64,000 nucleotides of DNA. It comes from Hadesarchaea archaeon. GTDB taxonomy: Archaea; Hadarchaeota; Hadarchaeia; Hadarchaeales; Hadarchaeaceae. The DNA lies in assembly GCA_029259175.1 (NCBI GenBank), contig JAPDJH010000004.1:32001-96000 (forward strand), written 5' to 3'. The notes under the pieces are model-generated. The model was given only the letters and a program-made list of their open reading frames with translations. It was not told the origin of the DNA and searched no databases. The position numbers and the translations under genes were made by a program. Of the stretch, positions 1 through 64,000 are shown piece after piece (within the stretch, counting starts at the first letter, position 1; each line of letters starts with the position of its first letter).

Positions 1-222
1 CTGCTTTGCTCGCTCTTGGAGCTTCATCAAAATATAGTTTCTGGCCTGCACAGCATCGGCTTCCCCCTCCAACGAGCGACTGATCTGTTGCAACCGCTTG
101 GATGCAAAAAGCTCAAAAGCCATCTCAACATCGGCATCGGAGAGCGGCGCATCCTTCACCTTATCTACCAGCACCTCAGACGCTTTTTCAACTATCCAGT
201 CCAATTGCGAGAAATCTCTCAC
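1..222 (-). CDS. hypothetical protein, runs off the left edge of the window
   Basis: Manual translation from GTG at 222 gives MRDFSQLDWIVEKASEVLVDKVKDAPLSDADVEMAFELF...KLQERAKQ, open to base 1; divergent from the nitroreductase; absent from the ORF track because no stop is in the window. Confidence 0.6.
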   Translation of the reverse strand, partial: MRDFSQLDWIVEKASEVLVDKVKDAPLSDADVEMAFELFASKRLQQISRSLEGEADAVQARNYILMKLQERAKQ

Positions 223-267
223 TGAAACCCCAACTCTTTTATTCGCCAGCTTAAAAATAACCTTGCT

Positions 268-789
268 ATGGACGTGTTCGAAGCAATTCACGGCAGGCGA
301 AGTATCCGAGCCTATACGAGCGATCCAGTCCCCGAAGAAGACCTGAAACGAATTCTAGAAGCAGCGATTGCTGCCCCAAGCGCAGGAAACCGGCAACCCT
401 GGGAATTCGTCGTTGTGCGAGATCAAGAACAAAAACACAAGCTCGCCGATGCCGCCCTGGGCCAGTCCTTCATCGAAGAGGCCCCCGTAGCAATAGTGGT
501 GTGCGCAAACTTTCCGCGAACAGTCAGGGTTTACGGTGAACGGGCCAGAAGGCTCTACTGCATCCAAGACACTGCAGCAGCAGTTCAAAACATCCACTTG
601 GCCGCATATGCTCTGGGATACGGAACGTGCTGGGTGGGGGCTTTCGACGACGAGCGTGTGGCGGAAGTCATCGGATGCCCCAAAGACGTCAGACCGGTAG
701 CCATAATCCCGATCGGAAAACCCGCCGAAAAGCCTTCCGCAACACCGCGCTTGCCTCTGAACAAAGTCGTCCATCGTGAGCGCTTCTAG
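268..789 (+). CDS. nitroreductase family flavoprotein
   Basis: RRSIRAY, APSAGNRQPWEF and LGYGTCWVG motifs. Confidence 0.93.
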   Translation: MDVFEAIHGRRSIRAYTSDPVPEEDLKRILEAAIAAPSAGNRQPWEFVVVRDQEQKHKLADAALGQSFIEEAPVAIVVCANFPRTVRVYGERARRLYCIQDTAAAVQNIHLAAYALGYGTCWVGAFDDERVAEVIGCPKDVRPVAIIPIGKPAEKPSATPRLPLNKVVHRERF

Positions 790-1664
790 CCGGTGCGACG
801 CGGGCCACCGCGGGCGAGCCGGGCAACAAAGAAGTTATCTTCCACCACGTCTGATAGGGCCCTCTTCACGGCCTGAAGCTTTTCCCTTCTCACCAACGCG
901 AATACCGCGCGCCCCAGCATGACCTGGCTGGCCCCGATAGAACCAGCGCCCTCCATAACCCGAGCAATCGATCTGAGTTCTGAGTCAAACAATCCCAGCG
1001 ACTCGGCGAAGTTCCTCGAAGCCCGCAGAAAACTTTTCGTGGATGGGGACTTCCAAACCATTTCGAATGCTTGTCTGCCAGCCGAACGACACCGGCTCAC
1101 AAAATCTTCATCCGTGAGCAAACGCCGAGTTTTGAGTCCGCCCAAAACACACACGACGACTCGAATATCTGGTGAAACCTCGAGTCGCATCCAGCGACCA
1201 TAAGGGGGGGCTCCCGGTTCGAGCGTGAGAACCAAAGAGCCCAGCGCCTGAGCCGAGACATCACCCAAACCCGTCCTGCACACGACCTCTGCGCGGTGCG
1301 CGGTTCTTACCAACTGCTCCTCGGGCAGGGGCAAACCCAAGGCGTCGGCAATGGCAAATGCGGCTCCGAGTGCTCCAGCACCGCTTGCTCCCAGACCGGC
1401 ACCTACCGGGACTTCACACCTGTGCAAAACCTGGAGTGTTGCGTCTCGCGCAAGTGTTCGGACGACTTCTAAAGTCGTCGGCGCTTTTGCTGTCTTTCCA
1501 TTAATGGTCACGCGAATCCTCCCACTCGCTTTCGCCCTGACTTCCGTAACCACTCCAACATCTAGGCACGGCCCACAATTTCGAGACCCCGTGCGCATCG
1601 GGTCTTCGTGGAAAAATGGTTCAAAGAATCCGGAGATGTGTGCTGGAACCCACCACTCGACCAT
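786..1664 (-). CDS. pok: pantoate kinase (GHMP family, archaeal CoA pathway)
   Basis: VPAHISGFF, PVGAGLGASGA, AHRAEVVCRTGLGDV, SQVMLG; next to coaBC; start moved to ATG 1664. Confidence 0.9.
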   Translation of the reverse strand: MVEWWVPAHISGFFEPFFHEDPMRTGSRNCGPCLDVGVVTEVRAKASGRIRVTINGKTAKAPTTLEVVRTLARDATLQVLHRCEVPVGAGLGASGAGALGAAFAIADALGLPLPEEQLVRTAHRAEVVCRTGLGDVSAQALGSLVLTLEPGAPPYGRWMRLEVSPDIRVVVCVLGGLKTRRLLTDEDFVSRCRSAGRQAFEMVWKSPSTKSFLRASRNFAESLGLFDSELRSIARVMEGAGSIGASQVMLGRAVFALVRREKLQAVKRALSDVVEDNFFVARLARGGPRRTG

Positions 1665-1755
1665 ACTAACGCCCGTGTTCTCTGGTATCACCGACTAATA
1701 AACCCGCTAGAAAACAGTTGTTCTACCATTCAATCTTCTTCCGGAAGTGCGCGCT

Positions 1756-2979
1756 CTAGCGGCGGTTTTTCAACATCTGTAAAGCCAAGTCCAAGACCTC
1801 GCGGGCTATCCGCTCCTTCGACCCGCTGAGCTTCTGTTGGAGGCCGTGCGTGAGCACCACCACTTCATTCGTGTCCGTTCCGAATCCGGCCCCCGGTCTG
1901 GCCACATCATTTGCCACCACAATGTCAAGCCGGTCGCCAAGGAGCTTCTGCCTCCCAACCTGCTCGAGCTCCTCATCGCTGACTCCGTGCTCCGCCTTGA
2001 ACCCGATCAAGCAAGCATTGGGGAGTCTTTCTTTGACCCTCGCGTCCACAATCCGTGGTGCGGGCTTGAGCTTGAGCACCGTTTCCCGATCGTGGCGAAG
2101 CTTGGTCGGAGCCGGAGACTCAACGACGAAATCCTGCGGCGCTGCTGCGCTGACCACGATGTCCGGCTCGTTTTCCAGCTCCCGGTCAAACGCTTCCTTC
2201 ATCTCTCGAGTGGTCGTAACACGGATCACTTTAACTCCAGGCGGCGGTGTTTCCGTCCCGGGACCGTAGATCAAACACACATCGGCACCGCGCAGGGCTG
2301 CAACTCGTGCAAATGCCATTCCCATCTTACCCGTACTCGGGTTGGTGATGTGTTTGATCGGATCTATGGGCTCAACGGTGGGGCCAGCCGTAACAAGCAC
2401 TTTCAGTCCACGCATATCGCGAGGGCCGAGCAGAGAGACCATCCTATCGACCACCCTTTCCACCGGTGGAAACTTGGCCTTGCCTTCCTCAACCGACGGT
2501 TCGACCACCTCTATCCCCATCGCTCTGAGCTTCTCGAGATTCTCCTTCACCCCCGGGTGCTGGTACATGGAGAGGTGCATCGCCGGAACTACCGCTACCG
2601 GCTTTTTCAGACCCAGGGCGACCGAGACCACAGAAGTGACCGGAGTATCATCAATGGCATGCGCGATCTTGCCCAGCGTGTTGGCCGTTGCTGGGGCCAC
2701 GACGACCGCATCAGCCCACTGGGCCAACTCCACATGCTCGATCCGCCCGGAAAGAGAAGTGATCACCTCGTTGCCGCTCGCCCAGTGAAAGAGTTGTGGC
2801 GTCACCAACTTGGCCCCCTCCTCTGACATCACCACTCTCACTTCTGCTCCGTGTCGCATCAGCTCACGAACCAGGTCAACAGAGCGGATTGCTGCTACGC
2901 TGCCGGTGACTCCGACCACTATTTTTCGGTCGCGCAGTTCGTCACCTTTGGAGCCCACGATATCCTTAGAGGGATGCAT
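1756..2979 (-). CDS. coaBC: bifunctional phosphopantothenoylcysteine decarboxylase/synthetase
   Basis: GVTGSVAA, APATANTLGK, PAMH, VTAGPTVEPIDPIKHITNPSTGKMG, GFKAE, VANDV. Confidence 0.96.
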   Translation of the reverse strand: MHPSKDIVGSKGDELRDRKIVVGVTGSVAAIRSVDLVRELMRHGAEVRVVMSEEGAKLVTPQLFHWASGNEVITSLSGRIEHVELAQWADAVVVAPATANTLGKIAHAIDDTPVTSVVSVALGLKKPVAVVPAMHLSMYQHPGVKENLEKLRAMGIEVVEPSVEEGKAKFPPVERVVDRMVSLLGPRDMRGLKVLVTAGPTVEPIDPIKHITNPSTGKMGMAFARVAALRGADVCLIYGPGTETPPPGVKVIRVTTTREMKEAFDRELENEPDIVVSAAAPQDFVVESPAPTKLRHDRETVLKLKPAPRIVDARVKERLPNACLIGFKAEHGVSDEELEQVGRQKLLGDRLDIVVANDVARPGAGFGTDTNEVVVLTHGLQQKLSGSKERIAREVLDLALQMLKNRR

Positions 2980-3013
2980 CAAAACAACTCGCTCATAACT
3001 CCTCTAAAAACCA

Positions 3014-3487
3014 TCACTTTTTGAGAATCTTGCCGTGCTCGTCCATCTCACCGTAGCGGATGCGTATGGCCGAAATCGGAGTTCCATCTTCGGCGAGCAC
3101 CCACGGCACCTCCACCACATGGAGCGGTTTCAATCCTTTCTCTCGCCTGCGCCTATTGATCTCCTCCGCCCCTTTACGGGTCTCGGGACTCACCACGATT
3201 GCCTCTGCTTCCGGATCCTCTGTTGCTGGACCGAGGGGATCGTTGAGGATCACGAGTTCCGTGCGCTCGAGCGCTCCCAGCTCGTTCACAAAGCTCAAAA
3301 CCGAATGCACGCGAACGGCTAGCGGACGGATTCCGGCCGAGTCTTTCCTGAGCAGCTCCTGCATCTGATCCGAACAAACGCCCACAACCACCCGCTCGCC
3401 GATCTCGAACGCCCGCTTGAGCAAAGCCCTGTGCCCGTCATGGAAGTAGTCAAATGTTCCTCCAACCATCACTTTCCGATACTTCAC
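3014..3487 (-). CDS. coaD: phosphopantetheine adenylyltransferase, archaeal type
   Basis: VGGTFDYFHDGH, IVVSPET, IN..R...GL.PL, PISAIRIR; GTG start overlaps the proA stop (GTGA). Confidence 0.9.
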   Translation of the reverse strand: MKYRKVMVGGTFDYFHDGHRALLKRAFEIGERVVVGVCSDQMQELLRKDSAGIRPLAVRVHSVLSFVNELGALERTELVILNDPLGPATEDPEAEAIVVSPETRKGAEEINRRRREKGLKPLHVVEVPWVLAEDGTPISAIRIRYGEMDEHGKILKK

Positions 3488-4809
3488 CCTAGTGCCTCCC
3501 TCCACTCCCTGCGGAGCGGTCGGTGGGTGAACCGTTTCGCTCGCTCTCCCACGTAGTCAGCCACCACGTGTCCCCTTCCGACCACCACATACTTGGTGGT
3601 GGTGAGCCCTTCTAATCCCACTGGCCCGCGTGCGTGAATCTTGGTGGTGCTTATCCCGACTTCGGCGCCAAGCCCATAACGGTACCCGTCGCTAAAGCGT
3701 GTGGACGCGTTGACCATCACGCTGGAGGAGTCCACCCCCTCCACGAACTCCAGTGCGGCTTTCTTGCTTTCCGTCACTATCGCATCTGTGTGTCCAGAGC
3801 CGTATCGGTTTATGTGATCTACAGCTTCCTGCAACGAGTTCACCACACGAACCGACACCACCAAATCCAAATACTCCGTGCGCCAGTCCTCCTCGGTCGC
3901 TGGTTTTGCCCACGGGAGAATCCGCCTAGCGCGCGGGCACCCCCGGATCTCCACCCCGGCTTGCCGGTAAAGATCGCCCAGTTTAGAAAGAAAGCGATCG
4001 GCGAGCTTCGAGTGCACCAGAATCGTTTCCACCGCGTTGCACACCGCCGGGTACTGCACCTTGGCATCGTAGCATATGCTAACGGCTTTCGAGAGATCTG
4101 CGTGTTCATCCACATACACATGGCATATACCCTCCGCGTGCCCCAGCACCGGAATCCGCGTGTTCGCCTGCACGTACTGGATAAAGGCCTTGCTCCCGCG
4201 CGGAATCAGCAAATCCACGTATTGGTCGAGCTTTAAGAGCTCCCGCACCTCCTCCCGCGCTTCTATGAGCTGGATCCAGCCGCGCGGGATACCAACGGCC
4301 TCCGTTTCTCGCTTGATGAGCTCGAAAAACGCACGATTGGAGTGGACGGCCTCTCGGCCGCCCTTCATTATCACAGCGTTCCCGGATTTGAGACACAGCG
4401 AAGCGATCTGTGGCAGCACATCGGGGCGCGCTTCAAAAACGGTTCCGATCACCCCTATGGGGCACGTGACCTTGTAGACCTCCAGCCCCTTGTCCATTTC
4501 CATTGCGTAAACCGTCTTACCTAGCGGATCTGGCAAGCGCGCTACGCTGCGCACCATTTCAGCCACGGCACGCACTTTGGACGGACTGAGCTTCAGGCGC
4601 TGTAAGGTCGCGGCGGTGAGCTCCCCCCGCTCAACCATGCGCTCGCCTTCGCGCATGTCTTTTGCGTTGGCGCGGAGCAATTGGTCCTCAGACTGCTCGA
4701 CCGCTTTAGCCACGCGCAACAGCGCGCGGTTCCTTACTTTTAGCGGAGTCTTGGCCAGCCGCAAAGCCGCTTCTCGCGCGGCCTTTGCCTTTTCCACCAC
4801 TTCCGCCAT
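3484..4809 (-). CDS. proA: gamma-glutamyl phosphate reductase
   Basis: PIGVIGTVFEARP, KGGREA, CNAVET, SGHTDAI, NASTRFSDG, STTKIHARGP. Confidence 0.96.
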   Translation of the reverse strand: MAEVVEKAKAAREAALRLAKTPLKVRNRALLRVAKAVEQSEDQLLRANAKDMREGERMVERGELTAATLQRLKLSPSKVRAVAEMVRSVARLPDPLGKTVYAMEMDKGLEVYKVTCPIGVIGTVFEARPDVLPQIASLCLKSGNAVIMKGGREAVHSNRAFFELIKRETEAVGIPRGWIQLIEAREEVRELLKLDQYVDLLIPRGSKAFIQYVQANTRIPVLGHAEGICHVYVDEHADLSKAVSICYDAKVQYPAVCNAVETILVHSKLADRFLSKLGDLYRQAGVEIRGCPRARRILPWAKPATEEDWRTEYLDLVVSVRVVNSLQEAVDHINRYGSGHTDAIVTESKKAALEFVEGVDSSSVMVNASTRFSDGYRYGLGAEVGISTTKIHARGPVGLEGLTTTKYVVVGRGHVVADYVGERAKRFTHRPLRREWREALG

Positions 4810-5600
4810 CAGTCCACCCTCGGCAGGAAGAGTGTGCCCACTTCTTCCCCTTTCAAAATGGATTTCAGCACGTGGGGGTGCCGGCTGTGAGCGATCACAA
4901 CCGCGATCCCGGCCTCTGACGCCATGCGCGCGGCTTGAATCTTGGTAAACATTCCACCAAACTTTTTCGATGTCCTGAATGCCGTGCGCTCGAGCTGCGG
5001 CGTGACGCGCTCCACTAGAGAGAGACGCTTTCTTTCTCTTCCCCGTTTCACATAGACCCCGTCCACGTCGGAGAGCAACACCAACAAATCCGCTTTCGCT
5101 CCTTTGGCCACATAGGCCGAAAGCAAATCGTTGTCCCCTACCATTATCTCTTCAGTCGCCACCGTGTCGTTCTCGTTGATTATGGGCACCACGCCCCACC
5201 GGAGCAGAGTGGAGAGGGTGTTCTTGAAGTTTCTATATCGCGTAGCGTTTGTGAAGTCCTCCGCTGAAAGAAGCATCTGGGCCACCGGCTGTTTCCACCG
5301 ACTGAAAAAGCGCTCATACGTTTGCATGAGCAGACTCTGGCCCACAGCTGCAACCGCTTGAAGTTCCGAGAGTTTGCGAGGCCTCGAAACAATTCCCAAA
5401 CGCCCCATCCCGGCTCCTATTGCCCCGGACGTGACCACCAAAACCTCCCGCTTCAATCGCCGCACCTCCATGACATCGTTCACCAGCTTGGAGACCTTCT
5501 TGACATCGAGCTTTCCGTTAGTGGTAAGGCTCTTCGTTCCTATCTTCACGACCATACGTTTGACTGACTTCAAGCCGTCGCGATTCTGTAAGCACTTCAT
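4809..5600 (-). CDS. proB: glutamate 5-kinase (no PUA domain)
   Basis: VVKIGT, VTSGAIGAG, AAVGQ, PIINENDTV, GDNDLLSA, GGMFTKIQAA. Confidence 0.95.
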   Translation of the reverse strand: MKCLQNRDGLKSVKRMVVKIGTKSLTTNGKLDVKKVSKLVNDVMEVRRLKREVLVVTSGAIGAGMGRLGIVSRPRKLSELQAVAAVGQSLLMQTYERFFSRWKQPVAQMLLSAEDFTNATRYRNFKNTLSTLLRWGVVPIINENDTVATEEIMVGDNDLLSAYVAKGAKADLLVLLSDVDGVYVKRGRERKRLSLVERVTPQLERTAFRTSKKFGGMFTKIQAARMASEAGIAVVIAHSRHPHVLKSILKGEEVGTLFLPRVD

Positions 5601-6787
5601 ATCTCGTCCACCTTCTCTAGCTGTTTCAAAACATTTTTCCTTATTTGGTCTGGCGAGGGCAATCGACCCACTATCTTACCCTTCCGGATAAGAGGTTTGA
5701 GCGCCTGAGTGGTCTTGTGCCCACACCGAGGACACGTGGGTGCTCTGGAACCTGCAGGCGTGAGCACAAAACACAAACAGCGTTCGCACCGCCAAACCCT
5801 TTTTCTACCGCTGAGCTTCCCGCGCTTGGCCTCTGGCCGGCCTTCGATCTCCACCAAATCCATTGCGAAGTCAACTGTAGGTGCGTTTGTTATGGACGTC
5901 CCAACACCAAAACCATCTGCCCCTGCGTTGCAGAGCTCGCGAATGTTTTGGTCGCTTATTCCTCCAGAAACGAAGATCTTGACTCTCGAGAAACCGCGCA
6001 GGTCGAGCTCCCATCGGACCTCGCGAACGATCTCAGCTAAGCTTCCCTTTCTTGATCCCGGTGTATCGAGTCTGACACCCGCAAGGCGGCGCCCAAGAGC
6101 CTCGGCTGCCATAAGGGCTTCGGCCTTCTCATCGAAACGGGTGTCCACCAAAGCTATTCGCGGAACGTCAGGCGGCATGATCTCGTCGAACGCCCGCCAG
6201 GCCTCGATCTGATTCCCGAAGCACAAAATCAGCGAGTGCGGCATAGTTCCCATGGGCTTTCGCTTTATGGTCTCTGCCCCGATAAGGCTCGAAACCCCAT
6301 CAAAACCACCGACATAGGAAGCACGGTCCAGCATCGGGGCCAGCGCCGGGTGAGCTCTCCGGATCCCGAAGGCCAGCAGCGTTTTGTCCCACGCCAGCTT
6401 TCTTATCCGAGCTGCCATCGTAGCCACGCCACTCGCCTGACACAACAGTCCAAGCAGAGGTGTCTCAAACTCGCAGTACTTCGCGTAGGGGCCTTCGATC
6501 ACAAGTACGGGGATCCGACGACCGCTGAAATCAAAGGGTCTGAAAATCGTGCCCTCCGGCATACAGTCCACATCCACTGGCAGACCTTCGAGCAAATGCG
6601 CGACCTCTTCCACTCCGCACAGAACCGCCCACGGCCACCCACGCGGAAGTGCTCCGCTCGTCACCTCTGCAAGTGCCCGGAGATTTTCCATTCCTTTGGC
6701 CTCTAAGACCTGTCTGGTCCGCACAAAGTAGACGTCGGTGGTTTTGCCGCTCTTGATATCAGCCTCGGACGCAACGTGAAACTTCAT
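5597..6787 (-). CDS. pncB: nicotinate phosphoribosyltransferase with C-terminal Zn ribbon
   Basis: TDVYF, FGIRRAHP, GTMPHS, LVDT, VRLDTP, GVGTSI; CERC...CPRC; ATGA overlap with the upstream gene. Confidence 0.93.
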   Translation of the reverse strand: MKFHVASEADIKSGKTTDVYFVRTRQVLEAKGMENLRALAEVTSGALPRGWPWAVLCGVEEVAHLLEGLPVDVDCMPEGTIFRPFDFSGRRIPVLVIEGPYAKYCEFETPLLGLLCQASGVATMAARIRKLAWDKTLLAFGIRRAHPALAPMLDRASYVGGFDGVSSLIGAETIKRKPMGTMPHSLILCFGNQIEAWRAFDEIMPPDVPRIALVDTRFDEKAEALMAAEALGRRLAGVRLDTPGSRKGSLAEIVREVRWELDLRGFSRVKIFVSGGISDQNIRELCNAGADGFGVGTSITNAPTVDFAMDLVEIEGRPEAKRGKLSGRKRVWRCERCLCFVLTPAGSRAPTCPRCGHKTTQALKPLIRKGKIVGRLPSPDQIRKNVLKQLEKVDEI

Positions 6788-7326
6788 TGGGCTTCCCATT
6801 CCTGCATCAACTCCGTGGATTTTACTATTCTGGCTCCGTACAGTTGCTTCATTGTTTCAAGTGCTTGCCGATGGAGTTCGTCCTCTACAGCGGCCGTGCA
6901 GTCCTCTGGAACCGTTATCTCGTACCCTCGGAAGTGGGCGTCGGCGGCGGTGTGTTGAACACAGATGTTGGTAACCACACCCGTGAGAATCACCTCTCTT
7001 ATCCCTCGGTCCTGAAGAAATCCGTGCAATCCCGTTTCAAAGAACGCGCTATACGTGTGCTTCTTAAAAACGGCGTCTTCTGACTGAGGGCTCAGCTCGT
7101 CCACTATCTGCGCACCCTCGCTTCCTTCCATCGCGTGCTCCCCCCACACCCGGAGTTCCGGATCACCTGGTCTGTGGGCATCGCAGACATAGACCACGGG
7201 GTACCCCACGCGCCGGGCAGCTTCGAGCAACGCGCGTATGGTGGGGATTATCTGCCGGGCTCTCGGAGATCCGAACTTGCCCGTCACAAAATCCTTGATC
7301 ATGTCGATTACGAGAACGGCTTTCAT
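6784..7326 (-). CDS. pncA: nicotinamidase / isochorismatase-family cysteine hydrolase
   Basis: VIDMIKDF, DAH, WGEHA, KHTYSAF, GVVTNICV; coupled to pncB. Confidence 0.8.
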   Translation of the reverse strand: MKAVLVIDMIKDFVTGKFGSPRARQIIPTIRALLEAARRVGYPVVYVCDAHRPGDPELRVWGEHAMEGSEGAQIVDELSPQSEDAVFKKHTYSAFFETGLHGFLQDRGIREVILTGVVTNICVQHTAADAHFRGYEITVPEDCTAAVEDELHRQALETMKQLYGARIVKSTELMQEWEAQ

Positions 7327-7388
7327 CCCGAACCCCATAATCATCAATTCTCACCACTAATAAACTCTCGTTAGTCTGGTGGATGGAA

Positions 7389-7928
7389 CTATTTCGTGCA
7401 CACGCAGAAAACGTCCTCGCTATCAGGAATATTTCCCGAGTCTTTGATTCGCAACTGTGCGCTGGTAGCTAAATTTCGAAGCGTGATGTGCGTATGCTTG
7501 CGTTTGAGAGATGTGAGCACCGCGAGCCCACCCTCTCTCAGCACGCGAGCAATCTCGTTTAGCACGCGCTCTGGAGAAGGCGCGTTCTGAATCACCGTTG
7601 CAGACACAACAACATCGAAACTTCCGTTGGTGAACGGAAGAGATTCGGCGTCGGCCAAAACGAGCCGTACCTCAGGTACGCGTTCGCGTGCAAGTCGGAT
7701 CATGCGCTCAGAAAAATCGATGCCTACCAACCTCGCGCTTAGTGGCCGAAGTAACTCCAGAAGAAGGCCTGATCCACAGCCAACATCCAAGACACTACCC
7801 ATTCGCCGCGGCAGATATCGGAGAATCCATCGGTGTTTGTACTTCTGAATGCTTTCATAGCGTCGATCATAAACCGATGCAGTCTCGTTGTAGAGCATCA
7901 TCAGCTCGCGTTTGCGCTCCACATCCAT
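7389..7928 (-). CDS. class I SAM-dependent methyltransferase
   Basis: VLDVGCGSG, GIDFS, DAESLPF..SFDVV. Confidence 0.9.
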   Translation of the reverse strand: MDVERKRELMMLYNETASVYDRRYESIQKYKHRWILRYLPRRMGSVLDVGCGSGLLLELLRPLSARLVGIDFSERMIRLARERVPEVRLVLADAESLPFTNGSFDVVVSATVIQNAPSPERVLNEIARVLREGGLAVLTSLKRKHTHITLRNLATSAQLRIKDSGNIPDSEDVFCVCTK

Positions 7929-7973
7929 TCTTTTGGCGGGAGAGTTTTTAGACCCGAACTCCTACTAGCATTG

Positions 7974-9053
7974 ATGTGGTTGCGCCGCCGTGTGCTGAAG
8001 CTCAAAAAGAAAATGGAGCTGTTGGGATTGGACGCATTTGTCGTGGCAAAAAGCGGCTTCTACTTTTCGGGAACCACAGCATGCAAAATGGTTGTGATCC
8101 CATCGGACGGTGAGCCAATACTAATATGCAGTCGACTGGAACGGGAGCGCGCGGCGGCTGAGAGCTGGATAAAAGACGTTCGAGCGTTCTCGGCATGGAA
8201 AGCACCCTTGCGGAGCGGCGAGCGGGTGTACTTCATGAGGCCCCACGAACTGCTAGATTCCTGTTTGGAATCTATCGGAGCAAGATTCGTTGGATACGAA
8301 GGCCTTCCTTCTTCTACGGTGCGAGCCCTAAAAAAGACTGGCAAACGGAATTGCGTAGAGTTGTCCAAATGGGTTCAAGAGCTGAGAGCGATCAAAGATC
8401 CTAGTGAAATAAAACTGCTCCGAAAATCCGCGCAGATCGCCAGTAGAGGGATGCGCGCCGCTCTAGAGACCCTGCGCCCTGGCATAAGAGAGATCGATGT
8501 TGCCGCACAAGCAGAATATGAAATGCGAAAACGTGGAAGCACCGGAACTCCCTTTCCCACCATAGTCGCGTCCGGAAAAAACTCTGCACTGCCTCACGCC
8601 AGTGCTACCGAGAAAAAGATCAGAAGAGGAGAGCTCGTCGTAATCGACTTGGGCGCCACGTATAGGGGCTATGCCTCCGATTGTACCCGAACGTGGGGTG
8701 TGGGACTCTCTAAGAAACGGCTGCGGCTGGTAGAAATCGTTAAACGGGCACAGAAATCGGCTGTAGCTAGGCTCCGCGATGGAATGATGGTCAAAGAAAT
8801 CTGTGCCGCCGCGAATCAGGTGCTGAACCGAGCAGGCCTCCTTCGAGATTCGCTCCACGGACTCGGGCATGGTGTCGGAATAGAAATACACGAACTTCCC
8901 TCTCTCTATCCCGGATCTAAAGAAGTGTTGAAAAGCGGAATGGTGCTTACGGTAGAGCCCGGGGTGTATTGCCGGAACATCGGAGGTGCTCGTTGGGAAG
9001 ACATGTTTTTGATTAAAAAGAACGACGCCGAGCAACTCACGATGACTACTTAA
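7974..9053 (+). CDS. Xaa-Pro aminopeptidase/dipeptidase (M24B)
   Basis: LRAIKDPSEI, PHA, IDLGA..YASDCTRT, HGLGHGVGIEIHE, VEPG, RWED; start moved to ATG 7974. Confidence 0.92.
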   Translation: MWLRRRVLKLKKKMELLGLDAFVVAKSGFYFSGTTACKMVVIPSDGEPILICSRLERERAAAESWIKDVRAFSAWKAPLRSGERVYFMRPHELLDSCLESIGARFVGYEGLPSSTVRALKKTGKRNCVELSKWVQELRAIKDPSEIKLLRKSAQIASRGMRAALETLRPGIREIDVAAQAEYEMRKRGSTGTPFPTIVASGKNSALPHASATEKKIRRGELVVIDLGATYRGYASDCTRTWGVGLSKKRLRLVEIVKRAQKSAVARLRDGMMVKEICAAANQVLNRAGLLRDSLHGLGHGVGIEIHELPSLYPGSKEVLKSGMVLTVEPGVYCRNIGGARWEDMFLIKKNDAEQLTMTT

Positions 9054-9073
9054 GTCAGTGTACCATAGGGGCT

Positions 9074-10513
9074 GTGAGAAAAATGGTTGGGCGATCACGC
9101 TGGCAAAACAATTTCAGCGAGTGGTTCAACGAGATAGTCCAAGTCGCGGAAATAATGGAGACCCGATATCCGGTCAAAGGACTCTACGTATGGTTGCCCT
9201 ACGGACTCAAACTGCGTAACCACGTGATTTCTGCGTTGAAGGAACTGCTCGAGCGAACCGGCCACCGAGAAGTCTTGTTTCCACTCCTGATTCCGGAAAA
9301 CCTGTTCAAAAAAGAAGCCGAGCACATCCGCGGATTCGAAGGACAGGTTTACTGGGTGACTCACGGCGGTCACGACCGATTGGACATCCGGCTGGCCCTC
9401 AGACCCACCTCCGAAACCGCAATGTACCCGATGTTCTCTCTCTGGATTCAATCCCACGCCGACCTGCCATTGAAAATCTACCAAGTGGTCAATGTGTTCC
9501 GTTATGAAACGAAAATGACCAAACCGCTCATCCGACTGCGCGAGGTCACCACCTTCAAGGAGGCACACACCGCCCACGCCACCGCCGAAGACGCCGAACG
9601 CCAGATCCGAGAAGCGATCCAGATCTACAAACAATTTTTCGACAGGCTCTGCATACCCTACATTATAACCAAGCGGCCCAGCTGGGACACTTTTGCCGGT
9701 GCTGTGTACTCCATTGCTTTCGACACGCTGGCACCAGACGGACGGACCCTCCAAATCGGAACCGTTCACAATTTGGGACAGAACTTCTCGAGGGTTTACG
9801 ACGTTCAGTACGAGCGCGTGGACGGCTCTTACGAGCACGTGTACCAGACGTGCTACGGAATTTCGGAGCGAGCTATCGCGGCCCTCATAATGGTGCACGG
9901 GGACGATATCGGGATGTGTCTGCCCCCAGAGTTCGCACCGATTCAGGTGGTCATCGTTCCGATCCCCTACAAGGACGTTCAAGCTCCAATCGAGCAAACG
10001 TGCACCGAAATATATGAAAGGCTCAAGCAAGCGGGTCTAAGGGTCGAGCTCGATCTCCGAGATCTGAGACCAGGAAACAAGTACTATTACTGGGAGCGTC
10101 GCGGAGTGCCACTCCGAATAGAACTCGGCCCTACCGACCACGCAAATCAGAGGGTGACTGCCGTGCGCAGGGACACTGGCGAACGAATCCACGTCCCGCT
10201 TGACCGGGTGGCGGAGCGAGTACCCCAATTATTGAGAGAGATCGAAACGAGCATGAGAAGGCGTGCGTGGGAAGAATTCCGGAAAAGAATAAAAACAATT
10301 GCCAGTGTGGACGAACTCCAAAACGCAATTCACAACCGAAACGTGGGCAGGGTTCCGTGGTGCGGCAATGAGAAGTGCGGCTTGGAAATCGAGGAAAGAG
10401 TAGAGGGAAGTGTGCTGGGCGAAGAACTCTTCACTGAAGCCCCGAAAAACCGTTCGTGTGTGGTGTGCTTCCAGCAAGCAAACAAATGGCTCGTGGTCGC
10501 GCGGACCTATTGA
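9074..10513 (+). CDS. proS: proline--tRNA ligase, archaeal/eukaryotic type
   Basis: YPVKG, LRPTSET, FRYETK, KEAHTAH, QIGTVHNLGQNFS, C-terminal Zn domain ending ARTY. Confidence 0.97.
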   Translation: MRKMVGRSRWQNNFSEWFNEIVQVAEIMETRYPVKGLYVWLPYGLKLRNHVISALKELLERTGHREVLFPLLIPENLFKKEAEHIRGFEGQVYWVTHGGHDRLDIRLALRPTSETAMYPMFSLWIQSHADLPLKIYQVVNVFRYETKMTKPLIRLREVTTFKEAHTAHATAEDAERQIREAIQIYKQFFDRLCIPYIITKRPSWDTFAGAVYSIAFDTLAPDGRTLQIGTVHNLGQNFSRVYDVQYERVDGSYEHVYQTCYGISERAIAALIMVHGDDIGMCLPPEFAPIQVVIVPIPYKDVQAPIEQTCTEIYERLKQAGLRVELDLRDLRPGNKYYYWERRGVPLRIELGPTDHANQRVTAVRRDTGERIHVPLDRVAERVPQLLREIETSMRRRAWEEFRKRIKTIASVDELQNAIHNRNVGRVPWCGNEKCGLEIEERVEGSVLGEELFTEAPKNRSCVVCFQQANKWLVVARTY

Positions 10514-11391
10514 ATTTGCTTCATGGCTTCCAACACTTCTGTTTCTGACGGAAAGCCGACAGGCCCTCGGTACCGGATCTTGAGCCCCGCTGAGGCAGAT
10601 GCGAATCGAGCAGCGTCAACGGCATCGCGCGTGCTGAGATAGCGGCACAAAAACGCTGCACCAAACACGTCACCGGCACCCGTGACATCGAAAACGGGAA
10701 CCTCCAGCGTTTTTACTTCCACGACTCGATCATCGCACAAAATCAATACCGGATCCTTGCCGCGTGTGATTATCACTATCTGCGGTCCGGCCTTCCTGAA
10801 TTCCTCCATGGCTTTCTCAACATCCGCCCCGAGAATGTTTATTTCTTCCAGTCCGACTTTCACCACATCGCAGTGCTTCAAGTAGGGTGAAAGATCTCTC
10901 GGCTTCACTTCCACCTTTCCATCTGCTCCTATCTCGCGGAGCACACCCTGAGGGTCAAACATCACCACCCCGCCCTGAGCCTTCAAATGGGCTAAGAGTT
11001 CTGGCGAGACCTCACCCGCTATGGGTGAAACATAGAATCCGGACGCGTCCAGGTAATCGGCGGGGATGTCCTGCTGTGTGATGGGGGGTGCGATGTGGCG
11101 GCAGACTTGAGTGCGCCGCCCCTGTTCGTCGTAGGTGTTCTCAAAGGTCGTGGTGTGTTCGCCCACGACCACCATCCCTTTGGTGTCCAGCCCCAACTTG
11201 CTGTAAATAGGCGGGAAGAGTTCGACAAAGTCCCTGCCGACCTTGCTGACCAATCCAACGCTCCGGCGCAGGTTTACCGCCGCCAGCCCCGCATAAGTGG
11301 GGGCGCCGCCGAGCACATTCTCTATTGTGCCCCACGGGAAGCGGTTGTGGTCGACTGCCACATGGCCGATGACTATGAGATCAAACGCCAT
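10507..11391 (-). CDS. PfkB/ribokinase-family carbohydrate kinase (candidate myo-inositol kinase)
   Basis: GGAPTY, FDPQG, DVTGAGDVFGAAF; immediately downstream of ino1. Confidence 0.85.
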   Translation of the reverse strand: MAFDLIVIGHVAVDHNRFPWGTIENVLGGAPTYAGLAAVNLRRSVGLVSKVGRDFVELFPPIYSKLGLDTKGMVVVGEHTTTFENTYDEQGRRTQVCRHIAPPITQQDIPADYLDASGFYVSPIAGEVSPELLAHLKAQGGVVMFDPQGVLREIGADGKVEVKPRDLSPYLKHCDVVKVGLEEINILGADVEKAMEEFRKAGPQIVIITRGKDPVLILCDDRVVEVKTLEVPVFDVTGAGDVFGAAFLCRYLSTRDAVDAARFASASAGLKIRYRGPVGFPSETEVLEAMKQIQ

Positions 11392-11392
11392 G

Positions 11393-12466
11393 TCACCGCT
11401 CTCGCTTGCCCTCTATAAACTCTTCCACCATCCGCCTCGCTTCCGTGTCTGGGATCTGAACCGGCGGATGCTTGAAGCAGTACGCTGAGATGCTCGTCAG
11501 CGGTCCGGCGATTTTTCGATCGAGTGCCAGCTTCACGGCACGTATGGCATCAATTACCACTCCGGCACTGTTGGGAGAGTCCTCGACCGATAACTTCACG
11601 TCTAGGTAGAGAGGAACATCTCCGAACTTTCGCCCCTTGATATAGATGTAGCAGATCTTGCGGTCGTTAAGGAAGGGCACGTAATCGCTGGGACCAATCC
11701 GCAACGGCACCTCATAGGGTATCTGGCTTGCCACTGCCTCCGTTTTGCTTATTCGCTTGGAGCTCAGGCGTTCTTCCTCAAGCATGTTGAGAAAATCGGT
11801 GTTGCCCCCAATGTTTAGCTGATAGCTCTCCTCCACCTGCACTCCGCGGTCTATGAGAAGTTTGGTTAGGGTACGATGCAAAATGGTGGCCCCCACTTGC
11901 GACTTTATGTCGTCCCCCGCACACGGCAGACCTGCATCTTCAAATCGCTTTGCCCACTCCTTGTCCGAAACTATGAACTCAGGAATACAGTTTACGAACG
12001 CACAACCGGCTTTGAGGGCTTGCTCGGCATAGAAGCGGGTGCCGTTATAGCTCCCGACCGGCAGGTAATTGATCAGGATCTCGGCTCCGCTGTCCTCGAG
12101 TACCTTGGCAACATCTACTGGTTTCTTGGTCGTGTCCACTTGAATGACGGGTTTGAGATACTTGCCGAGACCGTCCAAGACTGGAGCCTGTTGGACTTCA
12201 ACGTCCAGCTTTGGTACGTCGCTGAACTTGATCGTGCAGTTCGGCGGAGTGAAGATAGCCTCGGCCAAATCCTTGCCCACTTTGTTGGCGTCCACATCGA
12301 AGGCCGCCACGAATTCGATGTCCCGGATGTGGTATCCGCCGAAGTTTACGTGCATCAGGCCTGGAATGAACTGATCCTCGCGCGCGTCCTTGTAGTACTC
12401 CACCCCCTGAACCAGCGAGGACGCACAGTTCCCAACTCCAGCTATCGCTACTCTGATCTTTCCCAT
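11393..12466 (-). CDS. ino1: myo-inositol-1-phosphate synthase
   Basis: [46 protein letters not shown]; start at ATG 12466 after GGAAGGTGA. Confidence 0.96.
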
Positions 12467-12570
12467 CGAAATCACCTTCCAATATCTAAAGTAATTCCTT
12501 ATGATAAAACACGCAGATATTTTTAAGGATTCGCCCCTTTCGTCAGATAGCCGAATTTGGTCCGGGTCCA

Positions 12571-12984
12571 TTACGCCGAGGGGGCAGTCATGGTCGCGGC
12601 CCACGCTTCAGCAGACGTTGGGCTTGCTGCTCCACCGACCGCCGATGCCCACATGTCTCCAGGATAGGTGCCGGTTCCAAATAGTGCACCAGACCAACTG
12701 TCTATCTCTGTAGAAGGCGTCACTGAAGGTGCTACGCTTGGCCCGGGTGCCGTGAGAACCCAAGCACCAATAGCAGCTATTCCAATGATGATCACAGCGG
12801 CCGCAACCCAAGGAAGCCTCTCACTCATCTTGCTCCTCCTCTCCCGCCTGATTTCTTCTTCTACTATTTTTTTCGGTGCCCGAACCCGCTTCGGAGTATA
12901 GTCCAGCCTTACCTTGCACCTCGGGCACTCGCGAGGGTTGGGCACCCGGGGCTTCCACTCATAACCGCAACGAGGGCACTTCAT
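12571..12984 (-). CDS. Zn-ribbon + single-TM membrane protein with Ser/Thr/Pro/Ala-rich tail, function unknown
   Basis: CPRC-x13-CPRC at the N-terminus, hydrophobic [19 protein letters not shown], low-complexity tail; T-rich TATA-like element upstream. Confidence 0.7.
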
Positions 12985-13021
12985 CGGTACATCTTTTCAC
13001 TCTACCATAAAAAAATTTTTT

Positions 13022-13600
13022 CTATGCTAGCCTTCGCTTTGCCACCGCCAATCGATGGATGACGGTGATATGAGACAATGCTGCAACTATTACCAAAGCG
13101 TAACCTATCAAACCGATTAGGCCCCCAAAAGCCAAAATCAGCAGACGCTCGCCACGTTCGGCCACACCCACATCCAGTCTATCTGCGCCAGCCGCTTCAG
13201 CTCGCGCTCTCACATAACTCACAAGCAAGCTACCGGAAAGAGCGAGAAATCCCCACACCCAGCCGGACAATCCAAGAATCTCCGGTGGACCTCCCCACAC
13301 GATGCCCGCGATCACGAAGAAATCCACGTAGCGATCAACCGTGGAATCCAAAACCCCTCCAAAGCGTGTCACTTGGCCAGAAATTCGAGCTACAGCACCA
13401 TCTATGGCGTCTAGCCCTCCACACAAAAGCAGAAAAACTGCTCCCAATGCGTGATTTCCTTGGGCAAACAACAATGCGGAGATCGTCCCAGTTACTAGCC
13501 CTAGAAAGGTGAGCGAATCGGGAGAAATTCCGACTTTGGCCACCTTCTCGGCCACAGGGGTTGTGAGTTTTTCTGCTCGTTCACGTAACCGGCTCAGCAC
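13022..13600 (-). CDS. CDP-alcohol phosphatidyltransferase (archaetidylinositol phosphate synthase-like)
   Basis: DAIDGAVAR...GGVLDSTVDRYVD signature, SYVRARAE, ERGER; start moved to GTG 13600. Confidence 0.9.
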   Translation of the reverse strand: MLSRLRERAEKLTTPVAEKVAKVGISPDSLTFLGLVTGTISALLFAQGNHALGAVFLLLCGGLDAIDGAVARISGQVTRFGGVLDSTVDRYVDFFVIAGIVWGGPPEILGLSGWVWGFLALSGSLLVSYVRARAEAAGADRLDVGVAERGERLLILAFGGLIGLIGYALVIVAALSHITVIHRLAVAKRRLA

Positions 13601-13640
13601 GCCAATCCACAACTTCTTTTTTGACCACAACATAAGAGTT

Positions 13641-14483
13641 ATGGAGAGCATGATATGGCTGGGACCTGCAGGAGTTCCGGTGACTTCTAAAGACCGAAGC
13701 ACGGCTGGAGGCCTGCTACGGGTTAAAGAACTGGGGCTCAACGCCATGGAAGTGGAGTTCGTCAGAGGGGTTACTCTAAGTGTTGAAGCTGCGCGAGAAG
13801 TCGGCAAGATCGCGAAAAAGCTGAAAATCAAACTTTCGGTTCACTGTCCCTACTTCATCAACCTCTGCTCACCCGAGAAAAAGAAAGTGGAAGCTTCAAA
13901 AAAACGCATTATAGAATCTGCAAGGCGTGCTTCAGCCATGGGAGCTGATATCGTTGTCTTCCATCCGGGCTACTACGGAAAACTCTCTCCCGAAGAGGCG
14001 TACGAGTTGGTGAAGAGTGCTGATGAGGACATGGTTGATCGTCTGAGAGGCGAAGGTATTCGAAAGGTTAAGCTGGGACACGAGACCACAGGAAAACTCA
14101 GTGCTTTTGGGACTCTAGATGAAATTGTGCGATTGTGTCGGGAAGTTCCGCAAAGCGTTCCAGTTGTGGATTTTGCCCACATCTACGCGCGCCAAGGCGG
14201 AAAAATCGATTATGAAAAAATTTTTGAAAAGCTTAAGCCCTTGAAACTGAAACACCTGCACGCCCACTTCACGTCGATGGAGTGGACCCCTGCAAAAAAC
14301 GGAAAGGGGGGGAATGAGCGGCGACACCTGCCTCTGAAAGTCGGAAAACCTCCCTTCAAGCCCTTGGCACGAGAAATCCTGAAGCGAAAGATAAACATCA
14401 CTATAATCTCCGAATCTCCGGTGCTGGAGCTCGACTCTTTAGAGATGAAAAAGATTTTCGAAAAGCTAGGTTATCGGTTTTAG
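13641..14483 (+). CDS. nfo: endonuclease IV / AP endonuclease family 2 TIM barrel
   Basis: LGPAG, SVHCPYFINL, VFHPG, ETTGK...FG, DFAH, ISESP; start ATG 13641 or 13650. Confidence 0.88.
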   Translation: MESMIWLGPAGVPVTSKDRSTAGGLLRVKELGLNAMEVEFVRGVTLSVEAAREVGKIAKKLKIKLSVHCPYFINLCSPEKKKVEASKKRIIESARRASAMGADIVVFHPGYYGKLSPEEAYELVKSADEDMVDRLRGEGIRKVKLGHETTGKLSAFGTLDEIVRLCREVPQSVPVVDFAHIYARQGGKIDYEKIFEKLKPLKLKHLHAHFTSMEWTPAKNGKGGNERRHLPLKVGKPPFKPLAREILKRKINITIISESPVLELDSLEMKKIFEKLGYRF

Positions 14484-15728
14484 TTTCTTGATCGCTTTCT
14501 CAACGCCCATCTGTTCTTGCTTCCCCGACTTCATATCCCGGAGCACCACACGCCCAGCCGCTCGCTCCGCCGGGCCTATGAGCACCACGTAAGATACGCC
14601 GAGCGCGTTCGCGTGGGCGAGGGATTTCGCGAGCTTTCGATCGGCGAGCTCTAATTCAGTGGAGATGCCTTGGCGTCGGAAGTCCAATGCTATTCTAAAG
14701 GCCTCTGGAACGTCTTCTCCCGTAACGGGGATCACCATCACTTTTGGTTCCGTGGAAAACGACAGAGATTTCGATTCTAGAACCAGCTTGGCCAAACGAT
14801 CGACGCCGAACCCCACGCCTGTGGCGGGGGTGGGGGGTCCGCCTAGCGTTTCAACGAGAGTATCATAACGTCCCCCGCCAGCGACCTGCACCCCCCGCAC
14901 GTAGATCTCAAAAACCACTCCGGTGTAGTAATCGAGCCCGCGCGCTATGCTCAAATCGACGCTGAACGGTATTTTCAAAGAGCGCAAGAAATTCAGGATT
15001 CGAGCAAAGTCCTGCAGAGAAGACCTGTCGACAAAAGTTGACGGAAGTTCCTCCAGGACATCCGGTGTGCCCTTGGTGGAAAACACCTTTTTGAGTTCTT
15101 GGGCTCTGTCACTGCTCATGCCCGCCCGCTTCAGTTCACGGTCAATGCGCTCTTCATCTTTAGAATCTACGGCGCGGAGGATTGGATCTTGGTCTCTTTC
15201 TTGAACTCCCGATGCCCTGAGGGCCCTGCGAAGGATGTCCACGTTGCCTATTCGTAGATCCCAAGAGGAGAACCCCAATTCCCTCATTGCTTCAGTAGCG
15301 GTAAGGATCACTTCAACATCGCACGCGGGGTTGCTGCTCCCTATCACTTCGGCCCCGGCTTGGTAGAACTGTCTCCACCGGAAGGCTTGGGGCTCCTCAT
15401 AGCGGAAGCAGTGCCCAAAGTAGCAGAGCTTGAGTGGTTTTGGTGCGGACTTGAGATGCTGAGCATAGAGCCGGATCACGGGCGCTGTGAGCTCCGGTCT
15501 CAGGGCCAGATCGCGGCCGGATTTGTCTCTGAACGCGTAGAGCTGTTTAACCACCTCGCTGCCGCTCTTGCGTGTAAACAAGTCCAAATGTTCAAACATG
15601 GGTGTCTCGACCTCCTGATATCCGAATCTTTGAAACACTGAAGCGAGAGTTTTGGTGACCCCGCGTATGCTATTCAGTTCCTCTCCCATGAGGTCCCGAG
15701 TTCCTCGAGGGGTCTGAAAATCAGTCAA
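14466..15728 (-). CDS. hisS: histidine--tRNA ligase
   Basis: PRGTRD, LRPELTAP, FRYEEPQ, RQFYQ, RGLDYYTG, GGGRYD. Confidence 0.97.
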   Translation of the reverse strand: MTDFQTPRGTRDLMGEELNSIRGVTKTLASVFQRFGYQEVETPMFEHLDLFTRKSGSEVVKQLYAFRDKSGRDLALRPELTAPVIRLYAQHLKSAPKPLKLCYFGHCFRYEEPQAFRWRQFYQAGAEVIGSSNPACDVEVILTATEAMRELGFSSWDLRIGNVDILRRALRASGVQERDQDPILRAVDSKDEERIDRELKRAGMSSDRAQELKKVFSTKGTPDVLEELPSTFVDRSSLQDFARILNFLRSLKIPFSVDLSIARGLDYYTGVVFEIYVRGVQVAGGGRYDTLVETLGGPPTPATGVGFGVDRLAKLVLESKSLSFSTEPKVMVIPVTGEDVPEAFRIALDFRRQGISTELELADRKLAKSLAHANALGVSYVVLIGPAERAAGRVVLRDMKSGKQEQMGVEKAIKKLKPIT

Positions 15729-17938
15729 GTGATCACCGAATGATTTACTTTGTAAATCCTAACATATTGGTTCGAACTGGTAAAGACTTCATCCAAGAAA
15801 TCAATGCCCCCCACGTCACGGATGGCCACCGGCAGCTCACGGTTCGAGACCTCGGCGGAAACCCCCTCGACCAGTTTGGCTTGGGTCACCTGATTGTTAT
15901 TCACGAAGACCAGCAGGGTTTCGTCGATGGCGGGGGATGAGGGCGAATAGAACTGAGCAGAGTAGTCAAAGCGGCGGCCTCCGATCAAAGACGGGTTATA
16001 GAAGAGAAATGCAAATCCGTCCAGTTCTTGCTGGGAGCCTCCCGACTCCACGTACGCGCGGCCAGCATTCTGGTCGACTACCACTCGCTCACGGCCGGAA
16101 CCGAAGTTGAAAACCAGTTTGTTTCCTTCCTGCGTGATGCTAGTGGTGCTCCGGAGCTCCGGTGAACCCAAAAGGATCGGAACAGGTTCCCAGTACTGAT
16201 AGTACTTGTAGGCGTTGGAGATCTCGTCTATGGTGAACAAAATATAGTCGATGCACACACCATACTCATCGCGATAGGTCTTCAGGTACCATCGCAGCTC
16301 GTTCTCGGTTGAGTAGGGGAAGAACTGAATGTCTGGTCTGCGTCCGTTCACCGTGTACGCGCGCGCGCCCTCGTTGACCCCGTACATGTAAGCTCGGCCG
16401 TTTTTGACATAGTAAATGTAATCCGGCGGGCGAGGCGTGAAAGATGGGTTGTTCTCCCATGTCCCCTCTTGGGCTGTGACCTCAGTTCCGTCCACAACAG
16501 TCATGCGATCGGTCGCGCCAGTTAAGAGGTGGCCAAAAGACCATTGAATCGAGATAATATCGTTTTCAGATGTGTTGGTCTGAATCCAGTCGAAAGCCTC
16601 CATGAGAGCGGGATCAAGACCAATTCCGTGCCATTCAGTTGGAGGGGTGGTAACACGGGCAGCGGAGACCGCATTGTAAAAAAACGCGGCAGAGAAGAAG
16701 AGAACCACCACCAACACCAGCAAAGGGCGCTGAAAGCTTTTCAGCCATTCCCAGTTGGGATCGAAGCTCAGATCTCTGAGCCACCGAACAATGGTCGCTG
16801 CCCCCAGTCCAGCCATAACGGGGACGAAAGGCCACCACACACGCTCAAAACGGGCTTGTCCCTTGCCCGGCCATATGAGTGCCAATAAGACGATAAGGGT
16901 GGCCAGCAACAATAAATGGGGTCTCTGCCGCTTCCAGATACACAGAATCAAGGTCACTCCGACGAAGAGGAGAACAATGTTTGTGATTAATGGATCTCGG
17001 TAAAAAGATCCTATCACGTCGTTCAGAGAAGAAGGAGCCTGCATCTCCGACGCGTAACGGGGAAAGGCGATCCCCGCTCCCCCGCCGAGCGGAATTCCCA
17101 GATATCCGAGCATGGTGGTGGAAAAACCAATCCAAAAGTTAGGAGAAAGCCCTGTGAGCCCACAGTAGACAATCGTGGCTATCACCAAAACCGCGATACA
17201 CCCTAAGAGAAACTGAAAGTGGGTTTTAATCGCGTGATAGGCTGCACCATAGAGGTCGTCAAAGCGTTTCATCAACTTGCCTCCAAAAGCTAGTAAAAGC
17301 ACGAAAATTATCCCTAGCGCCAACGCAGCTGTGATATAGAGCGCCCCCGTCCAGCAGAAAAGGAACAATCCCATGAGAAGACCGGCCAGCAGGGTATCTC
17401 GCGCTAGCGTTTCTCGGTTGGTCTTGAACAAGCGGACTAATCCGTAGAAAGTCCACGAAGCGAACAGGGTTATGGTCGGCTCACGGTCAAATGCCCCGAT
17501 CTTGTGCCAATAGATAGTGGAGACCATGGTGGCCATAAAGAAGACCGCAAAAATGCCGGCCGCGCGCCCGCCGAGTTCTCGAGCCGTCAGATAGACAGGG
17601 ATGAGGGTCAAGCAAAAAAGAAAGGGACCGTAAAATCTAACTACATCCATTAAAGAAACGGAAGGCGACAGTGCATGAACTCCCCGATAAATCATCACGG
17701 CAAGCAGGGGTTGAAGCTGCTGAGGCTCGAACTTCCATCCATACGGGGCGTGCGACCAAGGATTGGTCTCTGCCAGCCCATTGGTTGAGTTGATTACCTT
17801 GGCCTCATCATATACCCAGCCACTGTCGGAGGTCGTGAGAGTGTCATAGCGCTCACCCGGTATAGACACTATTGAGAACGAGAGCCACATCATCGCAAGT
17901 AGATAGACAACTATTGCCCATTTCCAATATCTGCCCAT
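15725..17938 (-). CDS. aglB: STT3/AglB-family oligosaccharyltransferase with non-canonical WWDYG motif (QWSFG)
   Basis: Multi-TM N-terminal part with TTSD, FDRE, ASE and ARF at the expected catalytic positions; soluble domain A..WI..NT..D....QWSFGH......R.TV.DG. Confidence 0.85.
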   Translation of the reverse strand: MGRYWKWAIVVYLLAMMWLSFSIVSIPGERYDTLTTSDSGWVYDEAKVINSTNGLAETNPWSHAPYGWKFEPQQLQPLLAVMIYRGVHALSPSVSLMDVVRFYGPFLFCLTLIPVYLTARELGGRAAGIFAVFFMATMVSTIYWHKIGAFDREPTITLFASWTFYGLVRLFKTNRETLARDTLLAGLLMGLFLFCWTGALYITAALALGIIFVLLLAFGGKLMKRFDDLYGAAYHAIKTHFQFLLGCIAVLVIATIVYCGLTGLSPNFWIGFSTTMLGYLGIPLGGGAGIAFPRYASEMQAPSSLNDVIGSFYRDPLITNIVLLFVGVTLILCIWKRQRPHLLLLATLIVLLALIWPGKGQARFERVWWPFVPVMAGLGAATIVRWLRDLSFDPNWEWLKSFQRPLLVLVVVLFFSAAFFYNAVSAARVTTPPTEWHGIGLDPALMEAFDWIQTNTSENDIISIQWSFGHLLTGATDRMTVVDGTEVTAQEGTWENNPSFTPRPPDYIYYVKNGRAYMYGVNEGARAYTVNGRRPDIQFFPYSTENELRWYLKTYRDEYGVCIDYILFTIDEISNAYKYYQYWEPVPILLGSPELRSTTSITQEGNKLVFNFGSGRERVVVDQNAGRAYVESGGSQQELDGFAFLFYNPSLIGGRRFDYSAQFYSPSSPAIDETLLVFVNNNQVTQAKLVEGVSAEVSNRELPVAIRDVGGIDFLDEVFTSSNQYVRIYKVNHSVIT

Positions 17939-17986
17939 GTATACCCTTTAAAATGAAGCGCAGAAGGTTTAAGAATGTGTAGAAGC

Positions 17987-18262
17987 CTACTTCTTTTTCT
18001 TCTTTTCCTCTTTGGGGCTCTCCGTAACTGGTGCCACTTCTTTCGTGGTTGCCATGATCCACCCGAGCCAGACGCCGAGCGCTGAAACCACCCATACACC
18101 TACCGCCACAGGAATAACGATGAACCAAGACGAAGTCGTCGCGTACTCGAAGAGACCAAAGTTAAGCCAACCGAGTTTTGCCAGCACGAAGCCCACGTAC
18201 AACGCGAACACGATGGCCCCGACAACACAGAGCACTGCACCAAGGGCTCTTGTCTTTCCCAA
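17987..18262 (-). CDS. small two-TM membrane protein, DPM2/PIG-P-like pattern
   Basis: Two hydrophobic helices, IPVAVG...G.W.G.IMATT, Lys-rich tail; TTG start preceded by GGGGTGA. Confidence 0.75.
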   Translation of the reverse strand: MGKTRALGAVLCVVGAIVFALYVGFVLAKLGWLNFGLFEYATTSSWFIVIPVAVGVWVVSALGVWLGWIMATTKEVAPVTESPKEEKKKKK

Positions 18263-18293
18263 ACACTCACCCCCTTATCTCTCACAAAACCGC

Positions 18294-18301
18294 TTAAAAA
18301 G
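18294..18301 (+). promoter_or_regulatory. putative TATA box of the tRNA gene
   Basis: TTAAAAAG ending about 30 nt upstream of the mature tRNA 5' end. Confidence 0.4.
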
Positions 18302-18331
18302 ATTTTTCTCGCCAGTTCACAATTAATTTGT

Positions 18332-18409
18332 GGGCCCGTAGCCTAGCCAGGATAGGGCGTCGGCCTTCTAAGCCGAAGGTCGTGGGTTCGAATCCCACCG
18401 GGCCCGCCA
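18332..18409 (+). tRNA. tRNA-Arg(TCT), intronless, CCA encoded
   Basis: Acceptor stem GGGCCCG/CGGGCCC, anticodon arm TCGGC-CTTCTAA-GCCGA, T arm GTGGG-TTCGAAT-CCCAC, 3' GCCA. Confidence 0.97.
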
Positions 18410-18566
18410 ACTAACTTATTTTTGCGATCCTCCTCTCTCAGTGGCCGAACAAAAACCAAGCCGCAAATTTTTACTGAAAATTCTCACGCTCTGCATTTTT
18501 CCACATGAGCCTGAGCCCCTCGCGCAAATAGTATGTCACAAGCCAAAATCACGCTGAACCCTGCTC

Positions 18567-19382
18567 TCACAGCACCCACGTCTTGATTAGTGTGTACAGA
18601 CCGAGTGCGATTACCAACACACCTAGACCTGTTTTTATCCTCCGCTCAGATCTAAATTTAGCGGTAATGCGTGGCCCTACCCATCCTCCTACTGTCGCTC
18701 CAACGAGCAGAGGCATGAGTAAGTTGCTACTCGGTATGCCCTTTGTGAGCACGTAAGTGGCAAATCCGGTAAGACAGATGGGTATCTCAGACGAGGTGGT
18801 CGCCCCAATGGTCTCCTTCGACCTCCTGCCAGCGATCAGCTGGCCGGTGGTGACCACTGGACCAAACCCTCCGCCCGAAATTCCCTTGTTGAACGCGCTC
18901 AGAACGCCTACCCCGAAGATCTTCTTCCAAGAGAAGCCGAATACACTCCTCGAGAGCAGTACAACTCCCATGACGATAACCAGCACGCCTATGTAGGTCT
19001 TGAGCGCGGTCTTCGGGATACTCACGGCCGTTAGGGCCCCCACACACGTTGCCAGCACGCCAGCCGCTGAGATAATAAAGACCACTTTCAAATCCCTGCT
19101 TAGACTTCGCTTAAAAGTCTCGATGTACCCCAGCTCTGCCAGCCTCTGCCTAATATTTTTCTCTACCCTGTACTCCACATGCCCGAGCTTGTGATGTTTC
19201 ACACTCGCAATGAACCCTCCAATTGCCTGTGAGAGCAAGATGGAGGGAATAACTGCAACCGGATTGTATCCCGCAGTTATGAGGGCTGGTGATAGAATGG
19301 TCCCGTAAAGCATTCCTAGGGACGAGTCAATGATTTCGCACCCGCACGCCAGCGCCGCCAACAAAAGAAGGCCCGAATCCAT
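18567..19382 (-). CDS. TauE/SafE (TSUP) family membrane transporter
   Basis: EIIDSSLGMLYGT and FNKGISGGGFGP repeats, multi-TM; start moved to ATG 19382. Confidence 0.88.
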   Translation of the reverse strand: MDSGLLLLAALACGCEIIDSSLGMLYGTILSPALITAGYNPVAVIPSILLSQAIGGFIASVKHHKLGHVEYRVEKNIRQRLAELGYIETFKRSLSRDLKVVFIISAAGVLATCVGALTAVSIPKTALKTYIGVLVIVMGVVLLSRSVFGFSWKKIFGVGVLSAFNKGISGGGFGPVVTTGQLIAGRRSKETIGATTSSEIPICLTGFATYVLTKGIPSSNLLMPLLVGATVGGWVGPRITAKFRSERRIKTGLGVLVIALGLYTLIKTWVL

Positions 19383-19393
19383 TCTTTTACCCC

Positions 19394-20182
19394 TCAACTC
19401 TTGGTCCTTAGGAACTCTTTTTCCAGCACTCTGAAGACATCTTGAGGCTGCTCTATTTCCTCCTCCACGTTCACCGTGATGAGAACCGCTCGCTCGAGGT
19501 GGTCTCCCTTCAGCTCCCCGTAGGGAGTTCGCTTGGGGAGGGTCTGCACCTTGGCCTCGCCGAACGAGCAGAACCCGTGATCGGAAATCAAAATGAGCTT
19601 GTTGGTCTCGCTCGGCAGAAAGCCAGTATCCCACACGAGCTCCCCAATTTTCTCGTCTAGTTTTTTGTACCACTCTAGAACCACGGGTTCGCCCCAGTGG
19701 AAATGCTGAACTCTATCCAGCAGCGTGAACACCGAAATCAGAAGATCTGGCTTCCAAGTCAGCAGCTCCTTCGTTGTTTCGGTGACCCGCTCGAGTTCCT
19801 CCTCCCATTCCTTTTCGTTGCTGGGCAGGCCGAAACCCACCGGCCTGAAATCCACGTTGAAGGAGTAGGGCGGCACCACAAACGGGACGTTCAAAACTCG
19901 AACATCTATCTTGTCCTTCAAAATATCCCAGATGAACTTTACGGGGATATCTTCTCTTTTTACTATCTTGCCATCTTTTGTAAACTCCAAGTGTCCGTGC
20001 TCCTCAACGGTCTTTCCAGAAAACATCCCGCACCAGATCGCTGCAGAAATTGGTTTTTCTCTGAGCACGATTTCTTTTGCCTTCCCTGCTTGGATAAGCC
20101 TCGCAAAATTCTTCAAAACTTTTAGATTTGGGCGAATAACGTTCCAGCTTGCTCCGTCGATGCCTAAAACGAAAAACGTCAA
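19394..20182 (-). CDS. alkaline-phosphatase-superfamily protein (nucleotide pyrophosphatase/phosphodiesterase-like)
   Basis: LGIDGA, PISAAIW..MFSG, DRVQH, ISDHGF, GDH. Confidence 0.85.
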   Translation of the reverse strand: MTFFVLGIDGASWNVIRPNLKVLKNFARLIQAGKAKEIVLREKPISAAIWCGMFSGKTVEEHGHLEFTKDGKIVKREDIPVKFIWDILKDKIDVRVLNVPFVVPPYSFNVDFRPVGFGLPSNEKEWEEELERVTETTKELLTWKPDLLISVFTLLDRVQHFHWGEPVVLEWYKKLDEKIGELVWDTGFLPSETNKLILISDHGFCSFGEAKVQTLPKRTPYGELKGDHLERAVLITVNVEEEIEQPQDVFRVLEKEFLRTKS

Positions 20183-21405
20183 CTCGATACCTCCAAGGCC
20201 ACTCCTGCCCCGATATTTTTTCCATTTTTCATTATGACGAATCTACCAAGTTCTGGAATATCTGGATACCGCTCCACCACCATAGGTTCACGGAGAGATA
20301 GTACCATTAGTGCTGCTTCGTTTATGTCAACGACAGAGGGCTGTTTTTCAACAATCGCCCCGGTTTCTGTGTCGATTTTCTCAAGAATGTTCTGCACCCG
20401 CGCTGGCACGGCCGCAGTACCACACTTGACCACTATTGTTTCGTTCTTTCTCAGACGATCGAGCAGGAGAACCACTTCTCCTTTTATCTCTGTAACTTTT
20501 TTAGGTGGCGACTCCGCAAGACCGAACACTTCACCTCTCCGCGGAATTACGCTACTTATTACTCCCACGCACTCGCCTGGCTTGGCTTCGCTCCGCTCGC
20601 CTTCGTACACGCGGATTTGCTGAACTATTGCCGGTCTTCCCGAAGGCTCGAAAACCCCTTTCGCCCCTTTTCTCAGCACGCCGCTTTCCACTCGTCCAAC
20701 AACAATTTTTTCTCCATCCACCTCATACACGTCCTGCACAACAAATCTCAACGGTTTGTCCAATTCCCTGCTTTTTATCGGAATAGCATCCAGTGCCTCG
20801 ATCAGGGTCTTCTTCGCCCAAGGCATCTTAGTAGAGCGGCGGTAAACATTCTCTCCTTCTATGGCGGAGATCGGCACGAAACTTATCTTGTCCAAATCAA
20901 ACCCTAGGGAATCTAAAAATTCCTTCATCGCGTTGTGGATCCTTTCAAACGGTTCTTTTTGATATCTTACAGCATCCATCTTGTTTACGGCGACCACCAA
21001 GTGTTCGATTCCGAGTAGTTTGAGCAGAAACACGTGTCTGCGGGTCTGCTCCTCTATCCCTTCCTGCGCTGACACTATTACGATCGCCGCGTCTGCTTGA
21101 GAAGCACCAGTTAGCATGTTTTTGAGAAACTCTTTGTGACCTGGAGAGTCGATAATAGTGTAAAGACGATTCTTACCTTTGAAAAACACCCGTGTAGACT
21201 CTATGGTCATCTGTTCTTTTCGCTCTTCTTCGAGCGCATCTAGGAAATAAGCGAACTCGAATCTCCGTTTCAGCTCCTCAGCATATTTTTGAATCTCCTC
21301 TACACGATCGTCGGTGACACTCTCACCATCATATAGCAAGCGTCCTATAGTGGTGGATTTCCCGTGATCCACATGACCAACGAAAACCACGTTGACGCTC
21401 TCCAT
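20179..21405 (-). CDS. cysN: sulfate adenylyltransferase GTPase subunit (no fused APS kinase)
   Basis: GHVDHGKST, AYFLDALEEER, DSPGH, NMLTGASQAD, NKMD; adjacent to cysD. Confidence 0.88.
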   Translation of the reverse strand: MESVNVVFVGHVDHGKSTTIGRLLYDGESVTDDRVEEIQKYAEELKRRFEFAYFLDALEEERKEQMTIESTRVFFKGKNRLYTIIDSPGHKEFLKNMLTGASQADAAIVIVSAQEGIEEQTRRHVFLLKLLGIEHLVVAVNKMDAVRYQKEPFERIHNAMKEFLDSLGFDLDKISFVPISAIEGENVYRRSTKMPWAKKTLIEALDAIPIKSRELDKPLRFVVQDVYEVDGEKIVVGRVESGVLRKGAKGVFEPSGRPAIVQQIRVYEGERSEAKPGECVGVISSVIPRRGEVFGLAESPPKKVTEIKGEVVLLLDRLRKNETIVVKCGTAAVPARVQNILEKIDTETGAIVEKQPSVVDINEAALMVLSLREPMVVERYPDIPELGRFVIMKNGKNIGAGVALEVSS

Positions 21406-21416
21406 TACCGTCCCGC

Positions 21417-22229
21417 CTACATGTATCCAAGCGCCCGGAGTTTCTGCATCATGAAAGCCTGTTCTTTATCCTGTGCTCGTCCGGCCCGCTCAGCGGTTTT
21501 GGTTCGCTCCAATTCCTCAATGATCTTGTCAATCGTGTCGGCGTTAGAATCGATTGGATTCGTGCATGGCATGCAACCCAAACTTCTGTATCTCTTCCCG
21601 TTTCGAGCAAAATACATGGGGTTAACAGGGATGCCCTCACGTTTTATGTAGCGCCAAATATCGATCTCCCGCCAGTGGAGCATCGGGTGCACACGTGTGT
21701 GGGTGGCCTCTTCTGAGGCCTTTTCATACTGATCCCACATCTCCAACGGTTGATCGCGATAGTCCCATCGGAAGTTGGCATCGCGGAGGCTGAAATACCT
21801 CTCCTTTGCCCGGATACCGTGCTCGTCTCTTCGGATTGCCAAAAGGAGGGCATCGAATCCGTGTTTTTTCATTGCTATCTGAAGAGCCTGCGTTTTGAGA
21901 GCAGTACAACAAGCAAGCTTTCCCTTTTCGGGACCCATTCCACTCTTCAACGCCTCTTCGTTCCGAGCAATTATCAAATTTAGCCCCCATTTTCTCACCC
22001 ACTTGTCCCTGAACTCGTACATCTCTGGAAACTTCCGCCCCGTGTCAATATGGATGACCGGAAATGGCACTTTTCCATAGAAAGCCTTGCGACACAGCCA
22101 GAGGAGAGTGGTAGAGTCCTTTCCCATACTCCAGAGCATGGCTGGTTTCTTGAACTGCGCTTTTGCTTCCCTAATGATGTAGATACTCTGATTCTCGAGC
22201 TGATCTAGATAATCCCCCACGCACATCAC
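21417..22229 (-). CDS. cysD: sulfate adenylyltransferase subunit 2
   Basis: LENQSIYIIRE, WSMGKDS, HIDTG, RRDEHGIRAKER, YRSLGC, ERAGRAQD. Confidence 0.94.
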   Translation of the reverse strand: MMCVGDYLDQLENQSIYIIREAKAQFKKPAMLWSMGKDSTTLLWLCRKAFYGKVPFPVIHIDTGRKFPEMYEFRDKWVRKWGLNLIIARNEEALKSGMGPEKGKLACCTALKTQALQIAMKKHGFDALLLAIRRDEHGIRAKERYFSLRDANFRWDYRDQPLEMWDQYEKASEEATHTRVHPMLHWREIDIWRYIKREGIPVNPMYFARNGKRYRSLGCMPCTNPIDSNADTIDKIIEELERTKTAERAGRAQDKEQAFMMQKLRALGYM

Positions 22230-22450
22230 CTCAGATATCCCAGCGCCCGCAAGCGGCGTCTGATTTTTTCTGCATCTTCTCTGGCAAACGGCATCTCACC
22301 GCTTTCATGAGCTTCCACAAGCACTTCCCGTAGCAGATATCCCACATAACTGGAAACCGAAGGGAATCCGGTATTCTCTATCTGCTTTTTTATTTTCTCG
22401 AACAGCTGCACCGGAATAGATACGGTTGTGAATTTTTTCCTTCTCGGCAT
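22226..22450 (-). CDS. ribbon-helix-helix (CopG-like) protein with C-terminal RLRALGY
   Basis: TTVSIP beta-strand, GF.SVSSYV..LLRE helices; GTGA overlap with cysD. Confidence 0.85.
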   Translation of the reverse strand: MPRRKKFTTVSIPVQLFEKIKKQIENTGFPSVSSYVGYLLREVLVEAHESGEMPFAREDAEKIRRRLRALGYLR

Positions 22451-22464
22451 CTTCTCAATTTAAT

Positions 22465-22487
22465 TATATGTGATTACACTATAAAAA
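22465..22487 (-). promoter_or_regulatory. putative TATA box with overlapping imperfect inverted repeat
   Basis: Minus strand TTTTTATA about 30 nt before ATG 22450; TATAGTG-TAAT-CACATATA overlaps it. Confidence 0.4.
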
Positions 22488-22505
22488 TTCTCCCCATCTG
22501 GGAAA

Positions 22506-22709
22506 CTAGCGTAAATACCCAAGGGCTCGTAGTCTTTCCTTTATTTTTTCTTCATCCGTCGCTTTTTTTTCTATAGTTTTTTCAATGATTCTCCGAACAT
22601 ATTCTTCTACTGAACGAATGCCCTCATTTCTAGCGCGCATCTTCAGCTCTTCATATAAAAATTTTGGAACCTTTATCGTTATTACCATAGTTTTGTTTTT
22701 TCGAAACAT
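22506..22709 (-). CDS. second ribbon-helix-helix protein with C-terminal RLRALGY
   Basis: ITIKVP..LYEELK..A...G..SVEEYV; ends EEKIKERLRALGYLR. Confidence 0.75.
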   Translation of the reverse strand: MFRKNKTMVITIKVPKFLYEELKMRARNEGIRSVEEYVRRIIEKTIEKKATDEEKIKERLRALGYLR

Positions 22710-22782
22710 TTGATCCTACTCTTTCCACCGTTGAGGAAAATAAAAGCTTTTTCGTAGGCATGATGTTTAAATTAGGACGCTG

Positions 22783-24342
22783 ATGAGAGAAAGTTACGCA
22801 AAATACATAGTCAAAGGTGGTTCGGCTGTTTTCCTAGCGTTAATAATAAGCCAAATTTTAGCATTCGGGATTCGGGTATTTCTCGCTAGACCACTTCTTC
22901 AGCAAGACCTAAGCGCAGGAGTCCCAGAGGGATATCACTTTGGATTAGTATACGGAACTCTCGCATTTATTTCGCTTTTTCCCCTTTTCAGAAATATAGG
23001 CATACCAACTGCACTAATAAAATATGTTTCCCAGTACTTTACGCAAAGAAGATTCAAACAAATAAAATCATTGTTTTTCTCTGCTCTCACGCTTCAACTT
23101 TCATTGTCAATTTTAATAGCAATACTGATAATAGTTTTCGCCGAACAAGTCGCGTTTAATGTCTTCAAAAGCCCAGAAGCCACATTATTGATCCAAATAC
23201 TCGCGCTTTGGTTGATTGGAGACTCGGTCTTCACAGTGATATTAAGCTCATTTCAAGGCCTTAAAAACATGCTTACTTACTCCATTATTCGATGTTTACA
23301 TTCCTTTTTACTTCTGGCTCTCATGATAGCATTTGTAGGATTTTTAGACTTGGGCGCATTGGGTGCGATTATCGCATACACAGTCAATGTGATTTTTGTC
23401 TCAATATTTGGGATGTTCAAATTGTTCAAAAGTTATCCTAAAATCTTCAAAAAAATAAAACCTCAGATCTCCATGCACTCTGCCAAAATCTTAGTAAGTT
23501 TTGGTATTCCGGTCTTTTTGGGATCTATAGCCAGCATGATTCTAACCTCGATGGACACAATCATGATCGCCTTCTTTAGAACCCTGCCTGAAGTAGGACT
23601 CTACCAGGCAGCACAGCCCACGGCCAAATTTTTATGGTATTTTCCAATGACTTTGAGTGTTTTGACTTTACCAATGTTTTCCGAGATATGGGCACGCAGA
23701 GATAAAAAACTATTACAAAATGTTCTCTACATATTAACTCGCTTCTCCTTTTTTCTGATTATTCCTGCATGTTTTCTTTTCATCGCTTTTCCTGGCGAAA
23801 TTTTGCGAATATTGTTTGGTGAAGAATACGTGGCCGGTGCCACGGTACTCCAAATATTGGCTGTGGCCGCAATTATCTATACTGTGTATAGCATATTGGG
23901 TCAAACGATTATAGGAATTGGAAAACCTATTGTAGGCTCGATTACTGTTGCGATAATGGCAGTAATAAACTTGATTCTTAACATTTTGCTTATCCCTTCA
24001 TCGGGCATTGTTGGTGCTGCGCTTGCAAGTCTTTTTGCTTACATGATTGGTTTCATTTTCCTGTTTAACTATTTGCAAAAATTAATGAAATTCCAAATTT
24101 TGGACATTTCAATTTTCAAGATGGCCGTTGGCGGTGTTTTGACTCTTTTGATTATCTTTGTGCTGAAATCATTTCTAAATTTTCAACCATTAGTTGAAGC
24201 CGCTGTTTTATTGATTTTAGGTACCGCAATTTATCTTCTATGGACATTGAAAACCAATGCAATAACCCAAAGCGATCTCCTAATGATAAAAAATGTAGCA
24301 CCAATACCTAAATGGATACTGAAAATCGCCAAGCGCAAGTAG
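22783..24342 (+). CDS. Wzx/MOP-superfamily oligosaccharide flippase
   Basis: Many TM segments, DTIMIAFF....VGLYQAA, NILLIP..GIVGAALA. Confidence 0.92.
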   Translation: MRESYAKYIVKGGSAVFLALIISQILAFGIRVFLARPLLQQDLSAGVPEGYHFGLVYGTLAFISLFPLFRNIGIPTALIKYVSQYFTQRRFKQIKSLFFSALTLQLSLSILIAILIIVFAEQVAFNVFKSPEATLLIQILALWLIGDSVFTVILSSFQGLKNMLTYSIIRCLHSFLLLALMIAFVGFLDLGALGAIIAYTVNVIFVSIFGMFKLFKSYPKIFKKIKPQISMHSAKILVSFGIPVFLGSIASMILTSMDTIMIAFFRTLPEVGLYQAAQPTAKFLWYFPMTLSVLTLPMFSEIWARRDKKLLQNVLYILTRFSFFLIIPACFLFIAFPGEILRILFGEEYVAGATVLQILAVAAIIYTVYSILGQTIIGIGKPIVGSITVAIMAVINLILNILLIPSSGIVGAALASLFAYMIGFIFLFNYLQKLMKFQILDISIFKMAVGGVLTLLIIFVLKSFLNFQPLVEAAVLLILGTAIYLLWTLKTNAITQSDLLMIKNVAPIPKWILKIAKRK

Positions 24343-24376
24343 TTTTTAGTATCTTATCGAAAATGATGGTGGAATC

Positions 24377-25258
24377 ATGAGAATATGTATCGTGGGTGGG
24401 GGCACCGTAGGAAGCGCGGTTGGTATGGGACTTGCAAAATTGGGACACGAAATAGTGTTTTATGATGTCGAAGAGCAAAAAACACGAGAGCTTAATAAAA
24501 AAGGATTTAGAGCTACCACAAACTTTGAAGAAGCTATTCAGAACACAAATATGTCGTTCATATGTGTTCCCACCCCCACTATCCGGGGAAAAATTTGTCT
24601 ATCTCACGTTAAGGACTCTATCAAAAAAATCGCCAATTTTCTGAAACATCATGATAAGTATTACCTCGTCGTCATTAAGAGCACAGTACTTCCAATGACA
24701 ACGGAAAAGGTTATAATTCCGCTCATAGAGAAGATTTCGAAAAAGAAAGTTGGTAAAGATTTTGGTGTGTGCGTAAATCCAGAATTTCTAACAGAGTCTC
24801 ACAAAAGTTGGACTAAAAACAGGCGTTTTGCAAGGGATTTTTTCAGCGAAGACAGGATAGTTATCGGTGAATCCGATAAAAAAGCGGGAAACGTTCTCGT
24901 ACGACTGTATAAACCACTGCGAATCCCTATCATTAGAACCGATTTGCGAACGGCAGAGACTATAAAATATGCTTGTAACTGTGCGCTAGCCTGCAGGATC
25001 TCCTATTGGAACGAAATATATTATGTGTGCAAAAACATTGGCGTAGACTCTCATTTTGTGGCTCGTGTAGCAGCCATGGACGAAAGAATAGGCGTCTATG
25101 GAACCGTGCATGGTAAGGCCTTCGGTGGAAAATGTTTGCCAAAAGATTTGAAAGCCTTTATAGCATTTTGTAAAGAGATCGGTTATAGACCACGACTCTT
25201 AGAGGCTGTCGACTTAATCAATGAAAAAATCAGAAAAGAAGAGGGGATAAGAGAGTGA
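24377..25258 (+). CDS. UDP-glucose/GDP-mannose dehydrogenase family, short form lacking the C-terminal domain
   Basis: GGGTVG, CVPTP, KSTVLP, NPEFL, AETIKY.CN, FGGKCLPKD; 293 aa. Confidence 0.88.
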   Translation: MRICIVGGGTVGSAVGMGLAKLGHEIVFYDVEEQKTRELNKKGFRATTNFEEAIQNTNMSFICVPTPTIRGKICLSHVKDSIKKIANFLKHHDKYYLVVIKSTVLPMTTEKVIIPLIEKISKKKVGKDFGVCVNPEFLTESHKSWTKNRRFARDFFSEDRIVIGESDKKAGNVLVRLYKPLRIPIIRTDLRTAETIKYACNCALACRISYWNEIYYVCKNIGVDSHFVARVAAMDERIGVYGTVHGKAFGGKCLPKDLKAFIAFCKEIGYRPRLLEAVDLINEKIRKEEGIRE

Positions 25259-26013
25259 TCAAAAAAGGTATTGTCCTTGCGGCTGGGAAAGGCTCCAGAT
25301 TATTTCCCCTAACGCTCGCAATTCCGAAGGAGATGATTCGAGTTGGTGTCAAGCCCGCGATCGAACATGCCATAAATGTTCTAAAAGCCGGAGGAGTTTC
25401 CGACATTCTAATAATCGTCGGAAGAAACAAAGAAGCCATTTTCAACTATCTAGGCTCTGGAAAAAGACTGGGTGTTCAAATCTCTTATCGCATTCAAGAG
25501 GAGCTACTGGGAACCGCCGATGCCACTTACTACGGAAAGGACTTCGTCCAAAATGAAGATTTTGCTTTGATTTATGGAGACAATTATCTCAAACCATACA
25601 ACGTTATGAAAGAAGTTGTCAAAGTTCACGAAGAAAGCAACGCAGATGCTACGCTCGTATTATCCTTAGTGAAAGATCCAAGGCAACATGGGATCGTTAA
25701 AATTGACAAAGAAGGGTGGATAACACGTATGATCGAAAAACCCACTCTTAGTGAAGCCAGACCTTTTCGACACAATAGAAAATATCTCAGCATAGCTGGA
25801 CTAATGATCCTTAAACCAATTATTTTTAGATACATAAAGAAAACAAAACCTGGCAAGAATGGGGAAATATGGCTCACCGACACTCTCGAACTCATGAGAA
25901 GAGATGGAAAACGTGTTCGAGGATTTATTTTTAATGGTGAACGATACGATATCGGAACCTTGGAATCTTTAATAGAAGCAGATAAACTCGAATACAAAAA
26001 TTTCAAGAAATGA
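25255..26013 (+). CDS. sugar-phosphate nucleotidyltransferase
   Basis: LAAGKGSRL.P.T..IPKEM, LGTA, GD, IEKP, GEIWLTD, DIGT. Confidence 0.92.
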   Translation: MIKKGIVLAAGKGSRLFPLTLAIPKEMIRVGVKPAIEHAINVLKAGGVSDILIIVGRNKEAIFNYLGSGKRLGVQISYRIQEELLGTADATYYGKDFVQNEDFALIYGDNYLKPYNVMKEVVKVHEESNADATLVLSLVKDPRQHGIVKIDKEGWITRMIEKPTLSEARPFRHNRKYLSIAGLMILKPIIFRYIKKTKPGKNGEIWLTDTLELMRRDGKRVRGFIFNGERYDIGTLESLIEADKLEYKNFKK

Positions 26014-27226
26014 ACTGCCTCACAATATTAAAAGGAAAACGAAACCTGTTTTTAAACCACCAGGGGAGGGCAGAATAGCTTGAATATGCCATCCTAGTTA
26101 AAAGAACTCTGAATTCGGAAGGGTTGAATTCCAATTGATATCTCTTTACTGCGGAATTATCTAGTTCTACTCCCAACCCTCCGGCCGTTGGAAGTTTTAG
26201 ACATCCGCGAGTGAGGCCTATTGGTTTTTTGATAATATCATATCCTCGAATGTTAAACAGCCCAATTTCCTCGCTGGGGTATTGGATCTCTCTAAGCGAA
26301 GCAACCAAATGCATATAAGCGGAAACACCAACACCGCTCATCACCGCCCCGCCAATCACATATTCAAGACCCAAATCTAGAGCTTTTTCAATCAATTTTC
26401 TAGTCACGGAAAGACATCCAAACTTCGGAGGATGGAAATTCACAACATCTGCAACTTTTTTTGTTGCTATTAGGTCAATGTCCGACGGTTTCCACACGCT
26501 TTCATCGACCATTATCTTGATATTAGTCATTTTTCGAAGTTTTCGAAGACCATCCCAGTCACGCCATCTTATTGGTTGCTCAGCAATGATTATTCCATGC
26601 TCTTCGAGTTTTCTGAGAGTCTTTGCAGCTTTTTCAGCTTTTTCATAGGCCTGATTGGCATCTATCCTAAGCGCGATGCGGGGGCCCACCGCTTCTCGGA
26701 TTTGTTTTACGATTTTACAATCAATGTCCTCATTGCCTGTTACTTTTATTTTGAGATGGGTGATGCCTTGGGATGTCCAATACTTGGCAAATCTAACCAT
26801 TTCGGAAATCGGTGCCAGATATACCGTTCCTGTTGCAGGTATTTTTTTTCTGTAAATTTTGCCCAATTCTTTGGCCATTACAAATCCACTAGCTTTGCTT
26901 AGAGCGTCTAAAATTGCTGTTTCAAAAGCCAGCAAGATTCCATAATCGACTATTCGATTTTGAACCAAACGTTCTTGAATTTTGGACAAAGCTTCCAAAG
27001 CATCCGGAAGTTTTTGACCTTGTATGGTCTTGGCTATCTTTATCCCCAACGCGTGAGAATTGTAAGCGTGAGTGTAGAACGGCGTACCTTCTCCCACCCC
27101 CTCCGTCTCAGTGGTCCGTATTTTTACAAGAATGTGATTTCGGTATTTTTCTGTCCCCCACGGTAACCTAATATCGAGAGGGAACCTCAAGAGATAGATT
27201 TCAGAACGGAGGATTTTTGCCATCAA
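26003..27226 (-). CDS. enolase-superfamily (muconate cycloisomerase/racemase-like) protein
   Basis: GVGE, KIK, IDAN, EQP, DES, GLGVELD. Confidence 0.85.
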   Translation of the reverse strand: MMAKILRSEIYLLRFPLDIRLPWGTEKYRNHILVKIRTTETEGVGEGTPFYTHAYNSHALGIKIAKTIQGQKLPDALEALSKIQERLVQNRIVDYGILLAFETAILDALSKASGFVMAKELGKIYRKKIPATGTVYLAPISEMVRFAKYWTSQGITHLKIKVTGNEDIDCKIVKQIREAVGPRIALRIDANQAYEKAEKAAKTLRKLEEHGIIIAEQPIRWRDWDGLRKLRKMTNIKIMVDESVWKPSDIDLIATKKVADVVNFHPPKFGCLSVTRKLIEKALDLGLEYVIGGAVMSGVGVSAYMHLVASLREIQYPSEEIGLFNIRGYDIIKKPIGLTRGCLKLPTAGGLGVELDNSAVKRYQLEFNPSEFRVLLTRMAYSSYSALPWWFKNRFRFPFNIVRQFIS

Positions 27227-27247
27227 ACATTCATGGCAAAAAGTGTT

Positions 27248-29056
27248 TTAGCCCTTTTCGATCCAAGCCTCATGCCAAAGTGTAAGACCCAACAGGACCC
27301 ATAACTTCTCAAGATTAAGAACGGGATTACTCATTAATCGTCTCACATATTTTCTATTGAAATATTTTCCGAGATCCGTTTTCCACAATTTATCATCGAT
27401 TGTTTCGAAGAGTGATTTCAAGAACCGCTCATCTCGAGTGATGTGAGATCCGAACCCTATCTTTTTTTTGTAAAGCGTGGTCGGCGGCAAAAGATCTAAC
27501 ATGCTCTTCTTGAATAGGTATTTGCCTGCCGGTCCCTTCGCATTCATGCGAGGCGGGATACAAAGAGCATAGGTAATGAATTCCATATCTAGATATGGAT
27601 AGCGTACTTCGATACCTGGCAGAGCCACATACTCGCCAAGTCTAAATAATTTCTCGGGAAGTCTCCCCTTAAATTCCACTAGTGAAACAATGTGGTAAAA
27701 GTCGTTAAACCCCATCCCAAACACATTGGGGGTGTCGAAAAACGAAAACGAACTCCTGAATTGAAGATCAAACATTTTCCTTTTTTCCCATTCACAAAAA
27801 ACTACTGACCAAAACGGTATTCCGTGTCTACTTCTTAGAAGATCTGGTAGAAGCTCAGAAATGATGCTTCGCCTGACACCCCCAACCAGATTGGTGGCAA
27901 AATTGACCAAACTTTTTGGAAAGACCTTCAGAGATCCCGCCAATTGGTGGGCCACAAATAACCAGCGGTAAATAGGATATCCACAAAAAAGTTCGTCCGG
28001 TCCTAAACCATTTAACCAAAGGTTAATTTTCCTCTTTCTCATTTCTCTGAAGATGTGGTGCATAAAAACAGCCACGGCATGAGATATGGGTTCGGGACTG
28101 CTCTCCACCATGTCGGACAAGTAAGCTCGCACGTCTTCGTGAGAAATGACAGACTCGTAATGTTGGGTGCCAAACTTTTCCGCTACTTGCTTTGCATCCG
28201 AGAATTCGTTATAAACACTTCCTTCCATGCTTGTCGCAAATGTGTAAATTGGTCTGTCACATAATTGGGACGCGAAAGCTACTAGGGCTGCAGAGTCTAT
28301 CCCTCCACTAAGAGGAATCCCTATTCTAGCTTCTCGATCAATTCTCTTTTCAATGATACGTGGAAGCATTTCTCTGATTTTCTTCACGGTCTTCTCTTCA
28401 CTCTCGTTATAATTGATTTGGATGTCTAGCATTTCCCAATATTTCTTCTCTCGGACTGAACCTTTTTCACAGATAAGCACCGTTCCAAATTTCAATTTTT
28501 TCATCCCTTGGTAAAGCGTAAGCGGAGGAGGGACAAATCTCAAAGTGAGATAATGGTATACTGCTTCCGTGTTTACTTGTGGTTTTATTACGTCAGCATT
28601 TAAAAGTACTTCAAGTCTAGAAGAAAAAACAAGCTGATCATCCACCGGAACATAGTAAAGTGGGGATTCCCCAATCTTGTCTCGTGAGAGAAGCAGTCTC
28701 TCCCTTTTAGAATCCCAAACTGCTAGTGAAAAGGGGCCGTTTAACATCCCTATAAACTTAGTGTCGTATTTCAGATAGAGATATGCCGCGAGCTCTGCAT
28801 CGCTTGTGATTTCATTTTTTTTAGAAAGTTGTTGTTTTAACCAATCAAAATTATAAATTCTTCCGGAAAAGGCGACCACGATGGATTTATCGTTGTTGTA
28901 GCCAACTACCGGTCCTTCTGATTTAAAATCTCTGGTTCCCAGCAAAATTACTTTGTTGTCAACATAAGAATCTGAAGGACGGCCGATGGCTTTTTTTAAT
29001 TTGCTTAAATATTGCTCGGCATTAGGTCCACATGCTCCAGCTATAAGACCCATCAT
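27248..29056 (-). CDS. asparagine-synthetase-like ATP-dependent amide ligase with degenerate glutaminase domain
   Basis: RDKIGESPLYY, LSGGIDS, GLGPDELFCGY, EVRYPYLD, KKKIGF; N-terminus MGLIAG. Confidence 0.88.
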   Translation of the reverse strand: MMGLIAGACGPNAEQYLSKLKKAIGRPSDSYVDNKVILLGTRDFKSEGPVVGYNNDKSIVVAFSGRIYNFDWLKQQLSKKNEITSDAELAAYLYLKYDTKFIGMLNGPFSLAVWDSKRERLLLSRDKIGESPLYYVPVDDQLVFSSRLEVLLNADVIKPQVNTEAVYHYLTLRFVPPPLTLYQGMKKLKFGTVLICEKGSVREKKYWEMLDIQINYNESEEKTVKKIREMLPRIIEKRIDREARIGIPLSGGIDSAALVAFASQLCDRPIYTFATSMEGSVYNEFSDAKQVAEKFGTQHYESVISHEDVRAYLSDMVESSPEPISHAVAVFMHHIFREMRKRKINLWLNGLGPDELFCGYPIYRWLFVAHQLAGSLKVFPKSLVNFATNLVGGVRRSIISELLPDLLRSRHGIPFWSVVFCEWEKRKMFDLQFRSSFSFFDTPNVFGMGFNDFYHIVSLVEFKGRLPEKLFRLGEYVALPGIEVRYPYLDMEFITYALCIPPRMNAKGPAGKYLFKKSMLDLLPPTTLYKKKIGFGSHITRDERFLKSLFETIDDKLWKTDLGKYFNRKYVRRLMSNPVLNLEKLWVLLGLTLWHEAWIEKG

Positions 29057-29112
29057 TTCACAATCATTTCATTCAATTTTAAACCTTCTAGCGTTGACAT
29101 TCAAGCGATAAC

Positions 29113-30096
29113 ATGGGGTCTCCGCTAGTCTCAGTGATAATGCCGGTCTACAACGCTAGCAAATATCTCCCAGAGGCCATTGAGGGAATTCTCAACCAAA
29201 GCTTTTCGGATTTTGAATTCATCATAATAGATGATGGATCTTCTGATGATAGTCCTAAAATTATCAGGAAATATGTAAAACGGGACAAGCGAATAAAGGT
29301 TCTGACCAACAAAGAGAACAGAGGTTCTGTAAAATGTAGAAACATGGGGTTAAAATTGGCTCGTGGAAAATATGTCGCTGTTGAAGATGCAGATGATGTC
29401 TCTCTTCCAAATAGGTTGGAAGTTCAGGTACAATATCTAGAAGATAATCCCCAAGTTGTCCTGTTAGGGACTTCATATCATATCATAGATGAAACCGGAG
29501 AAATATTGACAACTGTCGAAGTTCCAACCAAAGATAAAGTACTGAGAAGGATATTGCTCAAGAATAATCCTATCGACCATGGTTCCATAATGTTTAGAAG
29601 GAAGGAAATATGTAGAATAGGAGGATATCGAGAAGAGTTTGTATATGCCCACGATTATGATTTGATTTTGAGAGCACTAGAAATCGGAGAAATCCACAAC
29701 CTTTCTTCAATTCATCACAAGTGGAGATTTAGAAAAGAATCCATCTCCGCTAAAAAATTTGCTCTCCAAACTGCCTTCAGCAGATTAGCTCGAAAACTAG
29801 CTCTCGAACGTTTGAACTACGGACGTGAAATAAGTCCTCTAAAACCCGAGCCTATGAGGTTCCAAATCGATCCTGAAATTCAGTTTCAGCTTAGAGTGTG
29901 TAAAATGCTCGTATGGGGCGGTAAGTTCAAAAGGGCCAGAAAAGAAGCTTTAGTACTAATGAACAATCCTGCCATTTCGTCTTGGATCCGAATCTATCTT
30001 TCGGCGCTCTATCTCTGGACTCATATGGGAAAGATAGCGTACCCTCTTCAAAGAAAAATCATTAGTACTCTTCTAAATCAAGGAATCATACTCTAA
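29113..30096 (+). CDS. glycosyltransferase family 2
   Basis: VSVIMPVYN, IDDGSSD, DADD, DYDL. Confidence 0.93.
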   Translation: MGSPLVSVIMPVYNASKYLPEAIEGILNQSFSDFEFIIIDDGSSDDSPKIIRKYVKRDKRIKVLTNKENRGSVKCRNMGLKLARGKYVAVEDADDVSLPNRLEVQVQYLEDNPQVVLLGTSYHIIDETGEILTTVEVPTKDKVLRRILLKNNPIDHGSIMFRRKEICRIGGYREEFVYAHDYDLILRALEIGEIHNLSSIHHKWRFRKESISAKKFALQTAFSRLARKLALERLNYGREISPLKPEPMRFQIDPEIQFQLRVCKMLVWGGKFKRARKEALVLMNNPAISSWIRIYLSALYLWTHMGKIAYPLQRKIISTLLNQGIIL

Positions 30097-31244
30097 CATC
30101 TTTTTAGAACACCGAGAAGAATTTTGTGGATTTTTTTCGAGTTATTCTCCGCATTGAAATTCCTTTGTGCATATTTGTAAGCTTTTTCAACAATTCGTCT
30201 GAGCTTCTTAGGATTTCGTAATACTTGAAGTATTTTGGTGGCCAGTTCCCTATGATCGCCGGGAGTATATAAAAAACCAGTTTTCCCATCATGCACGAGC
30301 TCTGGTGTGGCTCCCGATCGAGCGCCAATCACCGGAAGTCTACTAAGCATTGCTTCGATGGTAACTAGACCAAACGCTTCAGACCGAGAACATACTAAAA
30401 ACACATCGGCCTGAGTTCTAATTGAGGATAAATCTGGGACTCTGGAGAAAAACACCACCTCATTCTTAACTCCTACTCTCTCAACTAGATCCTCCAGTTC
30501 CTTTTTATATGGAGATCCATTACCAACAATCCAGAGCTCTGCTTTCAATCCAACTTTCTTCAGTTCTAAAATCGCCCGTATGGCATCTGAATGCCCTTTA
30601 TTAGGATGAAGTCGTCCAACCATCAACAGGATGATTTTTTTCCGCGATTTTTTTCTTCTTTGCTTCAGATTAGCCTCCACACCATCATAGACCACGTGCA
30701 CCTTACTTTTTGGGAAAAACCTGCCAAATTTCTTCCTCACAGCTTTTGAAACTACGATAACTTCGCATGACATTCGATCTACCAACTTCATCGTTCTACG
30801 GAGACCTAAATCAAAGTGGAGTCCGAAATCTTCCTCAATGAATTCTCGGATATGCCACACGTGAGGTTTGCCGACTAAAATTGCTGCTACCCCTCCAACA
30901 GGCGACACCAACGCATTAGAATAAATAAGGTCTACATCTAGCTCTCTCGCTTTAGAAGCTATTAATACAGAGAAAAGTCCTATGTTTAAAACTTTCAGGA
31001 TTTTTACTATCATGTCGAAAAATGGATTTCTCTTTGGGCTGGCCCACCACGCTGGAAGCAATTTTCGTGTAAGTACAACATAGTGTATTCTTGCCCTTTT
31101 CAAATCGTTTTCGAAATTTCCACGATTAGGTAAAACAACATAGCAATCGACCCCAAGCTTACGCAAACCTTTAATCAGGCTCAAAAGAGCCACGTTTGAG
31201 CCGTCATATCTACTACTAGAAAACGTCACAAATAAGACTTTCAT
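30093..31244 (-). CDS. glycosyltransferase family 4
   Basis: WHIRE, VGRL...KG, EAFGLVTIEAM. Confidence 0.93.
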   Translation of the reverse strand: MKVLFVTFSSSRYDGSNVALLSLIKGLRKLGVDCYVVLPNRGNFENDLKRARIHYVVLTRKLLPAWWASPKRNPFFDMIVKILKVLNIGLFSVLIASKARELDVDLIYSNALVSPVGGVAAILVGKPHVWHIREFIEEDFGLHFDLGLRRTMKLVDRMSCEVIVVSKAVRKKFGRFFPKSKVHVVYDGVEANLKQRRKKSRKKIILLMVGRLHPNKGHSDAIRAILELKKVGLKAELWIVGNGSPYKKELEDLVERVGVKNEVVFFSRVPDLSSIRTQADVFLVCSRSEAFGLVTIEAMLSRLPVIGARSGATPELVHDGKTGFLYTPGDHRELATKILQVLRNPKKLRRIVEKAYKYAQRNFNAENNSKKIHKILLGVLKRC

Positions 31245-31255
31245 TTTCTGTTCAC

Positions 31256-32104
31256 CTATTCTACCTCAAACCAAGGTACTTCCAGAAGCGCTGGATGAGA
31301 ATAATCAAAAATGTGTCCGTAAAATCCATCTTCTCCTAAAAGCTCTCCGTGATCAGAGGTTATCACCGTTTTTCCAGGCAATTTTTTCACAAGTTTTGCG
31401 ATGTGTTTTAACACATTTTCTACTTCTCGGCGATATATTTCACGCAGTCCCTCTTGCCCATATTTTTTCGCAATTATTTCGATATACTGAAAATCCGCCA
31501 AACCTAGTTTTTTTCTAATTTTTATTGTAGTCACAGGGCCTAACACTCTACTCGCCAATCTGCCGAGCAACGCACGTAATTTAGTTATGCTTTGATAGGA
31601 TAAATCTTTCTTGAGCGAAGAATTCCAAGCGGGGGGGATGTAACCTAGAGTTAGATATGGCGTGTGGGGCTGCAAGTAATGCGCTATTATTTTTTTTCCA
31701 GGAAATTCCTTTTTCACTTGCAACACAGCCTCGTTCATAACTAATGGTGGAACCGTGTTATACTTCCGATCCCATCCATAATCCCACACGTCGATTATTT
31801 TGTAAAAATGCCCCACGGCATTGAATGCATCTTTGCTTCCCGCCGCGATCCCTTTAGAGTTAACATAAGGATGAGCCGAAACATAAACAACATTGGTCAA
31901 TCTTTTGTTGCCGAACAAAGCCTTAAGCCAGCCTTGGGTGTCCGAAGCTGGGGAGAGAACTTTCTTCAGCTTGCCACGCAAATATTTCTTATAGACAATT
32001 TCGAATACGTCGTATCTGCATGCATCAAGAATTATCAGGTTATCCCAATTAAACCGCATTATATGGGAGACTTGAGCCTCCATAGTGTTTATCCCTCCTA
32101 ACAT
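31256..32104 (-). CDS. AlkP/sulfatase-like core-domain protein
   Basis: LIILDACRYD, SPASDT..W, HYLQPHTPY, ITSDHGE, EVPW; true start may be a later Met. Confidence 0.85.
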   Translation of the reverse strand: MLGGINTMEAQVSHIMRFNWDNLIILDACRYDVFEIVYKKYLRGKLKKVLSPASDTQGWLKALFGNKRLTNVVYVSAHPYVNSKGIAAGSKDAFNAVGHFYKIIDVWDYGWDRKYNTVPPLVMNEAVLQVKKEFPGKKIIAHYLQPHTPYLTLGYIPPAWNSSLKKDLSYQSITKLRALLGRLASRVLGPVTTIKIRKKLGLADFQYIEIIAKKYGQEGLREIYRREVENVLKHIAKLVKKLPGKTVITSDHGELLGEDGFYGHIFDYSHPALLEVPWFEVE

Positions 32105-32152
32105 CGTGCTCTAAAGTCTTATAATGATCTGATGTTTATGTGTTTTGAAATC

Positions 32153-33211
32153 ATGAAAGCTCTTGTCCTTAGTGGCGGAAAAGGAACTCGCTTGCGTCCC
32201 CTCACTTTCACTACAGCAAAGCAACTAATTCCCATAGCTAACAAACCCATTTTGGGTTATGTTCTTGACAGAATCTCAGAAGCCGGAATCAAAGAAGTTG
32301 GTGTCGTAATTGCTCCCGAGACCGGCGCAGATGTCAAACGATACGTGGGCGACGGCTCAGATTGGGGATTGAGAGTTTCTTATATAGTCCAAGAACCACT
32401 GGGGCTCGCACATGCGGTGAAAGTATCGCGCGGGTTTTTGGGGAATGATGACTTTTTAATGCATCTGGGAGACAACCTTTTAAAGAAAAATCTGGGAGAG
32501 CTAATTGACAAATTCGAATCTGAGAAGCCTGATGCCTTAATCCTGCTAAAGGAGGTCGAGGATCCAACAAAATTCGGAGTGGTGGTTCTGGACAACAAAG
32601 GAAATGTTGTGAAACTCGTGGAAAAACCCAAACAGCCACCGAGTAAGCTAGGATTGGTGGGAGTTTATCTTTTCTCGAACAAAATCCATTCTGCGATAGA
32701 TGAAATCAAACCGTCGTGGCGAGGAGAGCTGGAGATTACTGACGCCATCCAGAAACTCGTTGACAAAGGATGCTTCGTGAAAGCCGAGATACTAGATTCT
32801 TGGTGGCTAGATACCGGAAAAAAAGATGATGTCCTCGCTGCCAATGCTCTTGTTTTGGACGAATACATTCAGCGAGACGTTAAGGGAGAAGCCATTGGTA
32901 GCACGATTGAAGGCAGAGTTAGTGTTGGTTCGGGGACTAAAATCATCGGAAGCGTTGTCAGAGGCCCCTGTGTAATCGGAAAAAAATGCATAATTGAGAA
33001 TTCATTCATCGGACCATATACGAGCGTTGGGGACGAATGCTTAATCAAGAACAGCTCCATCAACTATTCCATCATAATGGAGAGAACAATTATTGAAGGT
33101 GTTGAAACATTGGAGGAATGTTTGATAGGGCGAAATTGCAGAATCCGAAGCGAAGACCGTTCAAAAACGTTTAAGTTGTGTGTTGGGGATTATAGTGAGG
33201 TGAAAATTTGA
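32153..33211 (+). CDS. rmlA: glucose-1-phosphate thymidylyltransferase, long form
   Basis: LSGGKGTRLRP.T...AKQL.P.ANKP, PLGLAHA, EKP, RGELEITD, DTG, beta-helix C-terminus. Confidence 0.92.
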   Translation: MKALVLSGGKGTRLRPLTFTTAKQLIPIANKPILGYVLDRISEAGIKEVGVVIAPETGADVKRYVGDGSDWGLRVSYIVQEPLGLAHAVKVSRGFLGNDDFLMHLGDNLLKKNLGELIDKFESEKPDALILLKEVEDPTKFGVVVLDNKGNVVKLVEKPKQPPSKLGLVGVYLFSNKIHSAIDEIKPSWRGELEITDAIQKLVDKGCFVKAEILDSWWLDTGKKDDVLAANALVLDEYIQRDVKGEAIGSTIEGRVSVGSGTKIIGSVVRGPCVIGKKCIIENSFIGPYTSVGDECLIKNSSINYSIIMERTIIEGVETLEECLIGRNCRIRSEDRSKTFKLCVGDYSEVKI

Positions 33212-33738
33212 GCGATCTCGGTCTCAAAGGAGTGCGAGTCATCGATTTAAAGCGGATTCCAGACGAACGCGGATTTTTCTGCGAAGCCCTTCGAAAGGAC
33301 TGGCAGAAGTTTTTAGAAAACGAATGGATTGAGCAGGCCAACATAAGCTATAGTTATCCCAACGTGGTGCGGGCATGGCACAGGCACCACCGCGGACAAG
33401 TTGACTATTTCTTAGTATTACAAGGAGCCATGAAAATATGTGCCTACGATGACGAAGAAGGATCGGAAACCAAGAACCATCTAGTAGAAATCTTCTGCAC
33501 AGAACATAGACCACAACTTGTAAGGATTCCAGGCCACTACTGGCACGGTACTAAAACCGTGGGAAATAGACCATCTCTCACAGTATATTTCGTGACAAAA
33601 TTATACGATTACAAAAACCCAGACGAAGAACGGAGGCCTTGGAACGATCCAAGCGTGGTTCCAATTTGTATAAATGGAAAAAAAGACGATCCACGCGTAG
33701 GAAAGCCATGGGATTGGTTTTATCCCGTGCATAAATGA
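33208..33738 (+). CDS. rmlC: dTDP-4-dehydrorhamnose 3,5-epimerase family cupin
   Basis: DERGFFCE, RAWH.H..Q.D, IP..YWHG. Confidence 0.88.
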   Translation: MSDLGLKGVRVIDLKRIPDERGFFCEALRKDWQKFLENEWIEQANISYSYPNVVRAWHRHHRGQVDYFLVLQGAMKICAYDDEEGSETKNHLVEIFCTEHRPQLVRIPGHYWHGTKTVGNRPSLTVYFVTKLYDYKNPDEERRPWNDPSVVPICINGKKDDPRVGKPWDWFYPVHK

Positions 33739-34655
33739 CCATGCCGACAGTTCTCCTTACCGGCGTCAGCAGTTTGCCTGGCTACCAAACCGCCATTCAC
33801 TTGCTTCGCCTAGGTTATCAGGTCGTTGGAATTTACTTTAAAAACAAAATAAGGCTTGACCACCAAAATTTTAAACTAAAAAAGGCAGACATCACAAACC
33901 CCGGACTAATCACCAAGCTCGTAAAGAAAATCCAACCTGAAGTTATTGTCCACATGGCCGCACTGGGGAATGTAGATCTTTGCGAGACCGAGAAAAAGCT
34001 AGCATGGCGTACCAACACCTTGGCGTCTGCTCACTTAGCACGTCTGGCTTCAAGATACTCGCCTCAGTTTCTCTATCTCTCGACTGATTTCGTTTTTCCG
34101 GGCAAGGACGGAAATTATAGGGAGCTAGATCCACCAAATCCAATTAATTATTATGGACTCAGCAAACTTGGGGGGGAAATCGCTACTTTGAGTTCGAACA
34201 CCACTTGGGCAGTCGTCAGGGCAAGCTCGATATATGGTTTTGGGCCAGGTAGGAAAAATTTTGCGAAATTTTTGGTAGAGCGGCTTTCTCAGGGGCTGAA
34301 AGTCGGAGCACTCGTGGATCAGTACACTACACCCACTCAAGCTTCTCTGCTGGCAAAAGCGGTGTGTGAAATCATAGAAAGAAAACTCTGCGGGTTCTTC
34401 CACGTTGTAGGGGAGCGAATGAGCAGATATGAATTTGCCATAAAAGTGGCGAGCACGTTGGGTTTCGATAGATCACTTATCCAAAAAGCATATGTTAAAG
34501 ACATGAAATGGGTTGCAAAAAGACCGATCGATTCTAGTCTGAACTGTGAAAGAACTAGAAAGCTCCTCAAAACGAAGTTCTATTCGAGCTCCATCGCTTT
34601 TAGGGTTCTCAAGGAAGAGTACCAAGCAGTTATTAAGACCCCAAAAGCAAACTAA
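33735..34655 (+). CDS. rmlD: dTDP-4-dehydrorhamnose reductase family
   Basis: VD.CE, STDFVF.G, P.NYYG.SK..GE, DQY.TPT, RP.DSSL. Confidence 0.88.
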   Translation: MTMPTVLLTGVSSLPGYQTAIHLLRLGYQVVGIYFKNKIRLDHQNFKLKKADITNPGLITKLVKKIQPEVIVHMAALGNVDLCETEKKLAWRTNTLASAHLARLASRYSPQFLYLSTDFVFPGKDGNYRELDPPNPINYYGLSKLGGEIATLSSNTTWAVVRASSIYGFGPGRKNFAKFLVERLSQGLKVGALVDQYTTPTQASLLAKAVCEIIERKLCGFFHVVGERMSRYEFAIKVASTLGFDRSLIQKAYVKDMKWVAKRPIDSSLNCERTRKLLKTKFYSSSIAFRVLKEEYQAVIKTPKAN

Positions 34656-34659
34656 TGTG

Positions 34660-35643
34660 ATGAACATTCTTGTCACAGGTGGTGCAGGTTACATAGGGTC
34701 TGTCTTAGTGCGGGATCTCGTGAAAGAAGGTTACAACGTAAAATGCTTAGACCGATTCTTTTTTGGAAAATCTTCGTTATCGGAGCTAACAGATCAAATC
34801 GAAATAATTGAGGGCGACACCAGAAACTTTGACCCGAAAATTCTGAGAAATACAGATGTTGTCATCGATCTAGCCGCCATAGCTCAGCCCGATCCAGCGG
34901 GACTGGTAGATCCCCTAAAATTTTACGATATAAACTACTTGGGCCCTGTGAGAGTGGCCACTCTTAGCAAAAAGGCGGGGGTGCAACGATACATTTTCCC
35001 TTCCACATGCAGCACTTATGGGTGTCAAAACATCGTGCTCGACGAAAATTCCCCTTTAAAACCTTTGGAAATATACGCTGAAACCAAAAGCATGGCTGAA
35101 AAAGCCGTTTTGAGTCTCTCAGACGATAAATTTTGTGTAACCAGCCTCCGATTAGGAACCGTTTACGGAGTTTCACCGAAGATGAGATTCGATCTCGTGC
35201 TGAATGGAATGACTTTATCTCTTTTCAAAACGGGAGTGATAAAAGTCATGCGAGATGGTAATCAAGTGAGACCGATTGTACACGTAAGAGATGTGGCTAG
35301 AGCCATTCTCACGGTAATCGAAGCCGACATGGACAAGATACGAGGAGAAGTTTTCAATGTAGGATCCAATGATCAAAATTTCAAAGTGTTGGAACTAGCA
35401 AAGCTCATAGGTGATTCTATCGGGATAGATTATAAGATCGAATGGTATGGAGACCCGGATACCAGATCCTACCGAGTTAGCTTTGACAAAATATACAACG
35501 TTTTAGGATTTAGGGCAAAATTTTCTGCACAAGAAGGTGCAAAAGAGGTTTACGAGGCACTACAAGAGGGCAAAATAGAAGATTCAGAAAAGACTCGAGT
35601 CATCAGGTGGTATAAACATCTTCAAGACCAGGGCATCCTCTGA
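34660..35643 (+). CDS. NAD-dependent epimerase/dehydratase (extended SDR)
   Basis: VTGGAGYIG, STCSTYG, YAETK, RFDLVLN; start moved to ATG 34660. Confidence 0.9.
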   Translation: MNILVTGGAGYIGSVLVRDLVKEGYNVKCLDRFFFGKSSLSELTDQIEIIEGDTRNFDPKILRNTDVVIDLAAIAQPDPAGLVDPLKFYDINYLGPVRVATLSKKAGVQRYIFPSTCSTYGCQNIVLDENSPLKPLEIYAETKSMAEKAVLSLSDDKFCVTSLRLGTVYGVSPKMRFDLVLNGMTLSLFKTGVIKVMRDGNQVRPIVHVRDVARAILTVIEADMDKIRGEVFNVGSNDQNFKVLELAKLIGDSIGIDYKIEWYGDPDTRSYRVSFDKIYNVLGFRAKFSAQEGAKEVYEALQEGKIEDSEKTRVIRWYKHLQDQGIL

Positions 35644-35659
35644 CTCTTCATGTGGTAGA

Positions 35660-36673
35660 ATGAAAACTCGCTGGCCTAATGTTGCAATAATAATCCTCAA
35701 CTGGGAGGGAGCTCAAGACACCATTGAATGTTTGGAGTCTGTTTTTCAGATCACTTATCCTAACTACGGGGTAATAGTTGTGGATAATGGTTCACGAGAT
35801 GATTCTATAGAGCAGATCAAAAGATATGCAGCAGGAGAGATCATCCCTCGGTCGAAATTTGTAAAACCTGTTTCCACGTTCAAACCCGTAAAAGTAATCG
35901 AACTTGAGGAGGATAAAGCGTTAAGAGAGGGAATAAAAGTGAAAGCCCCGCTGTCTAACAGAAAGATGATTCTCATTAAAAACAGGGATAATTACGGTTT
36001 TCCTAAAGGAAACAATATAGGAATAAAATTTGCCCTGCGCTGTATGAAGCCAAAATACCTCCTTCTTCTAAATAATGATACTGTGGTGGCCAAAGACTTT
36101 CTTGAGGAAATGGTAAAGGTGGGAGAAAAATACGGCCGAATAGGCATTCTCGGTCCAACACTTTATCATTATGCCTCTCCAAGCGAGATCTGGGCCCCAC
36201 CCATATTTGCCGGGAAAACTCCACCCAAAAAGCCGTTGAAAGTGCCATATACACAACTTTGGGGCACCGCTTTGCTTATAAAATCAGTAGTTTTTCAAAA
36301 AGTCGGCTTATTGGATGAAAGTTACTTCCTTTACGGAGAGGAAAGTGACTTCTGCCTGCGAACATCGAAGTTTTTTGACCTTTACTATTGCCCGTCCTCT
36401 AGGGTGTGGCACAAAACTACTACCCCAGCAGATTGGGGTTCTCATCGATATTATTACGAGTGTAGGAACCTATTTTACTTAGAAAAGAAATATTTCGGGG
36501 TTTTGCGAGCATTTAGATTCTTGGGCTCCTATTTGCTAACTGAAGTTCTGCCCTATCTAAAATACTTCAAATTTCAGCACGTGCGGATGTTGATCAGAGG
36601 AATTATCGATGGGATCGAAGGAAAAAGAGGGAAAATTGAGAAACCAGAAAAGCCCCACAAAACGCTAAGGTGA
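35660..36673 (+). CDS. glycosyltransferase family 2 (rhamnosyltransferase-like)
   Basis: IILNW, VDNGS.D, N.GF..GNN, LLNND, FLYGEESD. Confidence 0.9.
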   Translation: MKTRWPNVAIIILNWEGAQDTIECLESVFQITYPNYGVIVVDNGSRDDSIEQIKRYAAGEIIPRSKFVKPVSTFKPVKVIELEEDKALREGIKVKAPLSNRKMILIKNRDNYGFPKGNNIGIKFALRCMKPKYLLLLNNDTVVAKDFLEEMVKVGEKYGRIGILGPTLYHYASPSEIWAPPIFAGKTPPKKPLKVPYTQLWGTALLIKSVVFQKVGLLDESYFLYGEESDFCLRTSKFFDLYYCPSSRVWHKTTTPADWGSHRYYYECRNLFYLEKKYFGVLRAFRFLGSYLLTEVLPYLKYFKFQHVRMLIRGIIDGIEGKRGKIEKPEKPHKTLR

Positions 36674-36677
36674 TAAT

Positions 36678-37634
36678 GTGATCGAAAGTCAGAAAAAACT
36701 TATCGATAAGTTAGACTGGGACCATCTCATTATCTTAGACGCTTGCAGATATGATATATTCTCCGAAATATATTGCGAGTATCTGAGTGGGCAGCTAAAA
36801 AAGGTAAAATCTGCTGGCTCGTGTACTCTCGAATGGCTCAAAAAAACATGGGGGGGCCGAAATTACAAGAATGTTGTATATATCTCAGCCAATCCTTACT
36901 GTAACTCCTCCGAAGTAAAGATATTTGGATTTCGAGCAAAGGACCACTTTCATAAAATAATTGATGTTTGGGACTTTGGGTGGGACACCGAAGTAAATAC
37001 TGTGCGGCCGGAGACCGTACTTAGAGAAACAAAGCGCGCCCTAGAGCAGTACCCTTCCAAGAAATTCGTGATTCATTATGCGCAGCCCCATCCTCCTTTT
37101 CTGAAGGGGTACGAACTCCAAGGAATCGGCATACTAGCAAATACCTTAATTAAAAAACTCAATCTCCTTCACTCCGGAGGCGCGGCTCAGGTGGGACTAC
37201 ACCAAACAAACATACGAGATGTTATTGGAGGGAAACTAATTAGAACTCTTGGATATGGTGTCACTGCTAAAATCAAGAATCTGTTAGGATTGCCCGCTGG
37301 GGCGGTCTGGGACGTGTGGTTCAGGTTTGGGCCCGATAAAGTGAAAGAATTCTACGAGGACAACTTGAGGAGAGCTCTTAAATGCGTTAAGAAATCTCTG
37401 AACTTTCTTGATGGAAAAATAATAATAACTTCTGATCACGGAGAAATCTTTCCGATAGAAATTGAAAAGTTGGATTCGCGAGTGAAAAAAGGATTTTTGC
37501 GAGCGAAATTAAGGCCGTATAAAACGATCGGCGAATTTTATACACCAGATGGGAAAAAGATGGTGTTCGGGCATCCAGCTAATGTACGAATCCCGGTTTT
37601 GAGAGAAGTACCATGGTTTCAAATGAAAGCGTAA
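36678..37634 (+). CDS. AlkP/sulfatase-like core-domain protein (paralog of 31256-32104)
   Basis: LIILDACRYD, SAGSCT.EW, HYAQPHPPF, TSDHGE, EVPW. Confidence 0.85.
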   Translation: MIESQKKLIDKLDWDHLIILDACRYDIFSEIYCEYLSGQLKKVKSAGSCTLEWLKKTWGGRNYKNVVYISANPYCNSSEVKIFGFRAKDHFHKIIDVWDFGWDTEVNTVRPETVLRETKRALEQYPSKKFVIHYAQPHPPFLKGYELQGIGILANTLIKKLNLLHSGGAAQVGLHQTNIRDVIGGKLIRTLGYGVTAKIKNLLGLPAGAVWDVWFRFGPDKVKEFYEDNLRRALKCVKKSLNFLDGKIIITSDHGEIFPIEIEKLDSRVKKGFLRAKLRPYKTIGEFYTPDGKKMVFGHPANVRIPVLREVPWFQMKA

Positions 37635-37708
37635 TAAAAGTTGTAAACATCTTTATAGAGATTTTCCCGGAACTCCTTATAACTGATAGAAAGATATGAA
37701 AAATATGT

Positions 37709-39628
37709 ATGGGTGACAACAAAATTGTCGTTGTTCTCGAACACGAGAATCAGATCCGAGACTTCATCACAAAAAGAAAAACCAAGGGTAGAAAAATATT
37801 CTTGGCGGTCACACCCTTTGCCATGTATGAACTGGAAAAACTTGGGCGTAAACACAAAACACCAGAAGAATATTATGGCATCTCAGAATTGTACCGTCTA
37901 GGGATGAAGAATTATCGCAAAGTCGAAAGCATCTGTAAGATTATAGATAAGGAGATTCATGATGCGTGTCCGGTGCTGGCTCAACTCCACATCAACCCTG
38001 CTTGGTTTTCGTTCGCTGAGCTCAAGATAATATATGACACAGTGGCGATGCGGCTATTCACATTGTTCAAAATTGACCGTGCCGAGAATCCTGATTGCTT
38101 CATAGCATATGACACGAAGCGTTATCCGTTTGGTACCTCACAGTTGGCCCCAGGTTTGCGTTTTGATGGTCGAGAGTCCGTTTGGACACGTCTGCTTTCG
38201 CTTTCCGGGTGGAACTTTTACGTGAAAATACTTCCTCACCTCGAGTGGCCTGCTGGATCTTTTTTACCTAGAAAGGAATCTCTAAGCGTCCGCACCATTC
38301 TTGAAGATATGATGGTAAAAGCGACATTGCCATTCCCTCGCTTATATGATGTAGTCACTGCGGTGCACGAATATGGATGGCACGGTCTTCTTAGAGGTCT
38401 AAAAGACTTGATTCAGGAAAAAGAGAGAGTGTTATTGTTCGGCTCTAGCTGGGATTGGGACAGATGTAGAGAAGAGTTTGAAAAGATAGGGATTAGCCCA
38501 AACTTTTACAGATTGCGGTCTGACCTACAATACTATCTTAACAAACCGAGGGATTCAGGCACGGACAAGGCTCTGCGTTCGACTTGGGAGAAAATAAAGC
38601 AGATGCCTAAATTCCGCCGTTTGTTTATTTTTAAGGGTTTAGACTTCTTTCCGGTTCTTGAAGATAGATTCCAATTTCTAATTGAAAAGTTGCCATATGC
38701 CTGTCTAAACGCTTACAGAAGAACCGAAGAAATATTGAAGCGCAAAAAAGTAAGGGCATTATTGGTTAACACTTTATCCTCATGTACATACCGCTCTGCG
38801 GCCCAAGCGGCCAGAAACAATGATGTGCCAGTCATAGATTGGCAACATGGGGCTTTTGGTTTTTCACCGCATCCGATAATTCACTATACAGATATTGCCG
38901 CATCAGATATTTTCATCACATATGGTGAAGGAGTGGCCAAGCAATTTAGTTCCGTTGCTAAACGATTCAATACAAAAATCGTGCCACTAGGTTCTGCATA
39001 CCTGGCAGAAATAAGGCAACAAGCGATAACGAAAAGCAAAAAATCGCGGTTTGAAAAGGTTGCTTTATATGCCACGACCGCTTATTTTGGCCACACCTTT
39101 TACGTCTCTACCTTTCCACCCTTTGTTGACACCGCATTTTGGAATGTGCAAAAAACCATACTTGCAACGCTGGCTAAAAGTAAAGGGTGGAAAATAATAG
39201 TGAAGCTTCATCCTAGCTATCTTGTGAGACAGTCGCCATTACCACAATACGCGCAAGATAACAATTTTACAAACTGCGTTTTTTTTGGAAGAGAACGGCG
39301 TTTTACCGATTTGATGTTCATCGCAGACGTGATTATCATGGATATTCCACAGACCCCCTTACTCGAAGCATTGACTACCGACGTGCCTGTGTTCGTATAT
39401 ACGGGCTCTCTACATCTCGACAGCTTTGCTGAAAGATTACTTCGTCAAAGAGCATATTGTTATCGAAATCTTAATGCAATGATAAGAGATTTGAGCAAAT
39501 ATCTGGCGGGAGAAAAGTTAAAGAAAAAGGCATCCGTACACAATACACAATTTCTGAAAGCCTATGGTATTGGGCCCTCCTGGAAAAAAATAAAAAAGCT
39601 AGCTGCAGAGATAGTGAAAGCTTCCTAA
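37709..39628 (+). CDS. large GT-B-like protein, candidate nonulosonic-acid transferase
   Basis: WQHG and VKLHP motifs, T.LLEAL....PV, as in CMP/CDP-donor transferases and capsule proteins; converges on the nonulosonate operon. Confidence 0.6.
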   Translation: MGDNKIVVVLEHENQIRDFITKRKTKGRKIFLAVTPFAMYELEKLGRKHKTPEEYYGISELYRLGMKNYRKVESICKIIDKEIHDACPVLAQLHINPAWFSFAELKIIYDTVAMRLFTLFKIDRAENPDCFIAYDTKRYPFGTSQLAPGLRFDGRESVWTRLLSLSGWNFYVKILPHLEWPAGSFLPRKESLSVRTILEDMMVKATLPFPRLYDVVTAVHEYGWHGLLRGLKDLIQEKERVLLFGSSWDWDRCREEFEKIGISPNFYRLRSDLQYYLNKPRDSGTDKALRSTWEKIKQMPKFRRLFIFKGLDFFPVLEDRFQFLIEKLPYACLNAYRRTEEILKRKKVRALLVNTLSSCTYRSAAQAARNNDVPVIDWQHGAFGFSPHPIIHYTDIAASDIFITYGEGVAKQFSSVAKRFNTKIVPLGSAYLAEIRQQAITKSKKSRFEKVALYATTAYFGHTFYVSTFPPFVDTAFWNVQKTILATLAKSKGWKIIVKLHPSYLVRQSPLPQYAQDNNFTNCVFFGRERRFTDLMFIADVIIMDIPQTPLLEALTTDVPVFVYTGSLHLDSFAERLLRQRAYCYRNLNAMIRDLSKYLAGEKLKKKASVHNTQFLKAYGIGPSWKKIKKLAAEIVKAS

Positions 39629-41715
39629 TCTAACATTCTCTTAAAGATCTCCATTTTTACACGTTTGATCTTGGCTTTTTCGTTTGGTCCTATCTTCTCG
39701 AGCAAGCGTCCAGTACCGTCCGCTATTCCTATGACTCTAGTAGGATTAGAGATTGAATCCACAACGACGTCACCTTTTTCACCTACAAGTCCTCCAGCTA
39801 CGACAGGCACACCAGCAATCTTTTTGTATCCGGCGTTTTTCTCTACTACTTCATCGGTTTCCAATACGTTTACTACTTCGCCTGAAAGACCAGCACGCAT
39901 ATCAACTCTATAGATGTTTATATGTTTCCTATGTGCGGCCCTCACGGCATCGGGTGTTATGGATCCTACTGCTGCATCCAAAATTAATGTATTGGGTCTC
40001 AAATTGCGAACTATTTTCTCATTTATTATGGGTTTTCGTAACGCAAAACTGATAAGTATGTCAATTTTGTTACAAATTCGTGGTAAATCAGTAGCAAAAT
40101 TTATAATCCGGGATCCCTCTTTTTTAAGTAAATTTAAGGCTTCAACTCCTCTTTGGAGCTTTTCTTTATCTGGATCCCATAAAATTATTTCACCGCCGCG
40201 CTCAGCCAAATTTAGCGTTAGTTTGAAGCTTAACGAGTTACATCCGCATATTAAGATTTTTTTGCCGTTTATTTCTGTGAGTCGAGACAAAAGAGTTGCA
40301 ACAGCGTTGACCCAAGCATCGGTCTCTTTATATAAAAGTATTTTACTTTTCGTAATCTCTTTTTTCAGGGTTTCATATAATCTAGGCGCTCTGACAATGC
40401 TTTCGGCATCCAATAGAATAAAGTCAACAAATCCATCGGCTGTTCTTGCGACTTCTATGGCCTGTTTTTCAGTGAGAAGCTCGGCGTTTCCAATGATATT
40501 TGTTGCACTTTCACGAACAACCGGAAAAACAGGCGATTTTCTAGGTTTCAATGTAAGAGAAATCGTTAAAACACTCTCCTTATGCTTTTTCTTTGAAAGA
40601 GATTGCAACTCAGAGGCGATCCTTTTAGCTGCAGCCCGAATAGTTGGGATGGAAAAATCTCCCACTTTGAAATATGTTTTTAAATCTTTTTCAGAAAGTT
40701 TTAATGTTCTTAGTTTTTGTTTTTCTTTTTTTAACTCTCTGGCGGCGGACATCGCCAATTCTTCAGACACGTGGACAACATCTTTTTCTGAGACTTTGAT
40801 GATGAGTTCTCTTGGATCTATGCCATACTTTTTTGCTGCTTTATAGACATTTTTCAAAAATTTTGAGTGGAAGAAAGCATACCCAGCGGTGATATCGATA
40901 GGACTCACTCCTTTCTCTCTAAGAAGAGGTCTAATTAACTTTTCGCTTAAATCCATTATTTTATGAATATCAATTCCAAGATCATAACCCATCTTTTTGA
41001 GAATCGTTAATAAAATTTCAGTACAAGCATTGCCACCGCTTCTTCCAATCCCCTGCATAGAACAATCCAGAATAGTTGCACCCACTTCTAAAGCTGCCAA
41101 ACAATTTGCGTGAACTAATGAGAGATTATTATGACCATGAAAGCCTATTCGAACATTGGTAGCTTCTCGGACAGCGTTCACGTATGTTTTCACATCAGAC
41201 GGAAGCATGCCTCCAGCTGAGTCCACGATAGTGACCACATCTGCGCCCCAAGTCTCAGCCATTTTCGCACATTCGGCTAATTTCTTAGGTTTCAGTGCAT
41301 AAGATTTCATTAAGTTTGAAAACACATACATGTCCAATCTTTTAGCATATTTGATGTAAGGTTCAGCACGATGAATTTCTGGAGCGTTCGTACCGATTCT
41401 AACAAAATCCATTCCATAGTCGGAAGCCAATTTTAAATCTCGTTTGCGCCCTATGCCCGGAATAAAGAACATGCCGAATTTGGCTTTTTTGAGAACACTG
41501 GATGCCGCTTCTAAATATTCCTCATCGGTTGCGGCGGCTTTTCCTTCTCCAGCATTAGAAGCGTTTAACCCTAGACCGTGTCCAATTTCAATAAGTCGGA
41601 TGCCTGCTTTTTCCAATCCTGCCACAATAACAGCTGTATCCTCCGCCGTGAACTGAAAATCTATAACATAACTACCGTCTCGCAAAGTACACTCTAGTAA
41701 GTCTAACCTTTTCAT
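39625..41715 (-). CDS. 4-hydroxy-2-oxovalerate-aldolase-like (DRE-TIM) domain fused to a Rossmann-like domain
   Basis: TLRDG, HGLGL, GFHGHNNL, GIGRSGGN, DmpG-like helical region, then GKKILICGC...WD; start ATG 41715 overlaps the upstream stop. Confidence 0.82.
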   Translation of the reverse strand: MKRLDLLECTLRDGSYVIDFQFTAEDTAVIVAGLEKAGIRLIEIGHGLGLNASNAGEGKAAATDEEYLEAASSVLKKAKFGMFFIPGIGRKRDLKLASDYGMDFVRIGTNAPEIHRAEPYIKYAKRLDMYVFSNLMKSYALKPKKLAECAKMAETWGADVVTIVDSAGGMLPSDVKTYVNAVREATNVRIGFHGHNNLSLVHANCLAALEVGATILDCSMQGIGRSGGNACTEILLTILKKMGYDLGIDIHKIMDLSEKLIRPLLREKGVSPIDITAGYAFFHSKFLKNVYKAAKKYGIDPRELIIKVSEKDVVHVSEELAMSAARELKKEKQKLRTLKLSEKDLKTYFKVGDFSIPTIRAAAKRIASELQSLSKKKHKESVLTISLTLKPRKSPVFPVVRESATNIIGNAELLTEKQAIEVARTADGFVDFILLDAESIVRAPRLYETLKKEITKSKILLYKETDAWVNAVATLLSRLTEINGKKILICGCNSLSFKLTLNLAERGGEIILWDPDKEKLQRGVEALNLLKKEGSRIINFATDLPRICNKIDILISFALRKPIINEKIVRNLRPNTLILDAAVGSITPDAVRAAHRKHINIYRVDMRAGLSGEVVNVLETDEVVEKNAGYKKIAGVPVVAGGLVGEKGDVVVDSISNPTRVIGIADGTGRLLEKIGPNEKAKIKRVKMEIFKRMLD

Positions 41716-42818
41716 TCCATTTCCTCCAAGACGTTTAATAGCACGTTGGCACTTCGGATTATGTATTCCTTTGGAAGCGAAGGATCCACCCAAAGATTAA
41801 TTACATGTTTCCCAAAATATTTTGCTCTAACGAATAATTGAGGATCCTGCTTCCTTCCTGAAAAATACCAACGATGCACAGGAGGATACCAATTGCTTAT
41901 ATGTATGCCTTTCTTCCTAACGCGTTCTGTAACCATGTCCTGATTATTTGTCTTCAAAAGAAAGGTGTATCTCCAAGGAGTCCAATGCCAATGTTTGTAT
42001 TTCGGATGGATTATATGTTTGTGTTTCAAAAGTCTACAATAAGTTTGTGCATATTCTCTTCTTTTCTTAATATAAAATTCCAGCTTCGGGATCTCACGAG
42101 CAATAGCTTTAAGATAAACCCGAGTTACCCTGAAAATGTACATTTTTTTGAAAATTTGGGGCAACGGTAAGAAAAGTCTGTCTAATTCTTCGTTTTCTTT
42201 AGTAAGAGGATACAAGGAGTAATATAATTTTCGGTAGAGTGTTTCTAAAGATTTAAAATTAGTTGGCCGAACTGGAAGTTTTCTAATTTCCTTTTTTATG
42301 TGGTGAGCTAGTGTATTCTCATCTGTAAGCAGAGCGCCGCCGCCGCCACAATCTAGTATTTTCGTGTGGCCAAAACTAAAGATAGAAACTTGACCGAAAG
42401 ATCCAACTTTTTGACCTTTATACTCGCTTCCCATAGCTTGTGCAGCATCTTCTATCACAAACAGATCATTGTTTGATGCTATTTTGAGAAAACGCTCTAT
42501 CTTGGCAGGATATCCGTATAGATGAGGGACAATCATTCCCGCAACATCATCTTCTAACCTGAGTATTTTTTCTACCGATCGGAAACTCATATTGAAGTCG
42601 TTTAAATCTATATCGCAAAAAATAGGTTTATACCCACCATAAAGCACAGAGTTTGGAACACTAGGGCTAATAATAGTTGGAATTATTACTTTTTTGCCCG
42701 AATAACCGTTTTTTGACAATGCTTTTAGAGCAACGTAAATCGCAGCAGTTCCTCGACCAGTCATGAAGCAGAAACGTCTATGAGTATAAGCTTTTAACCA
42801 TTCTTCAACATTTTTCAT
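41712..42818 (-). CDS. DegT/DnrJ/EryC1/StrS-family PLP enzyme
   Basis: HLYGYP, IEDAAQAMG, FSFGHTK. Confidence 0.88.
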   Translation of the reverse strand: MKNVEEWLKAYTHRRFCFMTGRGTAAIYVALKALSKNGYSGKKVIIPTIISPSVPNSVLYGGYKPIFCDIDLNDFNMSFRSVEKILRLEDDVAGMIVPHLYGYPAKIERFLKIASNNDLFVIEDAAQAMGSEYKGQKVGSFGQVSIFSFGHTKILDCGGGGALLTDENTLAHHIKKEIRKLPVRPTNFKSLETLYRKLYYSLYPLTKENEELDRLFLPLPQIFKKMYIFRVTRVYLKAIAREIPKLEFYIKKRREYAQTYCRLLKHKHIIHPKYKHWHWTPWRYTFLLKTNNQDMVTERVRKKGIHISNWYPPVHRWYFSGRKQDPQLFVRAKYFGKHVINLWVDPSLPKEYIIRSANVLLNVLEEME

Positions 42819-43789
42819 TTAATGTCCCTCAAGATACACTTCTTAACATCTTTTAGCCTAATAAACTTACTTTTTTTTCCGACATTTTTACATTCAGATA
42901 TTATAAAACGCAAATTTTTTTCGACTTCTTTTTCATCAAAGGAAATTAATGGATGCCAAGTTTTCCCCATTTCTGGCAAAACTTCAAATGGATGAACTAC
43001 GGTAACCAACACATCATATTTACGTATATGTTCCCGAAGACCCGTGGCAAGCACATGATTGTAATAGCTCAAATTTACGTATCTCCAACGAGGTTTAGAA
43101 TCGTAACTTACTCGTGTCCTTACTGTGGTCATGGGTACTTCTAATATACCAATACTCCTCTTCTCATCAAAGATTCGGTAATTTGTTGGAGCAGGATAGT
43201 AAGGGGTTTGAGGAGTCCCTCTCCAATCAATCATTTTGAGTTTATCTCTTCTAAATCTATGAGGAATTGCCGTCGAATCTATTTTAAGCCCAAGTTCCGC
43301 TAAACACTTCATAACTTCATTTGACATGAACGCCTCACCAATGCGCGAACTTTGCGGTATAAATCCCAAGTCGATCATCCGGTGGAAGGATTCTCTCAGT
43401 TGTCTGGTGAGATATTCTGGTCTAGTCTCCAGTGTCCAGTATTTCCCAACTCGACGGTATAAATGTGGATGAAAAGCTATCTCGTGGCCTTTTAGACTTA
43501 GTTTTTTCCACAAGTTTTTATAAGAAATCAGAATATGACCAGCGTCCCCATACAATTTTTCTAGCTGAAAGTCTACTCGGATAAACCATGTTATTTTGGG
43601 ATTTCGTCCAGAGCTATCAGCAACTTTTTCAAATATCTTCAATAGCTTTGGAATTCCTTTTCTAAGACCAAGCCAACCATCTATATCACGAACTTCGGGC
43701 GTTTTCTTATTTTGATAGTAATATACATCATTTTCGACATCAACAGAGATGATTATGTGTAAAGTTCGAGATTTTTCCCGCTTTGTCAT
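42815..43789 (-). CDS. polysaccharide-deacetylase-like protein
   Basis: SVDVE, TWF, HEIAFHPH, IDST, LEVP, HPFE. Confidence 0.75.
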   Translation of the reverse strand: MTKREKSRTLHIIISVDVENDVYYYQNKKTPEVRDIDGWLGLRKGIPKLLKIFEKVADSSGRNPKITWFIRVDFQLEKLYGDAGHILISYKNLWKKLSLKGHEIAFHPHLYRRVGKYWTLETRPEYLTRQLRESFHRMIDLGFIPQSSRIGEAFMSNEVMKCLAELGLKIDSTAIPHRFRRDKLKMIDWRGTPQTPYYPAPTNYRIFDEKRSIGILEVPMTTVRTRVSYDSKPRWRYVNLSYYNHVLATGLREHIRKYDVLVTVVHPFEVLPEMGKTWHPLISFDEKEVEKNLRFIISECKNVGKKSKFIRLKDVKKCILRDIK

Positions 43790-43794
43790 CCGCT

Positions 43795-44988
43795 CTAATT
43801 TTGGGTTATAAATTTTATTTTTTTCTCAGCCATTTTTGCTATTTTCAATGCATGTTCTCGATTATTTCCAAGGGAGATAATATGTCCAATTCGGTCATCG
43901 CCACACCTCAGTGGTCTTATAATATCTCCTGGTTTTACGTAAATATCAATTTCATAAATCCCACTTATTTTTTTCGCAGAAGCTACACCCACTACTTTTC
44001 TCAATCTCCCGGGTGTATTTTTGAAAAACAACAAAACAGAACCTTTTTTCTTCGTTTTTTTAAGATTGGGTTTTTCCCCAACTGCCAAATTTATAGTAGC
44101 TTCCAAAACATCCACTCCTGTAATATTCGGGATAATATCAGTGAAAACTTTGAAGCCAGCACCTCTAGCACCCAACTCGATTAACATAGGGCCTTTTTCC
44201 GTCATCATCATTTCTATATGTGCTGGACTGTTATCAATGCCAACAGCTTTCGTCGCTTTTTTTGCTACTGTTTCTATTTTTCTTATCCATCTCTCGCTAT
44301 TTTCAAATTTTGATGGAAAACACACCAATGTGTCGACTAGATAAGGCGGCGGTGTTTTTTCCTTATCAGATGTGACTAAAATAATTTTTTTTCGTTTATA
44401 CACAAATTCTTCCACACTAATGGGGCACCCTTCCATAAACTTTTCAACCAGTATTTTTCCACAGCGCGAGTGTTTTTTTGCCCATTTGAACGCAAATTCT
44501 AGTTGTTTCCAATTTTCCACTTTGCTAACCCCTCTCGCTCCAGCATTATCGACTGGTTTCACAACCACCGGGAACCCGAAGTCCCGAATCGTTCTTTTAG
44601 CTTCTTTTAAACTAAACACTGGATGAAAAGCTGGAGAAGGCACGTTAGCTTTTTTGAAACACTTTCGCTGAAGTTCTTTATTGTTTGAGATTTTTGCTAC
44701 CTGTTTCTTTATTCCTACCAGCCCCAATTCTTCTGCAATAGTAGCTACCGTAGGAAGTGCTATCTCGGACGCTATTGTGGTTACCCCATCGATCTTGTAT
44801 TTTTTTGCTATTTTTAAGCAACCTTTTATGTTCTTGATGTCCATACATATGGGCACATCGGCTATTCGAAGGCCGGGTGCATGTGGATTTTTATCTATTG
44901 CTACAATTTTTAGGCCCATTTCTTTTGCTTTCAAAATGCCTGGCAGTTGAAATCGGCCAGCGCCGACAAACATTATCGTTTTGATCAC
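43795..44988 (-). CDS. ATP-grasp ligase
   Basis: VVKPVDNAGARGV, VEKFMEG, HIE, IELGAR. Confidence 0.9.
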   Translation of the reverse strand: MIKTIMFVGAGRFQLPGILKAKEMGLKIVAIDKNPHAPGLRIADVPICMDIKNIKGCLKIAKKYKIDGVTTIASEIALPTVATIAEELGLVGIKKQVAKISNNKELQRKCFKKANVPSPAFHPVFSLKEAKRTIRDFGFPVVVKPVDNAGARGVSKVENWKQLEFAFKWAKKHSRCGKILVEKFMEGCPISVEEFVYKRKKIILVTSDKEKTPPPYLVDTLVCFPSKFENSERWIRKIETVAKKATKAVGIDNSPAHIEMMMTEKGPMLIELGARGAGFKVFTDIIPNITGVDVLEATINLAVGEKPNLKKTKKKGSVLLFFKNTPGRLRKVVGVASAKKISGIYEIDIYVKPGDIIRPLRCGDDRIGHIISLGNNREHALKIAKMAEKKIKFITQN

Positions 44989-44997
44989 TTTCCTCCC

Positions 44998-45759
44998 TTA
45001 ACGCGTAAGTTTATCACTAAGTAAAGATTTTATATATCCCTCATTCCGGACTATTTGTTTATTTATTTCCAATAAACGAGGATTTTTTTCCAAGAAATTG
45101 AGAATATCATCTAAGTAGAAAATTCCTCCTTCTTTGTATAAACTACGGAACACTTCCGAAACCACGTAAAAATCTCTTTCATCATCTACACATAATCTGA
45201 TATGAGAAAGATCTCTATCGTTCTCTACCGTATATATCCGAAATTTATCAGGGTTTTTCCAAATGTAGGGAGTAACATGTTCCCTTTCTGACGCCCACTT
45301 TGCTTCTCGCCAAGCTTTTTCCAAAGCATTAAACGAAAAGACCTCGGTCTCGACAATTCCATCAGGAAATGTAGGGCCGCTTCTCACATAATCAAATTTG
45401 TCACGATTTTTTAGATAATGTTCAATTATTTTATCCACAAGTTTCGGATCTATTAATGGACAATCGGCAGTTAATCTCACTATTGGATCCACACCAAATT
45501 TTTTTGCAGCTTGATAATATCGATCCAAAACATCTTCTTCGCTTCCTCGAAAGCTATCTAATCCATTAGCTGTTGCAAACTCAACTATAACATCGTCCTC
45601 CTTTTTTTGAGTAGTTGCGATTATTATTTTTTTTATAAACTTGGACCATTTGAGACGATAAATCATATGCCACAACATTGGTTTTCCTAGAATGTTTTTC
45701 ATCACTTTGCCAGGAAGGCGTGTTGACCCCATTCTCGCTTGGATGATTGCGGCCAGCAT
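44998..45759 (-). CDS. SpsF-type cytidylyltransferase (CMP-nonulosonate synthetase-like)
   Basis: IIQARMGSTRLPGK, GSEEDVL.R, RLTADCP, REHVT. Confidence 0.9.
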   Translation of the reverse strand: MLAAIIQARMGSTRLPGKVMKNILGKPMLWHMIYRLKWSKFIKKIIIATTQKKEDDVIVEFATANGLDSFRGSEEDVLDRYYQAAKKFGVDPIVRLTADCPLIDPKLVDKIIEHYLKNRDKFDYVRSGPTFPDGIVETEVFSFNALEKAWREAKWASEREHVTPYIWKNPDKFRIYTVENDRDLSHIRLCVDDERDFYVVSEVFRSLYKEGGIFYLDDILNFLEKNPRLLEINKQIVRNEGYIKSLLSDKLTR

Positions 45760-45762
45760 AAG

Positions 45763-46770
45763 CTAACCCTCCTCCAAATGTTTCACAATTATCTGCTTGA
45801 TTCTCTTTTTGCCAGCGCCATCAATTAATTTTTTCTGTTTCATGCTCATGCTCCGTCTTTTTCCCCGGTCCGATATTACCTCATGCAAAATTTTTAACTT
45901 CCTCTGTAGGGGTAGCACATTTTCCAGCATCACCGCGGCCCCCCGTTCTTCGAATATTTTTCCAAATCTTTTTTCGCGGAAGTTCTGAGGCATGATGATG
46001 GCTGGAGTCCCCAACGCGCAAAACTCTAGTAGTGTGGTCCCCGCACCGCAAAATCCACAGTCTGCTGCAAAAATCAGTCCTCCCAAGTTCTGAACGTGTG
46101 AGTACAAGTTTATGTTTTTGTGCTGATGTTCCAATTCTTTTGTTTTTTTACCAAAAGCTGGCCCAACAACAACATCTATTTCTATATCCTCATTTTTTCC
46201 AAGTTTTGCGAGGAGATCCAAGGCTTCTTTTGTGTGAAAACATGGATCAGCTGAACCGAAAGCTATCAGTATTCTCTCTACTTTTTGCTTAATGGGCTTA
46301 TTTTTTTTAGCGTATTCGATAAACTCATCTCGGATTATGGCGTATTCTAATCCTTCATAATAATTTTTTACCACTTGTTGTGGATTAACAACTTTCAAAT
46401 TTTGGTTAAAAAGATTTATTATCACGTCTAATTGGTGAGAATATCTGAAATAATCTAAACCCACAATCAGGATCTTTCCGACAGCTCTTTTTATCACCCT
46501 CGGATTAAAATCGGGCTTCGGCTGATCTATTACAAGTGCTTTTACCGCATTCTTTTTGATAGCCTCTAATAGACTCTGCTCGATTTTGCCCCGGATTATT
46601 ATGGGAGTACGACCTGCCTTTTCAATCATTTTAACCACCATCGGATGGTCATTGCAACAAAAGCAAACGTTAAAATCTTCAAACTCTCGGGCCAGCTCCA
46701 AAGAGCGAATCACGTGTCCCAATCCTCGTTTTTCATCTCCCGCAACTTTAAACAGGATGCTTGACATCAT
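45763..46770 (-). CDS. PseG/SpsG-like nucleotide-sugar hydrolase
   Basis: GLGHVIR, YAIIR, FGSAD, GAGTT..E...G.P. Confidence 0.85.
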   Translation of the reverse strand: MMSSILFKVAGDEKRGLGHVIRSLELAREFEDFNVCFCCNDHPMVVKMIEKAGRTPIIIRGKIEQSLLEAIKKNAVKALVIDQPKPDFNPRVIKRAVGKILIVGLDYFRYSHQLDVIINLFNQNLKVVNPQQVVKNYYEGLEYAIIRDEFIEYAKKNKPIKQKVERILIAFGSADPCFHTKEALDLLAKLGKNEDIEIDVVVGPAFGKKTKELEHQHKNINLYSHVQNLGGLIFAADCGFCGAGTTLLEFCALGTPAIIMPQNFREKRFGKIFEERGAAVMLENVLPLQRKLKILHEVISDRGKRRSMSMKQKKLIDGAGKKRIKQIIVKHLEEG

Positions 46771-46772
46771 TC

Positions 46773-47777
46773 TCAGCTACGCACCTTTACAAATCTGCCC
46801 AATTTGGCCGATTTCTTAGCCGCAACAACCAACTCTAGGATTTTTTTGCCCTCATGCCCGTCGATTAGGGGTTTTTGTCTTCTACGTATACACTCTATGA
46901 AGTGTCGGAGTTCAGCTAGATACATGTCATTTATTTTGAAGTTGTACTTTGTAATTTTCCAGGGGCCTCCTCGGGAGATGCCCACTAAATTCTTTGAAAA
47001 TTCCCAAAGCAAGTTCCCTTTTTCCCCTGTGGCTTCGATTCTGTTTGTATACACCCTACTCAAGTAATTCAGCTCAATCGTTACCACAGTCCCGCCTCTC
47101 AGCATGAAAATAAAAGTGGCGAGATCTTCTGTGTCTATATCTAAATCGCTGATTTTTACATAATGGCAAGCAACTTTTTCCGCCTCCCCAAATATCCATC
47201 GCATCATATCGAGTGAATGAGTCCCATCGAGCAGGACCCCTCCTCCTAAAGCTCTCCTAGCGCTATACTCTTTGCGGTAGTCTGATCTCGGATGCCAATA
47301 CGGAAGGTAGTATCCCCCCACTATTCGGGCAGAGTAAACCTTACCGATAGCTCCTCTCGTTACTAGTTGCCTTAGCTTAATTATCCCCGGATTAAATCTA
47401 TAACACATGCCAACCATTAGAATTAACTTTTTCTTCTCGACAAGACGCAATAGTGAATCGACGCCTTTTAAATCGGCGGCCAAAGGCTTTTCTACGAAAA
47501 TATCGACGCCTGTCTTTGCTAGTTGTTTGGACATTGATAAATGAAGACTCGTGGGAGTACATACAAATGCTGCTTGCAGAGATGGGTTGTTTGAAATCGC
47601 CTTTTCAAAATCCGTGTACAACTCTCGAATCCCAAATCTTCTAGAAATCTGTTGTAGCCGGTTTTTGTCTTTATCACATGCAACTATATCTCTCATCCCT
47701 AATGCAAACAGGTTTGATATGTGCCGGCTCCCAATCGATCCACAACCAATAACTAAAAATTTCAAAGTCTCCCTCAC
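46773..47777 (-). CDS. Gfo/Idh/MocA oxidoreductase
   Basis: IGCGSIG.RH, VEKP, GGGVLLD..H.LD. Confidence 0.92.
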   Translation of the reverse strand: MRETLKFLVIGCGSIGSRHISNLFALGMRDIVACDKDKNRLQQISRRFGIRELYTDFEKAISNNPSLQAAFVCTPTSLHLSMSKQLAKTGVDIFVEKPLAADLKGVDSLLRLVEKKKLILMVGMCYRFNPGIIKLRQLVTRGAIGKVYSARIVGGYYLPYWHPRSDYRKEYSARRALGGGVLLDGTHSLDMMRWIFGEAEKVACHYVKISDLDIDTEDLATFIFMLRGGTVVTIELNYLSRVYTNRIEATGEKGNLLWEFSKNLVGISRGGPWKITKYNFKINDMYLAELRHFIECIRRRQKPLIDGHEGKKILELVVAAKKSAKLGRFVKVRS

Positions 47778-49096
47778 GCGGTGAGTCTTTTAAAACCTTC
47801 TAAAGCTACCGGTCCCTTCAACATGGAGTAAACTTCTTTTTTCTTCATCCCAGCTATTTTTTTAAATACCATTTCAACACTCTTGAAATATTTATTCAAA
47901 TGCGATTTGCGATGGCTATAGGAAACGTAAACCGTTTTGGTCGCTAAAAAACCTTTTTCCAGCATTTCTTGAGTGAAGAAGGTGTAAAGAGCCTGATTTA
48001 GCTCTCCGTAATTGAACTTGAAAGTAGGAACCGAGGGGAGTCCCACTACCTCCAACTCTAATCCACAACTCTCAGCAAGTTCCACCCAACCTCTCTTTAT
48101 TTCCTTGCCCACCTTACAGATATGTCGTGGTACTTGACATTCACTCATCTTGGTAATGGTTGCGATAGCGGCTGCAGGACCCACACGTTCTGTCCAATAC
48201 GTGCTGCTTATGAAACTGTCTTGAGCCACGTCCATAATTTCTCTCTTTCCTATCACTGCAGCCATTGGAAAACCGTTGCTCATCGCTTTGCCAAAAACGG
48301 CAAGATCAGGATACACCCTATAGTACATATGAATGCCGCCCACATTGACGCGCCAACCTGAAGAGACCTCGTCAAAAATGAGAACAGCTCCGATACGATC
48401 AGCTATTTTTCTGACCTTTTGCAAGAATTTGTTCTTAGGCTCTCGTTCTCTTCTGGGCTCCATTACAATAGTTCCGATATCGTTATTATCCACAATTTTT
48501 TCAAGTTCTTCAATTTTGTTGTAACGAAATGGTATCGCGGTTCCTTTCAAAGCCCGCGGAACTCCAAGAGGCTTGAGGCCGGGAAGCAAATGTCCATCTA
48601 AGGCTTTCTCGTCGGCCAAGTTTGCGGCCAGATACCAATCAGACCAACCGTGGTAGCCGCAAAATGCTACTTTATCTTTCCCCGTGCTTGCCCTAGCAAT
48701 CCTCACTGCCACTGCCATGGCTTCACCGCCAGTCCTCGCATATCTCACCATGTCTGCCCAAGGATGAAGTTTTAACAAAAGTTCTGCTAGCTCGACCTCT
48801 TCAGGTGAATTTAGAGTGCACATAGAACCTCCATCTATCACATCCTTGACAGCCCTGTTAACATCGGGATCAGCGTAGCCGAGAATGCATGAACCGACAC
48901 CCATGTAAGACATATCCAAATATTGCTTTCCTTCTAGCGTCCATACCCTAACACCTTTCGCCTTCTTGAAGTATGCTGGCCACAATTTTGGCAAAAAATG
49001 TTCAGAACGTTTTGAGAGCATCTGGGTTCCCCCGGGGATTATCTTTTTTGCTTTTTCCCAAAGTTTTGCCCCAACATTTTTGGATTCGCTCGCCAT
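47774..49096 (-). CDS. class III aminotransferase (GSA-aminomutase-like, glycan-cluster type)
   Basis: IPGG, TGGEA, YHGW.DW, FDEV, FGKAMSNG, SSTYW. Confidence 0.88.
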   Translation of the reverse strand: MASESKNVGAKLWEKAKKIIPGGTQMLSKRSEHFLPKLWPAYFKKAKGVRVWTLEGKQYLDMSYMGVGSCILGYADPDVNRAVKDVIDGGSMCTLNSPEEVELAELLLKLHPWADMVRYARTGGEAMAVAVRIARASTGKDKVAFCGYHGWSDWYLAANLADEKALDGHLLPGLKPLGVPRALKGTAIPFRYNKIEELEKIVDNNDIGTIVMEPRREREPKNKFLQKVRKIADRIGAVLIFDEVSSGWRVNVGGIHMYYRVYPDLAVFGKAMSNGFPMAAVIGKREIMDVAQDSFISSTYWTERVGPAAAIATITKMSECQVPRHICKVGKEIKRGWVELAESCGLELEVVGLPSVPTFKFNYGELNQALYTFFTQEMLEKGFLATKTVYVSYSHRKSHLNKYFKSVEMVFKKIAGMKKKEVYSMLKGPVALEGFKRLTA

Positions 49097-49100
49097 CTGC

Positions 49101-50150
49101 TCACCCTATTTTATCCCACGTTATCGGCTCATATCTTTTGATATTTTTCTTCGCTCTTTTTCCAATTACTTTGTGTAAATACTTCGGCTCCAGCCCAAGT
49201 GCAGGTCTTAAAATTGTTAGCATTTCCTTTTTCAAAACGGTTCCGGCCGGAATATCCGTTGCCGCGAATATACTTCTTCTCCCAAGAAATCTTCCTTCTT
49301 TTTCGCCTTCAAGAACTTCTTTAATACCTCGACCACGCATCTTCTCTACTTCACGAATGCTATTTACCATTTTCATAAGCTCTCGAGGTTCCAAAGCAAA
49401 AAAATGATCTGGCCCCCTCAGCTTACGACTAATCGTGAAATGTTTTTCTATCATTACTGCACCCAACGCTACTGCAGCAATTGAGGCTTCTATCCCCAGA
49501 GTATGATCTGAAAACCCTACCGGCAACCGAAATTTCTTCTCAAGTGTTTTCATTACTAAAAGGTTGACATTCTCAGGAGGGGTTGGATACATAGACACAC
49601 AGTGCAATAAGATTACATCTTTATTCCCCGTCTTTTTTATTGTATTCACCGCCTCTCGGACTTCTTGTAGGGTTGATACGCCGGTGGAAACTATCATAGG
49701 TTTTCCCTTGCGAGCCATGTATCTAATCAGCGGAAGATTTGTCAAATCTCCCGAAGCCACTTTAAAGGCCGGAACTCCAATCTCGTCTAAAAGATCTACC
49801 GCCTCTTCATCGAAAGGGGATGACAGAAAAATTAGTCCGCGCTTCTCTGCATATTCTGCGAGTATCCGGTGCCATCGGCGAGGAAGTTCCACGCGCTTAA
49901 AACTCTCATACATGGCGGCGCATCTGGCAGGTGTTTCTTCATCTCCGGTTCCCGGAACTAACCTTGCTACCAACTTGTCAGCGCTAAAAGTTTGAAACTT
50001 TATGGCATCGGCACCCGCTTTTGCTGCAATATCTATTAGGCGCTTGGCCTGCTCCAATTTTCGATCATGATTGGAACCTGCCTCAGCGATTATAAAAACG
50101 GGTTCACCATTGCCCACGAACCTCTCGCCTATTTTTATTTTTTTAGTCAT
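49101..50150 (-). CDS. nonulosonic acid synthase, NeuB/PseI family, with SAF domain
   Basis: IAEAGSNH, KFQTF, SSPFD, KVAS, LHCVS.YP, GFSDHT, IEKHFT. Confidence 0.94.
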   Translation of the reverse strand: MTKKIKIGERFVGNGEPVFIIAEAGSNHDRKLEQAKRLIDIAAKAGADAIKFQTFSADKLVARLVPGTGDEETPARCAAMYESFKRVELPRRWHRILAEYAEKRGLIFLSSPFDEEAVDLLDEIGVPAFKVASGDLTNLPLIRYMARKGKPMIVSTGVSTLQEVREAVNTIKKTGNKDVILLHCVSMYPTPPENVNLLVMKTLEKKFRLPVGFSDHTLGIEASIAAVALGAVMIEKHFTISRKLRGPDHFFALEPRELMKMVNSIREVEKMRGRGIKEVLEGEKEGRFLGRRSIFAATDIPAGTVLKKEMLTILRPALGLEPKYLHKVIGKRAKKNIKRYEPITWDKIG

Positions 50151-51291
50151 GAAGTTCACCTATTGTCTCTTTAACTATATCTACTACTCTATTCACATCT
50201 CTCTTTGTCATTCGCGGGAACAAGGGAAGAGTAAGCACCCTTTTAGCGATGTCCTTGGTAACCGGAAGATCTCCTGATTTGAAGCCACGTTTCTTGTAAA
50301 ACGTGAATGTGTATACTGGAGGATAATGAACGGTTGCTCCTATTCCTTTAGACCTTAATGTAGAAACAAACCCGTTTCGATCAATCATAGGATCTAATAA
50401 CACTGTATAGAGGTGCCAGGCGTGTTTAACATTCGGTTTTTCAACAGGCAGGGTAAGCATCGGTGTTCCTTGAAGTTTTTTTGTATAGGTCTCCGCCAAT
50501 TCCCTTCTTTTTCTCAAGAATTTGTCCAGCTTTCGTAGCTGGGAAACTCCCAACGCTGCTTGAAAATCGGTCATCCGATAATTCCTACCCAAAAGCCGCA
50601 CATCATAAGACCAAGAATGACGGCTATCGAATCTTTCCAAGGCACTTCGATCTATCCCGTGATTCCTTAGAATCCTCATCCTATCAGCCAATCTCTTATC
50701 ATTAGTCACACACATACCCCCCTCGCCCGTTGTTACGTGCTTCACTGGGTGAAAACTGAATATTGTTATATCCGCGAAGCTTCCTACTTTTTTTCCTCTA
50801 TACTCGGCTCCGAGTGCATGGGCGGCATCTTCAATTAAGTACAAGTCATGTTCTTCTGCTATCTCTTTTATCTCTGCGATATCGCACGGATGGCCGGCGA
50901 AATCTACGTAAAGTATCGCTCTTGTTTTGGCAGTTATTTTTTTTCTTATGTCGTCTGGATCGATATTATAAGTATCCTTCTGGATATCAGCAAATACTGG
51001 CTTCAAATTGTTGAAAAGAATGGCGTTAACTGTTGCCACGAAAGTGAAAGGTGTGGTTATCACCTCAGCTTTTTTTAGTCCAAGGGACGCAATGGCAATG
51101 TCGAGTGCACTTGTCCCGGAATTTACTGCGATCCCGTATTTACAATTTACATATTTACACACTGCTTCTTCAAACTCTTCTACCTTACGGCCCATCACTA
51201 TCCAATCACTTTTCAGGACACTCACTACTTGGTCAATGTCCTCCCTATCGATCCAATGTAGCCCGTAGGGGAGAAAATAACGTGGTGCCAT
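50143..51291 (-). CDS. pseC: PseC-type UDP-4-amino-sugar aminotransferase
   Basis: PYG.HWID..DI, EDAAHA, FSFHPVKHVTTGEGG, NYRMTDFQAALG. Confidence 0.85.
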   Translation of the reverse strand: MAPRYFLPYGLHWIDREDIDQVVSVLKSDWIVMGRKVEEFEEAVCKYVNCKYGIAVNSGTSALDIAIASLGLKKAEVITTPFTFVATVNAILFNNLKPVFADIQKDTYNIDPDDIRKKITAKTRAILYVDFAGHPCDIAEIKEIAEEHDLYLIEDAAHALGAEYRGKKVGSFADITIFSFHPVKHVTTGEGGMCVTNDKRLADRMRILRNHGIDRSALERFDSRHSWSYDVRLLGRNYRMTDFQAALGVSQLRKLDKFLRKRRELAETYTKKLQGTPMLTLPVEKPNVKHAWHLYTVLLDPMIDRNGFVSTLRSKGIGATVHYPPVYTFTFYKKRGFKSGDLPVTKDIAKRVLTLPLFPRMTKRDVNRVVDIVKETIGELHD

Positions 51292-51297
51292 ACGTAT

Positions 51298-52407
51298 TCA
51301 CCTGATTATTCGCTTAGCAAATTCATTCACGCGGCTCTTCATAATTCTGAGGAAGTATTCTCGGTTCCAGAACTTTTCTCCCCGGAACATCGGATAGACC
51401 TTTCCTCCAAACCCTGATTTGAAAAAAGTAATGTTTTTCTCTTTCTCAGAAGGCATATCATATAGCAGATCACCAAACTGCTGAAGTCCTACTTCGAAAA
51501 ATTCGCAACCCTTTCTTTTTAACCACATCATCGTCTCCCACAAAAGCAAAGAAGAGATTGGAACATCTGCATGTTCAGGATCATTTGCGCTTGAACCATA
51601 ATAGCACGCGTTCTTATAATAAAACATATACCCAAACCCAACATACTCGTCTTTTCGTCTTGCAGCGGATAGAAAACCGTGACCCTGTTTTATCCATTCG
51701 TACCACATCTCGAAGGTTACCAAGGGCCGAGTAATTCTTCCTGCAGCTTTGTGGTGCAACTTCCTATATTTTTCATAAATTTCTTTTGTTATCTTGTCCT
51801 TGTCAAAAACCTCAAAGGTGAGTTCGCGCTTAGCTTTTTTTACATTCCACCTATTGCCTTTTCGCATATCATTCCAAAGGTTATTTTTCCTCAAATCGAT
51901 TATGCGCGTGTTCAAAGAACAATCGTTAAATCCGTATTTCATTAATATATTAAAAGTAGGAAATTCTCCACGAAGCGATATAGGTATGAGAGGTGTTAAG
52001 TAGACAAGCGAGTATGCCACGTCTTCTTCTCTTGCTATTTCATCAAATATGGCGAAAATATAGCCGAGAATTTTTTCCCTTTCCTTTTCCGAAATGTTGC
52101 TTTTTAGTGCAGGAAAAAGAATTGGCCCCTCCGCCATTCTAAATACCTTATATGTTTTATTTTCTATCTCGTGATTCTCGACAAATAGTGGAACTACTGC
52201 TATTATCTCTCGGTTGCGCTTAAGAAAGAAACTCTGTGACTCTGTTTTCAAATGCGGCTTATAATGAACGCAGTATTCTATCCAATTAGAGGTATGCCAA
52301 AACCATGCATAATCACTTTGGAAACAGAATTCATCCCATTCTGGACGATTGGCCTTTTTCAAGTACTCAATATCCATGGGTTTCACCCGGTTATAGATTT
52401 CATCCAT
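51298..52407 (-). CDS. GNAT (FemAB-like, tandem) acyltransferase
   Basis: W.EF, IIDLR...W..MRK..R..VKKA, YY..SA, FK..FGG. Confidence 0.78.
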   Translation of the reverse strand: MDEIYNRVKPMDIEYLKKANRPEWDEFCFQSDYAWFWHTSNWIEYCVHYKPHLKTESQSFFLKRNREIIAVVPLFVENHEIENKTYKVFRMAEGPILFPALKSNISEKEREKILGYIFAIFDEIAREEDVAYSLVYLTPLIPISLRGEFPTFNILMKYGFNDCSLNTRIIDLRKNNLWNDMRKGNRWNVKKAKRELTFEVFDKDKITKEIYEKYRKLHHKAAGRITRPLVTFEMWYEWIKQGHGFLSAARRKDEYVGFGYMFYYKNACYYGSSANDPEHADVPISSLLLWETMMWLKRKGCEFFEVGLQQFGDLLYDMPSEKEKNITFFKSGFGGKVYPMFRGEKFWNREYFLRIMKSRVNEFAKRIIR

Positions 52408-53315
52408 TCAGTTGTTTTTTTTATTCCTTGGTTCAAATCTGTCTTGGGTCTCCAACCCAACAACTTCTTAGCTTTAGAATAATCACATACCAATTTTCTT
52501 ATTTCTGCTTGTGGATGCGGATGACGCACATGCCGAATCCTCTTCTTATCCCTACATATGAGAAATGCCAACCGATTGATAGAAATGTCCTGCCCTGTTC
52601 CAGCGTTGATCACCTCCCCCACCGCTTTTTTGTTAGACATAGCTCTGAACAAAAAGTCGGCACAGTCTTCCACATAAAGCAAATCTCTCGTTTGCTTCCC
52701 GTCGCCAAAAACCGTGATAGGTTTCCCCTCCAGTTTCTCCCGTATAAATATACTTACAACGCCTCCTTCCGCATCACTTCTTTGATACGGTCCATAGGTG
52801 TTGAATGGTCTCGTAACTACCACCGGCAACCCATACGTTCTGAAATAGGAAAGAACCAGCTCTTCTCCGGCGAGCTTCGAGCTAGCATAGGGGGACTTCG
52901 GTTTTAACGGATGGGTTTCGCTTATTGCTGCTTTTTTGGCACTATCATAAACCATGCACGTGCTAACAAAAACTAATTTGGTGTCGTGTCTTCTGCACAT
53001 CTCTAACAGATTGTACGTCCCTACAATGTTAATCTGAAATGTCTCTCTAGGATTGTCAATCGACTTTTGAACATTTATTTGGGCTGCGAGATGAATACAC
53101 ACTTTTATGCCTTTGAAAATCCTTGCGAGTTTTTTTGAATTCAAAATATCCGCTTTAACAAACGAGAACTTCTTGTTGTCAGAAAATTCCAAAATATTTT
53201 TTGGACTTCCGCTGCTTAAGTTATCGTATGCTATTACTTCATGCCCTCGAGATAGAAGTTCCTTTACCACCCATCTTCCGATAAATCCAGCACCGCCAGT
53301 AACCAAAATTTTCAA
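52383..53315 (-). CDS. NAD-dependent epimerase/dehydratase
   Basis: VTGGAGFIG, STCMVY, YASSK, RPFNTYGP. Confidence 0.93.
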   Translation of the reverse strand: MKILVTGGAGFIGRWVVKELLSRGHEVIAYDNLSSGSPKNILEFSDNKKFSFVKADILNSKKLARIFKGIKVCIHLAAQINVQKSIDNPRETFQINIVGTYNLLEMCRRHDTKLVFVSTCMVYDSAKKAAISETHPLKPKSPYASSKLAGEELVLSYFRTYGLPVVVTRPFNTYGPYQRSDAEGGVVSIFIREKLEGKPITVFGDGKQTRDLLYVEDCADFLFRAMSNKKAVGEVINAGTGQDISINRLAFLICRDKKRIRHVRHPHPQAEIRKLVCDYSKAKKLLGWRPKTDLNQGIKKTTEWMKSITG

Positions 53316-54352
53316 AGCAGCCCCTCCGGCAGGGCACTATCCAAAAGTTTTTTGATTTCTTCTTTTTTCAGAGGAGCTTCATCACAGGAACGATATGATT
53401 TGGGCTTGGCTTTTTTTGCGCCCGGATAAATAAACTTTATATTTTTGGAAACAAGTTCACGCATTTCTGGCAAAATTATAAACATCTCCTTGGTTTCCAA
53501 TGCTCGACGCGCTTCATCTTCAGTCATTAGTTCTTCATACAGTTTCTCTCCAGCTTTTCTACCAATTATTTTGATCTTATTCACCCGGTGCCCAAATTTG
53601 GTAGCGTATTTTCGACTCATTACTTCGGCTAAGTCAAGAATACGAATAGCTGGCATCTTGAAAACGAAAATTTCTCCGCCCCGAGCCATTTCAGTTGCCT
53701 TGATAAGCAGTCGGACCGCCTCTCTACTGGACATCACGAATCGCGTCATATTAGGATCGGTAATTGTCAACGGCTTTCCCTGCTCCAGCTGTTTGAGGAA
53801 AGTATTTGTAACAGATCCGCTGGACCAGAGCACATTTCCAAATCTAACACTCGAAAAAACCGATTTCCTCGGTCCTTTATAATAGTTGGCAGCAATGATC
53901 AGCCGCTCGCAAAGAAGTTTGGTCGCCCCCATCACGTTTACAGGGTTCACAGCTTTATCGCTGCTCGTGAATATTACTTTCTCAACCTCGGCTTGGATAG
54001 CTACATCTATCACATTCTCCGTGCCTATAACGTTCGTTTTTACAGCCTCAAATGGATTGTACTCACAACTCTCGACGTGTTTCAAGGCCGCCGCATGAAA
54101 GATGATGTCTATGCCGTCGACAGCGTAGCGCAATCTATCTTTGTCTTTTATATCACCCAGTAAAAATCGAACATTCTCCTCTCCATCCAACTGTTGGCGA
54201 AGGACAAATAGCCGTGTTTCATCAGAGTCAAAGATACGTACGACTTTTGGCCCTAATTTTAATAGTTCCTTGACTAGTACGGATCCTATTGATCCAGCGC
54301 CTCCTGTGACCAAGACTCTTTTCCCCTCTAGAAACTTGGATCTTTCTTTCAT
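53312..54352 (-). CDS. UDP-GlcNAc 4,6-dehydratase, PseB/CapD family
   Basis: GGAGSIG, HAAALKHV, SDKAVNP.NVMGATK, RFGNV, MTRF. Confidence 0.92.
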   Translation of the reverse strand: MKERSKFLEGKRVLVTGGAGSIGSVLVKELLKLGPKVVRIFDSDETRLFVLRQQLDGEENVRFLLGDIKDKDRLRYAVDGIDIIFHAAALKHVESCEYNPFEAVKTNVIGTENVIDVAIQAEVEKVIFTSSDKAVNPVNVMGATKLLCERLIIAANYYKGPRKSVFSSVRFGNVLWSSGSVTNTFLKQLEQGKPLTITDPNMTRFVMSSREAVRLLIKATEMARGGEIFVFKMPAIRILDLAEVMSRKYATKFGHRVNKIKIIGRKAGEKLYEELMTEDEARRALETKEMFIILPEMRELVSKNIKFIYPGAKKAKPKSYRSCDEAPLKKEEIKKLLDSALPEGLL

Positions 54353-54383
54353 TTCTAGGACCTCACTTCTATTTTTTTCCCCT

Positions 54384-54391
54384 CATATAAA
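54384..54391 (-). promoter_or_regulatory. putative TATA box of the nonulosonate operon
   Basis: GAA-TTTATATG on the minus strand about 32 nt before ATG 54352, in a 180-nt gap that splits the minus-strand gene run. Confidence 0.45.
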
Positions 54392-54532
54392 TTCGTTAGA
54401 CGCTGTTTTCTGGAAAGTGCTCTTACTATATTTCAGACTGCCTTCGCTAAATGAAAACTCCTCATCGTTTAGTATGGATGTGAGAGTAACTCGGATCCTC
54501 TGTTCTCGAACTACATAACACGCCAACATTGT

Positions 54533-55522
54533 CTAATAAAACCATTTGAAAACAAACCTTGTCAACGGCACGAGAAAATGTTTTGGGACTATTTTAAGCC
54601 ATCGGGGCGGTTTTGAGAGTTTTTGAACCGTATTAGAACAAGTATAGACAGGTTTCGCAGTTCCTCCCCAAGCAGCTTTGAACCAGTAATGCGAAGTCTC
54701 AGGAACTGAAGTGCCGAAATCCACGATATCGACATCTGCATCACACGCTCTTTTTATAATTTCCGAGTACAGCGCATTGTTCGGCGCCAAGTGCAGATAT
54801 TCTTTCTGAGAAGCATTGCTCCATATGTGAACTCTCTTGTTGAAAGAAAACGTCAACAATCCGGCAATCAGTTCCCCGTTGTATCGAGCGGCGAACATTT
54901 GAAATTTTTCACCTAAAAGGTCCGCAATATTGGTGAAAAAACTCAAATGATGTGGTAGCGCCGATAATCTACGCATGGTCTCTATGTAGATCTTGTAATA
55001 TTCCTTGAGAAAACTTCTCGACGTTTCTCTTTCTATAACCACGCCTGATTTTGTCGCCTTGCGGACGGAATTTCTTACTTTTTTTGAGAAATTCTCCATC
55101 CATATCGAATCAAACGAACGTCTGGTGTCCAACCAAAACGTGTCGACAAAGTGATATGCGTGTAGCTTCGGTAACTTGTCCAAAGAATAAATCACAACGT
55201 TCAATCCTTGCTCAGCACAATACTTCAAAACAAACTCCATTAATTGCATGCACGCTTTTTCTTCTCCCAAGGGACCAGCATAATCCGTGAACGGAATCGA
55301 GACAAGTCTTCGGCGGAAAGGATTTTTTGTAATGATCGCTGGCATCGCTGCTTTCATCTCTCCGCTTTCCCGAACACAGAAATAGAGCGGCTTATATCCA
55401 TACGTTTTGTGAAGTATTTCCGGCCACTCATATAACTGAAAAATCGAACCACCGTTTAATTCTACAAATCGGTTCCATTCGTCTTTGTTAGCAAAAGTTT
55501 CAAAAATTATTTCGCTAGTCAT
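54533..55522 (-). CDS. GNAT (FemAB-like) protein
   Basis: LVSIPFTDYAG, R..VRKA...GV, PNNALY, DFG.S, FK..WG. Confidence 0.82.
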   Translation of the reverse strand: MTSEIIFETFANKDEWNRFVELNGGSIFQLYEWPEILHKTYGYKPLYFCVRESGEMKAAMPAIITKNPFRRRLVSIPFTDYAGPLGEEKACMQLMEFVLKYCAEQGLNVVIYSLDKLPKLHAYHFVDTFWLDTRRSFDSIWMENFSKKVRNSVRKATKSGVVIERETSRSFLKEYYKIYIETMRRLSALPHHLSFFTNIADLLGEKFQMFAARYNGELIAGLLTFSFNKRVHIWSNASQKEYLHLAPNNALYSEIIKRACDADVDIVDFGTSVPETSHYWFKAAWGGTAKPVYTCSNTVQKLSKPPRWLKIVPKHFLVPLTRFVFKWFY

Positions 55523-56690
55523 CGCCTAAACCCCGCTCTAATGCATCTTCGAGACAAGATACGATGTAATCTATATCTCGTCTCGAAAAGAAGTGATGAA
55601 ACGGTAAATTAAGTATGGATCTTGACAGCTTGATTGCACTAGGATATTGATCTTGCCGAAGGCGATATTTTCCTACCAATTCTTTTGAAATCACTGGTAT
55701 GTTATGCCATATCTTATCACACAGCACTCCGTTCATCTCCATTATTTCGAACACATAATCTCTAATTTCTGGGTTTGAAAGTCTAACAGAAAAATTCATC
55801 CAAGATGGTTGACCCACCATTGACTGGGGGAAAACTTTTCCAATTTTACCCGCTTTCTTCCGGTAGTATGGAGCAAGCTTAGCTTTCTTTTTCACCATCT
55901 CTGGAATTCTATCCAAGTAGTAGTTAAATATCGCCAAAACGAAAGCATTGCTTCTTTTTATGGGAACCAATCGTTCTTCCAATTTTGCCTTCGAACTCTT
56001 TGACAATTTTATTAACTTTCCTACCGCTTTTCCCACTACACGCGGAGCAATCCCAAGGGAAAGCGATAGCATACCTATTTCAAACATCCCGATTTCTTCT
56101 CTTTTCCCTCGAAACTCTCTGAAGAACTCTTTATTGTTTATAACCAAAAATGCACCCCCCATGTTAGGAATTGTTTTATACATACTAAACAATGCAAAAT
56201 CACCAAAATTTCCCACCATTTGTCCCCGATATCTTGCACCCAGCGCATGGGCACAATCTTCGATTAACAGGAAACCATATTCTTCTTTCAAGTCGAGAAT
56301 TGGTTTGAGATCGCAAGGAGCGCCATACGTGTGGATAATTAAAACAGCTGCTGTTTTTCTACTTACCTTTTCTTGAATCTCGTTCAGATCAACATTGAAT
56401 GTCTTTAAATCCGCATCTAAAAAAATTGGCCGAATCTTCTCTTTCAAAATCAATTGAGTGAAAAAAGGACAAGAGTATGCTGGGAGAAGGACTTCTTTAC
56501 CTTGGAGACCCATCACCCGAAAGGCGTATTGAAGGGCAGATCTTCCCATGTTGAAATCCAGCACAAGCGAATCGGGAAAGAGCGACCTCATTTTGCTCTT
56601 GAAGTATGCTTCTTGATCAACTTCAGAGAAAAACCGGCATATGTCCTGAAACTCCTTCATGGACATCCGGGGATGGATCGTGTATTTCAT
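55515..56690 (-). CDS. DegT/DnrJ/EryC1/StrS-family PLP enzyme
   Basis: GRSAL, HTYG, IEDCAHALG, FSMYK. Confidence 0.86.
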   Translation of the reverse strand: MKYTIHPRMSMKEFQDICRFFSEVDQEAYFKSKMRSLFPDSLVLDFNMGRSALQYAFRVMGLQGKEVLLPAYSCPFFTQLILKEKIRPIFLDADLKTFNVDLNEIQEKVSRKTAAVLIIHTYGAPCDLKPILDLKEEYGFLLIEDCAHALGARYRGQMVGNFGDFALFSMYKTIPNMGGAFLVINNKEFFREFRGKREEIGMFEIGMLSLSLGIAPRVVGKAVGKLIKLSKSSKAKLEERLVPIKRSNAFVLAIFNYYLDRIPEMVKKKAKLAPYYRKKAGKIGKVFPQSMVGQPSWMNFSVRLSNPEIRDYVFEIMEMNGVLCDKIWHNIPVISKELVGKYRLRQDQYPSAIKLSRSILNLPFHHFFSRRDIDYIVSCLEDALERGLGDD

Positions 56691-57628
56691 GAAATCAGCT
56701 TCCTTAGTTTTTGCATAGTCACAAATTTGATCTTATACTTTTCCTTCAAATTTAGAATAAATCGTGACAGTAACTGGGCGTTGTTTTTTGCAGCATATGC
56801 TAGAGGTTTGCTTGGAAGCGGGATTCCAGCAAACTCCCATTCGTGAGTCAGCATAACTAGATGGGGTTTCACGCCACGAGAAATTTGATAGTTGACTATG
56901 AAATTCACGAATTCTATGCTCCACCCGACACCACGCTGGACTAATAATTTGGTGTTTAGGAAATCGAAGTGGAGATGAGGGAGTGGGAGAAAAGCAATTC
57001 TTGGTCTCGGGTTAGCTGACACCGGAATTTCTACTAACGAATCGTTTCCGACAAAAGAGGGACACGGTGGAACCCCATAGTAGGCTGGGGCAGAAGAATC
57101 TACTTTGAAACCAAACTCGTCGAGCAATGCGAGCGTTTCTAGATTGGCTACCAGATATGGCGCTCTAAAGGATCTTGCCCTAACCCCCAACTTTTTCTTG
57201 ATTATGCGAATAGATCTTTGAAGCAGTTCTTCCTTCCGTTCTGGGCTCAAAACATGAACATCGGGCAGCCACCATTGTGGGTCGCCCCAGCACTCATGTG
57301 CATAGCCGTGCAAACCGATTTCGTGATGTCTCTTAATTTTACAAAAACACTCGGGGAATTGCTCACATAACTTGGATAGAATGAAAAACGTAGCAGGGGC
57401 CCGTATAGTATTTAACATTTTCAGCAAGTTTGAAAGTCCTTTGTGTAGTGATTGAAAATCGGTTGAACGGTTCAACCCAAAATCAGATTCGACGTCCACG
57501 GTGAACGAAAAGAGTAGTTCCTCATTTGGTTCATCTGGAGAAATCTGGGTGCTGGGGACTGGCTTCATTTTGAATAACCACAAGAGATTCCTCCGATCTT
57601 TCATCAAATCGAGTATAATTCTCAACAT
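56687..57628 (-). CDS. polysaccharide deacetylase (NodB-like)
   Basis: TVDVE, ATFF, HEIGLHGYAH, SFRAP, VDSS, VEIPVS, THEWE. Confidence 0.88.
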   Translation of the reverse strand: MLRIILDLMKDRRNLLWLFKMKPVPSTQISPDEPNEELLFSFTVDVESDFGLNRSTDFQSLHKGLSNLLKMLNTIRAPATFFILSKLCEQFPECFCKIKRHHEIGLHGYAHECWGDPQWWLPDVHVLSPERKEELLQRSIRIIKKKLGVRARSFRAPYLVANLETLALLDEFGFKVDSSAPAYYGVPPCPSFVGNDSLVEIPVSANPRPRIAFLPLPHLHFDFLNTKLLVQRGVGWSIEFVNFIVNYQISRGVKPHLVMLTHEWEFAGIPLPSKPLAYAAKNNAQLLSRFILNLKEKYKIKFVTMQKLRKLIS

Positions 57629-57640
57629 GAGGTCTCCTTC

Positions 57641-58822
57641 TCATTTTTGCGATTCTATAACCTTTTTATATAATTGGAGTGTTTTTTCAGCTACCACATC
57701 CCAATCAAATTTTTCTACAAATTTTCTACCCCATTTTCCCATTCTCTCTCTTTTTTGTCTGTCCTGCAAAAGTTGAATTATTTTTTCCGCTATAAAATCT
57801 GGTCTCCCCGGATTTACAAGATATCCGTTTTTTCCATCCTTGATCAAGTTCAGGACTCCCGACCCCTTCACTCTAATTCCGATAACTGGAAGATATGCAG
57901 CCATGGCTTCTTTTAGAACTATGCCTTCGCCCTCAAAAGTGCTTGGAAGCACAAAAACCTCCGACTCTTTATAATGCTTTACTACTCCCTCATAAGTTGG
58001 TGTAAGCCCCCCAAATACTACTTTACCGTTCAGTCCCAAGTCTCTGACAAGAGCTTCAAGCTTGGGTCTTTCCGGTCCGTCTCCAATTATTTTCAGCCGG
58101 GCATCCGGAAACCTCTCCAGAACTTCTTTGAACGCCATTATCAACCAATCAACATGTTTATAGTTCACTAAACGCCCCACATACAAAATCTGGCGCCGGC
58201 ATTTTTTTACACGAACAGAATCGAATAACTTTAAATCAACACCATTAGGGATAACTGTTATATTTTTCTCACGCACACCTAGTCGAATTAATTTTTCTTT
58301 GCACTGTTGTGAAACAGCTATGATCTCTCCATTAAAAATCCGCACTGAGAGAAGGTTTACCAAGTATCCAACACCGCCCCACAGTAGCGAATGCTGTGAT
58401 TCCACCATTCCTTTGAAAGAAAAAACATCGTGGAAAGTTCGAATTATCGAAACTTTCCTCCCCAATTTTCCGATCTTGCCTGCAAATACTGGAAAATAAG
58501 CATTGCAATGAACTATATCTACCCCAAACTTGCGGATGTAAAAACCTGTTTTTAAAATATAAGACAACACGGGGGCAATGGTTTTTTGAGCTTCACCACC
58601 CCGTTGTGGATCTCTTGTCAAACCAACCCTGTAAACATGAACTCCATCCTGATACTCATAAAAAGGCTGTTCTGGAAATCGGCACGTCAAAACATATACT
58701 TGGTGACCCCGTTTGGCCACCCGCCTAGATATTTCATAAAACTGCTTTTCGCCGCCGCCCCATACTCCCAACCCACGCTTTGGATCAGGATAAATTTCCG
58801 TCACATAGAGAATTCTCATCAT
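57641..58822 (-). CDS. glycosyltransferase family 4
   Basis: GGGE, PNGVD, VGRL..YK, EGEGIVLKEAMA. Confidence 0.93.
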   Translation of the reverse strand: MMRILYVTEIYPDPKRGLGVWGGGEKQFYEISRRVAKRGHQVYVLTCRFPEQPFYEYQDGVHVYRVGLTRDPQRGGEAQKTIAPVLSYILKTGFYIRKFGVDIVHCNAYFPVFAGKIGKLGRKVSIIRTFHDVFSFKGMVESQHSLLWGGVGYLVNLLSVRIFNGEIIAVSQQCKEKLIRLGVREKNITVIPNGVDLKLFDSVRVKKCRRQILYVGRLVNYKHVDWLIMAFKEVLERFPDARLKIIGDGPERPKLEALVRDLGLNGKVVFGGLTPTYEGVVKHYKESEVFVLPSTFEGEGIVLKEAMAAYLPVIGIRVKGSGVLNLIKDGKNGYLVNPGRPDFIAEKIIQLLQDRQKRERMGKWGRKFVEKFDWDVVAEKTLQLYKKVIESQK

Positions 58823-58851
58823 TTGGAGGTTTCTCTTTTTATGTAAAATAA

Positions 58852-59523
58852 TTATTGTTTAGCCAATATGCCGCTCACACGCAATTTTATCAGTTTGAAG
58901 AAGATGTTTATTCCACTGGCAATAGTGGTGCCTCTAGCTTTGGAATAAGGAGTAAAAAAACAACGAACAGGGACTCCAACCACTTTCATGTTTTTTAGTT
59001 TTGCTTGAATCAGAATTTCGGATGATACCTCGTATCGAGAGCTTCTAATTTTTATATTTTGAAGGGCTTTTTTGCTGAAAACCCTCAATCCAGACTGCGA
59101 ATCCATCAGATATCCTCCCAGCATTCTAGTTATGAAATTCAAGAGAAAATTTCCGACCCGCTTATGAAAAGGAGGATTGACAAACACACGTTGACCGATA
59201 ACCAAATCAGCGTTTTTCAAATTTTTAACAAGCTGACGCACGGCTTTTGGATCGTGCTGACCATCCGCATCAAAAGTCACGACACAGTCCGCTCCTAACT
59301 CGCGTGCTTTTGAAAGACCCGTCCGTAACGCGGCACCCAATCCCATGTTGCGCGGGTGTCTGACCACAATTGCGCCCATGCGTTTAGCAATCGATCCAGT
59401 ACGGTCTTTAGAGCCGTCGTCAACAACGATGATATTGTGCCAGCCCTCGGCCTTCAGCTCTTTTAACACCTTGCCTATCATTCGCTCCTCGTTGTATGCC
59501 GGAATGACGATCCAAACTTTCAC
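58852..59523 (-). CDS. GT2, dolichol-phosphate glycosyltransferase (DPM1-like), soluble short form
   Basis: IPAYNEE, VDDGS.D, N.G.G.A..TG, DADGQH, DSQSG.R. Confidence 0.9.
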   Translation of the reverse strand: MKVWIVIPAYNEERMIGKVLKELKAEGWHNIIVVDDGSKDRTGSIAKRMGAIVVRHPRNMGLGAALRTGLSKARELGADCVVTFDADGQHDPKAVRQLVKNLKNADLVIGQRVFVNPPFHKRVGNFLLNFITRMLGGYLMDSQSGLRVFSKKALQNIKIRSSRYEVSSEILIQAKLKNMKVVGVPVRCFFTPYSKARGTTIASGINIFFKLIKLRVSGILAKQ

Positions 59524-60443
59524 GTGAGAGCCCCCAGCAGTTTTTTGACTCCTTCTTCGACCTTTACTTTTGGTTTAAAGTTCAGGACAGATCGGGCCTT
59601 TTGAATGTCAGCACAACTATACAGGATATCTCCCGGACGCGGTGGAAGGTAAACCGGTGCTAGATTTTTCCCGGCTACTTTAAGGAATATCTCACATAGC
59701 TTGTTGATTGAGGTCTGAATCCCCGTGCCAACGTTTATTATCTCTCCAGCTGGGCCCCGATCCACAGCCAACAGGGTTGCGTCGACTACATCATCTACAA
59801 AAATAAAGTCTCTCGTTTGCTTTCCATCTCCGTAAATGACCGGTGGCTCTCCCCGCAGTATTTTTTCACGGAATTTTATCATGACACCCGCATATTCTCC
59901 TGGAGGCTGTCGAGGGCCGTAAACGTTGAAGTAACGGAGAATAACAACGGGACAACCTTGCGTCTTCCATGACTGGACACATTTCATTTCAGCCTTCAAT
60001 TTAGACTCAGCGTACGGTGTAAGCGGATTGGGGGGAGCATCCTCCGGAGTAGGAATGGTCTCGGCATTCCCATAAACCGCACAGGAGGAAGCAAACACCA
60101 CCCGATCCACTTCTTGCTTGACAGCTTCCTCGATCAAATTCGAAGTCCCTTCCACATTTACATCGTAAGTGATCTCCGGATGTTCCACCGAAAACGGAAC
60201 ACTAACGATGGCCGCCTCGTGTATTGCTGCATCTACGTCTACAAGAGCTTCACGGATGTCCTCGGGTCTCCTCACGTCGCCTTTTATTAGCTCGAACCTT
60301 GGATTTCCCTCGTGTTGTTTCAAATTTTCCATTCGACCTGAACTGAAATTGTCGAGCACTACCACCTCATCACCGCGGCTCAGAAGCGCATCCACCAGAT
60401 GAGAGCCTATGAAACCGGCGCCGCCAGTCACCAATACGCGCAT
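59520..60443 (-). CDS. NAD-dependent epimerase (UDP-glucose 4-epimerase-like)
   Basis: VTGGAGFIGSH, SSCAVYG, YAESK, RYFNVYGP; start moved to ATG 60443. Confidence 0.92.
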   Translation of the reverse strand: MRVLVTGGAGFIGSHLVDALLSRGDEVVVLDNFSSGRMENLKQHEGNPRFELIKGDVRRPEDIREALVDVDAAIHEAAIVSVPFSVEHPEITYDVNVEGTSNLIEEAVKQEVDRVVFASSCAVYGNAETIPTPEDAPPNPLTPYAESKLKAEMKCVQSWKTQGCPVVILRYFNVYGPRQPPGEYAGVMIKFREKILRGEPPVIYGDGKQTRDFIFVDDVVDATLLAVDRGPAGEIINVGTGIQTSINKLCEIFLKVAGKNLAPVYLPPRPGDILYSCADIQKARSVLNFKPKVKVEEGVKKLLGALT

Positions 60444-60504
60444 GGACTCAACACCCTCTACGTTTAGGGTTATAAAAATCCCCGAACATATTGTTTTTGA
60501 TTCT

Positions 60505-60915
60505 ATGCGCACGTGGTACCGCGAGCTGACTTTCTCCACCAAGCAACGCCAAGAGATAGTGGATGTCACTTCGCTGGTGCTCAAGGCGGTGCGAGATTCG
60601 AAGATAAAAAATGGCATTCTGGTCGTGCAGCTGCCACACGCCACAGCTTCCCTTGTGCTAAACGAGAACGAGAGCGGTTTGAAGCAAGACCTGCTGGAAA
60701 AGCTGGATGACCTGATTCCGGTGCGAGGCGGATACCAGCACGACCGGATAGACGACAATGCCCATTCCCACCTAAAGGCGGCGCTCATCGGTTCTAGCCG
60801 GGTTCTCCCGGTGGTCGACGGTGAGGTGATCCGCGGCACGTGGCAGAACTTTTTGGTCATCGAGCAGGACGGTCCACGAACTCGGAGACTTGCCATCTTC
60901 ATCATGGGTGAGTGA
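60505..60915 (+). CDS. yjbQ: YjbQ (UPF0047) family protein
   Basis: HATAS..LNENE, HD....NAHSHLK, GTWQ...E.DG; start ATG 60505. Confidence 0.92.
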   Translation: MRTWYRELTFSTKQRQEIVDVTSLVLKAVRDSKIKNGILVVQLPHATASLVLNENESGLKQDLLEKLDDLIPVRGGYQHDRIDDNAHSHLKAALIGSSRVLPVVDGEVIRGTWQNFLVIEQDGPRTRRLAIFIMGE

Positions 60916-61467
60916 ATGGGTGCTCTCTACTTGGACATCGAAACCACTTCGCGGAAAGCCGACGAGGGATTCATCATAACCATCGGCGTGCTTCGCGATC
61001 AGGAGCCGGAGCTCGTGTTTGCCGGAACTCCCGAAGAAGAAAAGCAAGCGCTGCTGTGGCTCAAAGAGCGCCTCCAAGGTTGCAATCTCATCGTCACGTG
61101 GTACGGCTCGGGCTTCGACATTCCGTTCATCTTGACACGGGCACTACACCACGAAATCGAGCTACGGGAGCTACTAGAAATCCCTATGCTGGATCTGTGT
61201 GAGTGGAGCAAGGCAAACCTGTTGCTTTCGAGCAACTCGCTCCAATCGGTCGCTCGCTTTTTGGGCGTGTGGGAGGCCGGAAACTTCGCCGGTCCCGATG
61301 TGGGCACGCTTTACAAGCTCTACGTGCACGGAAACCCCGAGGGCAGAACGCTCATCATGCAGCACTGCCGTGAAGACCTCATTCTGCTCAAGCGAGTTCA
61401 TGAAAAGCTCAAACCTGTGGTGGAGCACTCCGGGGGATTTGCACGGAATCACTCATCCAAAGAATAA
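60916..61467 (+). CDS. RNase H-like DEDD 3'-5' exonuclease (YprB/PolB-exonuclease-like)
   Basis: LDIETT, TW.G..FDIPF, H..ED. Confidence 0.85.
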   Translation: MGALYLDIETTSRKADEGFIITIGVLRDQEPELVFAGTPEEEKQALLWLKERLQGCNLIVTWYGSGFDIPFILTRALHHEIELRELLEIPMLDLCEWSKANLLLSSNSLQSVARFLGVWEAGNFAGPDVGTLYKLYVHGNPEGRTLIMQHCREDLILLKRVHEKLKPVVEHSGGFARNHSSKE

Positions 61468-62003
61468 ATCAGTGCAAGCTGTGCAGGCTTCACCGCGGGC
61501 GAACCCATGCGGTTCCGGGAGAGGGCTCTCTGAACGCCAGCGTGCTCTTCGTTGGTGAGGCGCCGGGTTTTAACGAGGACAAACAGGGGCGGCCGTTCGT
61601 GGGCGCGGCCGGAAAGTTTCTGAACGAACTCTTAGAAATTGCCGGGCTGAAGCGCGAGCAGGTGTACATCACCAACGTGGTTAAGTGTCGGCCACCAGGC
61701 AACCGCGACCCCATGGACGACGAGATCGAGATCTGCACGACCAACTATTTGCAACACCAGTTCAGAATGATCAAGCCTCGCCTCACTGTGGCGCTGGGAA
61801 GGATTTCTGGCCGTGTCTTGCTTGGACGTCCTGTTCTGATGGCCCGAGACCACGGGGAAGTTTACCCGTGCACATATGCCGGTGTGAACCACCGCCTGTT
61901 TCTTACCTACCATCCGGCCGCCGGACTCTACGGAGCGGAAACCAAGCGAAAGCTGATCAGAGATTTCCAGAAACTCAGGGCCCTCGTCAAGGACCTCGCG
62001 TGA
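61443..62003 (+). CDS. udg: family 4 (Fe-S) uracil-DNA glycosylase; apparent ACG start
   Basis: CKLC.L...R...VPGEG lies in frame upstream of the track start; GEAPG, GRPFVG.AG, TNVVKCRPP.NR.P, YHPAA. Confidence 0.88.
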   Translation, partial: TESLIQRINQCKLCRLHRGRTHAVPGEGSLNASVLFVGEAPGFNEDKQGRPFVGAAGKFLNELLEIAGLKREQVYITNVVKCRPPGNRDPMDDEIEICTTNYLQHQFRMIKPRLTVALGRISGRVLLGRPVLMARDHGEVYPCTYAGVNHRLFLTYHPAAGLYGAETKRKLIRDFQKLRALVKDLA

Positions 62004-62652
62004 TTTTACGCAAGTCGAGGACTTCAATCCCATGAAGTCTCGCAAAATCCGCTGGCAAGTCCCACACCTGCCTCGCCCGTTCGATGACTATCCGATCACT
62101 TGAGGCCACCACGTCCTGACCCCTCAGATGCGAGTCCGCGCGCTTGACTGCACGGGCTTCTCCCGACAAGCCTTCTTCGGCAAGCATCTTTCGAACAGTG
62201 GCGGCGAGCTCTCCGCTTTTGCTCACCTGGCGGTCGAAAAATACAGCTACCCGTCTCGGTTCGGCACGCTTCAGCATTTGCACAAGGTGCCGAAGCAAGG
62301 GCAGTTTCTCCGCCGAAAACCTGAACTTGCCGAAAACCCCTCGCAGATCCCGGAGCACCCCATCGTCGCATCGAATCACCAAATGGTCTTCTATTAGACT
62401 TTCGAGTGTTATGAGGACATTGTATCCGTCTACCCCCAAGGTCTTGCCTCTGATTTCTCTCCATCTCACAAGCTTGGCGCGGTGGGCTTTGCTCTCGCTC
62501 CGCGAAAACACACACCTCGTGAGCAAGTAGCGCTCGGTCTGGGACAGCCGAAAGTGGTTGGCCACAAAACTCACGGCTGAACTCCTCGGATACCCTCGAT
62601 CCAACAAATAGCGAAGATCACGAATGGCTTGTTGGAGTTTATTCTCTCGCAT
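61987..62652 (-). CDS. DUF434 family protein (PIN-like)
   Basis: DLRYLL.RGY, DGYNVLIT, DG..RD, SGELA, SSD. Confidence 0.85.
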   Translation of the reverse strand: MRENKLQQAIRDLRYLLDRGYPRSSAVSFVANHFRLSQTERYLLTRCVFSRSESKAHRAKLVRWREIRGKTLGVDGYNVLITLESLIEDHLVIRCDDGVLRDLRGVFGKFRFSAEKLPLLRHLVQMLKRAEPRRVAVFFDRQVSKSGELAATVRKMLAEEGLSGEARAVKRADSHLRGQDVVASSDRIVIERARQVWDLPADFARLHGIEVLDLRKITRGP

Positions 62653-62657
62653 CGGAT

Positions 62658-64000
62658 CTACTCCAAGTAAAGGGACGGCTTCATGGGCAAGCTCAGGCGG
62701 CCTCTGTTTTTCGGATCGTAGCGTTCTTGGTCTTCGGCCCGGAAAACCCGAAACTCAAGGCCCGTTCGAGCGCTCACATATCTTTCCAGCTCAGTGAGAA
62801 CCGCGTGCTCGTCCAGCTTTTGCTGTTTGAGGATTTCCAGTGCGCTCGGAGAGGAGCGCCGCAGCAACTCCAATATTCGCTGCAGGATTCGAGCCAAATC
62901 GCCTTTCTGACACGGAGGGCTCACCTTGGCCTCGATTTCTTTCAGCAGCTCTCCAAAGTCAATCCGTCCCGACTTGAAGTGAGATATGGCGATCTGATAT
63001 GCCCGCCATTTCCACTCCTCAGCGACGTATGCGATGGCCCGGCTCGGCTTGGTCTTGAGGACTTTCTTTATGTCCAGAATGTCGCTGACAACCGATTCGG
63101 CGTAATCCCAGGCGAGTTCGACCATCGGATCCCGGAGGGCGGCATCGGCTTCCGGCCATTTCGCAGTCGAGATGAAGTCCTTTCTTCCGAACTCGCTCCA
63201 CAACTCTTCGCACGTGTGCGGGATGAAGGGACTGAGCATTCTCAACCACGTGTCTAAAACCTTCTTGAGCACGTCGCCGCTGGGATTTTGCCCCACACAG
63301 GACAGATAGCTGCGCACGTCTTGCATCATCATGAAAAAGGCGTGCTGAATCGCTTTCCGTGTCTCAAAGTTTTCCAGTGCCTGCGTGACTTCTTCCACAT
63401 GGCGCTGAGTTCTGCTCAGCAGCCACCGCTCGGGGAGCCCGAGAGAGCGCCCCGTTTTGTTCACCTTTATGAGGTCTGTGGCTAGCTGGTAGAACCGCTC
63501 CAGATTGCGCTGCATGGCCTCGACCTCCCGGGTCTTCCAGTCCATGTCCTGCCAGGGCTCAGAGACGGAGAGCAGGTACATCCGGACGGTGTCCGCACCG
63601 TATCGCCTGACGGCCTCGTTTATGGCTATGATGTTGCCCTTGGACGAGGACATCTTTTGACCCTCGAGGATGGCCATCCCGAAGCTCACTATTCCGCGGG
63701 GGCACCGGTCGGGAAAGAGCTGGGCGTGGTGGAAGATGTGGAAGGTGAGGTGGTTGGGAATCAGCTCGTTGGCCGACATCCGATAGTCGAGGGGGTACCA
63801 ATACTCAAATTCCGCACGCATTTTTCGGAGCAGGTCAGCGGAAATACCAGTCCGTCGGGCTAGATTTTCTGGATCGCCCCTGCTGTGAAATACAAAGTCG
63901 AAGACTTCGTCCGAGAGCTGCTCTGGATCCACCTGCTTGAGCAGGTGTGCCACGGTGTAGTAGGCCATGTAAATGGTGGAGTCGCTGAGAGACTCTATTA
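62658..64000 (-). CDS. leuS: leucine--tRNA ligase, archaeal type, 5' part outside the window
   Basis: IESLSDSTIYMAYY at the edge, YWYP.D, LIPNHL, KMSSSKGN, anticodon domain ending KPSLYLE. Confidence 0.95.
   Translation of the reverse strand, partial: IESLSDSTIYMAYYTVAHLLKQVDPEQLSDEVFDFVFHSRGDPENLARRTGISADLLRKMRAEFEYWYPLDYRMSANELIPNHLTFHIFHHAQLFPDRCPRGIVSFGMAILEGQKMSSSKGNIIAINEAVRRYGADTVRMYLLSVSEPWQDMDWKTREVEAMQRNLERFYQLATDLIKVNKTGRSLGLPERWLLSRTQRHVEEVTQALENFETRKAIQHAFFMMMQDVRSYLSCVGQNPSGDVLKKVLDTWLRMLSPFIPHTCEELWSEFGRKDFISTAKWPEADAALRDPMVELAWDYAESVVSDILDIKKVLKTKPSRAIAYVAEEWKWRAYQIAISHFKSGRIDFGELLKEIEAKVSPPCQKGDLARILQRILELLRRSSPSALEILKQQKLDEHAVLTELERYVSARTGLEFRVFRAEDQERYDPKNRGRLSLPMKPSLYLE

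What the first reader, a model, noticed from the sequence alone, without database searches (positions are those of the whole stretch)
15725..17938. AglB/STT3 enzyme with catalytic residues retained but WWDYG replaced by QWSFG
Seen: the position that reads WWDYG in oligosaccharyltransferases reads QWSFG (CAA TGG TCT TTT GGC, 16532-16546). Several codons differ, so this is not a one-base error. The acidic motifs (TTSD, FDRE, ASE) and the ARF arginine appear retained. Established: in PglB/AglB/STT3 the W-W-D residues hydrogen-bond the +2 Ser/Thr of the N-X-S/T sequon. Inference: the enzyme is probably still active but has relaxed or different acceptor recognition (non-sequon Asn, O-linkage, or a lipid acceptor), and may transfer the glycan made by the adjacent 42-kb locus.
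Basis: partly seen in the sequence, partly recalled or inferred. Interest (0 to 1): 0.8.

Follow-up and report, generated by a model that had tools for sequence, protein, structure and literature searches.

The report
Archaeal glycan transferase lacking WWD motif
The only protein-glycosylating enzyme (AglB/STT3 type) found in this deep-subsurface archaeon, and in its whole order, keeps its catalytic residues but has replaced the supposedly universal WWD motif that reads the Ser/Thr of the N-X-S/T glycosylation signal, so this lineage may recognise its targets differently.

Summary
Window 15725-17938 (minus strand) encodes a 737-aa STT3/AglB homolog. Sequence, profile and fold comparisons all put Q465-W-S-F-G469 (16532-16546) on WWDYG. 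It is not an error or a decayed paralog. It is the only STT3 homolog found in this 91%-complete Hadarchaeota genome. All 29 orthologs read have [Q/E]WS[F/Y/H]G. A canonical STT3 core was found in 0 of 65 genomes of the order, but in the one genome of the sister order (AWWDYG).

The membrane-domain catalytic residues are kept (D38, D151/E153, E298, R363). The C-terminal acceptor-side motifs are not: WWD is changed, no DK/MI motif is recognisable, and DGGK is reduced to DG. A clade-specific insertion of about 50 residues carries invariant PPD and GRR.

Best reading: a working, lineage-specific AglB subfamily with a rebuilt +2 pocket. Whether it still reads N-X-S/T is open. An unrelated AglB clade alternates WS, WD and WG among close relatives, so Ser may be tolerated.

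Also found: a conserved DPM2-like two-helix mini-gene directly upstream of aglB in 36 of 39 genomes. New variant of a known kind; moderately high interest.

The parts
15725..17938 (-). aglB-like gene: 737-aa STT3-superfamily oligosaccharyltransferase, the only one found in the genome
   Evidence: ORF. Pfam STT3 29.4 bits against a cut-off of 24.5. AlphaFold model pLDDT 91.3. Best structural matches are Stt3, AglB and PglB. Single hit in the own genome.
16532..16546 (-). Q465-W466-S467-F468-G469, the positional equivalent of WWDYG
   Evidence: W466, S467 and G469 are invariant in 31 clade sequences. xWS is present in 29 of 29 orthologs.
17825..17827 (-). D38 in the TTSD motif, aligned with the EL1 catalytic Asp (PglB D56, Stt3/AglB D47)
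   Evidence: hhalign. At least 90% conserved. The residue's role is taken from passages of PMC7226087.
17480..17488 (-). D151-R152-E153 in the FDRE motif, aligned with the second DxD/DxE metal-binding motif
   Evidence: Aligned to 'gsfDnE' of STT3B and to the canonical profile. D151 and R152 are at least 90% conserved. In one search, 6 of the 25 orthologs that cover it read D at E153 (FDRD), and 1 of 25 reads H at R152 (FDHE).
17045..17047 (-). E298 in the YASE motif, aligned with the Glu of the EL5 TIXE/SVSE motif
   Evidence: Invariant. Aligned to the TVAE consensus.
16850..16852 (-). R363 in the QARF motif, aligned with the conserved Arg (PglB R375, Stt3 R404) that contacts the lipid-linked donor's phosphate
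   Evidence: Invariant. Aligned. The residue's role is taken from PMC7226087 passages.
16487..16492 (-). D483-G484, the remnant of the DGGK motif; the Lys is absent
   Evidence: Invariant. Aligned to the DG of the canonical 'DGg..N'. The motif is named in PMC8342417 passages.
16334..16486 (-). Clade-specific segment of about 50 residues (485-535) after the motif helix, with invariant P504-P505-D506 (16421-16429) and G532-R533-R534 (16337-16345)
   Evidence: It has no counterpart in the canonical AglB profile (gap). Sequence alignment to STT3A stops at D483. Invariant residues are listed. The alignment was viewed.
17987..18262 (-). 91-aa two-helix membrane mini-protein, DPM2-like, ending 49 nt upstream of the aglB start and co-oriented with it. 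A conserved neighbour; its role is unknown.
   Evidence: The profile is found in 56 of 65 genomes of the order. By the coordinates it is adjacent to aglB in 36 of 39 genomes. Pfam DPM2 E 0.0011, below the cut-off. The nearest Atlas cluster scores 0.93.
22783..60905 (.). Glycan biosynthesis cluster, the likely source of the lipid-linked glycan. Contents: Wzx/MurJ-type flippase 22783-24342; sugar-nucleotide enzymes; GT2 and GT4 transferases; Asn-synthase-like amidotransferase; NeuB/CMP-sugar module.
   Evidence: Pfam scans; NCBIfam.
58852..59523 (-). 223-aa GT2 resembling polyprenyl-phosphate sugar synthases (PpgS, AglJ); candidate initiator of a dolichol-monophosphate-linked glycan
   Evidence: NCBIfam PpgS E 1.7e-46 and AglJ E 6.7e-31, both below their equivalog cut-offs. 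No Glycos_transf_4 initiating enzyme was found in the genome or over the cut-off in the order.

Best explanation
This gene is the working oligosaccharyltransferase of a Hadarchaeota archaeon. It takes the place of AglB and belongs to an order-wide, strongly diverged subfamily of the STT3 superfamily.

Shown:
- It has the full OST fold.
- It keeps every membrane-domain residue that binds the metal, the donor phosphate and the acceptor amide (D38, D151/E153, E298, R363).
- It is the only such gene found in the genome.
- It is under purifying selection.
- Its C-terminal acceptor-side motifs are replaced across the clade: WWDYG becomes [Q/E/P/H]-W-S-[F/Y/H]-G-H, DGGK becomes DG, and DK/MI is gone. 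An inserted segment carries invariant PPD and GRR.

Inferred:
- It transfers a glycan built on dolichol phosphate by the neighbouring cluster to Asn side chains of secreted proteins. The cluster includes an AglJ/PpgS-like initiator, GT2/GT4 transferases and a flippase.
- The +2 pocket is rebuilt around W466 and S467, with help from clade-specific residues.
- Most probably it still accepts a hydroxyl residue at +2 (N-X-S/T), perhaps with looser or shifted preferences. A completely new acceptor class is less likely.
For: Homology and fold:
- Pfam STT3 is over its cut-off.
- Profile-profile comparison gives probability 100, E 5e-55.
- The model has pLDDT 91.3 and pTM 0.86.
- The Foldseek top 19 entries are all PglB, STT3 or AglB.
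- VIA-align: yeast Stt3 Z 36.4 (rmsd 3.3 over 511 residues), AfAglB Z 32.8, PglB Z 28.3. The next family, ArnT, scores 23.6.

Catalytic residues are invariant or nearly so.

Sole copy:
- One hit in G000 with PF02516, with the protein itself and with TIGR04154.
- No PF21436 hit in G000.
- No WWDxG in an STT3-like frame in a six-frame scan.

Order-wide pattern:
- Orthologs in 39 of 41 relatives searched.
- 29 of 29 orthologs read have xWS.
- Of the first 49 representatives, 44 cover the site. 41 have W-S, 3 have W-A or W-E, and none has WWD. Among the listed hits with E above 1e-10 in which a motif was found, most read WWD[Y/F/P/A/G]G; exceptions are YWDYG (P0091), EWDYG (P0142) and YWSFG (P0099).
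- PF21436 was found in 0 of 65 genomes of the order.
- The one sister-order genome, G041, has a 637-aa AglB reading AWWDYGYW.

Selection: 14 of the 17 listed strain differences inside the gene fall on third codon positions (my arithmetic).

Ser tolerated elsewhere: in a second clade that keeps PF21436 and DGG, 11 relatives at 39-53% identity read WS in 7, WD in 3 and WG in 1.

Context: the glycan cluster lies nearby.

Role of the motifs: passages of PMC7226087 and PMC8342417.
Against: - No experiment and no glycoproteome exist for any Hadarchaeota. No paper was found in searches.
- The Asp of WWD is described as strictly conserved and as a hydrogen-bond partner of the +2 hydroxyl (passages).
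- The DK/MI residue that completes the pocket is also missing, so retention of N-X-S/T reading is an assumption.
- The first motif position varies (Q/E/P/H), so it cannot be a fixed replacement for the lost Asp.
- My hand count on one 1929-aa surface protein found 113 Asn, 22 N-X(not P)-S/T and 13 S/T-X-N. That is not distinguishable from composition, so it does not support sequon use.
- The genome is 90.9% complete, so a second OST on a missing piece cannot be excluded for this genome alone.
- PF21436 also misses the canonical AglB of Haloferax volcanii in the tool's own control. The '0 of 65' therefore leans on the PF02516 scan as well, which gave at most one locus per genome except in three genomes.
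Confidence: 0.55

Rival explanations
1. Same enzyme and same donor, but a changed acceptor code. The rebuilt pocket (W-S, the PPD/GRR insertion, no DK/MI) reads something other than Ser/Thr at +2, or has no strict +2 requirement. Hadarchaeales would then N-glycosylate Asn in a non-canonical sequon.
For: - Both motifs said to form the Ser/Thr pocket are altered together across the clade (roles from passages).
- A passage in PMC8479172 reports that the DK Lys may hydrogen-bond the WWD Asp in human OST. Here both partners are gone.
- New invariant residues, two of them arginines, appear in an insertion next to the motif helix.
- The catalytic Asp and Glu that hold the Asn amide are retained, so Asn remains the likely target.
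Against: - No STT3-family enzyme with a non-N-X-S/T code turned up in the passages I read.
- W466 is retained, and Ser and Gln/Glu can still hydrogen-bond a hydroxyl.
- WS, WD and WG interchange among close relatives in another clade.
- The positions of the insertion residues relative to the peptide site could not be inspected, because no coordinates were available to me.
- The surface protein counted by hand is not depleted in N-X-S/T (22 sites).
Confidence: 0.28
2. The enzyme has left protein N-glycosylation. It would transfer its glycan to another acceptor, such as Ser/Thr (O-linkage), a lipid or a polysaccharide, as other GT-C enzymes (ArnT, PMT, DPY19) do.
For: - Loss of the peptide-reading motifs.
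- ArnT, PMT and DPY19 appear as weaker structural matches, Z 21-24.
- No archaellin gene, a classic N-glycoprotein, was found in the genome.
Against: - OSTs score far above the other GT-C families: Z 26-36 against 24 or less.
- The whole C-terminal globular domain and the motif helix are kept and conserved.
- The Asp/Glu pair that activates the Asn amide is invariant.
- No other STT3 homolog is present to carry out N-glycosylation.
- The literature passages read describe AglB as nearly universal in Archaea: 166 of 168 genomes (PMC5131992).
Confidence: 0.1
3. The protein is an inactive relic or a non-catalytic scaffold.
For: It fails Pfam PF21436. It scores far below the NCBIfam archaeo_STT3 cut-off: 32.9 against 450 bits.
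Against: - The catalytic residues are invariant across 31 sequences at 30-63% identity.
- Strain differences are third-position-biased.
- The gene is present in 39 of 41 relatives.
- It is present in contigs of two metatranscriptome libraries from one sample. This is only a weak hint of transcription, because DNA carry-over is not excluded.
Confidence: 0.03

Closest known systems
Canonical archaeal AglB (for example Archaeoglobus fulgidus AglB-L; PDB 3WAJ, 5GMY, 7E9S)
   Same: - Single-subunit STT3-family OST architecture, with a multi-helix membrane domain and a C-terminal globular domain.
- Shared EL1 Asp, DxD/DxE, EL5 Glu and conserved Arg.
- Structural match Z 32.8, rmsd 3.2 over 482 residues.
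- It takes the place of AglB as the only OST homolog found in the genome.
   Different: - WWDYG is replaced by QWSFG.
- No DK/MI motif is recognisable.
- DGGK is reduced to DG.
- There is an extra clade-specific segment of about 50 residues.
- About 15% identity in the structural alignment.
- Sequence profile E is only 7e-4 to AfAglB.
- Not recognised by PF21436 or TIGR04154.
Eukaryotic STT3 (yeast Stt3, PDB 8AGE; human STT3A, PDB 6S7O)
   Same: - Best structural and sequence matches: Z 36.4 and 36.1; profile E 5.5e-22 to STT3A.
- The same helix carries the motif.
- The same C-terminal 'VRIYKV'-like strand.
   Different: - STT3 has WWDYG, the DK Lys (K586 in yeast) and the DNXTZNX[T/S] motif.
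- STT3 works in a multi-subunit complex.
- Sequence alignment stops right after the motif helix.
Bacterial PglB (Campylobacter lari; PDB 3RCE, 5OGL)
   Same: Same fold (Z 28.3) and the same catalytic residues.
   Different: PglB has WWD plus the MxxI motif, and it additionally reads an acidic residue at -2. None of these motifs is seen here.
Unnamed AglB clade around protein P0099 (metagenomic; one member is named 'asparagine N-glycosylation enzyme membrane subunit Stt3' by JGI)
   Same: The third motif residue is Ser in 7 of 11 close members (YWSFG, FWSLG and others). The central Trp and the Gly are invariant.
   Different: - It keeps the PF21436 core and DGG.
- WD and WG variants occur among relatives at 39-53% identity.
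- It is only about 25% identical to the Hadarchaeota protein (E 9e-6).
- The substitution there looks independent and not fixed.
WWDXG-variant paralogs in Archaea with several aglB copies (Kaminski et al. 2013, as cited in PMC5131992)
   Same: Natural variation in the 'catalytic motif WWDXG' has been noted before (passage).
   Different: Those are extra copies beside a canonical one. Here the variant is the only copy and is fixed in a whole order. I could not read Kaminski 2013 or Nikolayev 2020, so I do not know which variants they list.

Membership tests
STT3/AglB/PglB oligosaccharyltransferases (Pfam PF02516; CAZy number GT66 recalled) | GT-C fold: N-terminal multi-helix membrane domain plus C-terminal mixed alpha/beta globular domain | tested here: met
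   Model pLDDT 91.3. Full-length matches to Stt3, AglB and PglB with Z 26-36 over residues 1-734. The Foldseek top 19 entries are all OST.
STT3/AglB/PglB oligosaccharyltransferases (Pfam PF02516; CAZy number GT66 recalled) | Pfam STT3 N-terminal domain above the gathering score | tested here: met
   29.4 bits against a cut-off of 24.5; E 7.4e-7; residues 63-286.
STT3/AglB/PglB oligosaccharyltransferases (Pfam PF02516; CAZy number GT66 recalled) | EL1 catalytic Asp (first DxD; PglB D56, Stt3 D47) | tested here: met
   D38 aligns with the invariant Asp of the canonical profile. It is at least 90% conserved in the clade.
STT3/AglB/PglB oligosaccharyltransferases (Pfam PF02516; CAZy number GT66 recalled) | Second DxD/DxE metal-binding motif | tested here: met
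   D151-R-E153 aligns with 'fDnE' of STT3B and with the canonical profile.
STT3/AglB/PglB oligosaccharyltransferases (Pfam PF02516; CAZy number GT66 recalled) | EL5 TIXE/SVSE motif Glu | tested here: met
   E298 (YASE) is invariant and aligns with the TVAE consensus.
STT3/AglB/PglB oligosaccharyltransferases (Pfam PF02516; CAZy number GT66 recalled) | Conserved Arg that contacts the donor phosphate (PglB R375, Stt3 R404) | tested here: met
   R363 is invariant and aligned.
STT3/AglB/PglB oligosaccharyltransferases (Pfam PF02516; CAZy number GT66 recalled) | WWDXG motif in the C-terminal domain | tested here: not met
   Reads QWSFG. Only the second Trp and the Gly are kept. The clade reads xWS[F/Y/H]G.
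STT3/AglB/PglB oligosaccharyltransferases (Pfam PF02516; CAZy number GT66 recalled) | DK (DxxK) or MI (MxxI) motif that completes the Ser/Thr pocket | tested here: not met
   The nearly invariant Lys of the canonical profile falls on an unconserved column of the clade. Sequence alignment to STT3A does not reach that region. A structural equivalent could not be checked.
STT3/AglB/PglB oligosaccharyltransferases (Pfam PF02516; CAZy number GT66 recalled) | DGGK (Euryarchaeota, Bacteria) or DNXTZNX[T/S] (Eukarya, TACK, Asgard) motif | tested here: inconclusive
   Only D483-G484 is kept and invariant. There is no Lys and no double sequon.
STT3/AglB/PglB oligosaccharyltransferases (Pfam PF02516; CAZy number GT66 recalled) | Pfam STT3-PglB core domain (PF21436) | tested here: not met
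   No match at E up to 10 in the whole genome, and it is not listed in the Pfam scan of the protein. The model hits the sister-order AglB.
NCBIfam TIGR04154 archaeo_STT3 (archaeosortase-A-associated OST) | Score above the curated cut-off of 450 bits | tested here: not met
   32.9 bits.
STT3/AglB/PglB oligosaccharyltransferases (Pfam PF02516; CAZy number GT66 recalled) | Transfer of a lipid-linked glycan to Asn in N-X-S/T | not testable with these tools
   This needs glycoproteomics or an enzyme assay. The hand count of sequons in one surface protein was uninformative.

The most novel reading that the evidence does not exclude
Hadarchaeales use a different rule for choosing which asparagines to glycosylate. 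Their only OST has discarded both halves of the universal Ser/Thr-reading pocket (WWD and DK/MI). It has built a new one from W-S plus a clade-specific insertion with invariant PPD and GRR. Glycosylation would then occur at a sequon other than N-X-S/T, or with no +2 requirement. This would be the first STT3-family enzyme with a non-canonical code.
Probability: 0.25. Interest if true: 0.85.

Novelty: new variant of a known kind. Interest (0 to 1): 0.62.

Why it matters
[quoted passage not shown] In this archaeal order the sole OST homolog found lacks WWD and DK/MI while staying under selection. That makes it a natural experiment on how the sequon is read. There are two outcomes:
- Ser can stand in for Asp and the DK/MI contact is dispensable. 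This would revise the textbook pocket.
- The lineage reads another signal. This would change how glycosites are predicted in these genomes and would offer a new specificity for glyco-engineering.

The question is testable now. Hadarchaeota have recently been brought into enrichment culture (abstract openings of PMC10811742 and PMC11297162, seen in search listing 98).

Tried and rejected
- **Secretome-wide sequon statistics.** The script was lost with the script machine, which could not be brought back, so no script ran. As a stand-in I counted by hand on one 1929-aa surface protein (CBM96 + Kelch): 113 Asn, 22 N-X(not P)-S/T and 13 S/T-X-N. This is uninformative and unverified by a program.
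- **AglB with the upstream mini-protein (complex prediction).** The verdict was 'no answer': score 0.01 against a mark of 0.32. This is no evidence either way.
- **Second OST candidate.** The weak TIGR04154 hit on contig C5 (E 0.058) is an 889-aa PMT_2-type GT-C protein with a C-terminal propeller-like part, not an STT3.
- **Archaellin as a reporter glycoprotein.** None was found in G000.
- **Taxon of the P0045-P0055 group** (motifs DWEIG, HWELG, PWPVG, PFGIG, DWYLG). Their best matches in the 66 Hadarchaeota genomes are only the xWS aglB genes at 29-32% identity. Their sources give no names.
- **Expression.** Contigs from two metatranscriptome libraries of one sample cover parts of the gene at depth 2-4. 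DNA carry-over is not excluded, so this is only a weak hint.
- **Literature.** Nikolayev et al. 2020, the survey of AglB motifs across Archaea, is not held. Kaminski 2013 was not read. Either may already list this variant. Supplementary files were not consulted.
- **Residue-level inspection of the model.** The fold tools return ranges only, so I could not check whether the PPD/GRR residues line the peptide site.

Full report
**1. What is in the sequence**

The finding's coordinates hold one minus-strand ORF, 15725-17938, of 737 aa. Plus-strand bases 16532-16546 are GCCAAAAGACCATTG. In gene orientation this reads CAA TGG TCT TTT GGC, which is Q465-W466-S467-F468-G469.

The protein passes Pfam's STT3 model: 29.4 bits against a cut-off of 24.5. 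It hits NCBIfam's archaeal STT3 model far below its cut-off: 32.9 against 450 bits.

**2. Is QWSFG really the WWDYG position?**

Three alignments agree:
- phmmer against solved structures aligns 'iisiqwsfghlltgatdrmtvvdg' with 'vmswwdygyqiagmanrttlvd' of human STT3B, and likewise with yeast Stt3.
- A profile of 31 clade members against the PDB aligns 'vvaieWSyGhlltgvaerasvvD' with 'vmswWdyGyqitamanrtilvD' of STT3A at E 5.5e-22.
- hhalign of that profile against 34 canonical AglBs gives probability 100, E 5e-55, over 633 columns, with the same register.

The same alignment puts D38 on the EL1 Asp, D151/E153 on the DxD/DxE motif, E298 on the TIXE/SVSE Glu and R363 on the conserved Arg. In the clade, E298 and R363 are invariant, D38 and D151 are at least 90% conserved, and E153 is sometimes Asp. 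The roles of these residues are taken from passages of the review PMC7226087.

The fold was modelled with AlphaFold2 on the clade alignment: pLDDT 91.3, pTM 0.86.
- The 19 best Foldseek entries in the PDB are all PglB, STT3 or AglB, with E from 5.5e-17 to 9.4e-13.
- VIA-align gives yeast Stt3 Z 36.4 (rmsd 3.3, 511 residues), human STT3A 36.1, A. fulgidus AglB 32.8 and C. lari PglB 28.3.
- The next family, ArnT, scores 23.6.

**3. Not an accident, not a spare copy**

The window lies in a 1.31-Mb assembly of 23 contigs, 90.9% complete.
- PF02516, the protein itself and TIGR04154 each find only this gene.
- The second, weak TIGR04154 hit is a PMT_2-type GT-C protein.
- PF21436, the STT3/PglB core that contains WWDYG, finds nothing at E up to 10.
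- A six-frame scan for WWDxG-like words finds none in an STT3-like frame.

The organism is a Hadarchaeota archaeon, judged by the labels of a 47%-identical relative's record and of a clade paralog.

Orthologs occur in 39 of 41 related genomes searched. In the 29 ortholog sequences I extracted, the motif is QWS in 17 and EWS in 12, followed by F, Y or H, then G-H.

A search of 1.84 billion cluster representatives returns a compact family: 46 proteins at E up to 1e-30 and 57 at E up to 1e-10.
- Of the first 49 hits, 44 cover the site. 41 have W-S, with Q, E, P or H before it, and one of these reads QWSFA.
- Three have W-A or W-E. None has WWD.
- Among the listed more distant hits (E above 1e-10) in which a motif was found, most read WWD[Y/F/P/A/G]G. 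The exceptions are YWDYG (P0091), EWDYG (P0142) and YWSFG (P0099).

Across all 66 genomes of the phylum:
- PF21436 hits one genome, G041, the only genome outside the window's order. Its 637-aa AglB reads AWWDYGYW and sits beside a Glycos_transf_4 gene.
- The clade profile finds nothing else in G041.
- PF02516 finds at most one locus per genome in the order, except in three genomes. One of these, G015, has a second STT3-like locus; the clade paralog P0006, which reads EWAIGH, is of this kind.

PF21436 is not fully sensitive: it misses Haloferax in the tool's own control. The absence of a canonical copy therefore rests on both scans together.

Selection is also visible within the species. A strain in another sample differs at 17 listed positions inside the gene. 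By my arithmetic 14 are third codon positions, including three in or next to the motif, and by my reading of the codons those three are synonymous (28 further differences in the 5.9-kb stretch were not listed).

**4. What else changed**

Passages of PMC8342417 state that WWDYG and the DK/MI motif together form the Ser/Thr-binding pocket, and that DGGK or DNXTZNX[T/S] follows it. In this clade:
- The nearly invariant DK Lys of the canonical profile falls on an unconserved column.
- Only D483-G484 survive of DGGK.
- Sequence alignment to STT3A ends at D483 and resumes only at the last strand.
- In between lies a segment with no counterpart in the canonical profile. It carries clade-invariant P504-P505-D506 and G532-R533-R534, and nearly invariant W494, Y507, D536, Y555 and D564.

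So the donor- and metal-binding half of the enzyme is conserved and the acceptor-reading half is rebuilt. A passage in PMC8479172 notes that the DK Lys may hydrogen-bond the WWD Asp in human OST. Here both partners are lost together.

**5. Does this mean a new acceptor rule?**

For a change:
- The pocket motifs are gone.
- New invariant residues have appeared.

Against a change:
- W466 remains, and Ser and Gln/Glu can still hydrogen-bond.
- In a separate clade around P0099 that keeps PF21436 and DGG, eleven relatives at 39-53% identity read YWS, FWS, FWD, EWG and DWS. The third residue is Ser in 7, Asp in 3 and Gly in 1. Their two outgroups read WWD. Interchange at this depth suggests that Ser and Asp can serve the same function.

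My planned secretome-wide sequon test was lost with the script machine. A hand count on one large surface protein was uninformative: 22 N-X-S/T against 13 S/T-X-N among 113 Asn.

I therefore put about 0.55 on a working N-OST that still accepts a +2 hydroxyl, 0.28 on a changed code, 0.10 on a non-Asn acceptor and 0.03 on an inactive protein.

**6. Context**

Upstream, after a tRNA-Arg, lie a TauE-family permease, a phosphodiesterase-family gene and a CysD/CysN-like pair. Then a roughly 38-kb glycan cluster runs from 22783 to 60905. It holds:
- a flippase;
- sugar-nucleotide enzymes;
- GT2 and GT4 transferases;
- an Asn-synthase-like amidotransferase;
- a NeuB/CMP-sugar module;
- a 223-aa GT2 most like the polyprenyl-phosphate sugar synthases PpgS and AglJ.

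No Glycos_transf_4 initiating enzyme was found in this genome, and none over the cut-off in 65 genomes of the order. This fits a dolichol-monophosphate-linked donor, as an inference.

**7. A conserved neighbour**

A 91-aa ORF with two predicted membrane helices lies at 17987-18262, 49 nt upstream of aglB and co-oriented with it.
- It recurs in the same place in all six loci I inspected, with an invariant LGxWLGWIM..T..V stretch.
- Its profile is found in 56 of 65 genomes of the order.
- By the coordinates it is adjacent to aglB in 36 of 39 genomes. In one genome it is 1.36 kb away, and in two it is on another contig of a fragmented assembly.
- In G041 the weak homolog sits next to a wecB-like epimerase, not next to the canonical aglB.
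- It resembles DPM2 only weakly: E 0.0011, below the cut-off, in 3 of 6 members.
- The Atlas's nearest clusters are small archaeal proteins auto-named after DPM2.

It could be an OST accessory subunit, or a membrane anchor for the AglJ/PpgS-like synthase. This is open.

**8. Comparison and novelty**

The protein is a clear homolog of AglB and takes its place in the genome. But it fails three sequence criteria used to define AglB: WWDXG, DK/MI and the PF21436 core. I therefore file it as a distinct subfamily of the STT3 superfamily, not as a canonical AglB.

The literature passages I read call WWD strictly conserved or present in all AglBs. They mention WWDXG variation only among extra copies in multi-copy species. 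The searches were:
- Hadarchaeota + oligosaccharyltransferase;
- Hadesarchaea + N-glycosylation;
- AglB + five Hadarchaeota name forms.

The first returned one paper (on Asgard phylogenomics, by its title; not opened), the second none. The third listed 15 of 24 papers, and none of the 15 holds the word AglB. None of the papers seen describes this variant. The two surveys most likely to list the variant, Kaminski 2013 and Nikolayev 2020, were not available to me, and supplements were closed.

Verdict: a real, selected, order-wide variant of a known enzyme. Its functional meaning is open and now testable.

Noticed in passing
window 17987-18262 (-): A 91-aa mini-protein with two predicted membrane helices lies directly upstream of aglB. 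It is conserved there across the order: its profile is in 56 of 65 genomes, and it is adjacent to aglB in 36 of 39. It has an invariant LGxWLGWIM stretch and is weakly DPM2-like. It may be an OST accessory subunit or an anchor for a Dol-P-sugar synthase.
   Followed up: partly
window 20179-22229 (-), 18567-20182 (-): A CysD gene (348 bits, over its cut-off) and a CysN/EF-1alpha-like GTPase sit next to a TauE-family permease and a type I phosphodiesterase-family gene, between aglB and the glycan cluster. This suggests sulfate activation, perhaps for sulfated glycans.
   Followed up: partly
order-wide (65 genomes); G041 locus L035 256-1224 (+): The Glycos_transf_4 (AglH/Alg7/WecA-type) initiating enzyme was found over the cut-off in 0 of 65 genomes of the order. 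In the sister-order genome, which has the canonical AglB, it lies right beside that gene.
   Followed up: partly
proteins P0099, P0151-P0160: A second, unrelated AglB clade of unknown taxon has a motif that reads xW[S/D/G]xG and varies among close relatives. It keeps the PF21436 core and DGG. The WWD motif is therefore less invariant in nature than reviews state.
   Followed up: partly
proteins P0045, P0047, P0051, P0054, P0055: A still more diverged STT3-like group from metagenomes is annotated 'hypothetical protein'. At the motif position it reads DWEIG, HWELG, PWPVG, PFGIG or DWYLG, with DP instead of DG after it. It is not encoded in the Hadarchaeota genomes searched. Members of two of these clusters are each reported on a contig of 250,561 bases, possibly the same contig.
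   Followed up: partly
window 18332-18409 (+): tRNA-Arg (TCT). Several metagenome assemblies break their contigs at about 18375-18405 inside it, with different flanks. The neighbourhood beyond the tRNA therefore differs between strains or organisms.
   Followed up: no
window 17958-18039: In the strain from another sample (run X4), 80 bases here are replaced by 78 other bases. The stretch spans the space between aglB and the mini-ORF plus the mini-ORF's Lys-rich tail.
   Followed up: no
protein P0164: An NCBI record for a clade member is labelled 'Candidatus Hodarchaeaceae archaeon', an Asgard family. Its near-identical relatives sit in the same GTDB family as this Hadarchaeota genome. This is probably a Had-/Hod- naming mix-up in the record.
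   Followed up: partly
G000 contig C7 2-5788 (-) (locus L036): A surface protein of at least 1929 aa with an N-terminal membrane helix, a CBM96 module and Kelch repeats. It is rich in Asn (113) and Ser/Thr, and it runs off the contig end.
   Followed up: partly
G000 contig C5, locus L037 1975-4644 (+): An 889-aa PMT_2-type GT-C glycosyltransferase fused to a C-terminal domain with a faint GH32-like propeller signal. It is a second lipid-linked-sugar transferase of unknown acceptor in this small genome.
   Followed up: no

What the first reader, a model, noticed from the sequence alone, without database searches (positions are those of the whole stretch)
17987..18262. DPM2-like two-TM micro-protein directly upstream of aglB
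Seen: a 91-aa protein, G......IVFALY..FVL / loop / IPVAVG......G.....IM.TKEV, co-oriented 48 nt upstream of aglB. Recalled from memory, not searched: human DPM2 (about 84 aa) has G......IIFTYY..WVI / loop / IPLAAG......G.....VM.TKRV with matching spacing. Established: DPM2 is an accessory subunit of both Dol-P-Man synthase and GPI-GlcNAc transferase, and archaeal OST is considered single-subunit. Inference: this could be an archaeal DPM2/PIG-P relative acting as an AglB accessory subunit, or as a membrane partner for the TM-less DPM1-like GT2 at 58852-59523.
Basis: partly seen in the sequence, partly recalled or inferred. Interest (0 to 1): 0.75.

Follow-up and report, generated by a model that had tools for sequence, protein, structure and literature searches.

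The report
DPM2-like membrane hairpin gene beside aglB
This small two-helix membrane protein is a real, diverged archaeal relative of the eukaryotic glycosylation helper subunits DPM2 and PIG-P, and in this phylum its gene always sits just ahead of the protein-glycosylating enzyme AglB, but whether the two work together is still unproven.

Summary
A 91-aa ORF (17987-18262, minus strand) starts at TTG behind a strong Shine-Dalgarno site. It lies 48 nt upstream of a complete AglB/STT3 gene and folds as a two-helix hairpin.

The DPM2/PIG-P kinship is supported, though not by the direct Pfam hit, which is below cut-off (19.6 bits against 27.3). The Hadarchaeota subfamily links by profile-profile comparison (99% probability, E 4e-18) to Asgard members, three of which pass Pfam's DPM2 cut-off (54, 41 and 30 bits).

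The family is near-universal in the three phyla searched: Hadarchaeota 57 of 66 genomes, Thermoproteota 273 of 301, Asgard 107 of 121. Its archaeal origin is already in print (Nature 2025).

The new point is that the window's gene belongs to a diverged, Hadarchaeota-only clade ("type H"). In 22 of 23 type-H loci with downstream DNA it sits 18-86 nt upstream of aglB. Five Hadarchaeota genomes also keep canonical copies elsewhere, none near aglB.

No physical partner is shown. A mirror-tree test gave no excess co-evolution with AglB. The prediction linking the family to enzymes that lack membrane helices failed in Thermoproteota. Outside Hadarchaeota the family often neighbours sugar-nucleotide genes.

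Verdict: a new variant of a known kind, of moderate interest.

The parts
17987..18262 (-). Gene for the 91-aa two-helix DPM2/PIG-P-like protein, Hadarchaeota 'type H'. The conserved end of helix 2 reads G-x-W-L-G-W-I-M-A-T-T-K-E, followed by a Lys/Glu-rich tail.
   Evidence: ORF. Family alignments. Pfam DPM2 is the top hit at 19.6 bits, below cut-off. hhalign to Bathyarchaeia kin gives 99.3% and to Asgard kin 99.0%. AF2 hairpin. Type-H clade with SH-aLRT 100.
18267..18274 (-). Shine-Dalgarno-like GGGGGTGA, 4 nt before the TTG start.
   Evidence: Read directly from the sequence.
17939..17986 (-). 48-nt spacer between the hairpin gene and aglB. It holds no run of five or more T, so co-transcription is possible but not shown.
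   Evidence: Sequence. The spacer is 18-86 nt in the 21 related type-H loci that have aglB downstream.
15725..17938 (-). aglB/STT3, the complete catalytic subunit of the oligosaccharyltransferase (737 aa, about 13 membrane helices plus an external domain).
   Evidence: Pfam STT3. AF2 pLDDT 87.4. Full-length Foldseek matches to PglB, yeast and human STT3 and A. fulgidus AglB, E 4e-17 to 5e-13. It was the only match over its full length in the genome; the other seed hits were long proteins matched, as I read it, through the Ig-like domain of one seed.
14466..15728 (-). Histidyl-tRNA synthetase. It overlaps the aglB stop by 4 nt and belongs to the same conserved block.
   Evidence: Pfam. Synteny in Hadarchaeota loci.
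58852..59523 (-). 223-aa GT2 without membrane helices, related to polyprenyl-phosphate mannose synthase. It is the candidate alternative partner.
   Evidence: Pfam GT2. The best solved relative is P. furiosus Dol-P-Man synthase 5mlz, E 1.6e-16, over the catalytic part only. No hydrophobic segment. One of only three GT2 genes in the genome. Found in 47 of 66 Hadarchaeota genomes and 25 of 26 high-quality ones; all 16 orthologues extracted are 218-228 aa.
18332..18409 (+). tRNA-Arg(TCT), divergent from the hairpin gene. It marks the upstream edge of the unit.
   Evidence: ARAGORN.

Best explanation
The gene encodes a diverged, Hadarchaeota-specific branch ('type H') of the near-universal archaeal DPM2/PIG-P-like hairpin family.

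Shown: it is a conserved 2-helix membrane protein. It is homologous to proteins that pass Pfam's DPM2 threshold. Its gene is kept directly upstream of aglB throughout most of the phylum.

Inferred: both ends face the cytoplasm, because the N-terminus is basic (K3, R5) and the C-terminal tail is Lys/Glu-rich. The invariant W-L-G-W-I-M-A-T-T-K-E stretch at the cytoplasmic end of helix 2 would be a docking surface.

Proposed mechanism: like DPM2 in eukaryotes, it is a small non-catalytic membrane subunit. It would pack against, and stabilise or tune, an enzyme of the dolichol-linked glycosylation pathway. In Hadarchaeota it would be made together with AglB and serve N-glycosylation.

Which enzyme it touches is open. 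The candidates are AglB itself or the Dol-P-hexose synthase-like GT2 that has no membrane helices.
For: Homology:
- Pfam DPM2 is the top hit over nearly the full model (3-73 of 75, E 1.1e-3).
- phmmer links the protein to Bathyarchaeia-type kin at 2.6e-7 in a library of 1.84 billion proteins.
- hhalign of the Hadarchaeota profile gives 99.3% (E 1.5e-20) against Bathyarchaeia-type kin and 99.0% (E 4.1e-18) against Asgard kin.
- 3 of 8 Asgard members pass the DPM2 cut-off at 54.2, 40.9 and 29.9 bits.
- Among 20 kin scanned, P0045 passes the DPM2 cut-off (27.9 bits) and P0049 passes the PIG-P cut-off (40.1 bits).
- A 2025 paper (passages read) treats DPM2 and PIGP as a pre-LECA duplication in a family of archaeal origin (PMC12872463).

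Linkage:
- aglB lies downstream on the same strand at 18-86 nt in 22 of 25 type-H loci (21 related loci plus the window). That is 22 of the 23 with downstream DNA.
- Type H is one clade (18 rows, SH-aLRT 100) on a long stem. The 8 canonical copies from 5 Hadarchaeota genomes fall outside it with the other phyla, and 0 of 8 lie within 4 kb of aglB.

Glycosylation context elsewhere:
- A sugar-nucleotide or glycan gene lies within 500 nt in 9 of 20 Thermoproteota loci and 8 of 20 Asgard loci. These are NTP_transferase, PGM/PMM, PGI/PMI-like SIS, epimerase/GDP-Man dehydratase, UDP-GlcNAc 2-epimerase, flippase and DUF1616.
- Adjacent genes are of these kinds in 8 of 40 (Asgard) and 9 of 40 (Thermoproteota), against 0 of 102 and 3 of 135 for genes four or more positions away.

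A plausible client exists: the genome's only Dol-P-Man-synthase-like GT2 has no membrane helix.
Against: - The window protein itself is below both Pfam cut-offs.
- Among the 22 Hadarchaeota-type proteins scanned, an unrelated hairpin model (Phage_holin_3_6) matches more members than DPM2 does: 17 against 15, all below cut-off. Composition therefore contributes to these hits.
- 4 of 7 Thermoproteota members show no DPM2 or PIG-P hit at all.
- The aglB block also keeps HisRS, an AP_endonuc_2 gene, a CDP-alcohol transferase and inositol-1-P synthase. Plain conserved synteny could explain the adjacency.
- No aglB was found within 5 kb in the 96 non-Hadarchaeota loci, although only Hadarchaeota AglB seeds were used.
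- Mirror-tree correlations over 17 loci: hairpin with the AglB membrane domain 0.54, hairpin with HisRS 0.64. The partial correlation with AglB is only 0.22.
- AglB is complete by itself.
- The neighbour enrichment is biased, because the seed families were picked from the adjacent genes themselves.
- In Bathyarchaeia the usual neighbour is S-adenosylhomocysteine hydrolase, in 39 loci.
- The only fusions found are to HhH/DUF4332 domains, not to glycosylation enzymes.
Confidence: 0.55

Rival explanations
1. It is a true second subunit of the Hadarchaeota oligosaccharyltransferase. Type H arose as a diverged copy of the DPM2-like hairpin that now packs against the AglB membrane domain, making this archaeal OST a two-subunit enzyme.
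For: - Near-invariant order of hairpin then aglB: 22 of 23 loci with downstream DNA, and 7 of 7 copies.
- The linkage follows the diverged clade and not the canonical copies, 0 of 8 of which are near aglB.
- The deepest Hadarchaeota genome (G001) has an intermediate motif and no aglB linkage.
- The family's usual TTPPPKP motif is replaced by TTKEV.P in type H.
- By sequence, this AglB is closest to eukaryotic STT3A/B, enzymes that do work with small membrane subunits.
Against: - HisRS is held in the same block.
- No excess co-evolution with AglB.
- AglB has the full fold.
- DPM2 and PIG-P are not OST subunits in eukaryotes (established knowledge; review passages in PMC7728079).
- L018 has the type-H gene without aglB.
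Confidence: 0.25
2. It is the membrane partner or regulator of the Dol-P-hexose synthase-like GT2 that lacks membrane helices (58852-59523). Together they would form a split, human-type ('type II') synthase, and the position next to aglB would reflect only a shared pathway.
For: - Homology to DPM2, whose known role is with Dol-P-Man synthase (PMC7728079 and PMC5526996, passages).
- The GT2 matches P. furiosus DPMS only over the catalytic part and has no membrane helices.
- The GT2 and the hairpin are each found in 25 of 26 high-quality Hadarchaeota genomes.
- Gandini et al. note similarity of PfDPMS helices 1 and 3 to human DPM2.
- Kin in other phyla sit beside PMI-like, PMM-like and NTP-transferase genes, the kinds needed for GDP-mannose supply.
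Against: - The two genes are about 40 kb apart in the window.
- In Thermoproteota, 9 of 11 genomes without the hairpin have a best GT2 match that lacks membrane helices. In contrast, 8 of 11 genomes with the hairpin have a best match carrying two membrane helices (orthology not established).
- Human DPM2 binds DPM3 rather than DPM1, and no DPM3 homologue was found here (best E 0.068, below cut-off).
- The family profiles did not match the 5mlz chain at E<=10.
Confidence: 0.3
3. It acts like PIG-P: a subunit of a GlcNAc-inositol-phospholipid synthase, the archaeal counterpart of GPI-GnT.
For: - Kin score on the PIG-P model, up to 40.1 bits.
- The conserved Hadarchaeota block holds inositol-1-phosphate synthase and a CDP-alcohol phosphatidyltransferase 4-6 kb downstream.
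- One GT4 in the genome has a marginal PIGA-domain signal: 24.6 bits by hmmscan, and 27.8 when summed over the frame.
- A 2026 paper infers an Asgard origin for GPI-GnT (PMC12872458, passages).
Against: - The PIGA signal sits at or below the cut-off.
- No PIG-L was found.
- No PIG-C was found, but that control matched nothing in any genome, so the result is uninformative.
- The inositol genes are separated from the hairpin by aglB, HisRS and an oppositely oriented gene.
Confidence: 0.08
4. It has no dedicated glycosylation role. It would be a generic conserved membrane hairpin whose charged cytoplasmic tail recruits something else, and the position next to aglB is inherited gene order.
For: - The dominant neighbour in Bathyarchaeia is S-adenosylhomocysteine hydrolase (39 loci).
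- Neighbourhoods are otherwise variable.
- Fusions are to HhH/DUF4332 domains.
- The synteny includes HisRS.
- Weak hits go to many hairpin families.
Against: - Homology to DPM2/PIG-P.
- Recurrent neighbours in sugar-nucleotide or glycan pathways, in several arrangements across three phyla.
Confidence: 0.2

Closest known systems
DPM2 (Pfam PF07297), the regulatory subunit of human-type Dol-P-Man synthase and an enhancer of GPI-GlcNAc transferase
   Same: - Similar size, with two membrane helices.
- Near full-length alignment to the model (3-73 of 75).
- Linked by profile to Asgard proteins that pass the model's cut-off.
- A catalytic Dol-P-Man-synthase-like GT2 without membrane helices is present in the genome.
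   Different: - The window protein scores 19.6 bits against a cut-off of 27.3.
- It carries a Lys/Glu-rich tail of about 17 residues.
- No DPM3 was found.
- The gene is tied to aglB, which is not a known DPM2 partner.
- No binding data exist.
PIG-P (Pfam PF08510), a subunit of GPI-GlcNAc transferase
   Same: - Two-helix hairpin followed by a cytoplasmic tail.
- 17 of 20 kin scanned (mostly Bathyarchaeia-type) match PIG-P at E<=0.1, most at 1e-8 to 4e-10, over helices and tail. One of them is above the cut-off.
   Different: - The window protein matches only at E 0.014, 15.6 bits.
- No clear PIG-A, PIG-C or PIG-L set was found in the genome.
Canonical archaeal DPM2/PIG-P-like hairpin family (Asgard, Thermoproteota, some Hadarchaeota)
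   Same: - The same fold.
- Shared columns: G8, P51, W65, G67, W68, M70, T72, T73 and P78.
- Near-universal core gene.
   Different: - Type H replaces the TTPPP(K/E)P(I/L)EE motif with TTKEV.P.
- It forms its own clade on a long stem.
- It is the only branch found linked to aglB.
C-terminal membrane domain of P. furiosus type-III Dol-P-Man synthase (PDB 5mlz)
   Same: Gandini et al. propose that its two helix pairs correspond topologically to DPM2 and DPM3, and that helices 1 and 3 resemble human DPM2 (PMC5526996, passages).
   Different: The family profiles gave no sequence match to 5mlz at E<=10. In P. furiosus the helices are fused to the enzyme; here the hairpin is a separate gene.

Membership tests
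DPM2 (PF07297) / PIG-P (PF08510) hairpin superfamily | Score above the curated Pfam cut-off for the protein itself | tested here: not met
   DPM2 scores 19.6 bits against 27.3, and PIG-P 15.6 against 39.3. None of the 22 Hadarchaeota-type proteins scanned listed DPM2 better than E 2.7e-4.
DPM2 (PF07297) / PIG-P (PF08510) hairpin superfamily | Significant profile link to proteins that do pass the cut-off | tested here: met
   hhalign of the Hadarchaeota alignment A1 against the Asgard alignment A6 gives 99.0%, E 4.1e-18. The first three rows of A6 (the L116, L113 and L118 proteins) score 54.2, 40.9 and 29.9 bits on DPM2. A1 against the Bathyarchaeia-type alignment A3 gives 99.3%. A3 holds P0049, at 40.1 bits on PIG-P, and P0045, at 27.9 bits on DPM2.
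DPM2 (PF07297) / PIG-P (PF08510) hairpin superfamily | Small protein with two membrane helices forming a hairpin, both ends in the cytoplasm | tested here: met
   AF2 gives helices 3-30 and 46-72. The orientation is inferred only from the basic N-terminus and the charged tail in the sequence.
DPM2 (PF07297) / PIG-P (PF08510) hairpin superfamily | Physical association with Dol-P-Man synthase (through DPM3) or with GPI-GnT | not testable with these tools
   No binding data can be obtained here. The DPM3 model's best match in the genome is E 0.068, 13.8 bits, below its cut-off of 25.
DPM2 (PF07297) / PIG-P (PF08510) hairpin superfamily | A catalytic partner of the DPM1 type (no membrane helix) is present in the same genome | tested here: met
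   The 223-aa GT2 is closest to 5mlz over the catalytic part and has no hydrophobic segment. It is conserved without membrane helices in 16 of 16 Hadarchaeota orthologues extracted.
DPM2 (PF07297) / PIG-P (PF08510) hairpin superfamily | GPI-GnT core partners (PIG-A, PIG-C) are present in the same genome | tested here: inconclusive
   The PIGA domain scores 24.6 bits by hmmscan and 27.8 summed over the frame, against a cut-off of 27. There was no PIG-C hit, but that control matched no genome. There was no PIG-L hit. The genome is 91% complete.
Accessory subunit of an oligosaccharyltransferase | Gene linkage to the catalytic STT3/AglB gene conserved beyond general synteny | tested here: inconclusive
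   Linkage is found in 22 of the 23 type-H loci with downstream DNA and follows the type-H clade only. However, HisRS is co-conserved, linkage is 0 of 96 outside the phylum, and there is no extra co-evolution.
Accessory subunit of an oligosaccharyltransferase | Stable binding to STT3/AglB and an effect on its activity | not testable with these tools
   This needs co-purification and an enzyme assay.

The most novel reading that the evidence does not exclude
Type H is a genuine non-catalytic subunit of the Hadarchaeota oligosaccharyltransferase. It would have been recruited from the DPM2/PIG-P hairpin family after a duplication. That would make it the first accessory OST subunit outside eukaryotes, and an independent example of the small-subunit accretion seen in the eukaryotic OST.
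Probability: 0.2. Interest if true: 0.8.

Novelty: new variant of a known kind. Interest (0 to 1): 0.45.

Why it matters
Archaeal and bacterial oligosaccharyltransferases are described as single-subunit enzymes; the search listing shows that usage. The eukaryotic enzyme carries several small membrane subunits whose origins are unclear.

The DPM2/PIG-P family is one of the few small ER membrane subunits traced to archaea (PMC12872463), yet no archaeal member has a known partner. Hadarchaeota offer a concrete handle: a diverged paralogue locked to aglB, which in some genomes sits alongside a canonical copy.

That turns 'what do archaeal DPM2-like proteins bind?' into a simple pair of pull-down and activity experiments. 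It would also show whether accessory subunits of lipid-linked glycosylation enzymes predate eukaryotes.

If the adjacency is only synteny, the finding is an ordinary member of a known family.

Tried and rejected
- **Complex prediction.** I sent three chains: AglB residues 1-470, the 223-aa GT2, and the hairpin as partner. The answer was 'no answer' with score 0.00, and the controls were not run. This is no evidence either way. Ten earlier hand-ins of a two-chain job were not accepted because the queue was full.
- **Fold search of the hairpin model against the PDB.** Nothing reached E<=0.001; the best rows were generic helical hairpins.
- **Profile searches of the PDB with A1, A3 and A5.** No DPM2, PIG-P or 5mlz chain appeared at E<=10. 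I could not tell whether DPM2 or PIG-P chains are in that copy at all. As a result I could not run a direct profile-profile comparison with eukaryotic DPM2 or PIG-P alignments, because no tool returned those sequences.
- **NCBIfam.** No family model matched.
- **Metatranscriptome contigs.** Four runs of one sample cover parts of aglB at low depth. None covers the hairpin gene or bridges the spacer, so nothing can be said on expression or co-transcription.
- **Search for fused forms.** Only HhH/DUF4332 fusions were found, and the tool warns that absence is weak evidence.
- **Split-gene idea (the hairpin supplies helices missing from AglB).** Rejected, because the AglB model has the full STT3 fold.
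- **Redundant search.** It was meant to sample another phylum. The 'Methanocella' MAG used as its centre lies in the same phylum as the Bathyarchaeia centre, so the search only repeated Thermoproteota.
- **Phyla not searched.** Halobacteriota, Methanobacteriota and Thermoplasmatota were not searched, because I had no handle in them.
- **Pfam models over control genomes.** PF08510 matched none of the 14 named control genomes at E<=0.01. PF07297 matched 9 of them at E<=10, none over the cut-off.
Full report
**1. The observation**

The ORF 17987..18262 (minus strand, 91 aa, TTG start) exists as described. GGGGGTGA lies 4 nt before the TTG, and a TATA-like TCTTTTTAAG lies about 25-35 nt upstream of it. 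The next gene on the same strand, 48 nt downstream, is a 737-aa STT3/AglB homologue at 15725..17938. Its stop overlaps the start of histidyl-tRNA synthetase by 4 nt. A divergent tRNA-Arg(TCT) lies upstream.

AlphaFold2 with the family alignment gives a hairpin of helices 3-30 and 46-72. The N-terminus is basic and the C-terminal tail is Lys/Glu-rich. I therefore infer that both ends face the cytoplasm; this was not measured.

**2. It is a real, conserved gene**

- The word-indexed search gave 21 relatives at E<=0.01. Two carry Hadarchaeota names.
- phmmer over 1.84 billion representatives gave 24 hits at E<=1e-3. One, P0024, is a 714-aa repeat protein that I judged spurious and left out.
- The hits fall into a Hadarchaeota type, ending helix 2 with WLGWIMATTKEV.P, and a second type with WIGWTMATTPPPKPIEE.
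- A profile of both types found more than 2000 proteins at E<=0.1. Most of the 120 listed carry a precomputed PIG-P tag.

**3. Is it DPM2/PIG-P-like?**

For the window protein alone the answer is weak. DPM2 is the top Pfam hit over almost the whole model, but at 19.6 bits against a cut-off of 27.3. PIG-P scores 15.6 bits.

Among the 22 Hadarchaeota-type proteins scanned, an unrelated hairpin model (Phage_holin_3_6) matches 17 and DPM2 matches 15, all below cut-off. Composition therefore contributes to these hits.

The case rests on a chain of profiles:
- Of 20 more distant kin, 17 match PIG-P at E<=0.1, most at 1e-8 to 4e-10. P0049 passes the PIG-P cut-off at 40.1 bits. P0045 passes the DPM2 cut-off at 27.9 bits.
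- Of 8 Asgard members, 3 pass the DPM2 cut-off at 54.2, 40.9 and 29.9 bits, and 7 list DPM2 or PIG-P at E<=0.01.
- Of 7 Thermoproteota members, 4 list neither.
- hhalign joins the Hadarchaeota alignment to the Bathyarchaeia-type alignment at 99.3% (E 1.5e-20) and to the Asgard alignment at 99.0% (E 4.1e-18).

I could not compare directly with eukaryotic DPM2 or PIG-P alignments, because no tool returned those sequences.

In print (passages read in each case):
- A 2008 paper states that PIG-A, but not the accessory subunits, had been found in archaea (PMC2446393).
- A 2025 paper lists the DPM2/PIGP divergence as a pre-LECA duplication of archaeal origin (PMC12872463).
- A 2026 paper infers an Asgard origin of GPI-GnT (PMC12872458).

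Eight earlier notes of this scan, on Asgard genomes, reached the same family assignment. These are leads, not independent evidence.

**4. Distribution**

| Phylum | Genomes with a match at E<=1e-3 |
|---|---|
| Hadarchaeota | 57 of 66 (25 of 26 high-quality) |
| Thermoproteota (sample, profile A2) | 273 of 301 |
| Thermoproteota (sample, wider profile A5) | 187 of 201 |
| Asgard (sample) | 107 of 121 |

Euryarchaeal phyla were not searched. The window's genome holds one copy.

**5. Gene neighbourhood**

I examined 121 loci: 80 from public genomes, the window, 20 Thermoproteota and 20 Asgard.

Type-H loci (25, including the window):
- 22 have aglB downstream on the same strand at 18-86 nt.
- L002 and L020 end at the contig edge.
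- L018 has no aglB nearby.
- The block continues with HisRS, an oppositely oriented AP_endonuc_2 gene, a CDP-alcohol phosphatidyltransferase and inositol-1-phosphate synthase. Synteny by itself is therefore a sufficient explanation.

Other loci:
- The Bathyarchaeia-type gene follows S-adenosylhomocysteine hydrolase in 39 loci.
- No aglB was detected within 5 kb of the 96 non-Hadarchaeota loci. Only Hadarchaeota AglB seeds were used for that search.
- Elsewhere a sugar-nucleotide or glycan gene lies within 500 nt in 9 of 20 Thermoproteota, 8 of 20 Asgard and 7 of 56 other loci.
- Adjacent genes are of these kinds in 9 of 40 (Thermoproteota) and 8 of 40 (Asgard). For genes four or more positions away in the same loci the figures are 3 of 135 and 0 of 102.

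This contrast is inflated, because I chose the seed families from the adjacent genes. Several loci also share one arrangement by descent.

**6. The new point: type H is a separate paralogue-like clade**

Five Hadarchaeota genomes have two or three copies. I fetched these copies, plus the copies of three single-copy genomes, two of them type H (G062, G025) and one the deep-branching G001:
- The 7 type-H copies all sit 42-63 nt upstream of aglB and HisRS.
- The 8 other copies carry the canonical ...WIGWTM.(S/T)TP(S/T)PEP... motif or a variant of it. They lie elsewhere, with 0 of 8 within 4 kb of aglB. Two of them are near epimerase, GT4 or NTP-transferase genes.
- The deepest genome (G001) has one copy with an intermediate motif, next to a UDP-GlcNAc 2-epimerase-like gene, and no aglB.

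In a quick maximum-likelihood tree (75 rows, 110 columns, SH-aLRT support only), type H is one clade with support 100 on the longest internal branch. The canonical Hadarchaeota copies and G001 fall with Bathyarchaeia and Thermoproteota at weak support, 82. The tree has few columns and is unrooted, so I cannot say whether type H arose by duplication within the phylum or whether the canonical copies were acquired later.

**7. Tests of the two partner hypotheses**

AglB:
- The model (pLDDT 87.4) has the full STT3 fold and matches PglB, STT3 and AglB over its full length. Nothing is missing for the hairpin to supply.
- Pairwise-distance correlations over 17 loci are 0.54 for hairpin against the AglB membrane domain, 0.64 for hairpin against HisRS, and 0.65 for AglB against HisRS. 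The partial correlation with AglB is 0.22. This gives no sign of special co-evolution, though the test is weak for a 91-aa protein.

GT2:
- The genome has only three GT2 genes, all in the window.
- The 223-aa GT2 is closest to P. furiosus Dol-P-Man synthase over the catalytic part (E 1.6e-16) and lacks membrane helices.
- It is as conserved in the phylum as the hairpin, in 47 of 66 genomes and 25 of 26 high-quality ones. It lacks membrane helices in all 16 orthologues extracted.
- The prediction that the hairpin goes with synthases lacking membrane helices failed in Thermoproteota. Of 14 genomes without the hairpin, 11 had a GT2 match, and in 9 of those the best match lacked membrane helices. 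Of 14 genomes with the hairpin, 11 had a match, and in 8 of those the best match carried two membrane helices. Orthology was not established there. In yeast, the DPM2 homologue works with a Dpm1 that does have a membrane helix (PMC7728079). The failed prediction therefore weakens the 'missing anchor' idea rather than a DPM2-like role.
- No DPM3 homologue was found.

**8. Reading**

The family assignment is secure at about 0.9. A role as a small non-catalytic subunit in dolichol-linked glycosylation is the best-supported mechanism at about 0.55 overall. It rests on homology and recurring context, not on any binding evidence.

Within that reading, AglB (about 0.25) and the Dol-P-hexose synthase-like GT2 (about 0.3) are both live partners. 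A PIG-P-like role with an inositol-lipid GlcNAc transferase is a minor option. A role unrelated to glycosylation keeps about 0.2.

**9. Novelty**

The family and its link to eukaryotes are known. The aglB-locked, diverged Hadarchaeota clade, which in some genomes coexists with canonical copies, came up in none of my six literature searches; none of them used the term Hadarchaeota. The eight earlier scan notes do not mention it either. I did not open the supplements of PMC12872463 and PMC12872458; these may list Hadarchaeota members.

Noticed in passing
window 15725-17938 (-): By sequence, the Hadarchaeota AglB profile matches only eukaryotic STT3A/STT3B and yeast STT3 among solved chains (best E 2e-19). 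It does not match A. fulgidus AglB or PglB at E<=1e-3. By fold it matches all of them. This archaeal OST therefore looks closer to the eukaryotic STT3 lineage.
   Followed up: partly
window 22783-60905: A large sugar-nucleotide and glycan gene island. It holds a flippase-like Polysacc_synt gene, UDP-Glc/GDP-Man dehydrogenase, three NTP_transferases, asparagine synthase, three GT2 and several GT4 genes, RmlD-like and other epimerases, a DegT aminotransferase, an ATP-grasp ligase, a FemAB-like acyltransferase and a polysaccharide deacetylase.
   Followed up: partly
window 18567-22229 (-): Directly upstream of the tRNA lies a run of four genes: a TauE/SafE-type exporter, a type I phosphodiesterase-like gene, an EF-Tu-like GTPase and a PAPS_reduct-family protein. 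From my own knowledge of those families, the last two resemble the CysN/CysD sulfate adenylyltransferase pair. That would suggest sulfate activation next to the glycosylation genes.
   Followed up: no
window 10507-13831 (-): Inositol-1-phosphate synthase, a CDP-alcohol phosphatidyltransferase and a PfkB kinase lie together. The first two travel with the hairpin-aglB-HisRS block in many Hadarchaeota loci.
   Followed up: partly
P0040, P0165-P0179; L204 5004-5459: Sixteen proteins of about 290 aa fuse the DPM2-like hairpin to C-terminal HhH_5 and DUF4332 domains. One Hadarchaeota canonical copy (G049b) has a similar helix-hairpin-helix-like extension. The meaning is unknown.
   Followed up: no
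family profile A5: The family profile gives a marginal match (E 0.019, 18 bits) to the first two membrane helices and the following segment of human DHHC20 palmitoyltransferase. This is probably chance or convergent.
   Followed up: no
L002 1-1974 (-), L004: In one Hadarchaeota clade a second AglB-like gene lies divergently upstream of the hairpin gene, at 164-167 nt. In L004 the gene is thus flanked by two OST-like genes.
   Followed up: no
L075, L057, L020: Records titled Methanocella sp. and Sulfotelmatobacter sp. carry Bathyarchaeia-type loci with the same synteny. The genome of the first falls in the same phylum as a Bathyarchaeia genome in the tool's grouping. A record titled Hodarchaeaceae is grouped with Hadarchaeota. 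The labels on these public records look unreliable.
   Followed up: partly
window 59520-60905 (-): The 461-aa ORF is probably over-called at its 5' end, because the epimerase/dehydratase domain starts only at residue 155-157.
   Followed up: no

Follow-up and report, generated by a model that had tools for sequence, protein, structure and literature searches.

A portable C-terminal tail module of archaeal ribbon-helix-helix regulators in sulfate-activation operons and its possible docking on AlkP-superfamily enzymes

The RLRALGY peptide that recurs in the sulfate gene cluster of a Hadesarchaea archaeon is the central piece of a portable module, approximately 22 residues long, at the protein C-terminus: an acidic linker is followed by a conserved phenylalanine, an amphipathic helix of the pattern [VI]K.RL[RK].L and a Gly-Tyr cap placed 0–2 residues from the C-terminal end. 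In the window, by which we mean the whole 64-kb stretch of DNA (64,000 nucleotides) analysed here, the full module is present on two small ribbon-helix-helix (RHH) proteins, RHH1 and RHH2, and as judged by sequence it defines a widespread archaeal RHH family. As to its function, our preferred and still tentative reading, to which we give somewhat less than an even chance, is that the module is a docking helix for a groove in AlkP-superfamily enzymes and that the regulator would supply this tail in trans to a tail-less AlkP. RHH1 is the leader gene of an operon with the order RHH1-cysD-cysN-like-alkP-tauE, all on the minus strand, in which the RHH1 stop and the cysD start overlap (TGATG). The features of the region are as follows:

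22506..22709, minus strand: RHH2, an open reading frame of 67 aa, ribbon-helix-helix plus C-terminal tail module (tail at about 22509-22556)
22461..22487, minus strand: RHH1 promoter region, with a TATA-like TTTTTATA (22480-22487) and the putative operator TAATCA-N4-TAATTA (22461-22476)
22226..22450, minus strand: RHH1, 74 aa, the regulator heading the operon; residues 55-74 (22229-22288) form the tail module
21417..22229, minus strand: CysD, sulfate adenylyltransferase subunit 2 of the short archaeal type (NF003587); tail KLRALGYM at 21420-21446
20179..21405, minus strand: CysN-like GTPase of the EF-1-alpha/CysN family (Pfam GTP_EFTU, E 6.7e-51), without tail
19394..20182, minus strand: AlkP1, a short AlkP-superfamily enzyme (Phosphodiest, PF01663), 262 aa, tail-less
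18567..19382, minus strand: TauE/SafE-family membrane protein (PF01925); loop insertion with RLAELGYIE at 19119-19160
18332..18409, plus strand: tRNA-Arg (TCT) (ARAGORN; Rfam tRNA, 72 bits)

The tRNA-Arg gene marks the edge of the region common to same-genus genomes: collinear DNA similarity with the three same-genus genomes stops near it, and past it there is a single weak match (window 24835-24974). CysD scores 348 bits with NF003587 (cut-off 195) and 277 bits with TIGR02039, below the cut-off of 397 for that model, and matches 1ZUN chain A with an E-value of 9.9e-69; residues G35, K36, D37 and S38 are invariant (alignment A5), and the family model, the PP-loop region and the adjoining CysN-type GTPase together assign the predicted protein to the CysD family. 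The GTPase itself is not counted as a member of the CysN family, with 286.6 bits against a cut-off of 336.1 for TIGR02034 and 288 against 590 for NF003478; the best match is EF-1-alpha (403.6 bits, under its cut-off of 502), and we use the name CysN-like because of the position beside cysD, which is found likewise in 9 related loci. The TauE protein belongs to PF01925 (91.8 bits, cut-off 32.6) and AlkP1 to the Phosphodiest family (PF01663, 51 bits, cut-off 23), the latter including its metal-site residues: columns D8, D155, H159, D200 and H201 are invariant in 19 sequences (alignment A4), with Ser45 occupying the consensus Thr position. All four close homologs of AlkP1 adjoin an RHH or cysD gene.

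An earlier note on this DNA had proposed that four proteins of the cluster share an RLxxLGY peptide, and all four do carry it: CysD ends MQKLRALGYM, RHH1 ends EKIRRRLRALGYLR, RHH2 ends EKIKERLRALGYLR, and residues 75-88 of TauE (19119-19160) read KNIRQRLAELGYIE. Comparison at the DNA level revealed that the codons are not the same among the copies, which points to conservation at the protein level and not to a recent DNA duplication; RHH1 and RHH2 are paralogs with 39% identity, however, so that there are three independent bearers instead of four. We scanned a greedy whole-genome set of 1505 ORFs (401,320 aa) and estimated chance from 200 per-protein shuffles: the strict motif [RK]L[RAKE][AE]LGY[ILM] occurs five times against a shuffle mean of 0.01 (maximum 1), which is not background. 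Four of these five occurrences lie within the 4.1-kb cluster, the fifth inside a 400-aa GTPase-like ORF on a different contig. The loose core L..LGY is over-represented approximately threefold genome-wide (25 versus 8.5).

This general abundance of the loose core would suit a reading in which the four peptides have no common function, being unrelated family traits that end in a generic helix C-cap (hydrophobic, x, x, L, G, aromatic), and serve a separate purpose in the RHH proteins, in CysD and in TauE. CysD and TauE have only the 7–8-residue core in common with the RHH tail, and RHH-profile matches to CysD reach just its last 8 residues at approximately 10 bits. The CysD tail aligns with the C-terminus of 1ZUN chain A (...KKRQGY), which the short archaeal CysD differs from in its KLRALGYM, resembling the RHH tail core; L..LGYx is the ending of 118 among its 120 closest homologs, a terminal GY plus one hydrophobic residue is present in 119 of 120, and bacterial-type CysD beside the same RHH family ends RKKEGYF, indicating that this tail is ancestral to CysD. 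In the AF2 monomer of CysD the last ~28 residues have a pLDDT of 50–63, and the 1zun_A structure, in which 204 of 325 residues have coordinates, does not fix securely where the tail lies. The TauE motif belongs to 20 residues inserted between TM2 and TM3, an insertion missing in 9/9 TauE proteins of other RHH loci; among the matches listed for its own subfamily, which takes in bacterial proteins, the loop is conserved, with L..LGY in 73 of 120 and the Gly in 112 of 120. Of 49 APS-kinase C-terminal helices, moreover, only 17 have the LGY ending, the rest finishing in RRGLIE, ERDVI and similar. The CysD tail and TauE loop share the L..LGY helix-cap core only, each as a conserved trait of its own subfamily. 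For TauE the reading without common function is probably right, and perhaps also for CysD; as an account of all the peptides it seems to us improbable, given five strict motifs against 0.01 expected with four of them inside 4 kb, and it does not account for the full 22-residue module, which goes beyond the cap alone and recurs on RHH and AlkP-superfamily proteins.

The tail of the RHH proteins is a portable module and not a chance resemblance. A profile of the tail matches only RHH1 (E 9e-10) and RHH2 (E 1.6e-8) in this genome, and in five complete chromosomes it matches at 8 places only: 6 RHH-size ORFs, 1 AlkP and 1 APS kinase (the last with E 0.006). RHH1 has 448 homologs, and among the matches listed 120/120 end L..LGY followed by 0–2 residues; the same ending is present in 41 of 45 matches from a full-library search with RHH2, and the tail module stands at the end of each of the 82 RHH ORFs from 79 loci. 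In the RHH2-like set the tail is better conserved than the RHH domain, the only invariant columns being L, L, G and Y. Both proteins of the window end GYLR, while family members mostly end GYLD or GYID. Some proteins carry two tandem tails (P0141, P0144); proteins with several RHH domains also exist.

RHH2 matches the Pfam FitA-like RHH family (PF22513) with E 5.6e-6 and 26.7 bits, just under the cut-off of 27; RHH1 has no Pfam match at E 0.01, its family profile reaches the RHH domain of NikR structures at E 0.012, and the source names of the homologs read 'CopG family' or 'Arc/MetJ-type RHH'. The AF2 monomer of RHH1 has an extended N-terminus, with the strand not called, then helices at 14-24 and 32-49 and a tail helix at 57-69: the tail is modelled as a short amphipathic helix attached through a flexible linker (pLDDT 64–75). 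Together with the operator described below, this model would place the RHH1 family among RHH proteins, as defined by an N-terminal strand, two helices and a specific operator.

The genomic context of the family links it to sulfate activation: sulfate-related genes lie within -3 to +4 genes of the RHH gene in 74 of 79 loci, Sat or CysD/CysN is present in 67 of 79, and the prevailing order is RHH-Sat-DHH-(AlkP or sulfotransferase)-APS kinase. The operons encode a sulfotransferase (26) or an AlkP (14) and never both (0). This exclusivity is compatible with a sensor role, in which the tail would bind APS, PAPS or pAp via its Arg/Lys and Tyr residues, or have its invariant Tyr modified (e.g. sulfated) by the transferase of the operon, and so report flux to the repressor. 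The invariance of the Tyr, Gly and basic residues fits such a role, and the poorly ordered C-terminal region of CysD, seen in both its low pLDDT and the incomplete 1ZUN chain, would suit a lid over the nucleotide site. Nevertheless, we consider a sensor highly improbable: a lone 13-residue helix is unlikely to make a nucleotide site, basic residues beside the Tyr are unlike known tyrosine-sulfation sites, and the tail on AlkP enzymes is left unexplained.

Upstream of RHH1, the TAATCA-N4-TAATTA element lies 10 nt ahead of the start, and the 64-kb window has no other TAATTA-N4-TAATTA site when up to 1 mismatch is allowed. Such a site was found within 120 nt upstream of 61 of 75 RHH genes; for the remaining genes of these loci the count is 20 of 775, and this comparison establishes the palindrome as the conserved putative operator of the RHH family across archaeal phyla. 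RHH1 is probably an autoregulator of its operon. In 40 of the 75 upstream regions there are 2–5 overlapping sites, with half-sites at 10-bp spacing. These arrays bear on a further reading, according to which the tail is a self-association helix that bridges neighbouring DNA-bound RHH dimers on the TAATTA half-sites, so that repression would be cooperative as with Mnt/Arc tetramers; AlkP enzymes bearing the tail would simply be dimerised by it, and RHH-enzyme contact would not be needed. In small RHH repressors of the Mnt/Arc type a C-terminal helix drives higher-order assembly on tandem operator sites; tandem sites are likewise seen here, with a spacing that puts dimers on one DNA face, whereas the tail is shorter, comes after an acidic linker and is common to enzymes too. 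The monomer model of the tail and the tandem-tail and multi-RHH proteins are also consistent with self-association. Even so, we consider bridging unlikely: it leaves unexplained why the module is found on two AlkP-superfamily families and almost nothing else, and why AlkP genes adjoining RHH genes are constantly tail-less; at ~13 residues the helix is short to form a coiled coil by itself, and the complex model presented below sets the tail on AlkP1 far above its controls.

The distribution of the tail on AlkP-superfamily enzymes agrees with what the earlier note had stated. The three AlkP-fold proteins of the window are without it, 19394-20182 ending ...EFLRTKS and frames 31256-32104 and 36678-37634 containing no L..LGY; in the genomes examined, five AlkP-superfamily proteins end in the tail (four of Phosphodiest type, one of them only a weak match, and one Sulfatase), and these tail-ending enzymes belong to glycan loci of other genomes. 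AlkP genes flanking tail-bearing RHH genes, on the other hand, are tail-less in 33/33 cases. Tails and AlkP genes co-occur: in Bathyarchaeia, whose genomes here are kin and MAGs, Phosphodiest is present in 43 of 44 tail-positive versus 78 of 157 tail-negative genomes, a difference that partly reflects operon membership. AlkP-superfamily genes are common in general (11 of 14 control genomes). The tail is no less invariant in the 26 Sat-APS-kinase operons that lack an AlkP and encode a sulfotransferase of 192 aa, so that there a distal AlkP-superfamily protein or another receptor must serve; these alignments argue against AlkP as the only receptor of the tail. For one complete genome (G069) the sole candidate is a sulfatase-family gene ~70 kb off.

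We modelled the complex of AlkP1 with residues 40-74 of RHH1 and obtained an ipSAE of 0.64, against 0.02 for the best of 3 controls. Among solved complexes 58 of 80 attain this mark, as do 2 of 110 mismatched pairs; because our own alignments went into the model, these counts hold only roughly. At least 73% of contacts agree between runs, with a partner pLDDT of 61. The predicted interface comprises RHH1 residues 55, 59-60, 62-64 and 66-73, with F55, I63, L67, L70, G71, Y72 and L73 as key residues: the tail alignment has six columns that are invariant or nearly so, and F55, L67, L70, G71 and Y72 account for five of them. On AlkP1 the predicted groove is formed by residues 65-67, 70, 72, 102-103, 115-116, 118, 120, 156, 214-215 and 218-220, slightly above average in conservation (0.68 versus 0.64 in 5 close homologs, from a shallow alignment of 19 rows). 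AlkP1 is a truncated core (262 aa versus ~458 aa), which could expose a groove that may be fillable by any amphipathic helix. The tail profile matches no solved chain, and therefore a score owed to a similar complex already solved is not evident. In the model, then, the RHH1 tail would dock in a hydrophobic groove of the tail-less AlkP of its own operon; of the earlier idea that such peptides dock module proteins onto AlkP enzymes, the part concerning the RHH tail finds this in silico support.

According to our preferred reading, the tail module would act as a docking helix in the hydrophobic groove of AlkP-superfamily proteins: given in cis in some AlkP enzymes, it would here be given in trans by RHH1 to the tail-less AlkP of the operon, thereby physically coupling the repressor to an enzyme of the very pathway it controls. 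We infer that binding alters either repression or enzyme activity. A pathway-wide extension, in which LGY peptides form a docking code and the AlkP groove is filled in turn by a cis tail, the CysD tail or the RHH tails, we hold to be quite improbable. Under such a code the CysD tail would channel APS to an AlkP enzyme that uses it, no APS kinase having been found in this genome, and transcription of the sulfate-activation operon would follow the level of free repressor, which would report how much enzyme is unoccupied; if true, a metabolon and its feedback regulator would arise from one short peptide.

The nearest analogy for RHH1 is found in RHH antitoxins. These proteins (FitA, RelB, ParD, CcdA) combine an N-terminal DNA-binding RHH domain with a flexible C-terminal tail, which binds the product of the downstream gene in an autoregulated operon; in keeping with this, the best Pfam/NCBIfam matches of RHH2 are a FitA-like RHH and a RelB-like antitoxin, both below curated cut-offs. 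The predicted partner here is, unlike a toxin, an AlkP-fold enzyme in a metabolic operon, and the tail is also fused to enzymes. An antitoxin of a type II toxin-antitoxin system was rejected: there is no toxin gene, downstream lie cysD, the GTPase, AlkP and TauE, and the neighbours are of the sulfate pathway in 74 of 79 loci. The MIM1 helix of ESCRT-III, which binds MIT domains, has a consensus with hydrophobic-xx-RL-xx-L spacing, and the RHH tail resembles it in form only, with an acidic stretch followed by an amphipathic helix of this spacing and a Gly-Tyr cap foreign to MIM1; a MIM1-MIT interaction was rejected, as no PF04212 match was obtained in this genome (91% complete) at E-values up to 0.1. 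HbYX proteasome-docking tails were also discarded, since these require a penultimate Tyr preceded by a hydrophobic residue: in RHH1 and RHH2 two residues follow the Tyr (GYLR), and in CysD (GYM) it is preceded by Gly.

The gene cluster as such has already been published: the part of Jin et al. 2021 (PMC8268124) considered here describes a copG - ATP sulfurylase - DHH pApase - type I phosphodiesterase - APS kinase cluster in Thermococcales and other archaea, with TauE adjoining and copG as putative pathway regulator. The same RHH family heads the same kind of operon there and in our loci; the window differs from the copG cluster in its CysD/CysN-type sulfurylase, its short 262-aa AlkP and its two RHH genes, and in that no APS kinase was found in this genome (91% complete). 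That part of the paper makes no mention of the tail module, the operator or RHH-enzyme contact, and in the literature we did not find the module, the operator or the predicted pairing described.

The operator and the operon-leading RHH family permit regulon prediction in Thermoplasmata, Bathyarchaeia, Hadarchaeota, Asgard archaea and some Chloroflexota MAGs, and within these operons AlkP enzymes take the place of a sulfotransferase. Short docking peptides common to a transcription factor and the enzymes of its pathway are well known in eukaryotes; to our knowledge they have hardly been described in archaea. Binding of the tail to AlkP-fold enzymes, if real, would offer a simple and testable mode of regulation for archaeal sulfate activation and glycan sulfation, a peptide/groove pair ready for pull-downs, and an entry to the role of the AlkP enzymes themselves.

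The sulfate module forms a tight gene row on the minus strand of the window (18567-22709):

Genes of the sulfate module
22506-22709, minus strand: RHH2, a ribbon-helix-helix protein of 67 aa, followed by a 55-nt spacer before RHH1
22226-22450, minus strand: RHH1, a ribbon-helix-helix protein of 74 aa, its stop overlapping the cysD start
21417-22229, minus strand: cysD
20179-21405, minus strand: CysN/EF-1-alpha-like GTPase
19394-20182, minus strand: AlkP1, a short AlkP-superfamily enzyme (262 aa)
18567-19382, minus strand: TauE

An earlier note had proposed that an RLxxLGY peptide shared by CysD, RHH1, RHH2 and TauE is a docking code acting in trans on tail-less AlkP proteins. The four peptides it quoted are present letter for letter in the window, with codons that differ between the copies. 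When motifs were counted in a greedy ORF set from the whole 1.3-Mb genome, the strict form ([RK]L[RAKE][AE]LGY[ILM]) occurred five times, against 0.01 in shuffles, with four of the five occurrences lying within this gene row, whilst the loose core L..LGY was found 25 times against 8.5 in shuffles and is hence over-represented about threefold genome-wide. Since RHH1 and RHH2 are paralogs (39% identity), the independent bearers of the tail number three, not four.

It is in the RHH family that the tail is a defining module. RHH1 has 448 homologs at E ≤ 0.001, and in all of the 120 listed L..LGY followed by 0-2 residues forms the end of the protein, with RL[RK]xLGY present in 112 of the 120. Conservation spans some 22 residues: (P/A)F(S/T)KEDEE(K/R)VKxRLRALGY(L/I)(D/E/G). 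The RHH2 set is more diverse (45 matches, tail in 41), and no column of the protein is invariant except four in its tail, L, L, G and Y. Some proteins (the homologs P0141 and P0144) carry two tails in tandem. Against this genome, a profile of the 22-residue tail retrieved only RHH1 (E 9e-10) and RHH2 (E 1.6e-8), with a partial match of 7 bits to CysD. A search of the PDB with the tail profile gave no significant match (best E 1.7), and the RHH family profile found there only the RHH domains of NikR, which are without the tail; nor did we find a description of the tail in article texts searched by peptide string and by RHH/sulfate terms. Two readings of the tail as a known type of motif were rejected: MIM1/MIT, as no MIT domain was found in this genome at E up to 0.1, and HbYX, as the RHH tails do not have Tyr as their second-last residue.

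CysD, TauE and the APS kinases of related operons have only the helix-cap core in common with the RHH tail. Of 120 close homologs, 118 keep the CysD tail, which aligns with the sequence C-terminus of the solved P. syringae protein; of the 11 CysD proteins encoded beside the RHH family, three, longer and of bacterial type, end in RKKEGYF. In an AF2 monomer the last ~28 residues of CysD have pLDDT 50-63, and chain A of 1zun holds coordinates for 204 of 325 residues; thus, the tail is not confidently packed on CysD itself. The only CysD-CysN structure leaves a large part of CysD unseen, possibly including the conserved C-terminal tail, and the available literature passages on 1ZUN say nothing of its position. 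Homology between the C-terminal half of the RHH proteins and the CysD C-terminus was rejected: the profile matches reach ~8-10 bits over the last 8 residues only, and the E 1e-5 genome matches of an RHH2-like profile to CysD are that same 8-residue core. In TauE, the motif lies within a 20-residue loop insertion that is missing from all nine TauE proteins of other RHH loci; in the protein's own subfamily, which includes bacterial proteins, L..LGY is found in 73 of 120 members and the Gly in 112. Of the APS kinases in RHH operons, 17 of 49 have an LGY end, the others having unrelated helix ends. A single code including CysD and TauE, like competition at one site, is conjectural and could be a coincidence of a common helix cap. 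That the four peptides have no function in common at all is an unlikely reading in our estimation.

The full module does occur at the ends of AlkP-superfamily enzymes, which bears out what the earlier note says of such tails on AlkP/sulfatase-like proteins. A related genus of the same phylum has the same row RHH2-RHH1-cysD-GTPase-short AlkP and, in a glycan locus, a 325-aa AlkP-like protein with the C-terminus DEEEEIKKRLKDLGYFD. Across five complete chromosomes, the tail profile matched six ORFs of RHH size and a Phosphodiest enzyme of 522 aa, with a weak match to a single APS kinase; across 201 Bathyarchaeia genomes it matched in 44. Six of the Bathyarchaeia matches lie in frames of 100-135 aa. 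The seven in frames above 200 aa were all opened and comprise three Phosphodiest proteins, one Sulfatase-family protein and three multi-domain RHH proteins, with all four AlkP-superfamily bearers lying within glycosyltransferase loci. The AlkP proteins encoded beside RHH genes are tail-less in 33 of 33 cases, so that tail-less AlkP proteins do stand next to tagged partners. Homologs of the short AlkP were found in one of 301 Bathyarchaeia genomes at E 1e-10.

Several AlkP proteins of 510-530 aa near RHH genes (loci L024, L050, L054, L035 and L052) end in a Lys-rich amphipathic helix, such as ...KIKKLKELKKI or ...KLKKLGKI, which resembles a degenerate relative of the tail, yet its score with the tail profile is below 0 bits. 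In the window, an AlkP fold is plausible, from weak family matches, for ORFs 31256-32104 (STM4013-family hydrolase, E 1.2e-6; Sulfatase, E 0.015) and 36678-37634 (PglZ, E 0.052; SDHG motif). Orthology of these with the tail-bearing 325-aa protein was rejected: there is no significant similarity beyond the SDHG motif, and the comparison provides no clear-cut example of tail loss. Agl7 of Haloferax was dropped as a known AlkP-type sulfation enzyme because the available part of its source gives a role and not a family.

The RHH family leads sulfate-activation operons. A scan using one genome per species yielded 236 related loci, and among the best 80 of these, which were studied, an RHH ORF is present in 79, with all 82 such ORFs bearing the tail. 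The following gene encodes ATP sulfurylase (Sat) in 51 of the 79 loci; downstream come a DHH phosphoesterase (46), an APS kinase (46) and an enzyme that is either of AlkP/Phosphodiest type or a sulfotransferase of 192 aa. In place of Sat, cysD follows in 11 loci, in nine together with the GTPase. A sulfate-related neighbour was identified in 74 of the 79. Of the remaining five, L046 and L053 end directly after the RHH gene, L074 ends one gene later, L020 has a weak sulfotransferase match after it and L010 shows another context. A cluster of copG, sat, DHH, phosphodiesterase and APS kinase genes with TauE nearby is known from Pyrococcus yayanosii and other archaea, with copG described as a putative regulator (Jin 2021, PMC8268124); this was the only relevant publication recovered on RHH/sulfate adenylyltransferase, archaeal PAPS or the cluster. 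The Sat operons of L125 (4136-4873), L126 (2507-3214) and L127 (3028-3672) are led by three-part proteins of 214-246 aa: an RHH of a different type (RHH_10/DUF7557) at the N-terminus, a middle domain of ~100 aa without family assignment, and an RHH1-type domain with its tail at the C-terminus. Tail-bearing archaeal-type RHH proteins with the operon also occur on MAG contigs labelled Chloroflexota/Dehalococcoidia, Actinomycetota and Gammaproteobacteria (L011, L023, L038, L049 and L068), as a result of transfer or else of wrong binning.

Upstream regions of the family share the element TAATTA-N4-TAATTA, often in overlapping arrays of 2-5 sites with 10-bp spacing. If one mismatch is allowed, 61 of 75 RHH starts have the element within 120 nt, compared with 20 of 775 starts of other genes in these loci, and its range covers Thermoplasmata, Bathyarchaeia, Hadarchaeota, Asgard and some bacterial MAG loci. 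At the same stringency the window holds exactly one site, at 22461-22476 between the TTTTTATA box and the RHH1 start, and none upstream of RHH2. On these operator data, RHH1 very likely binds DNA and regulates its own operon. The multi-site operators are also compatible with the tail mediating cooperativity between RHH dimers, which counts against a simple AlkP receptor; self-association as its function is an alternative that we regard as rather improbable, and a sensor function of the tail in this putative regulator as far more remote, with a small share of probability left unassigned.

The partner suggested by modelling is AlkP1. A complex model of AlkP1 (19-row alignment) with RHH1 residues 40-74 (30-row alignment) reached an ipSAE of 0.64 (median of three runs), against 0.02 for the best of three controls; 58 of 80 solved complexes reach this mark, as do 2 of 110 mismatched pairs, although with custom alignments these counts hold only roughly. 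At least 73% of contacts agree between the runs, with a partner pLDDT of 61. On the tail side, the modelled interface comprises F55, D59, A60, K62-R64 and R66-L73, covering five of the six (near-)invariant columns (F55, L67, L70, G71 and Y72). The AlkP1 patch is mostly hydrophobic (F66, I72, V102, P103, F116, L118, R156, L214 and P215) and its character is kept in relatives, with the contact positions barely above average conservation (0.68 vs 0.64). AlkP1 is a truncated core that might have an exposed groove, and the model supports, rather than demonstrates, docking of the RHH1 tail on it.

Phosphodiest genes occur in 43 of 44 tail-positive but 78 of 157 tail-negative Bathyarchaeia genomes, and a hand count among the matches listed puts such a gene no more than 5 kb from the tail in at least 22 of the 44. 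This is consistent with docking without being independent proof, the genomes being kin and MAGs, and much of the link stems from operon membership. An AlkP-superfamily gene is present in all five complete genomes with RHH and in 11 of 14 controls, and hence the absence of AlkP does not discriminate.

Among 41 Sat-APS-kinase operons, 26 have the sulfotransferase without AlkP, 14 AlkP without the sulfotransferase, none both and one neither: the two enzymes are mutually exclusive in the same operon slot, and the AlkP enzyme may be a stand-in for the sulfotransferase. All 41 show the same invariance of the tail, including the 26 without AlkP, and this argues against a simple AlkP receptor: in those genomes the receptor would have to be an AlkP-superfamily protein encoded elsewhere or a different protein. 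In two complete genomes with the sulfotransferase-type operon, Phosphodiest or Sulfatase genes are indeed present at a distance. What stands of the proposed docking code is a portable LGY tail tied to sulfate activation and AlkP-type enzymes, together with the predicted docking of RHH on the tail-less AlkP of its operon. That the tail would indeed dock the regulator there is quite possible, though short of probable.

In this genome (91% complete) no APS kinase was found, PF01583 giving two partial P-loop matches of 20-23 bits; the CysD/GTPase pair may hence deliver APS rather than PAPS to whichever enzyme comes next, which could be the short AlkP. The module adjoins a tRNA gene:

18332-18409: tRNA-Arg(TCT)

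DNA similarity to three genomes of the same genus stops at this tRNA, and the RHH pair, the sulfate module and the low-GC glycan island beyond it were not found in these three. The region 18410-60000 holds the sulfate module and then the glycan-synthesis island (22-60 kb, ~0.40 GC vs 0.55), which encodes glycosyltransferases, NeuB-type nonulosonic acid synthesis, aminotransferases and a flippase and is flanked by an AglB/STT3-like gene. Together they look like a tRNA-flanked variable island: given where similarity ends and the adjoining glycan genes, the sulfate module belongs to a variable surface-glycan region, which was probably acquired.
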